A DNA stretch of 28,095 nucleotides from a virus (lineage: Duplodnaviria; Caudoviricetes): the IMG/VR virus record IMGVR_UViG_3300027707_001651, positions 1 to 28,095 of that record. The stretch is one strand, 5' to 3'. Of this stretch, positions 1-28,095 are shown piece by piece. The position numbers were made by a program, and so were the translations under genes. The number at the start of each line of letters is the position of its first letter. The stretch's first letter is position 1. The notes under the pieces are model-generated. The model had not been told where the DNA came from. It did no database searches and worked only from the letters and a program-made list of their open reading frames with translations.

Positions 1-317
1 AGGTTTTTCCCACTTGTGGCTATTGGGTCGTAGGACAGAAAACCCTCTGCCACCATGGTTAGTTCATCAATCCCCCAGAACTGGCGAAGGGCTAGGCAAA
101 TCTTTGCAGACTTATCAAAGCGATCATAGAGATCCAAGTTCATGAGGTCGTAGTCCATTTGGGCCATAACGGCTAATTCGTTGTGTTTCCAGCCAAAGAA
201 GGTGAAGGGCAGATCCTCGCCAATACCGGCTTCCTTGACCCTCTTCATCTTTGTATGTCTGTACGAGGTGGTCAAAAGAGCCATTTTCTTGGCATCGTCC
301 CCGTACTCGTCTTCCAT
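1..317 (-). CDS. hypothetical protein, 3'-truncated by the window edge
   Basis: Manual translation from the ATG at 317: MEDEYGDDAKKMALLTTSYRHTKMKRVKEAGIGEDLPFTFFGWKHNEL...GFLSYDPIATSGKN. It stays open to position 1, has protein-like composition and diverges from the 380 gene. Not in the ORF track. Confidence 0.65.
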   Translation of the reverse strand, partial: MEDEYGDDAKKMALLTTSYRHTKMKRVKEAGIGEDLPFTFFGWKHNELAVMAQMDYDLMNLDLYDRFDKSAKICLALRQFWGIDELTMVAEGFLSYDPIATSGKN

Positions 318-379
318 ACGACGAAGCTAGCGCATGGAGGTGCGCCACAGAGAAAGGTGCTTATGTAGAATGACCGTTT

Positions 380-607
380 ATGACAAACAAAAAACCAACC
401 AAGAACAAAACTGCCGCTAAGCCTCAGGCCAAAAAGCCTGTTGCAAAGAAAGCAGTAGAAGCAAAAACCCCGAAAACAGAAACAGTGAACATTCGAATAG
501 AGACACACGAAGCAGGACATGCTCACGCTGTCGCTGCTGCCACAAGCAGTGCGCCTACTCCAAAAAAGAAAAGTCTTTGGAGAAGAATCTTCGGTTTCGG
601 TTTCTAA
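380..607 (+). CDS. small Lys/Ala-rich basic protein
   Basis: 75 aa ORF with histone-like KKPVAKK composition and an amphipathic C-terminus (LWRRIFGFGF); co-oriented with the downstream genes. Confidence 0.6.
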   Translation: MTNKKPTKNKTAAKPQAKKPVAKKAVEAKTPKTETVNIRIETHEAGHAHAVAAATSSAPTPKKKSLWRRIFGFGF

Positions 608-633
608 CACCAAATACACTCTAAACTGAGTGT

Positions 634-1653
634 ATGAAACTAAATGTTGCTTACTCGGATCGGATGCTTCCGTGGCACCGGCTTGGCACACCCGTACCCC
701 ATGGGGCAACAGTAGAGCAAATGCTGGATGCTGCATCGTGTAATTACGATGTTTTCACAACCAATGTTGCCGCCGTGGATGCAAACGGAAACATGTTGTT
801 TGATTCATTCGGTAAGCCGATAATCATTGAGGACTCTCGCGCTACCGTTCGCTCCAATTCTGATGGCTCGTTCAAAGGCATATCAACAGTGGGGACACGG
901 TATGTCGTTCAGCAAAATCGGGAAGTTCTAGATCGTGCTGTATCTGTTGCGAAAATAATGAACAGTCAACGACCAGATCAAGACGTCCGAGTTGATGCCT
1001 GTGGAACCATCGGTGGGGGCAGGGAGTTCTTTGCAACCATTCACTTGGGTTCAAGCATTGTTGATCCAACCGGAATAGCCGACAAACTTGATGAATATCT
1101 AATTGTCAGAAACGGTCACGACGGAAAAACTCCAATAACTTTTGTAAACACACCCATCCGTGCTGTCTGTAAAAATGCCGTGCTGATAGCGGTCAATGAG
1201 GCAACGAAGAAAGTGACTGCCCGTCACACCAAGAATGCTGACACCGTGGTAAACGACGGAATGGAGGTCGCCAAACAGTGGTTGAGTCTTTCCAAGAGAA
1301 CCAAGATCATCGCCGAAAAGATGGTCACGATAGAAGTCCAAAACAATGATGTTGTAGCAGATGCCGCACATCAAATACTTTTCCGAACAACTGGCAAGAA
1401 AAGTCAGAAACATCTTGACCTGGCCGTTGATTCAATTGTTGGACTCTACGGAAGCAATAGAAATTCGGCCCGTTTTGGTAGAAATGGTTGGTCTCTTTAC
1501 AATTCTATTATTGAATACCTAGATCACGAGAGGGAAGCCGACCCAGCCGATAGAGCAGAAACAACCATGGATTCAACATCTTGGGTCAGTAAAAAGAAAC
1601 TTGTAGCAGCCGAATACGTGCTTGCACTGCCTACCGACAAATATGTGGGATGA
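634..1653 (+). CDS. DUF932 family phage/plasmid protein
   Basis: 339 aa. PWHRLG, YVVQQN, NGHDG, PIRAVCKN and RHTKN motifs are characteristic of the DUF932 family. Confidence 0.85.
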   Translation: MKLNVAYSDRMLPWHRLGTPVPHGATVEQMLDAASCNYDVFTTNVAAVDANGNMLFDSFGKPIIIEDSRATVRSNSDGSFKGISTVGTRYVVQQNREVLDRAVSVAKIMNSQRPDQDVRVDACGTIGGGREFFATIHLGSSIVDPTGIADKLDEYLIVRNGHDGKTPITFVNTPIRAVCKNAVLIAVNEATKKVTARHTKNADTVVNDGMEVAKQWLSLSKRTKIIAEKMVTIEVQNNDVVADAAHQILFRTTGKKSQKHLDLAVDSIVGLYGSNRNSARFGRNGWSLYNSIIEYLDHEREADPADRAETTMDSTSWVSKKKLVAAEYVLALPTDKYVG

Positions 1654-1681
1654 TGTACATGTCGAAAGAAATGGGGTCGGT

Positions 1682-2095
1682 ATGTCAGCAGAAAAAGACG
1701 GCGAAGCAGGCGAATTCCAGCACGACTCCGTGTTTGACTACCTTGCCGAAGCGATGGATGGCGAGTCACTTCTGGCCTTTGAATACCGCAAGGATGTGTG
1801 TTTGCTTTTAGCAGGCAAAATCAAAACAGAGTTTGGCATTGAGGGATTATGCGAACTCATTTCTGGTATAGACACCACTGCTGGCTGGATTAGTGACATT
1901 TTGCTTGAATCAAGCGACATTGATGATGTCCTGTTTGAAGAGCACGGTATATATGTAGAGGAATCAATCAACCTGGCTAAAAAAACCACAGCCATGAAAA
2001 AGTTTCAGAAATCTTTGTGGGCATCAAGAAGAAGGTATGCCAAAATGATGGCTGATGAGATTTATGCAAACTCTATTAGTAAAAAAGTTGACTAA
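1682..2095 (+). CDS. hypothetical acidic protein
   Basis: ORF 1622..2095 in the track. The ATG at 1682 was chosen to avoid overlap with DUF932; the start is uncertain. Confidence 0.65.
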   Translation: MSAEKDGEAGEFQHDSVFDYLAEAMDGESLLAFEYRKDVCLLLAGKIKTEFGIEGLCELISGIDTTAGWISDILLESSDIDDVLFEEHGIYVEESINLAKKTTAMKKFQKSLWASRRRYAKMMADEIYANSISKKVD

Positions 2096-2126
2096 AAAAC
2101 CGACCACGAAAAAACAAATCTAACTG

Positions 2127-2519
2127 ATGACCACCAAAAGGGCCACTGCCCCCAAGATGGCAGTTATTCGCGTTGACAGAATTGGTGGATGGGGTGCTGT
2201 GAACTACCATCATTCACTTGAATGCTCGCACACCGAGGTTCGTAGAAGATGCGCAAACGTCGGAGATCGCATTGCTTGCGTGAGATGTCAAGAGGTATTG
2301 GAGCGACGGGCGGCGTTAGCGGGTGTAGCACCCACAAACCAAATCTCCAACACAGATGAGTCTATTGCAGCAGAAATGACACAAGAATCGCGCATAAAAG
2401 CCAACATCGCATCAATGCTTGGTATTCCAGCAGACACCATAGAGGTCGCACTTGCCCCAACTCGTCAAATCGTAATTTTTCTTTCCCCGCAGGAGGTGAC
2501 TAGACTTTCGGGAACTTAG
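2127..2519 (+). CDS. hypothetical protein with a putative Zn-binding motif
   Basis: 130 aa with LECSH...CVRC; sits in operon context before whiB. Confidence 0.65.
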   Translation: MTTKRATAPKMAVIRVDRIGGWGAVNYHHSLECSHTEVRRRCANVGDRIACVRCQEVLERRAALAGVAPTNQISNTDESIAAEMTQESRIKANIASMLGIPADTIEVALAPTRQIVIFLSPQEVTRLSGT

Positions 2520-2529
2520 AGGGGGAAAA

Positions 2530-2823
2530 ATGTTTGAAGCAGCAGCATGTGCCGGACAACCAACCAACTGGTGGTTTCCAGAAAGAGCTGGCAAGACGAA
2601 TGTAGAAATGCGTTTGATTTTTGCCAATACAAAAAAGGCTATTTCAATTTGTAAGACTTGTGAGAGCGTCGGCGAGTGTTTGCAGTACTCAGTTGATAAT
2701 CACGAAACTGGTATCTGGGGTGGCATGGGTGAAAAGTCGCGCAAGCGGGCGCGAAGAATGTTGCTCAACGGCAAACCAATGAATGTTGTTCTTTGGGAAC
2801 TGAATGGAATTGATATACCGTGA
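2530..2823 (+). CDS. whiB: WhiB family Fe-S transcriptional regulator
   Basis: Four Cys (AAC...WWFP, AISICKTCESVGEC) plus the GIWGG turn and a basic C-terminus. Purine-rich SD-like AGAGGGGG upstream. Confidence 0.92.
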   Translation: MFEAAACAGQPTNWWFPERAGKTNVEMRLIFANTKKAISICKTCESVGECLQYSVDNHETGIWGGMGEKSRKRARRMLLNGKPMNVVLWELNGIDIP

Positions 2824-4496
2824 TACCCGTAACGGATCTTCTAACTCGTCTTGAGGGCGTAAAGGGCGGGAATGGACAATGGAGTGCTCGTTGTCCGTGT
2901 CGGAATGACGACAACAACCCATCTCTCTCAATTGCTGAGGAAAATGGGCGAATCCTTATGCATTGCCACCGAGGCGATGGGTGCGATGTGTTCAAAATAT
3001 GCGAAAGCATGGGGGTGAAAGTTTCTGACATCATGCCCGTTGACCCCACGCCACAGAAAAGTGGTTTAACTCTCGTAGCCACCTACGACTACATAAGTCA
3101 AGACGGCGAAATCCTGTTCCAAAAAGTTAGATACCTAGATGAGGCTGGTAAAAAAACCTTCCGTCAACGTCGCCCAAAGAGTGGTGGTGGCTGGGAATAC
3201 GATCTCAATGGAATACCGAAAATTCTTTACAATCTTCCTGCCGTTCTCGCTGCAAAAGAAAACAAAATTCCAATACTCGTCGTCGAGGGTGAAAAAGATG
3301 TAGACACTTTGTCTCAGCTTGGGATTACAGCAACGACCATGCCCGGTGGTGCTGGCAAGTGGCTTGACATACACACTGAGGCACTCGCAGGTGCGACCGT
3401 AGACGTTATTGCCGACAACGATCAAGTTGGTAGGGAACATGCCGCAAAAGTAACCCAAGCACTACTGGATGCTGGATGCGATGTGGCTGCATTTGTTTGC
3501 CCTTCGGCGAAAGACATAACCGACCACATTCGTGCTGGTGGAAAAGTTACCGAACTCATTCCCCTTGACGGATCTCCCGTAGTGCTGGAGAGGGATAGTC
3601 GAGACGATGCGATTGATGCAATTGCCGACTTGCTTGGCAGTGACGCAAAGTCTGCCGAGAAGTTGGTTCGGATAAGAATGATTGCAAACGGCTCTGCTGC
3701 CGACATGCCTTTAGATCAAGGACGGCTTGTTTTTTTGCCAGAGTTCGTAAGGGAAAAAGATGACAATAATTACGAGTGGGTAATCCCTGGACTTCTTGAG
3801 AGAAGTGAACGAGTTATTATTGTCGCCGCCGAGGGAGTGGGAAAGACCATGCTGGCCAGGCAGGTATCAATTCTTTCTGCATGCGGTTTACACCCTTTCT
3901 CCTTTCAGCCAATAAAACCCATTCGCACACTGTTCGTTGACCTTGAGAACCCCGAGCGAATAATCAAGAGAATATCTAGAAAGATATTTGAAGAGGCATT
4001 AAAGGTAAGCAGAATGACCGAGGAACCGCAGGCTCACTTGTTCATGAAGCCAGCAGGTTTGGATTTACTCAAAGCTGGCGACAGGGCTCTCTTGGAAAAA
4101 CGCCTCGAAGAAACTAAACCCGATTTGATATGTATAGGACCGTTGTATAAATCGTTTGTTGACCCTGGTGGCAGAACATCAGAAGCAGTTGCTATTGAGA
4201 TAGCCAAATACCTTGACGACATACGCACTGCCTACAAGTGTGCACTCTGGATTGAACACCATGCCCCACTAGGAAGCACGATGGCAACCCGCGATTTGCG
4301 ACCATTTGGTTCCGCAGTTTGGTCAAGGTGGCCAGAGTTTGGTTTAGCTCTCCATCCAACAATGGGTGGTGCTTACCAATACGACGTCAAGCACTTCAGG
4401 GGAGCCAGAGATGAGAGACCATGGCCTTCAGTTATTGCTCGTGGTCGGCAGTTCCCGTTTGACACAATCTCCTTCATTGAGGTCGCCTCGCACTGA
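2820..4496 (+). CDS. DNA primase-helicase (Zn finger + TOPRIM + RecA-like AAA_25/SF4-type helicase)
   Basis: CPCRNDDNNPSL...HCH Zn-binding region, TOPRIM motifs VVEGEKD and ADND, Walker A AAEGVGKT. The GTG start overlaps the whiB stop (GTGA). Confidence 0.9.
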   Translation: MIPVTDLLTRLEGVKGGNGQWSARCPCRNDDNNPSLSIAEENGRILMHCHRGDGCDVFKICESMGVKVSDIMPVDPTPQKSGLTLVATYDYISQDGEILFQKVRYLDEAGKKTFRQRRPKSGGGWEYDLNGIPKILYNLPAVLAAKENKIPILVVEGEKDVDTLSQLGITATTMPGGAGKWLDIHTEALAGATVDVIADNDQVGREHAAKVTQALLDAGCDVAAFVCPSAKDITDHIRAGGKVTELIPLDGSPVVLERDSRDDAIDAIADLLGSDAKSAEKLVRIRMIANGSAADMPLDQGRLVFLPEFVREKDDNNYEWVIPGLLERSERVIIVAAEGVGKTMLARQVSILSACGLHPFSFQPIKPIRTLFVDLENPERIIKRISRKIFEEALKVSRMTEEPQAHLFMKPAGLDLLKAGDRALLEKRLEETKPDLICIGPLYKSFVDPGGRTSEAVAIEIAKYLDDIRTAYKCALWIEHHAPLGSTMATRDLRPFGSAVWSRWPEFGLALHPTMGGAYQYDVKHFRGARDERPWPSVIARGRQFPFDTISFIEVASH

Positions 4497-4525
4497 AATG
4501 GTGTTGACTGTGCCAACATAGACAT

Positions 4526-5161
4526 ATGGAAATCACCAAACCAATGAACCGCGAATTACTTGCAGAGCGCGATGCTCGCATTTTTGCTCTCAAGAAGGCT
4601 GGAGTGTCCAGTCGAGAGATAGCCAAGCGATTTGACATGACAACTTCGGCAATCAGCAAAGCCATTCAGCGACAACTCGAAAAACTCAATCAAGAGAGTC
4701 GTCTGAATTATGTTGAAGTACTCAGGATGGAGCTGGAGAGGCTTGACGCACTTCAAGCATCAATATGGCCGATGACCCAAAACAGAAAACAAGCCAATCC
4801 AGACGGATCTGAGATTGCGATTGAGCCAGACCTCAAGGCTGTCCAGCAGGTATTGTCTGTCATGGACAGACGGGCAAAGCTATTGGGAATGGATCGCATG
4901 AGCGTGAATGTGAGCCTTGGTGACTCGTCATCGGTTGCAGGGCAGGTAAAAGTCGCACTCGCTGGATCGGAAAAAACTGCCTCTGAGATTGACCTTCACT
5001 CGCCAGAGCAGGATGCCAAGCGACTCATAGCATTGATGATTAAAGCAGGAATACTACCGATGGAGGAGCTTACTGCTATAGCATTGAGCAGCGGGGTGAT
5101 TATAGATGCAGAAGAAGTTGTGGACACAACCATCGGAGGGGACGGAACAAGCGATGAATGA
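4526..5161 (+). CDS. HTH DNA-binding protein, possibly terminase small subunit-like
   Basis: N-terminal HTH (GVSSREIAKRFDMTTSAISKAI) followed by ELERLDALQ...RRAKLLG, a pattern common in actinophage HTH/TerS-like proteins. Function is inferred. Confidence 0.65.
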   Translation: MEITKPMNRELLAERDARIFALKKAGVSSREIAKRFDMTTSAISKAIQRQLEKLNQESRLNYVEVLRMELERLDALQASIWPMTQNRKQANPDGSEIAIEPDLKAVQQVLSVMDRRAKLLGMDRMSVNVSLGDSSSVAGQVKVALAGSEKTASEIDLHSPEQDAKRLIALMIKAGILPMEELTAIALSSGVIIDAEEVVDTTIGGDGTSDE

Positions 5162-5471
5162 GGTCGTATCTGAAATGACCGACATGAACATTAGGCCAGT
5201 TATGCCGACCGACGACGAGCCAGGTGGTCCAGCAGACAAGCAACTAATGGTTCGGTGTACTCAACCAGAAAAAGATTTGTGGAAGCAAGCAGCAGATGCC
5301 TGCACTGAAACATTGGCATCATATGTTCGCAGGGTGCTAAACGAAAATGCCCAAAAAGCAATCTCTTGTTCTCACCCTAAACAGTTTGTCAAATTTTACC
5401 CATGGGGAAACCCGCAGTTCTTTTGTGTCCTGTGCAACATGAGAATAGACATGAGCCAAATAGGTGAGTAA
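5154..5471 (+). CDS. hypothetical protein, RHH-like N-part plus CxH/CxxC Zn ribbon
   Basis: The ATG at 5154 overlaps the upstream stop. QLMVRCTQPEKDLWKQAA...LASYVRRVL is ribbon-helix-helix-like; CSH...CVLC follows. Confidence 0.6.
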   Translation: MNEVVSEMTDMNIRPVMPTDDEPGGPADKQLMVRCTQPEKDLWKQAADACTETLASYVRRVLNENAQKAISCSHPKQFVKFYPWGNPQFFCVLCNMRIDMSQIGE

Positions 5472-5552
5472 ATAGACTTCTAAATACTTTGCGTGATGTG
5501 TAAAGAGTGAAGGTGCTTGACCAGCTACCTGCCGTGGGCTAATGTTTGGTTT

Positions 5553-7721
5553 ATGAAAGTTCTCAGTCTTTTTTCCGGCGTGGGTGGATTCGACATGGGC
5601 CTCGAGGCGGCGGGTTTTGAAACGATATTCCAATGCGAGTGGGACAAACATTGTACGAGAGTACTAAATAAGCATTGGCCGCATGTTCCGAAGTGGGGCG
5701 ATGTTTCCACCTTGACTGGGGCGCACGTTATTGCACAAGCAGGTCCACCAGATGTCGTTGCATGGGGGTCTCCGTGCCAGGACCTCTCCGTTGCTGGCAA
5801 GCGCGCTGGACTCGCTGGTGCCAAATCGGGTTTGTTTCACGACGGCATACGCATCATCAAAGAAATAAGGGAGCTAACAAATGGTCAATATCCAAGATTC
5901 TCTATTTGGGAAAACGTCCCAGGAGCACTGTCTTCCAACGGAGGCGCTGACTTCGGGGTTGTCCTCGACGAAATGGCTGAGGCAGGGGCACTGGAGCTTG
6001 AGTGGTCAGTCCTGGATGCTCAATTCTTCGGAGTCGCCCAGCGCCGAAGAAGAATCTTCCTGCTTGCTGTCTTCAGTCCTTCAGACGCCACAAGAAGTAG
6101 AGGCAAAATTTTTCCTGTCGCCGAAGGCGTGCCAAGGAATACTAAGGCGCGCGGCAAGAAGGGGCAAGGTGTTGCCACCACAGTTACAGGAAGCACTCCA
6201 TCAGGTAGCGATAAAGGGAGAGCAACCGCATTCCAGCCAGGAATGATGATTCGGGCCTCAGGTGGCACATGGGATGAGCAGGCACCAACACTTCGTGCCG
6301 AATCCAAGAGCGGAGATAATTCTCCTCATGTCATGCACCCATTTGTGAAATCTAGGCATGCAAAAGATTCCGAGGATTATGAAACATGGGTGGACGGAGT
6401 AGTTTCCCCAACCCTGAACACATTTGAAAACCACAGCGACACTAGAGCGACGGTGACGGTGGTTCAACAAGACACAGTGAATGATGTTGCGGCAACAATC
6501 ACTGCGAACTACAGAAAACACATAACCAATGCAATGGCAGAAGAGGGAAACCTCGTTCCGGTGACGGTAATTGATCGGGCCGCGTTCAATCAAGGACCGA
6601 ATGCCAAGTACGACACAATCATAAGAGAGGACACAGCTATCCCTGCTCTCGTTGCTCGTGGTCCGCATGCCGTAGGGCAGCAACTCAGCGATGAAGAAGA
6701 AATTGTTTTCCATGCACACAGACAAGACGGAGTTCGCTTACAGGAAAATGGAACAGTGAATACACTGACTGCCTTTATGGGCACTGGTGGACTTAATACG
6801 CCGATGGTGGCGCAAAATGGGAGACCAGCAACTGGACTTGAGCCGGGTGCGATGTCACGACTTGAATCGCCTCACTACTGGGAGGAGATGTCCCCAACAC
6901 TGCGAGCACAAATGGGCGACAATCAAGCCGCTGTTGCTTTACCGATTGAAGTGGGCGAGTGGTGGAATGGCTCTCAGGTCGCAGATGTTCTGACAGCAAC
7001 ATCCGATGATCAGCGCATGCCCGACAAACAAAGATTCCAAGCTGTTCTCCAAGCAGTCCCAATTCAAGATGGACGAGAAATAGAAAAGAATCAGAATGGT
7101 ATGGGTGTCGGGGAATCTGGCGATGCTTCCTACACCATTGATACAACTGGTGCTCAATCGGTTGCCTATTCGGTGCGAGAAGATGCAATCGCAGACACAT
7201 TCAGTGCCACTCCAGTTGACGTTGCCAACTCCGTAACGGCGTTACAGCCCTCACCGCAGTCGCACCACGCACAAACCTTTATAACTCAGCCGACAGATGA
7301 ACCCATGTATTCATTTGACACTCAATTCGGAAGCAATGCAGCCGTGTTTGAAGGTCAATCACCGACACTCAAATCAACCCAAGCCCCAGCAAGTGTGGCT
7401 TACCAGTACGACGGCTACAACCAAAAACTTGAAGTCGGTGACGGCATATATAGGTCACTCAGGGTCGGCAGAGATCCAAGCGATTTCGTTATGCAGGAAA
7501 GAGCAATGATTATCAGGCGCCTAACACCCCTGGAATGCGAAAGATTAATGGGATGGCCAGATAATCACACCAGATACGATGCCGAAGACAAATTGATGCC
7601 CGATACCCAGAGATACAAAATGTGCGGGAATGGTGTTGCTTCACCCGTAGCCAAATGGGTGGCAGAACAGATCAAAAAGGTCTACCTAGGACAGCAGCCA
7701 GAAAATCTAGGGAGTGTCTGA
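5553..7721 (+). CDS. C5-cytosine DNA methyltransferase with a greatly expanded variable region
   Basis: Motif I LFSGVGG, motif IV GSPCQD, motif VI WENV, motif VIII QRRRR, and C-terminal RRLTPLECERLMGWPD and GNGV. The ATG at 5553 fits the motif I position (track start 5517). Confidence 0.95.
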   Translation: MKVLSLFSGVGGFDMGLEAAGFETIFQCEWDKHCTRVLNKHWPHVPKWGDVSTLTGAHVIAQAGPPDVVAWGSPCQDLSVAGKRAGLAGAKSGLFHDGIRIIKEIRELTNGQYPRFSIWENVPGALSSNGGADFGVVLDEMAEAGALELEWSVLDAQFFGVAQRRRRIFLLAVFSPSDATRSRGKIFPVAEGVPRNTKARGKKGQGVATTVTGSTPSGSDKGRATAFQPGMMIRASGGTWDEQAPTLRAESKSGDNSPHVMHPFVKSRHAKDSEDYETWVDGVVSPTLNTFENHSDTRATVTVVQQDTVNDVAATITANYRKHITNAMAEEGNLVPVTVIDRAAFNQGPNAKYDTIIREDTAIPALVARGPHAVGQQLSDEEEIVFHAHRQDGVRLQENGTVNTLTAFMGTGGLNTPMVAQNGRPATGLEPGAMSRLESPHYWEEMSPTLRAQMGDNQAAVALPIEVGEWWNGSQVADVLTATSDDQRMPDKQRFQAVLQAVPIQDGREIEKNQNGMGVGESGDASYTIDTTGAQSVAYSVREDAIADTFSATPVDVANSVTALQPSPQSHHAQTFITQPTDEPMYSFDTQFGSNAAVFEGQSPTLKSTQAPASVAYQYDGYNQKLEVGDGIYRSLRVGRDPSDFVMQERAMIIRRLTPLECERLMGWPDNHTRYDAEDKLMPDTQRYKMCGNGVASPVAKWVAEQIKKVYLGQQPENLGSV
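5881..6246 (+). CDS. alternative-frame ORF overprinted inside the C5 MTase (possible beta-subunit-like polypeptide)
   Basis: 121 aa in a different + frame, with a GGAG SD upstream (AAGGGAGCTAACAAATG). It ends LSSVLQ...FFLSPKACQGILRRAARRGKVLPPQLQEAL, which I recognise as recurring in ORFs nested in C5 MTase genes. Confidence 0.6.
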   Translation: MVNIQDSLFGKTSQEHCLPTEALTSGLSSTKWLRQGHWSLSGQSWMLNSSESPSAEEESSCLLSSVLQTPQEVEAKFFLSPKACQGILRRAARRGKVLPPQLQEALHQVAIKGEQPHSSQE

Positions 7722-8108
7722 ACGAACCTCGGTGGTGGATCCTTCTTGGGTTCCTCCTGCGATGGGGTTGACTGCCCCGTCAAGGATTGTTCCTCCGAGT
7801 TCCCCTCCTCCAATGTTGAGGGTGTCGGCGTATTCGTCATAGTTCCATTGTCTCACACCATGGTGTCTTTCAATTAAGTCCAATACAGCCGCATTCGGAG
7901 TGCCACCCCTACCTATTTTCTCTGCTTCCTCTGAACCCCAAAATTCGACTGCGTCCCCATCATCGCCAAACATGTATTCGGAGTACCCCTCGGACCACAT
8001 CCAGCCTGCTTCTGCATTTGGTACGGCATGCCAATCGCCACCCTCATAGACCCCTGAATAACGCGACTGAACGACCATTATCGGGTAAAACTCTATTAGC
8101 TGGCTCAT
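7707..8108 (-). CDS. hypothetical protein
   Basis: 133 aa ORF (SRYSGVYEGGDW..., GRGGTPNAA) convergent with the MTase; it fills the intergenic gap. Confidence 0.7.
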   Translation of the reverse strand: MSQLIEFYPIMVVQSRYSGVYEGGDWHAVPNAEAGWMWSEGYSEYMFGDDGDAVEFWGSEEAEKIGRGGTPNAAVLDLIERHHGVRQWNYDEYADTLNIGGGELGGTILDGAVNPIAGGTQEGSTTEVRSDTP

Positions 8109-8164
8109 GAAACTATTCTACACAGGTTCCTTGGATATGCCAAGGGAAATGTATCATTGAGGGA

Positions 8165-8320
8165 ATGGTCTTACCAAAAAACTTTGATAACCCCGATGAA
8201 GCATTTGCCCTTGCTAAGGCTTATGCGAAATACAGAGAACAACGGGTTCTCGGTGTGAATCGGAAAATTCAGGACGGACTCAAGGAAGATACGGAGAAGG
8301 AAAATGACACGACCAAGTGA
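8165..8320 (+). CDS. small hypothetical protein (51 aa)
   Basis: Manual translation MVLPKNFDNPDEAFALAKAYAKYREQRVLGVNRKIQDGLKEDTEKENDTTK*. GAGGG lies upstream and the ORF overlaps the next start. Confidence 0.5.
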   Translation: MVLPKNFDNPDEAFALAKAYAKYREQRVLGVNRKIQDGLKEDTEKENDTTK

Positions 8321-9203
8321 CGAGAGCGGAAGTGACGCCGCAAAGTGGTGGAACGAAAAGAGTCAAGAAGATCTTGACAAACTCGAATTCCTTCAAAAAG
8401 AAATGATGCGCGCCATGCGCGATAAAAACAAAATGGTACCCGGCGATGACGAAGAGGACATGGGTCCTCCAGACTTGCCAGAAGACGATGACGAAGACAT
8501 GGGTCCACCAGATATGCCAGAAGACGACGAAGACGGCGAATACGACGAAGACGAAATGGCACTTGAACCAACCGATCGAGAAATGGACATGCAGGATCGT
8601 ATGGCCTCTCGACGAGACATGGCAAGACGACGACCAAAGGCTCGTGGTCGTGCCGCAGGAATGATGAAATCGGGTGCTCCACGAGATGTAATGAGTAAAG
8701 CACTTAGGGCAGAAATGGAACTCAAGAGAGCGTTCTCACCAGAGAAGCGTCGTGACCTCGCACAACAAGGCATGGCACTTCCAGACGGATCGTTCCCAAT
8801 CGTTACATCAACTGACCTCAAAAATGCAATCATGGCTTTTGGTAGAGCGAAGAATAAGAGTGCTGCAAAGCGCCACATCATTAAGCGAGCAAGGGCACTC
8901 AAGAAAGTAAACCTGATTCCAGAAAACTGGGCTACGAAAGATGCCAAGGGTCATGGAATGTCTATGGGTCCAATGAGTGACCCAATGATGCCGATGCCAA
9001 AGAAAAAGAAAAAGATGCGCTACGGCGAAAAAGAAGCAGACATGGCAGAGATGGAAGATGACGAAATGACGTCACCAATGAGCCGTGAAGAACTGATGGC
9101 AAGAATTTTCAAGAAAAAGAAAAAGAAGCCAGGCATGCACAAAATGCCTGACGGCTCCATGATGGCAGACGAAGATATGCCAGAAGACGAAGCCGAATAC
9201 TAA
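8304..9203 (+). CDS. Met/Asp/Glu/Lys-rich low-complexity protein with one small conserved phage domain (DUF6582-like; possibly head-associated)
   Basis: 299 aa. Repeats DDEDMGPPD(L/M)PE and a globular stretch ALPDGSFPIVTSTDLKNAIMAFGRAKNKSAAKRHIIKRARAL...IPENW. SD GGAGAAGG. The family name is recalled, not verified. Confidence 0.75.
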   Translation: MTRPSDESGSDAAKWWNEKSQEDLDKLEFLQKEMMRAMRDKNKMVPGDDEEDMGPPDLPEDDDEDMGPPDMPEDDEDGEYDEDEMALEPTDREMDMQDRMASRRDMARRRPKARGRAAGMMKSGAPRDVMSKALRAEMELKRAFSPEKRRDLAQQGMALPDGSFPIVTSTDLKNAIMAFGRAKNKSAAKRHIIKRARALKKVNLIPENWATKDAKGHGMSMGPMSDPMMPMPKKKKKMRYGEKEADMAEMEDDEMTSPMSREELMARIFKKKKKKPGMHKMPDGSMMADEDMPEDEAEY

Positions 9204-9232
9204 AAATAGTTTAGGTTTTTCTGGGGGTTTAA

Positions 9233-11002
9233 GTGGCAACCAATCGCAAAGATGTTTATTCAGGCATGGTCACTGGACCAGTTGCGGGTTTTAGTCGGGT
9301 CAGTCGAGAGAAGGACATCGTGACACCCCCGATGCGTAGTGGCCCTAAAAAGAAAAACCGTACTTACACGAAACCCAAACGAGCCACTAGTTCAAGTTGG
9401 CCAGAAGTTGAAAAAACCAAGAGTTTGGGTATGTCTGATTTGAAACAAAAATCATTTGAGCGGTCACTTCAAAAAAGACTTGACTCAATTGACGACGATG
9501 TTCTTGATGTGTTGTTCCCAGAAGGAAGCACCAAGTCTATCGACAAGTTTGTTGCTGGCTTAGACGAGAAGTGGCTATTTGATGGCATCGGTGGATACAT
9601 CCGTAGAGCACTTAAAAACCGACGACGTAGCAAAAGAAAAGCAAGAAAAGCAAAATCCGACTTTGGTTCACAAATCGTCACCAAGGCAAAAACTGGACCG
9701 TGTTGGGCTGGATACGAACAAATCGGAATGAAAAAAGGCAAGGGTGGGAAAATGGTTCCCAACTGCGTTCCAATTGGCAAGAAGTCTCTTGATGGGCCAA
9801 GATTACGCGATCCCAAGGGTGGTCTTACCGCCGCCGGTCGCGCGCACTTCAAACGCACCGAGGGTTCAAACCTCAAACCTGGCGTTAAGGGTGCCGCAGA
9901 CACACCAGAGAAAATGAGACGCAAAGGTTCGTTCCTCACAAGGTTCTTTACTAATCCATCAGGTCCAATGGTGGGGGATAATGGCAAACCAACACGCCTT
10001 GCCCTTTCGGCGGCCGCATGGGGTGAGCCTGTGCCAAAGAATAGATCCGATGCCGCAAAACTGGCAGCCAAAGGCCGCAGACTATTAGAGCGCTACGAGA
10101 ACACAAAGAAGAAAGACGACTTTTTTTCACTAGAAGAAAAACAACTACCAGGACAGACGGTAGGTCAGCAGAGTGGTGGAAGTATCGGAGGAAGTAGCTC
10201 CACAGATGCCATTGACCATGACGGCGACGGAATGATCAATGACGGAACCCCAGAGGAAACAAGAGCTCCCTACAAACGCTCAAGCGATTCCGGATACGAG
10301 AAGCAAAGAAGAAAGTTTGTACGAGAACAACTCAGAAGGCAAGGGATACAAGCTCATAGAAGAGTTTCGGATAGAAGCAAAGAAGAAAGAGACGCCCGCG
10401 CAAGAGCTAGGGCCGCTTATGACAAAGTCCTAAGAGATGGACAGGGCAAGCCTGTTGCTGATGGACTACCGAAGGGGCCAAAGTATCCGCCAGGCCAGTC
10501 TGTTCCGAAGAATTATCCACCCGGTCAAAAGCCTCCATATAAAAAACCAGAAAAGCCGCGCGACCAAAAGCCAGCCGATAGATACCCAAACCCTGAAAAG
10601 AAATATCCACCAGGCCAGAAACCTTCAGCACCAAAGCCATCCGACAGAAAGCCGGCTGACAGGTACCCAAACCCAACGCGTCCAGATAGAAAACCAGCAG
10701 ATAGATACCCAGAACCAGCGCGTCCAATACGCCCGGAAGATGGCGTAAATAACAGACCAAAGCCAAGTCCTAGGAGTCCTTCTGCAACGAGACCTGGTGC
10801 TGACCGCTCTGAGCCACGAACCGGTCCTTCGGCGACGCGCCCTGGGGCTGACCGTTCCGAGCCAAGACAATCGGACAGAAAGCCTGCCGACAGATACCCA
10901 GACGCGCCACGTGGGATTCGTCCTGGCGATGGCATTAATAATAGACCAAAGCCTTCAGTTCCAAAGAGAACACCAGGCAACAACGGATTACGCAGGTCCT
11001 AA
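9233..11002 (+). CDS. modular basic phage protein (CWxGY...VPNCVP motif, DUF6321-like domain, DxDGDG motif, Pro/Arg-rich repeat tail)
   Basis: 589 aa. Contains GPCWAGYEQIGMKKGKGGKMVPNCVP, DPKGGLTAAGRAHF...NLKPGV...RKGSFLTRF and DAIDHDGDGMINDGTP, then C-terminal repeats. Confidence 0.8.
   Translation: MATNRKDVYSGMVTGPVAGFSRVSREKDIVTPPMRSGPKKKNRTYTKPKRATSSSWPEVEKTKSLGMSDLKQKSFERSLQKRLDSIDDDVLDVLFPEGSTKSIDKFVAGLDEKWLFDGIGGYIRRALKNRRRSKRKARKAKSDFGSQIVTKAKTGPCWAGYEQIGMKKGKGGKMVPNCVPIGKKSLDGPRLRDPKGGLTAAGRAHFKRTEGSNLKPGVKGAADTPEKMRRKGSFLTRFFTNPSGPMVGDNGKPTRLALSAAAWGEPVPKNRSDAAKLAAKGRRLLERYENTKKKDDFFSLEEKQLPGQTVGQQSGGSIGGSSSTDAIDHDGDGMINDGTPEETRAPYKRSSDSGYEKQRRKFVREQLRRQGIQAHRRVSDRSKEERDARARARAAYDKVLRDGQGKPVADGLPKGPKYPPGQSVPKNYPPGQKPPYKKPEKPRDQKPADRYPNPEKKYPPGQKPSAPKPSDRKPADRYPNPTRPDRKPADRYPEPARPIRPEDGVNNRPKPSPRSPSATRPGADRSEPRTGPSATRPGADRSEPRQSDRKPADRYPDAPRGIRPGDGINNRPKPSVPKRTPGNNGLRRS
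10480..10960 (+). repeat. intragenic peptide repeats: KPADRYP x4, YPPGQ x3, SATRPGADRSEPR x2, RP(E/G)DG(V/I)NNRPKPS x2
   Basis: Read directly from the 9233..11002 translation. Confidence 0.85.
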
Positions 11003-11015
11003 AGAAAAGGTAGTC

Positions 11016-11438
11016 ATGAGTCAAACTTGGGGTGAATACACGGGCAAAGTTGCTGGCTTTCGCTTCAAGGATGTATCAAACGGTTCGCACGATCCGTCAG
11101 GACACGAAAAGCTAGGTGGTCCTTTGGAGAAGCCTTACTACGCACCAGCAGAACAAGATTTCATCAGCGCCATGCAGAGCATTGCTAATAGGTACGGGAA
11201 GCTCTCAGACAAAGACGACAATGGAATATATGTTGGTTACGCAAGCCAGAAAGACAATGACGTATACAAAATAGGTGTTTACTGTGCCCATTGCGCACAC
11301 TACGAGTCAAAAAGTGTGTGTAAAATAATCAAAGCAAAAATTGAACCGGGTGGAAAATGCAGACTTGCCGCCATTCCTTCAGAGTATGTGACGGTCAGAA
11401 AAACAGTAAAGCCAGGCTATAGAGAAAACACTCGATAA
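11016..11438 (+). CDS. hypothetical protein with a HiPIP-like 4-Cys motif
   Basis: ATG at 11016 after AAGG (the track start at 10797 overlaps the previous gene). CAHCAHY-x5-C-KIIKAKIEPGGKC resembles the HiPIP CxxC..C..GxC pattern. Confidence 0.7.
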   Translation: MSQTWGEYTGKVAGFRFKDVSNGSHDPSGHEKLGGPLEKPYYAPAEQDFISAMQSIANRYGKLSDKDDNGIYVGYASQKDNDVYKIGVYCAHCAHYESKSVCKIIKAKIEPGGKCRLAAIPSEYVTVRKTVKPGYRENTR

Positions 11439-11566
11439 GTAGTAATTGGCAAAAATAGCCCAATAACCGTGTATTCATTGGGTACCGTTTTGGGGTAATT
11501 TATATGTCATACTTAATCCGTATCCAAGAGATACAAATTACCCTCACCAACTAAAAGGAACCAAAA

Positions 11567-11917
11567 ATGTCAACAGCCGCTCTCTCACCAAGCACAATCA
11601 CCATGACCATTCCTGGTGGTCTTGCAACAACCAGCATTGTCACAATGGCAATGCCGTTTGCTGGAAGAATCACTGACGCTTGGGTTGCTGTAACCACAGC
11701 ACCAACAACTACAGCACTCACAGCAGACCTCAAAGTAGGTTCTGATGTCGCAGCAGCATTCTCAATTGCAGCAGCAGGAACTTCGGATCAAGGAACACTT
11801 ACCGCCGCCAACTGTGACTTCGCAGCAGGCGATCTCGTCAGCCTTGACGTATCAGCTGTTGGTTCTGGCACCGCTGGTTCAAACATGACGGTTGCGTTCA
11901 CTGTAACCGAGGGCTAA
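11567..11917 (+). CDS. small Ala/Thr-rich beta-type protein, probably virion structural (decoration-like)
   Basis: 116 aa with a strong SD (AAGGAA), A/T/S/G-rich composition and a terminator downstream. Function is inferred. Confidence 0.7.
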   Translation: MSTAALSPSTITMTIPGGLATTSIVTMAMPFAGRITDAWVAVTTAPTTTALTADLKVGSDVAAAFSIAAAGTSDQGTLTAANCDFAAGDLVSLDVSAVGSGTAGSNMTVAFTVTEG

Positions 11918-11971
11918 ACAAACCCTTCAGCAACAAAATTTTTCCCCCAATTGCTTCGGTGACTTGGGTTC

Positions 11972-12010
11972 AGCCAGTCATCTCTTTGCGGGGATGGCTG
12001 GCTTTGTTTA
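11972..12010 (+). terminator. putative rho-independent terminator, preceded by a C(UUCG)G hairpin at about 11946-11968
   Basis: AGCCAGTCATCTC-loop-GGGATGGCTGGCT stem with G:U pairs, followed by TTGTTTAT. Confidence 0.65.
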
Positions 12011-12134
12011 TATAGGGCTACTAGTGCTAAAATCGCATAATGCCAGAACTCTGCGAACCGCCAGCATGCCTAGTGGACGGCAATTGCACAGAAACTTTGC
12101 TTGGGTGGGACCCGACAGAAGGGACAATAGCGCC

Positions 12135-12824
12135 ATGACAGCCAAATACTTAACAGGAATCGATGTCTCCCAATATCAAGGCAACATTAACTGGAAAAAA
12201 GTTAGAGACGCAAAAATAGATTTCGTACATATGCGCTCAAACGTGGGGACCAAGCAAGACACCCATATGAAAGATTACTGCTCAAAGGCTGGGTTGCCTT
12301 TTGGGCTTTACGTCTACATTAAGCCAGAAGAAGATGTCGTTACGCAAATGCGAATGATGTTAGATAATCATAAGCAAACTGGCGCAAATCTTATTCCACA
12401 AATAGACATTGAACATCATGGCGACAAAAAACCCAAAGAACTAAAAACGATTGTCCGTACTTGTATCAAGATGGCTACCGACGAACTCGGCAAACCGCCA
12501 TCGGTTTATACCTACCCTTCTTTCTGGAACTCTCATGTAACGCTAAAGAAGGGCGTCGAGCAGTGCCCGTTGTGGGTCGCCAGGTATGTCTATTACTCTG
12601 CTGAAGAATTCAAAACCAACCCTGTACCAAAAGATGTTTCACTATGGGATGAGTATGCGTTTCAACCCCAAAAGAACCCAGCCGCAGTTAAGGGCTGGAA
12701 AACATGGGATGTTTGGCAATTTGCCGCCAACCACAATCAGGCTGGCAAAAAGTTCGGCATGGAGTCTGCTCACCTTGACCTGAACATAATGAGAGAAGAA
12801 TCTATGGAAAGGTTCAAGTTATGA
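12135..12824 (+). CDS. GH25 family lysozyme/muramidase (endolysin-like)
   Basis: GIDVSQYQG N-terminal motif, DIE catalytic motif, LWVARY, WQF and DLN. The ATG at 12135 is preferred over the track start at 11964, which spans the terminator. Confidence 0.9.
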   Translation: MTAKYLTGIDVSQYQGNINWKKVRDAKIDFVHMRSNVGTKQDTHMKDYCSKAGLPFGLYVYIKPEEDVVTQMRMMLDNHKQTGANLIPQIDIEHHGDKKPKELKTIVRTCIKMATDELGKPPSVYTYPSFWNSHVTLKKGVEQCPLWVARYVYYSAEEFKTNPVPKDVSLWDEYAFQPQKNPAAVKGWKTWDVWQFAANHNQAGKKFGMESAHLDLNIMREESMERFKL

Positions 12825-12840
12825 AAATTACGCAAAACAA

Positions 12841-13086
12841 ATGAAAGTATGGATTGACCAAGACCTATGTACTGGAGATGGACTATGCGCGGAGATAGCA
12901 CCAGATGTCTTTACGATGATGCCAGACGGTTTGGCATATGTAAAAGAAGGCGACAAGATATTTGCCTCATCTGTGGGAAACCCAGAAGGCGCAGCCGGTT
13001 TAGCATCCTTCTCGGACGACAGGCTTGATGACGTAATTGAATCAGCAGAGGAATGCCCTGGTGAATGTATCTTTATCGAGCCTTAG
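12841..13086 (+). CDS. actinobacterial-type single-cluster ferredoxin
   Basis: VWIDQDLCTGDGLCAEIAPDVF...AEECPGECI, i.e. CxxDxxC...CP. Confidence 0.92.
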   Translation: MKVWIDQDLCTGDGLCAEIAPDVFTMMPDGLAYVKEGDKIFASSVGNPEGAAGLASFSDDRLDDVIESAEECPGECIFIEP

Positions 13087-13226
13087 CGGCTGAGTCGTTC
13101 CCTCTCAAAGTTAATCCATTCTTGTTTGGCAGTAGTGCTACCGTATGACTCGTAATTGTTTACGGCACCCATCATCCCTTTATGCAACGAAACGACCAAT
13201 ACTGTTAAAACAATGAGGAATATCAT
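13083..13226 (-). CDS. small putative membrane protein (47 aa)
   Basis: Manual translation MIFLIVLTVLVVSLHKGMMGAVNNYESYGSTTAKQEWINFERERLSR*, with a hydrophobic N-terminus. Confidence 0.45.
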   Translation of the reverse strand: MIFLIVLTVLVVSLHKGMMGAVNNYESYGSTTAKQEWINFERERLSR

Positions 13227-13304
13227 GTCTGACAGTATCGCACATTTATTATAAATTATCAGATAGTTTTATCTGGAAATTGGTCACAGTGTTAGTATTT
13301 GGAG

Positions 13305-14558
13305 ATGATAAGAACTGGTAACTGTATAGATTTGATGTCGGAATTAGCCGACAACTCAATAGATGCAGTGGTTACTGACCCACCCTATGAACTTGGTTTC
13401 ATGGGGAAGAGTTGGGATGCGAGCGGAATTGCCTACAACACCGAGGTATGGAGACAGTGCCTGCGAATACTAAAACCGGGCGGACACCTCTTGGCTTTTG
13501 GTGGTTCACGAACATATCACCGTCTCGCTTGCGCTATCGAAGATGCTGGATTTGATATTCGTGATCAAATTATGTGGGTTTATGGATCTGGGTTTCCGAA
13601 GTCAATGAATATCGGTAAAGCAATAGATAAAGCATCAGGCGCTACACGCAATGTTGTTGGAGTTGGGAAATCTGGAAAGAACAGAAATGTCTTGAATGCC
13701 GCAAACTACCCAGACACATTTGGTGGGGACTACGAGATAACCGAGGCCGCAACACAGGAAGCCAAGCAATGGGAAGGCTGGGGAACAGCCCTAAAGCCTG
13801 CTCACGAACCAATAGTCGTTGCTCGCAAAGCAGTCGATGGAACAATCGCCCAGAATGTAATGACATGGGGAACAGGCGGAATAAATATTGACGACTGTAG
13901 GGTCGCTTTTGTGTCTGAAAATGACAAAATTGAAAGCACCACAAAGAATCAGCATGAAGATTTTGGGACAAAGCCAATGACTGATAACACCGTTTATGGT
14001 GATTACTCAATGATGAAACCAAACAATTACAACCCTCCTGGGAGATGGCCAGCAAACTTTATTCACGACGGCAGCGATGAGGTGTTGGATCTATTCCCGA
14101 ACAGCAAGGGTGGTGCGTATCCGTCTAAGCGGGGACAAGCCGTAGCAACATCCTTTGCATCAGGGCAAGAGACCGAGGGTGGATTTAGGAAAATGGGAGA
14201 CGATGGTTCGGCTGCTCGGTTCTTTTACTGCGCAAAGCCGTCAACAGCAGAAAGAAATGCTGGACTTGATGGATTGCAAAAAAAGAAGGCAGACACCAGA
14301 AGTGATGTAGCCGCTGGAATGTGGAAAGACAAAAATGCTGCTCACCAGAATCACCATCCAACGGTAAAGCCGATCACGCTCATGCGTTATCTCATAAAAT
14401 TGGTTGTACCACCAAACGGAATAGTTCTTGACCCTTTTCTAGGCTCTGGCACCACGGGGGTAGCAGCCATTCAAGAAAACATTAACTGGCTTGGCTTTGA
14501 GATGAACCCAGAATACGCCGATATCGCCCGTAGGAGAACTGGACATGCTAGTTTCTAG
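13305..14558 (+). CDS. beta-class N6-adenine/N4-cytosine DNA methyltransferase
   Basis: VTDPPY near the N-terminus, HHPTVKP and LDPFLGSGTT near the C-terminus. Start is either ATG 13305 or TTG 13299. Confidence 0.93.
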   Translation: MIRTGNCIDLMSELADNSIDAVVTDPPYELGFMGKSWDASGIAYNTEVWRQCLRILKPGGHLLAFGGSRTYHRLACAIEDAGFDIRDQIMWVYGSGFPKSMNIGKAIDKASGATRNVVGVGKSGKNRNVLNAANYPDTFGGDYEITEAATQEAKQWEGWGTALKPAHEPIVVARKAVDGTIAQNVMTWGTGGINIDDCRVAFVSENDKIESTTKNQHEDFGTKPMTDNTVYGDYSMMKPNNYNPPGRWPANFIHDGSDEVLDLFPNSKGGAYPSKRGQAVATSFASGQETEGGFRKMGDDGSAARFFYCAKPSTAERNAGLDGLQKKKADTRSDVAAGMWKDKNAAHQNHHPTVKPITLMRYLIKLVVPPNGIVLDPFLGSGTTGVAAIQENINWLGFEMNPEYADIARRRTGHASF

Positions 14559-14560
14559 TC

Positions 14561-15847
14561 ATGTTGTATGTTGATAATTGCATAGACGCAATCTCACGGC
14601 TTCCTGACGAGAGTATTGACTCAATAGTTACCGATCCACCATATGAACTTGGCTTTATGGGCAAGGCGTGGGATTCAACAGGAATTGCATACAGCGTTGA
14701 ACTGTGGCGCCAGTGCCTTCGTGTTCTCAAACCAGGTGGTCATCTGCTCTCCTTTGGGGGTTCACGCACCTATCACCGTATGGCGTGTGCTATCGAGGAT
14801 GCCGGGTTCCAGATTCGTGACCAAATTATGTGGGTGTATGGGTCAGGGTTTCCTAAGTCGTTGAATATCAGTAAGGCGATAGACAAGGCTGCTGGTGTTG
14901 AGCGTGAAGTAGTTGGATACACAGACCCACACGACCCACGAACTGCTATGGCTCGCTCAATCTATGGAGGTGATATTCAGGAAGGTGCAGGTATTGGCAA
15001 TCCAATTACTGCCCCTTCTACGGCTGAGGCTAAAGAGTGGGATGGTTGGGGAACTGCACTTAAGCCTGCACATGAACCTATTGTTTTGGCTCGTAAGCCG
15101 TTAGATGGAACGGTTGCCAACAATGTTTTGACGCACGGTGTTGGTGGTATCAACATTGACGGATGCAGAGTCGCCCACCAATCAGAAGCAGATAGAGCGA
15201 GTGCAACACCTCAAGGGAAAGTGACCAGCAACAAAATGGCTGGCTCTGCACCTGACGTTGATGATGCAGGGAGGGTTGATGTTGACAGACCCGACACAGC
15301 ACTTGGTCGTTTCCCTGCGAACTTTATTCATGACGGATCAGACGAAGTATTGGAATTGTTTCCCAACACCAAGGGTGGCACTTGGAACACCACCAAGGGT
15401 GCAAGACCATTCAATAACAACGGCGAACCAACCGGCTACACAAGCACTGGTTCAGATAAATCTATTGGCTCAGCAGCAAGGTTTTTTTATTGTGCGAAAG
15501 CATCACGTAGTGAACGCAACGAAGGACTTGAGGACTTTGAGCCCAAGCGAGAATCTGACCGTATTGCCACCGATGGTGTAGGTGGAGAGAATCCACGCAA
15601 CCGCACCAATGCAGCAAAAGCGAATCATCACCCGACCGTAAAACCAGTCGCATTGATGCGTCACCTCGTCAAACTTATTACCCCACTAGGTGGGACAGTC
15701 CTTGATCCGTTCATGGGTTCTGGTACTACGGCAGTTGCGGCGACACTAGATGGATTCAATTGGGTTGGATGCGAGATGAATACGGAATACGTCGAGATAA
15801 TCAACGCAAGAGTGAGAAACGCCCAAAAAACCGCGAACAATGAATAG
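14561..15847 (+). CDS. beta-class N6-adenine/N4-cytosine DNA methyltransferase (paralog of the upstream gene)
   Basis: VTDPPY, HHPTVKP and LDPFMGSGTT; conserved blocks are nearly identical to 13305..14558. Confidence 0.93.
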   Translation: MLYVDNCIDAISRLPDESIDSIVTDPPYELGFMGKAWDSTGIAYSVELWRQCLRVLKPGGHLLSFGGSRTYHRMACAIEDAGFQIRDQIMWVYGSGFPKSLNISKAIDKAAGVEREVVGYTDPHDPRTAMARSIYGGDIQEGAGIGNPITAPSTAEAKEWDGWGTALKPAHEPIVLARKPLDGTVANNVLTHGVGGINIDGCRVAHQSEADRASATPQGKVTSNKMAGSAPDVDDAGRVDVDRPDTALGRFPANFIHDGSDEVLELFPNTKGGTWNTTKGARPFNNNGEPTGYTSTGSDKSIGSAARFFYCAKASRSERNEGLEDFEPKRESDRIATDGVGGENPRNRTNAAKANHHPTVKPVALMRHLVKLITPLGGTVLDPFMGSGTTAVAATLDGFNWVGCEMNTEYVEIINARVRNAQKTANNE

Positions 15848-16670
15848 ACAAACCACACTGATACGGGGTGTCAATATTGGTGATGTGCCACCGACCCCAA
15901 TGGGCGAATTTGAAGAATCGCCATTTTTTGCAAAGACTCGCAAGGTGTTTATTAGTCAAGCAAAAACCTATGGCTTCCCAATAAGTTTCAGCCAAGAACA
16001 AAAAGGTTCCCTTATACAGAACATCTACCCAAAGAAGACGATGGAAGAAATGCAGATTTCGTCCTCGTCAAAGGTAGAACTCGGACTACACACCGAAACG
16101 GCTTTCCATCGCTTTCGCCCAACAGCAGTCCTCTTGCTGTGCTTGAGAGGTGACTCAAATGCCGCAACAACCTATGCCCATTCCGATGACATCTGTGCCA
16201 AGTTGAAGCCGGCAACACTGGCTACCCTCACGAGGATGTGGTTCACCACATCTTTGGATGACAGTTTCAGAATGAACGGCGAAGAGGATGTAAAAATCAC
16301 GTGCTCGATACTCAATGAAACACCGAGGGAAACATACCCGTCTCCGCGCTTGTTTGACATCTGTTATGACGAAGCTCTTATGACCGGAACCAATGGTCAG
16401 GCGGTGGATGCCCTAGAAGAATTGCGGGAAGCAATCAAATCAAGCATTCAGACAGTAGTTCTTGAGGAAGGGGATCTACTAGTGCTGAATAACAGAACAA
16501 CGATCCACGGCAGGCTCCCATTTGAGCCACGCTACGACGGAACAGATAGATGGTTGCAACGAATGCTGGTCACTGACACAATGCCACCAGATAACTACAT
16601 CAGAATGTACGAGGAACACGCAGAGATAACTTCTCTAGGGGTTCGGTCACTAACAGGTGACATCAGTTAG
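15840..16670 (+). CDS. Fe(II)/2-oxoglutarate oxygenase, clavaminate synthase/AsnO/VioC-like (TauD superfamily)
   Basis: LHTETAFH (HxE facial triad), LLLCLR and NNRTTIHGR...PRYDGTDRWLQR. Confidence 0.88.
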   Translation: MNRQTTLIRGVNIGDVPPTPMGEFEESPFFAKTRKVFISQAKTYGFPISFSQEQKGSLIQNIYPKKTMEEMQISSSSKVELGLHTETAFHRFRPTAVLLLCLRGDSNAATTYAHSDDICAKLKPATLATLTRMWFTTSLDDSFRMNGEEDVKITCSILNETPRETYPSPRLFDICYDEALMTGTNGQAVDALEELREAIKSSIQTVVLEEGDLLVLNNRTTIHGRLPFEPRYDGTDRWLQRMLVTDTMPPDNYIRMYEEHAEITSLGVRSLTGDIS

Positions 16671-16679
16671 TATTCCCAC

Positions 16680-17132
16680 ATGCGAAGAAGTTCAAAAATT
16701 GAAAAGAACCCCCTACACAAGCATTTGATGGCCAATGGGATTACCAATACCCCTCCAACCTCAAAACGCGAACTGAAGAAGTGGCTTCGCCAACTTGTCC
16801 ACGACATAGGAATGCATCGAATCGGCGGCCCATTCGTTAAATATGTCAAAGCCCCAGGCAATAAGGGTCTCACAGCAGTCGTAATGATTGAGACTTCACA
16901 CATAGCGCTTCACATATGGGAAGAAGGAGAACAGCCGTACTTCCGTTTTGACCTTTACACCTGCGGTCCACTACAACACAAAGAAGTTGTTGAGTTAGTA
17001 GCAAAGTTTATGGACTCACCCAAGATGGAGTGGTGTGTATACGACCGTGAGAATGGGTTTGAGGAATACGACTTTGGAATATGGCCTGAGCACCAATCCA
17101 CTGTTCAGATAAATCAAACCGCTACTGCTTGA
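16680..17132 (+). CDS. speD: pyruvoyl-dependent S-adenosylmethionine decarboxylase-like proenzyme
   Basis: GLTAVVMIETSHIALHIW (self-cleavage Ser-His motif) and FDLYTCG. Confidence 0.85.
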   Translation: MRRSSKIEKNPLHKHLMANGITNTPPTSKRELKKWLRQLVHDIGMHRIGGPFVKYVKAPGNKGLTAVVMIETSHIALHIWEEGEQPYFRFDLYTCGPLQHKEVVELVAKFMDSPKMEWCVYDRENGFEEYDFGIWPEHQSTVQINQTATA

Positions 17133-17216
17133 CCTCATTTATTGTCACATGTCCCCCCACACCCACCCGGTCGTTCCCGTAAGTCCCGATAAACACTTCC
17201 TATTCCAAACGAAAAA

Positions 17217-17280
17217 CGAACACACGTTCGCCCTTCGGGTAGACCGAACACACGTTCGCCCTTGACCAAACACTTGTTCG
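17217..17280. promoter_or_regulatory. three LexA/SOS-box-like sites
   Basis: CGAAC-ACAC-GTTCG at 17217-17230 and 17245-17258, and CAAAC-ACTT-GTTCG at 17267-17280. These match the CGAAC-N4-GTTCG Gram-positive/actinobacterial consensus (the third has one mismatch). Confidence 0.65.
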
Positions 17281-17331
17281 CTTGATCGACTTGACCACAC
17301 AGTTCGCAATCGTTCACAGTTCGCACGACTT

Positions 17332-17468
17332 GCAAATACACCCCCCCAATGGTTTTGATAAATGACCACAACGGTTTCACAAACGGCAGGCAATGGTTTC
17401 GCCAACACCCCCAATGGCAAACACACCCCCCGATGGCTTTGATAAATGACCCCCGATGGTTTCACAAA
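17332..17468. repeat. imperfect direct repeat of about 52 bp, two copies
   Basis: GCAAAYACACCCCCC..ATGGYTTTGATAAATGACC....YGGTTTCACAAA at 17332-17383 and 17417-17468. Confidence 0.8.
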
Positions 17469-17469
17469 A

Positions 17470-18420
17470 CGACAGTTCGTTAGTTCGTCAGCTCACACAA
17501 CAAAGTTCGTACTAAGTTCGTTCGTTGTAATCGTGATAGATACTCACACAGTAATCACACACACAGTAATCGCATACATAAATAAGTTCGTAGTGTTATC
17601 ACAAACGCTAACACAGTTTCAGTAATCACACACAATAGTTCGTCATACACAACGAACACTTTGTCATACACAATCGTTGATAAACAAATCACTTAGTAGT
17701 ACGACACACACATACATAAGTCGCACTAATAACTCACACCATAGTAGGTAGTAGTATCGCAGTAGTATCGTGGTAGTACCCCAGTAGTACTATGCCTATG
17801 TCGCACACATAGGTAGTCGCACTCACCCATACCTTGCCCACTCTCTCGCAGTATGAAGTTCGCAGCACGTACGGGTGGCACTACGGGTATCCATACAACA
17901 CTGATACCAAAGTGATACCACCCCCTACCTACCCATACATACATACCAATACATACACACACCCCTACCTACCCACACCCCACACATACACACACATACA
18001 TACTTATCTACCTACCCCCCCTTACCTACCTACCTACCTACCTACCCACTACCTACCTGCTACCTACCCCCCTACCCATACACCCCACATACACCTCACA
18101 TACACATACCCCACCTAGTAGTACTACCCCAGTACTACCTCAGTAGTATCCCAGTAGTAGTACCACAGTAGGTATCAGTACCTCAGTGAGTATCCACACC
18201 CCCACTGAGTACCACCCCAGATACCTAGTATCAGTCAGTAGTGGGTATCCGATTAGATACATACCCCCTCACACACACTCTCTCTCGCACTACTTTTCAC
18301 ACACCCCATACACCCCTTCTTACACACCCCCTACACCACAGTCAGTAGTAGGTATCAGGGTACATACACAAACAAATCCCAGCACTAACACCACAGAGCA
18401 ACTAATCGTGCCAAAATGGA
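17470..18420. repeat. strand-skewed low-complexity non-coding region (AGTTCG, CAGTAGTA, TACC/CACA tracts)
   Basis: Repeated AGTTCG/GTAGTA words. About 17920-18115 is almost G-free on the + strand, with (TACC)n and CATACA runs. Confidence 0.8.
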
Positions 18421-18426
18421 TAGGAC

Positions 18427-21400
18427 ATGTCGCTCATAGAGAACAAATCGCTTATTCGTGCCGAACAGGAACAGTTCGTCAGGGCAGTATCCGTTGTATC
18501 CACACAGATACACACGAAGGCACAACTAGGGGCAGTAGTACAGTCCTTTGACCCCAACGCAATAGACGGTGACGGCGACGGCATAGTACAAGACGGTTCG
18601 CCCTTTGAGAGACCAGCAGTAATCAGTGCTATCAGTAAAGCCTCACAACGGTTGGGACAGATACTTAGTAAAGCGAAACAAACAAAACAGGGTAGGGCAA
18701 AAGAGTACAACCGTAGATACAACGGTATGTCAGCGAAGGACATAGCAGCAGATGTCGTACCCGACAGTTTTGATAGTTGGGTCGCCAAACAGTATGAGGT
18801 ATTGAGACTAGAACGACCCGACTTACCAGCACTCACAGACGACGTAACACCACAGCAAGCAAAAGAGATAGCTCGTGCCTTAGAGGACTTCGTAGAACCC
18901 GATCTCGTATGGATGCTTTCACAAGACGACGCAGACAAATACAAAGAACTAAAAAAAACAGATAGAAACGCAGCCCTTCGTTTTCTCACCGAAGGGGCTT
19001 TTGACTTTTCACCACAAGCAGTCGCCAAAAACAGACGACTCATAGAACACACACTTACCACCAACCCACAGTTCAGAGAACTCGTGAATAGGTTTGGTAT
19101 GCCAACACTCACCATGTACGGACCAAACATGACTAAGGATCACATGGCAGCAGGTTTCTTTTCCGAAAGGAACGGCATCTCACTAAGCTCGTATCGCAAT
19201 CCAACTTCATCTGGAAAGGTATTCTCGGCAGTTTCTCGTAAATTAGGTAACTGGTTTATGACTGGCATAATGACCCCAGACGTCGGAAGCAAGGACACAA
19301 AAAGGTGGTTAGTACGAGAGGGAAGTCCAGAATCACTACTCGTACACGAGTACGGACACTACTTATCAGACATGATTGGACGCACACTGCCCGAAGATGA
19401 GAAATGGGACAGAAGTAGTGGTAAAGCAATGGCTTGGCGCTTCTCGTACGGTTCTGACTGGAAAGAAACGTTTGAAGCCGTCGGTTGGCCGGAAGCGTAT
19501 GATGAGTACAGTCTTCCGCTCGTAGATGGCACAGACGTCAACGCTCGCAGCAGAAAAAAGCGCGACAGACGAGAAGTTCCGTCAAACATACCCCACATAC
19601 TCACTGGTTATGGTGAGTCATCGCCCAGTGAGGCTTGGGCCGAGTCAATTTCTGCCATCATCGCACACGGCGGCGAAGATAAAGACCTTGTTAGCGAAGG
19701 TATGACGTGGCTAATCAGAGATGCCCTTGACCTTCCTGACAACGACATACGAGAATCACTCACCCCCAAAAGAGCCACACGAGAGATTATTCCAGACGGT
19801 TTCGCCTCACGTGGTGCAACAGTTCAGATCAACAACGAAAAAGACCCTCGCTTTGGTGAAATAACTGACCCGTACGAACTCACAGCAGAGGTTCTGGGAA
19901 CACTTGACGGCGATGACCCGGTTGGCAAGATGGTTCGACGTCTACAAGAGATGAAAGACGATCCTGAACAGTACGGCCGCTTGGTTCAGGCCGGCAATGC
20001 AGATTCCGTTGATGTCCCATTGAACATACGCGCCGCCAACGAAGCAGAAGCAGCGCTACTGGCCGAAGTTCTTATCACAGACCCGGCGTTCGCTGACATG
20101 ATTCGACGTCACGGCATACCTAACTTCTACTTCAGTCAAACAGACCTCAAACTCAAAGGCGATTTTGACGTACGAGGAATTCTCTCAGGTGGTTACGTCG
20201 CAGACGACAGTCCTAACGGGAAGTTCTACCCAGCACGAATAGTGATTGACCTTATCGGCGCTCCACACGAGCGTCAATCACCAGACACACCGTTTGAGCC
20301 AGACAGCCGGGCCGATGTTCAGGAGTACTCAAAAGGCAGAGCACCCGGCAATATCACCCGGAAGTTTGTATCCCGCAGCGACAAGCACGTCATTCGACAC
20401 GAAGGTGGACACGGAGTGCTTGACCAACTGTGGGAAAGGCAATACGAAGGCAAGATCAAGGGCCGAAGGGCGCAACTCATCCGTGCGTACAGCAAACCAA
20501 CGTGGGAAGAGTTCTACAAAGAGCTTGGTCGGCCTGACCTGTGGGCTGAACACCAGAGAGCACTGAGAGCAACGTATCCGAGCCAACAAGGAACAGTCGA
20601 GCGTGCTATTCGACGAGTGATACCCGGCAATCCGAACATATCTGACGAAGTACAACAAGTCGATAGTGCGTACGCATGGTCGAACCCGAAAGAGATGTTC
20701 GCAGAAGGTTTCTCGGCGTACACGTCCTCAAACCCGGCGTTCAGGGGCCTGCTCAACGACACGATGCTTGACCATCTCCAATCGATACTCGGCGATGCTG
20801 ATACAGACATACCAGAGCCGCCGTCAATGCCAGAAAGTCGGGACTTAGACGTAGACGCACCAGAGCCGCCAGCGTGGGATGGTTTCGCATCTACGGGTGC
20901 ACCTATCACGTCGTACAGCGACTTGCGTAGCGACAGGATGTCTAGTCCAAGCGGCAACGGTACGTTCACACGTAGAGAGTTATTTGAGAACACCACCACA
21001 GAACAGAAGCTTGACCTAGCAGTCCCAACAAACGAAAGAGATTGGGCTCTCATGGCTTGGGATGAGCGGCTTGCAGAGATGGGTGTCACTTGGGATGACG
21101 TGAAAAGAATTGACCTTTCAGATCCATTCAAGCCAAAAATACCCAAAGACTTAAGAGAAGGCAAGGAATTTATCCGATACGTAGGCCTTCAGTTGAAACT
21201 AAATACTCCTGACTTTTCACCAGAAAACATACAAGCAAATCGAGAAGCCCTTCGCGCTGCACTTGACGGCACTCCTCGATTCCGTTCTGCAGTGGAACGA
21301 CACGGACTGCCGCCAATCGCAACGATGACCAATCAGACAGCAGAACGTTTGTCCATACTTGGCGTAATGGATCAATGGGTGAAGCGATCCAAGGCCGGCG

Positions 21401-24400
21401 AAAAAATAAATCCTGAAATCCTTGACATCCTCCCGGCATACATCAAATGGAAACAAAAAGACACAATTGAAGCAGAACGAACGGGGCAATGGAATCTATT
21501 CCGACAGTCGCCAGAGGGCATAAAGGCACATCAACTTTCCGAACACTTCAAAGTTATGGGTGGCTACAGTACGGCCGAAAATACAATCATTCTTGCTCCG
21601 AGCCAATTGGACAAGTGGAGGAACGGGACTCGACTTGACCACCAACATTCACCAGAAGCAGGTGATTGGTTAATCGCTGACAACTCAGTTGAAAGCATTC
21701 TGTTACACGAATTTTCCCATCACATTGACTACTCTCAAAGCAAAAACAGAGGATCACGTGCTGACAACTCCTCATTTGCTTCAACTCTTGAAGGCAACAG
21801 ACTATTCGCTGAAGTCGATAAGCACATCAAGACTAGGTATGGACGTACCCAAAGAAGCGAGTTCGCAGCCGAAAGCATTGCCGCCGTGTTATCTGGCAGC
21901 CGCGATCAAGAAGAGATGCTCAGCCCAGAAGCCCGGCGATGGGCTAGAAGTATGGCCGGATTGCCAGAGAATGACCCGGTATTCACTGGCCGCACACGCA
22001 CACAAGATGATCTAGTGACTCGTTATGACCAGTTCGGCCATAGGTGGACAAAACTTGACGGAGGCGATTGGAAGGCCCCTTTTTACGTGTCCCGCAGCCG
22101 CGATGGTGTTCCAGACGTTATTGAATCTATGGCCGAGGCTAAGGAACGAACGGGATTGACGAACTTTGAACCAGTCGTATTCGAGCACGATGGCCGCACG
22201 TTCACCACCCGGCAAGTCAATGACACGTTCTCAATCGAAATAAACGGCAGAACTGTGGCCACTGCAAACGTTGTCGAGAATCAATACGGAATGCCAGAAA
22301 TACAAAACGTTGATGTGTTGCCGGGTTACACGGGTGTAGCAGCAGACAAAGACCTCCATGAGATGGTTGTTGATCACGCCCGGAAGAAGTATCCAAGCGC
22401 GCTTGCGCCCAGAGGAACACCATTGCGCGTGAGGCAGGCCGCGATCCATCAAGACGGCTTTGCTTCAGTAGGCCCGGAACATCACGACGCACGTCAAATT
22501 GACGGGACTGCTGGCACACCAGAGTACGCACAGGCCGTAGCTGGAGAGTTTGAGGCCGCACAAGCAAATGGAAAGAAAGTGTTCTTTGATTACAACGGTG
22601 AGACCAGAGAAGTCGAAGTAACTGAAGTGTTCACAAAGAACGGCATTCTCTACATGAGGGGCAACGACGCTCTTCGTAATGGTGAGGAACGTATGTTCAG
22701 GCTTGATCGAGTATCAATGCCTAAGCGTGTCGAGAACCCGGATACAGGGGCCGCTGAAGTCGTCAAGAAGCCCGGCAAACCACCACGCAAGCCAGTCCCG
22801 GTATTCACGGGTAAGGCAGCAGAACTGTTTGAGGGCGCTGCTTCATGGGAGGAAGTAGCAGCACGCTTAGGCAAAGGCCGCTACGTGTTCTTTGACTTTG
22901 AGACAACGGGTATCGAGGAAGATGAGTTCGGCGGCATGAAGCATCCCGGTACACCAACGCAGATCGGCCTTACCGAAATTGTCGACGGCAAGATCACCCG
23001 GCAATGGTCAACGCACGTCAATCCGGGTAGGCCGCTGTCTATCGATCCAAAAACAGGCCGCTCGTGGTCAGCTGACAATCTGAAGTACAAAGACCCAGAC
23101 ACGGGTGAACTGGTGAACATTAGCGACGAGTGGTTGGCTCAACAGAAGCAGTTATCAGAAGCTCTTGACGAGATGCTTGAGTTCATTGGGCCTATCGAAG
23201 ACACGATACTTGGCGGCCAGAACCACCCTTACGACGATGACGTAATGAAGCGCGCAATGGCAGACGCGGGTCTTGACCCGGCAAGATGGAATCCAGGCGG
23301 CTTCATTGACAGTCAAGCTCTTGCTCAGGCGCTGCTCGACAAGAGCAGTGATGACTATCCAAAGAACGAGAAAGGCACCAAGACTGTTTCTCTTGGTTAT
23401 CTGGCTACGTTCTTGGGCCACGACATGGGTGAGGGCTGGCACTCAGCTGATGCGGATGCTGAAGCATCGTACGAATCATTCAAGCGGCTGATCGACCGCG
23501 CTGCGCTGCACGAGAACTCTGGGAAGCCAGTCAGACGGGACTTGTTCGCTCCCGGTGGCGCGCTGAAGGAACACCAAGAGCGGCTCGATGATTACGAACG
23601 TCAGGTGCGCGGCTATGACTACAAGGTAAAGAGGTACAAAGAACAGGCTGCGGCTGCTACAGAAAGCCCGGCAACAGAAGGTTTCGCATCACGTGGGGCC
23701 AAAAAGATACTTGACTTGGTTAAGGAACGCCGCCGCGCCAAAGACCCAACAGCTTGGAAAAACCTTAAGGAAAAAGAAAAGCAACGTTTAACAAAAGAAT
23801 CTGCCGATAGAGCCATCTTTATGATCAACGAGCTGTCGGATCTTGGTTATGATGCCGAATCACTGAAGAAGATGAACCGCGCAGATCTTGATGGTGTATT
23901 TCTTGACCTATTCCCAGATGGCAGTGTCCGTGTTTCTGACTCCGTCACGGCAAATGATGCGCCGCTCGTTCAGGTCAACAGCGCAACGATGGGCAAGGTG
24001 TTCATGGCTCTGGGCTTCCACGTGGAAGTTGTAAGCAGTGATCCAAATGAGAAATTCATTCTAGAAAATGGCATCAACGACATGCAGAAAGCCCTGCAAG
24101 ATTACGTTGCAGCAGCCGCCTCAGACCCGGCAAGACTAAAGTTTGATGCAGTATTCAAAAATTGGGCAGCCAATGTCAAAGACGCTAACGGCGATCCAAA
24201 ACCGATCGACGTTTCCACGCTTGGTACAGAAGGCGGCATGAGTTACGCAGACGCAGCCAAGCTGTTCGCTGAAACTTTTGAGATTAACCTGTGCCTCTAT
24301 TACACAACTGGCGTCAACATGCTCTGCGGCTCAAACATCGGTATTGAGCGCGTAGAAATGCCACAAGTTAGCGGCCGCTCAATGGGCGACGACACATACG

Positions 24401-27400
24401 CAACACGCTCAATAAAAGCGGGACTAGCGGCAGCCAAAGAGATAGCCATTGACAAGAAAAAACTGGCAGAACTCAAAGATCGTGACCCGGAATTACATGC
24501 ACGGGTCTTGGAGCTACTTGACAAAGAAGCACTCGCAAAACTTGGCAAAGATGGAAAACCAGACCCAAAGTTTGAAATCAAGAACGCTGCAGCCCTTGAG
24601 GAAGTCAGGAAGTTGGCCCAAGCAAAAGACCCACTGGCAAAGGCTTTGTTTGATGTAATGAATTGGAACAACACAGAAGCCGATGCAGTCCCAATAATGG
24701 ATCGGGCAGCAAAGGCACTCGGAATCAACGTCGGCGAGACTGAATTCAAAGACCCAACAACATTGCTTGGTGCGCAGAACGAGCTGCAGGGATCAAAAGT
24801 CGAGGGCATGGCAGATGGCGCAGTTGCGGCCGTACTTGAAGCACTGGAGATACTTAGGGCTCGATTCAATGGACGTGAGCCAACTCAAGACCAACTCATG
24901 GACTATCTTGCCAACGAAATAAAGCACGGCCTGTTTCAGCCCGTACTCACTGCGGGTAACGAAGGCATGCAGAGGTACTTGGTAGACGGACACCATCGTT
25001 GGGCAGGACTGATAGTAGCCAACAAGAAGCTCAAAGAAATGGGACTTGACGTACAAGTTCTACTCAACACCAAGAACTATGAAACAGACATACGTAGCGC
25101 TCTGGAGATTGGAAAAGTAGTCCAAACCTTCATAGGTATCAAGGATGCCAAGCTCTCTGGTGAAGATAAGTTTGTACCCGACCCCAATGTCCCAGAACTC
25201 ACAGCAAAAGAATTTGATGCTGCTATTGAGGCTTTAATAGATCAAGCCAATCTCATTAAGGAGATGGACTTACTTAAGGCAGAAAAAAAATATCGAAAGA
25301 AGGCGCAGTACGGCACAGAGCTTGACGTTGAGGCTGCCCCACAATCCGGGCTGATTCCAAAGAGAAAATTACCCCTGTCAGAAGCCGTACAAATGGCGAT
25401 AGGACAGAACGCCACTCTTGAGCCACAGTCCCGTGTTACCGGAGTGAAGCCGCAATCAACCGGCTACCGGGCTCTTGACTCTGGAATGAAGTGGACCTCA
25501 GTCGAGGACCATGTGCAAATCGAGACAGATCGCGGCAATCCACTGTTTGATACATACAAAGAATACGTTGACGGGGGCTACGAAGTTGCATGGGTGACTC
25601 ATGATGCGAAAGAAGCAGGCCGCTACGCCATCAGCGCCGATCAAGTCAACGCATTTGATCGAGATGAAATCAGCGTTGACCCGGCAAACATTGGTGAAGT
25701 TGATCTTGCGGGTGCAGAACTGGTTGGCAAAGATGATGAAGGCGGCTTCCTCTACGCCCGGAAAAAGCCAACGAAAGCCACCCGGCAACGTATCGAAACG
25801 CTGAAGAGTGAGGAAGAGTACCTCGACGGCTTTGCATCAATGAGCAGCTACCCGGAAGATCGAGATGGCCGAACGAGACCCGGCGACCGCTATCCATTTG
25901 ATGTCAGGCCGTCCGTATTCGACAAGGAAACCTTGGACAACATCTCAATGGACATCACTGCCCAAGAAGCAGACAATGTACTCAACAATAGCCCTTCATT
26001 CACGTTAGACGAACGTGACATCAAGAAAGTGGAAGCGGCCATCAAGAGACTTGAGGGCATGGGTGAACGCGGCAAAAAGAGGGCAGCCAAACTCAGACGG
26101 GACTTAGAGAGAAGGAAGAAAAACGACGAGCAATGGCTTGAGCGAATGCGAAGAGATATGGACTATAAGCCCGTCCAACCATACGTTGGAAAACCCGGCG
26201 ATAAGCCCGGTAAATTCCCGAGTGGCTCATCATTCCCCCAAGACGAACCAGATTGGCTTGACGGGCCAGAAGATTGGCTTGACGAACCCGGTGATTACGA
26301 CGGCTTTGCCTCTACGGGTGAAGACGATGGCTTTACGGGTGAAGTTGTTCTTGACATTGTTGCTGGTGGTCCTCATACATTTGACTCAGATCAACGTCGC
26401 GGCCCAGAGCTACGCGATCGAGAAGTGGTTGCAGACGATTGGAAAACCCGGCAACAGAAGCGCATCGCCGGCGTTCGAGTTCCGGAAAGGGCGGTTGACG
26501 AGAATGGTGCACCAAAGCCGGGTGCACCTATTTATCGAGAAACCGTAAAAATCGGCCGTAAGCAGTACACGTTTGAGGTGGACTCTGATGGCATTGTGAG
26601 CGTTTATACGGGACGAAACTACAAGCAGGTAGCACAACTGAACCTTGATCGCGGCCACTCTATGGAAGGTTCTCGTCGATCAGAGAATCCGAGTCGACAC
26701 TTCATTGACATGGTGATGGTTGATCGCAAGCACCGACGTAAAGGAATAGCCACATACATGGCCGAGATGGCCGAATATGCCTACGGCGGCAAGGTGGAAC
26801 ACTCGACTGCATTGACTTCACTTGGGAAAAAGTGGCGCGATGCTGATGTCGAGAAGCGCGGCGCGACTGCACTCCCGCTGCCCAAAGACTTTGACCCAGA
26901 TGCACCAGTTCTAAGTTGGACACCCGGCGATACACCGCCTGCATGGGCTTGGTGGGACAGCAATGGAAACACCACTGATGGCTTTGCTTCAATGGGTGAG
27001 GCCACCATACCGAAGCCCTCAAAAATGCCGAAGAATGAACGTGAGTACTGGGAAAAACTGTACCCAGACAGAACCGAGGAGGAGTGGAAAGCAATTCGGG
27101 AAGAAATAATCCGGGAAAGTTCTCAGATAATGCGAGAGGGAGGTATTTATGGCACCAATGGCGAGCCTAAATCAACCGTCTCTAATCGGGGAGGTATTTA
27201 TGGCCCCGACACCACCATTTTTGATGCCGAAAAAGCGGAAGAAATACAAAAAAAACTTCAAGAGGCTCTCAAAGGGTTGCAGGAAAAAATAACAGAGACC
27301 AAGAAACCGAAGGATAATACCTACCTAGGCAGATCACGTGAAATCATCGGGACTGTAGAGAAGCGCACTGCAAAAGCCCAAGAAAGAGTTATCAACCTAG

Positions 27401-28095
27401 AGAAGGCACTTGATGTTCTGGAAAAAACAGGGGAGTGGAGGGGTGAAGAGTTCGGTGTCACCCTAGACGAGCACTCCAGAGCAAGTTTTGATTTGAATGA
27501 GTTTGATGAAGGCACGGGAATAAACCTCACTGCCGAAGAAGTGAAGGCTAAACCTGATTTCATAAGCAAGGTTAGAGCGAGGCTCGAATATGCCAAAGAT
27601 GAGCAACGTCTACAAGAAGCCAAAACACTGGCAAAGAAAAAACGTGCTGAACAAAACACTGTAGACATAGAAGACCTGACACCAGAGCAATACGAAAGAT
27701 TCAAGAAGTTGGGCGAGGAAGTTCAGGCCGCTAAAAAGAGGGGAGAAACCACCGACTTAGGTGGTTCTGTTGTTCACGTTGGTCAGTCAGAATTGGATGG
27801 TGGGGTGCTTGACCCAAACAAAACCCGTTCGACTGCGACAGATGAGGGTAACACTGGTGGATTGAACATCAAAGCAGTGGAGCGTTTTGAAAAAGATCTA
27901 AAAGAACAACGTGAGCTGCGCGACGGATATTCAGAGCTCATTGAAGCAATAAAGAGCGGCAAGAAAACATTCAGACCCAAGACCGATGTTGTAGCAAGTT
28001 GGCTAAGTGGCTTGATGGGCAAGGATTTTGACGTATATTCCGATTTTGATTTGTCAGCAGTGTCGGAAAGGCACAGTGCGATGGTGGCTGCGTTA
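18427..28095 (+). CDS. giant polyvalent protein/polyprotein (>=3223 aa, 3'-truncated): 3x zincin, WYL, DEDDh exonuclease, ParB-like, possible ART-like, GNAT
   Basis: Frame +1 was translated manually from the ATG at 18427 (in-frame TAG at 18421, GGA/AGGA upstream), with no stop to the window end. Motifs: HEYGH 19345, HEGGH 20398, HEFSH 21706, RMFRLDRV about 22690, DFETTG 22894, DGHHRW 24985, HRRKGIA about 26731. Confidence 0.93.
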   Translation, partial: MSLIENKSLIRAEQEQFVRAVSVVSTQIHTKAQLGAVVQSFDPNAIDGDGDGIVQDGSPFERPAVISAISKASQRLGQILSKAKQTKQGRAKEYNRRYNGMSAKDIAADVVPDSFDSWVAKQYEVLRLERPDLPALTDDVTPQQAKEIARALEDFVEPDLVWMLSQDDADKYKELKKTDRNAALRFLTEGAFDFSPQAVAKNRRLIEHTLTTNPQFRELVNRFGMPTLTMYGPNMTKDHMAAGFFSERNGISLSSYRNPTSSGKVFSAVSRKLGNWFMTGIMTPDVGSKDTKRWLVREGSPESLLVHEYGHYLSDMIGRTLPEDEKWDRSSGKAMAWRFSYGSDWKETFEAVGWPEAYDEYSLPLVDGTDVNARSRKKRDRREVPSNIPHILTGYGESSPSEAWAESISAIIAHGGEDKDLVSEGMTWLIRDALDLPDNDIRESLTPKRATREIIPDGFASRGATVQINNEKDPRFGEITDPYELTAEVLGTLDGDDPVGKMVRRLQEMKDDPEQYGRLVQAGNADSVDVPLNIRAANEAEAALLAEVLITDPAFADMIRRHGIPNFYFSQTDLKLKGDFDVRGILSGGYVADDSPNGKFYPARIVIDLIGAPHERQSPDTPFEPDSRADVQEYSKGRAPGNITRKFVSRSDKHVIRHEGGHGVLDQLWERQYEGKIKGRRAQLIRAYSKPTWEEFYKELGRPDLWAEHQRALRATYPSQQGTVERAIRRVIPGNPNISDEVQQVDSAYAWSNPKEMFAEGFSAYTSSNPAFRGLLNDTMLDHLQSILGDADTDIPEPPSMPESRDLDVDAPEPPAWDGFASTGAPITSYSDLRSDRMSSPSGNGTFTRRELFENTTTEQKLDLAVPTNERDWALMAWDERLAEMGVTWDDVKRIDLSDPFKPKIPKDLREGKEFIRYVGLQLKLNTPDFSPENIQANREALRAALDGTPRFRSAVERHGLPPIATMTNQTAERLSILGVMDQWVKRSKAGEKINPEILDILPAYIKWKQKDTIEAERTGQWNLFRQSPEGIKAHQLSEHFKVMGGYSTAENTIILAPSQLDKWRNGTRLDHQHSPEAGDWLIADNSVESILLHEFSHHIDYSQSKNRGSRADNSSFASTLEGNRLFAEVDKHIKTRYGRTQRSEFAAESIAAVLSGSRDQEEMLSPEARRWARSMAGLPENDPVFTGRTRTQDDLVTRYDQFGHRWTKLDGGDWKAPFYVSRSRDGVPDVIESMAEAKERTGLTNFEPVVFEHDGRTFTTRQVNDTFSIEINGRTVATANVVENQYGMPEIQNVDVLPGYTGVAADKDLHEMVVDHARKKYPSALAPRGTPLRVRQAAIHQDGFASVGPEHHDARQIDGTAGTPEYAQAVAGEFEAAQANGKKVFFDYNGETREVEVTEVFTKNGILYMRGNDALRNGEERMFRLDRVSMPKRVENPDTGAAEVVKKPGKPPRKPVPVFTGKAAELFEGAASWEEVAARLGKGRYVFFDFETTGIEEDEFGGMKHPGTPTQIGLTEIVDGKITRQWSTHVNPGRPLSIDPKTGRSWSADNLKYKDPDTGELVNISDEWLAQQKQLSEALDEMLEFIGPIEDTILGGQNHPYDDDVMKRAMADAGLDPARWNPGGFIDSQALAQALLDKSSDDYPKNEKGTKTVSLGYLATFLGHDMGEGWHSADADAEASYESFKRLIDRAALHENSGKPVRRDLFAPGGALKEHQERLDDYERQVRGYDYKVKRYKEQAAAATESPATEGFASRGAKKILDLVKERRRAKDPTAWKNLKEKEKQRLTKESADRAIFMINELSDLGYDAESLKKMNRADLDGVFLDLFPDGSVRVSDSVTANDAPLVQVNSATMGKVFMALGFHVEVVSSDPNEKFILENGINDMQKALQDYVAAAASDPARLKFDAVFKNWAANVKDANGDPKPIDVSTLGTEGGMSYADAAKLFAETFEINLCLYYTTGVNMLCGSNIGIERVEMPQVSGRSMGDDTYATRSIKAGLAAAKEIAIDKKKLAELKDRDPELHARVLELLDKEALAKLGKDGKPDPKFEIKNAAALEEVRKLAQAKDPLAKALFDVMNWNNTEADAVPIMDRAAKALGINVGETEFKDPTTLLGAQNELQGSKVEGMADGAVAAVLEALEILRARFNGREPTQDQLMDYLANEIKHGLFQPVLTAGNEGMQRYLVDGHHRWAGLIVANKKLKEMGLDVQVLLNTKNYETDIRSALEIGKVVQTFIGIKDAKLSGEDKFVPDPNVPELTAKEFDAAIEALIDQANLIKEMDLLKAEKKYRKKAQYGTELDVEAAPQSGLIPKRKLPLSEAVQMAIGQNATLEPQSRVTGVKPQSTGYRALDSGMKWTSVEDHVQIETDRGNPLFDTYKEYVDGGYEVAWVTHDAKEAGRYAISADQVNAFDRDEISVDPANIGEVDLAGAELVGKDDEGGFLYARKKPTKATRQRIETLKSEEEYLDGFASMSSYPEDRDGRTRPGDRYPFDVRPSVFDKETLDNISMDITAQEADNVLNNSPSFTLDERDIKKVEAAIKRLEGMGERGKKRAAKLRRDLERRKKNDEQWLERMRRDMDYKPVQPYVGKPGDKPGKFPSGSSFPQDEPDWLDGPEDWLDEPGDYDGFASTGEDDGFTGEVVLDIVAGGPHTFDSDQRRGPELRDREVVADDWKTRQQKRIAGVRVPERAVDENGAPKPGAPIYRETVKIGRKQYTFEVDSDGIVSVYTGRNYKQVAQLNLDRGHSMEGSRRSENPSRHFIDMVMVDRKHRRKGIATYMAEMAEYAYGGKVEHSTALTSLGKKWRDADVEKRGATALPLPKDFDPDAPVLSWTPGDTPPAWAWWDSNGNTTDGFASMGEATIPKPSKMPKNEREYWEKLYPDRTEEEWKAIREEIIRESSQIMREGGIYGTNGEPKSTVSNRGGIYGPDTTIFDAEKAEEIQKKLQEALKGLQEKITETKKPKDNTYLGRSREIIGTVEKRTAKAQERVINLEKALDVLEKTGEWRGEEFGVTLDEHSRASFDLNEFDEGTGINLTAEEVKAKPDFISKVRARLEYAKDEQRLQEAKTLAKKKRAEQNTVDIEDLTPEQYERFKKLGEEVQAAKKRGETTDLGGSVVHVGQSELDGGVLDPNKTRSTATDEGNTGGLNIKAVERFEKDLKEQRELRDGYSELIEAIKSGKKTFRPKTDVVASWLSGLMGKDFDVYSDFDLSAVSERHSAMVAAL
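22549..22715 (+). other. WYL-like domain within the giant protein
   Basis: AAQANGKKVFFDYNGETREVEVTEVFTKNGILYMRGNDALRNGEERMFRLDRV. Confidence 0.75.
22882..23490 (+). other. DEDDh 3'-5' exonuclease (DnaQ-like) domain within the giant protein
   Basis: ExoI YVFFDFETTG, ExoII GGQNHPYD, FIDS, and ExoIII WHSADAD. Confidence 0.88.
24283..25080 (+). other. ParB/sulfiredoxin-like domain within the giant protein
   Basis: GIERVEMPQ...LLGAQNELQGSKVEGM...PVLT...YLVDGHHRWAG. Confidence 0.75.
26530..26840 (+). other. GNAT acetyltransferase domain within the giant protein
   Basis: Motif A FIDMVMVDRKHRRKGIATYM, followed by HSTALTSLGKKW. Confidence 0.78.

Follow-up and report, generated by a model that had tools for sequence, protein, structure and literature searches.

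Whether, where and by which protease phage polyvalent proteins are cut has been open since Iyer et al. 2017, in the main text of their paper (PMC5512222), proposed that MPTase domains process them, be it ahead of packaging, within the head or once they have been injected. The window analysed here, i.e. a 28,095-nucleotide part of the phage record IMGVR_UViG_3300027707_001651, raises this question directly, in that it encodes a giant protein whose modules are separated by copies of a short peptide, [DE]GFASx[GS], referred to below as the junction tag.

The giant gene and its modules

The window encodes, 5' of the giant gene, WhiB, a DUF932 protein, a primase-helicase, three DNA methylases and head-type proteins. 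WhiB is an established marker of actinobacterial hosts and, because it is present in the window and the nearest cultured S78 prohead proteases come from Gordonia and Brevibacterium phages, the host of this phage is likely to belong to the Actinobacteria. The frame of at least 3223 codons described in the initial annotation is indeed uninterrupted for 3223 codons, and the encoded protein has an exact full-length match (P0002).

The giant combines several unrelated activities in one polypeptide, including zincins, WYL, DEDDh, ParB-like and GNAT domains (Table 1), and the domain architecture among its relatives is mosaic and variable, as in polyvalent proteins; as Iyer et al. 2017 use the term, the giant is a phage polyvalent protein. 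The assignment of these five types of domain, made initially from the sequence, is upheld. WYL and DEDDh score above the Pfam cut-off, the ParB/sulfiredoxin-like domain has both a PHROG match (E 9e-6) and a structural match (Z 7.4, rmsd 3.5, 86 aligned), and the GNAT has a structural match with Z 8.6 and rmsd 3.6 (119 aligned). All three zincins keep HExxH plus a downstream Tyr/Glu (E..AE); they give weak matches to the lethal-factor-like (LF/ATLF-like) fold and none to Pfam MPTase-PolyVal.

Two further assignments made at the same time carry less weight. The 'degenerate GNAT' of segment 3 corresponds to a weak Foldseek row (5i0c, E 0.42), this small fold being duplicated as segment 9 of the full protein. 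The 'ART-like' C-terminal module of segment 5, which bears its own tags in two homologues (P0025 and P0027), has Atlas similarities of 0.86-0.88 to clusters with PARP (16%) or Arr, a weak lead for an ART, for which no Pfam, Foldseek or VIA row was obtained. Segment 6 has no match among the other 28 homologues. Parts of segment 8 are found again elsewhere, its first 35 aa between tags in P0031 and aa 2974-3399 within a protein of genome G007 that bears ZnA, a zincin discussed below. Neither 1200-residue model of the giant had a Foldseek match at E<=0.001, a null result that says nothing on fold novelty because such searches lose power with multi-domain models.

At the N terminus, a Lys site precedes an anchor motif, a predicted head-targeting or Ca-binding peptide; the pattern K-[AS]-x-hydrophobic-G is found ahead of the anchor in 25/29 giant homologues, and the same arrangement, a Lys site ahead of a shared DxDGDG..PFERP anchor, is present in head proteins including the giant. 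Because the anchor motif and Lys site are common to head-cluster proteins, the giant is probably a virion protein that enters the host together with the phage DNA.

Table 1. Features of the giant gene, with positions counted from the first nucleotide of the window
Feature	Positions	Strand	Details and basis
Giant polyvalent protein gene	18427..28095	+	3' open in window; full length 3999 aa, 10 tag-delimited segments
Lys-site leader junction, HTK-AQLG	18511..18531	+	Predicted prohead-protease (S78) cut removing a short leader; homologue pattern and inference from HK97 K103/S104
Anchor motif, DPxAxDGDGDGxVQDGSPFERP	18547..18615	+	PHROG 7924; common to other head-cluster proteins
Segment 1: zincin 1	18616..19794	+	HEYGH at 19345, downstream Y..E..AE
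Junction tag 1, DGFASRG	19795..19815	+	Motif scan and AlphaFold2
Segment 2: zincin 2	19816..20877	+	HEGGH at 20398
Junction tag 2, DGFASTG	20878..20898	+	Motif scan and AlphaFold2
Segment 3: zincin 3 and small GNAT-like fold	20899..22452	+	HEFSH at 21706
Junction tag 3, DGFASVG	22453..22473	+	Motif scan and AlphaFold2
Segment 4: WYL and DEDDh exonuclease	22474..23676	+	DFETTG at 22894, WHSADAD at 23437
Junction tag 4, EGFASRG	23677..23697	+	Motif scan and AlphaFold2
Segment 5: ParB/sulfiredoxin-like domain and C-terminal module	23698..25824	+	DGHHR at 24985; C-terminal module about 25399-25824
Junction tag 5, DGFASMS	25825..25845	+	Motif scan and AlphaFold2
Segment 6: small basic helical module	25846..26298	+	
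Junction tag 6, DGFASTG	26299..26319	+	Motif scan and AlphaFold2
Segment 7: GNAT acetyltransferase fold	26320..26976	+	HRRKGIA at 26731
Junction tag 7, DGFASMG	26977..26997	+	Motif scan and AlphaFold2
Segment 8: module without assigned function	26998..28095	+	552 aa in full protein

The tag marks flexible joints at which modules recombine

The initial annotation listed seven copies of the tag, encoded by different synonymous codons and lying in linkers outside recognised catalytic cores, and it regarded conservation as acting on the peptide rather than on a DNA repeat; each of these observations is reproduced here, that on linkers by structure prediction. All seven copies are at the positions originally reported, and the full 3999-aa protein has nine, the extra two being GDGFASRG at aa 3404 and EPGFASRG at aa 3527. 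The window has no further GFAS in any of its six frames, the number expected from composition being 0.045 compared with the seven seen; among 500 shuffled versions, no 4-mer whatever reached more than 5 copies. The repetition is strongly non-random.

Compared as DNA over 20-22 nt, the copies show 73-85% similarity, and the codon identity among them is 0.40, compared with 0.33 expected (p=0.12). The constraint in the giant is thus on the peptide, and a pure DNA repeat was rejected as the nature of the tag. In three other tag-bearing proteins, the tag codons are more alike than expected by chance, from which it follows that recombination also spreads the tag. A stronger proposal is that the tag has no function as a peptide and is a neutral scar left where DNA recombined at short microhomology during module shuffling. 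The above-chance codon identity in those three carriers, together with the use of TCN for the tag Ser in 7/7 window copies, would fit such a scar, but it appears extremely improbable given that third positions are free in the window, that substitutions in the tag are conservative at the protein level, and that the tag in the tape measure protein (see below) changes in step at a fixed, unshuffled site.

AlphaFold2 models were made for aa 250-1449 and 1700-2899 (1200 residues each) with alignments of 25-26 close homologues. All seven copies are predicted to lie in coil with pLDDT<50, a category comprising 154/1200 (13%) and 316/1200 (26%) of the residues in the two models; the model near tag 7 is less reliable, as the last ~80 residues of the second alignment (A2) are mis-aligned to the C-terminal domain of the homologues.

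Homologue comparison bore out two further expectations raised by the initial annotation, i.e. that the motif is conserved and that modules are shuffled at it. Thirty-two homologues of the giant were found, of which 29 carry 4-9 copies of GFAS each (185 in total), the tag thus being kept in 29/29 close homologues; conserved joints without the exact word usually show AFAS, GLAS, GFSS or GFPS, which are conservative replacements. The three homologues without GFAS are P0031 and P0032, which have the giant's modules, in a different order in P0031, with joints marked [AP]LGS, and P0033, which uses the word G[RK][MI]G. The segments cut out by the tags cluster into recurring modules, the first five of which are constant, the later ones being gained, lost or duplicated, and tags also flank segments of only 10-18 aa. 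Homology breakpoints fall within 15 aa of a tag in 80/200 cases, compared with 7% at random, a comparison in which the homologues are not independent. The tag marks flexible joints, and modules recombine and are reordered there.

Which protease might read the tag

A complete 150,897-bp myovirus genome (G001) has homologues of 16 of the 18 window ORFs tested, nearly all in the same order, and encodes a giant 57% identical to that of the window. Among its 159 called ORFs, G[FL][AS]S is present in four, with 6 copies in the giant, 19 in a 4898-aa protease polyprotein, and 2 each in a 1456-aa head-cluster zincin protein and the tape measure. The 4898-aa protein, which starts with an S78 prohead protease (domain at aa 1-170), is the largest tagged polyprotein, and its tags flank entire families known as stand-alone proteins in other contexts (ArdC-N+MPTase and DUF2958). 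In a second genome (G002), tagged proteins of 2290 aa and 1098 aa lack HExxH.

Each of ten genomes has its own variant of the tag, common to all its carriers: GFAS (G001 and G009), G[FL][AS]S (G002), GLAS (G008), GL[AR]S (G007), GLSSG (G010), [RK][LF]SSG (G014), GMRS (G015), STRS (G013) and [AP]LGS, or xLGS (G006). Only the Ser is invariant across these lineages. Of the 8 tagged genomes in which a tape measure is present, 7 have the local variant near the N terminus of that protein, for example STRS in G013 and KFSSG in G014, the tape measure of G015 being without a tag. Loose tag patterns give scattered single matches in the tag-less genomes G011 and G012, tape measures included; a stricter pattern gives none in these two tape measures.

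A conserved short motif at the boundaries of autonomous modules, as in protease-processed viral polyproteins, is present here, and the tag is probably cut by some protease. The proposal in the initial annotation that the motif is a cleavage site releasing separate effectors is retained in part: a boundary tag acting at the peptide level is strongly supported by structure prediction, conservation, shuffling and co-variation, but the proposed readers, an internal zincin or a head protease, need revision, because the tag is also present in HExxH-less proteins and the tape measure, because the complete tagged genomes G014 and G015 lack the giant's zincins, and because the capsid protein has Lys sites in place of the tag. 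The sharing of the tag by HExxH-less proteins and the tape measure makes a trans-acting reader likely, and a single such reader per phage is the simplest account of the variants.

Cleavage of the tags by a zincin of the giant itself, first by self-processing and then in trans, is in keeping with the retention of HExxH and the downstream Tyr/Glu in all three of its zincins, and self-processing by MPTases is a published proposal (PMC5512222). It is nevertheless quite improbable, since G014 and G015 have no homologue of the giant; AlphaFold2 also placed tags 1-3 off the adjacent zincins, which argues weakly in the same direction.

The S78 prohead protease is a more credible candidate in several respects: it is universal, it heads the largest tagged polyprotein, and the sole invariant residue of the tag, Ser, would suit P1' of S78/assemblin-type proteases were the cut to occur at hydrophobic-x|Ser during head maturation. 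The GMRS, GLRS and STRS variants, moreover, resemble Lys/Arg-Ser sites. As regards precedent, the HK97 capsid protein is cut at K103/S104, with Ser at P1' (PMC10275583), and a preference for Ser at P1' is seen in SPN3US (PMC10052503). Against this, the S78 catalytic strands (VW[GA]H, EWSIGYKT and ELYExSPVLHGAN) do not differ among tag classes or between tagged and tag-less phages, so that they stay invariant while the tag drifts or disappears; motif-specific substitutions in these strands were sought and none was found. The tag is absent from the capsid protein in 14/14 genomes, where conserved FK[SAT]L and [VQT]KD Lys sites, which match the HK97 cut, are present, and Lys precedes the tag Ser in only 7/226 relaxed matches in carrier proteins. 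It follows from these three observations that S78 has its own (Lys) signal. Substrates of prohead proteases typically share the capsid maturation site and are confined to head proteins, and the tag differs in both respects. The tape measure, furthermore, does not enter the prohead, heads and tails being assembled separately by an established pathway. Cleavage of the tag by S78 is consequently unlikely.

A cytoplasmic protease, either the HslV-like peptidase of the phage or a host enzyme, would, being soluble, reach the tape measure, and the HslV-like family gene is present in 10/10 of the complete or long genomes where tblastn found it. Such a reader is very improbable: the HslV-like peptidase is equally present in the tag-less G011 and G012; genome-private variants argue against a shared host enzyme; and a cut in the producer cell would detach the cargo from its head anchor before packaging. 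S78 and the HslV-like peptidase are both found in every complete genome examined, tagged or not, and their distribution alone therefore does not count either of them out as the reader.

A separately encoded zincin appears to fit the distribution of the tag best. ZnA is a head-cluster zincin encoded two genes downstream of the protease polyprotein, outside the window; in G001 it occupies about aa 229-594 of the 1456-aa protein. It is predicted to be present in the window's phage because it is present in G001, where it is flanked by tags. It forms one single-copy clade found in all tagged genomes, with HExxH invariant and the Tyr and Glu conserved. Several hundred related genomes are available, with 469 S78 matches and about 220 stretches around the ZnA anchor. 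The ZnA locus was compared across phages: 80 of 120 had flanks, giving 58 distinct loci around the N-terminal anchor, of which 52 were scored and 6 dropped as too short. ZnA is present in 34/34 loci with at least 4 tags, and all 9 loci without ZnA are untagged (9/9); a further 9 keep ZnA without a repeated tag. Both S78 and HslV are found in the complete genomes G011 and G012, which lack ZnA as well as tagged giants and whose tape measures are untagged at the N terminus. In a tree of the neighbouring gene, which placed 51/52 loci, the tag-less phages form one clade (support 1.0), with the exception of L212, which has mixed degenerate tags. All losses of ZnA, at least two, lie inside this clade, with other cargo taking the place of the zincin, as relaxed selection on the reader would give. 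The association of ZnA with the tag reflects few events, i.e. about one loss of the tag and then at least two losses of the zincin. A ZnA profile has no meaningful match in solved structures or Pfam, its Atlas matches being below 0.9 or unnamed, and tblastn with the first 1342 aa of the giant and the ZnA protein found nothing in 50,697 GenBank phage records; no cultured phage is known to have the system.

It is also conceivable that the tag is left uncut, being a docking or threading signal, or a site of Ser modification, for handling by the portal, tail tube or a chaperone, or for packing on the inner capsid wall. It is carried by just those proteins for which ejection is expected, i.e. head cargo plus tape measure, the invariant Ser could be modified, and MPTase-bearing polyvalent proteins are known to be delivered uncut, with N4 vRNAP, ArdC and TraC1 given as examples in the main text of PMC5512222. 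This reading is unlikely, however, in that a tag at every joint, even around segments of 10-18 aa, and the bracketing of stand-alone families are what polyprotein cleavage predicts, and in that loss of ZnA follows loss of the tag.

Our preferred reading, put forward tentatively though it may well be correct, is that [DE]GFASx[GS] is a cleavage tag read by ZnA in trans, in the mature virion or just after ejection. The giant would enter the head via its N-terminal anchor peptide, S78 trimming the Lys-site leader as it does the capsid protein. The tag would not be an S78 site and, by avoiding Lys, would keep the cargo attached during head maturation. The reader would then act where head cargo meets the tape measure, i.e. 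in the finished virion or the newly infected cell, since the tape measure is also tagged and bypasses the prohead; an earlier, cytoplasmic cut would part the cargo from its anchor. Candidate scissile bonds are the one preceding the hydrophobic residue and the one preceding the invariant Ser. Cleavage by ZnA would free the zincins, the WYL-DEDDh nuclease, the ParB-like domain and the GNATs as separate early effectors, and the ArdC and KTSC modules of the protease polyprotein would be freed likewise.

More broadly, and more tentatively still, a widespread clade of 130-160 kb actinobacterial myoviruses may employ a two-protease virion programme, in which a Lys-specific prohead protease matures the shell and a dedicated zincin, packaged alongside, recognises a peptide code private to each genome on every ejected protein, including the tape measure, so that chains of 2,000-5,000 residues are split on entry into dozens of effectors directed against the host. 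The tag would also serve as the joint for recombination, and the whole would amount to a plug-and-play cassette of effectors. The sequences offer a candidate site, natural specificity variants (GFAS, xLGS, LSSG, GMRS and STRS) and a named candidate enzyme, all of which are testable without culturing the phages. The tag also gives exact boundaries for many uncharacterised injected modules, and hence a list of candidate anti-defence effectors from abundant uncultured phages, and the system may also supply a set of orthogonal site-specific proteases.

Comparison with known systems

The nearest cultured S78 proteases, 37-41% identical, are those of Gordonia phages DalanDe, GMA6 and Chidiebere and Brevibacterium phage Cantare, which have contractile tails and head-cluster HExxH proteins; the three regions examined contain neither a repeated tag nor the anchor motif, and nothing in them matches ZnA. 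Searches of open-access main texts yielded no description of the motif, nor of any code at module junctions of these phages. The likeness to HK97-type S78 (delta-domain) cleavage extends to the relatives' S78 protease, the HK97-type capsid protein with Lys sites, and the Lys-site leader of the giant. By contrast, the junction tag is a second, separate signal, nearly always without Lys.

T4 gp21 and phiKZ gp175 are motif-directed prohead proteases. SPN3US gp245 processes head proteins at A-X-E and leaves 42 head proteins uncut (PMC10052503). As with these enzymes, a short motif common to many head and ejection proteins is predicted here to be read in trans. The cuts made by gp245, gp21 and gp175, however, mostly remove terminal propeptides, including those of capsid and portal, whereas the tag lies between functional modules inside a chain and is borne by the tape measure but not by the capsid protein.

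Eukaryotic viruses also have polyproteins cut at motifs of Gly/Ala and small residues, i.e. ASFV pp220/pp62, the poxvirus AG|X sites and the herpesvirus assemblin A|S sites, in each case by cysteine or serine proteases. The similarity is that several proteins are in one chain with a short small-residue motif between them, cleavage being predicted in our case; the viruses and their cargo are unrelated, and a zincin is the predicted protease here.

Another close parallel is with the phage polyvalent proteins themselves. A later survey describes effectors fused to a capsid-processing peptidase (PMC9503650), and P1 is reported to pack DarB via a short N-terminal signal (PMC9024508). The main text of Iyer et al. 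2017 (PMC5512222) describes no junction motif or site, the word 'linker' occurring 0 times. The proteins in both cases are very large, are virion-associated (probably so here), and join MPTase, GNAT, ParB-like, ArdC-N and nuclease domains. By contrast, the assemblin-like protease is N-terminal here and C-terminal there, and in the present phages a genome-private tag spans several genes plus the tape measure, with the best candidate reader encoded by a separate gene.

Genes and a stretch with no credible gene ahead of the giant polyvalent protein

The stretch directly preceding the giant polyvalent protein gene (table) is C/A-rich and G-poor, with a GC skew of about -0.28, and it carries short direct repeats (19 nt, two copies; 26 nt, three copies; 15 nt, three copies) together with low-complexity runs; it may be an origin or regulatory region. 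Further upstream, the methylase, dioxygenase and decarboxylase genes possibly form a DNA-modification cluster. The products of the two low-complexity ORFs are likely head-associated proteins; that of the second contains an anchor-like peptide, DHDGDG..DGTPEETRAP.

Features in the window and in related phages
Feature	Location	Description
DNA methylases (one C5, two N6/N4), TauD-like dioxygenase, AdoMet decarboxylase	window 5517-7721, 13299-17132	upstream of giant
Low-complexity ORF	window 8304-9203	several Lys-Ser/Ala sites
Low-complexity ORF	window 9233-11002	several Lys-Ser/Ala sites, DUF6321
Candidate origin/regulatory stretch	window 17133-18426	~1.3 kb, no credible gene, adjoins giant's upstream side
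C-terminal extension	P0002 aa 3840-3999	beyond window; preceded by Lys site (EKSLGQ) and second DGDGDG
4898-aa protein	G001:C1:44076-58769	begins with S78 protease, followed by a scaffold-like region, the anchor and some 20 modules delimited by tags
S78 protease (460 aa) and tagged 3322-aa cargo	G013:C1:42584-53934	two adjacent ORFs as called, not one
DalanDe gene 27	L337:16641-21542	'capsid maturation protease', 1633 aa

The anchor motif and mobile modules

The anchor of PHROG 7924 (DxDGDGxVQDG[ST]P[FY]ERP) also occurs in many small phage proteins of 100-200 aa, often close to the C terminus (L002, L003, L006, L011, L020 and others); it may serve generally as a tag that binds the capsid or Ca. 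In P0002, the full-length match to the giant, the C-terminal extension has a counterpart (54% identity) in a stand-alone 424-aa protein of G011, a phage lacking the repeated GFAS-type tag. Segment 9 (P0002 aa 3404-3559) shares 74% identity with a module in the G009 giant (G009 41352-47498), which is otherwise only about 31% identical to P0002; recent module exchange between these two lineages, which have the same tag, is the likely explanation.

S78 proteases in related phages

The modules of the 4898-aa protein of G001, a syntenic relative, include ArdC-N+MPTase, five KTSC stretches and DUF2958. For the two-ORF call in G013, a split gene, read-through and an assembly error are candidate accounts. 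The repeated tag was sought in gene 27 of the cultured Gordonia phage DalanDe and was not found there; in this protein a long N-terminal extension precedes the S78 domain.
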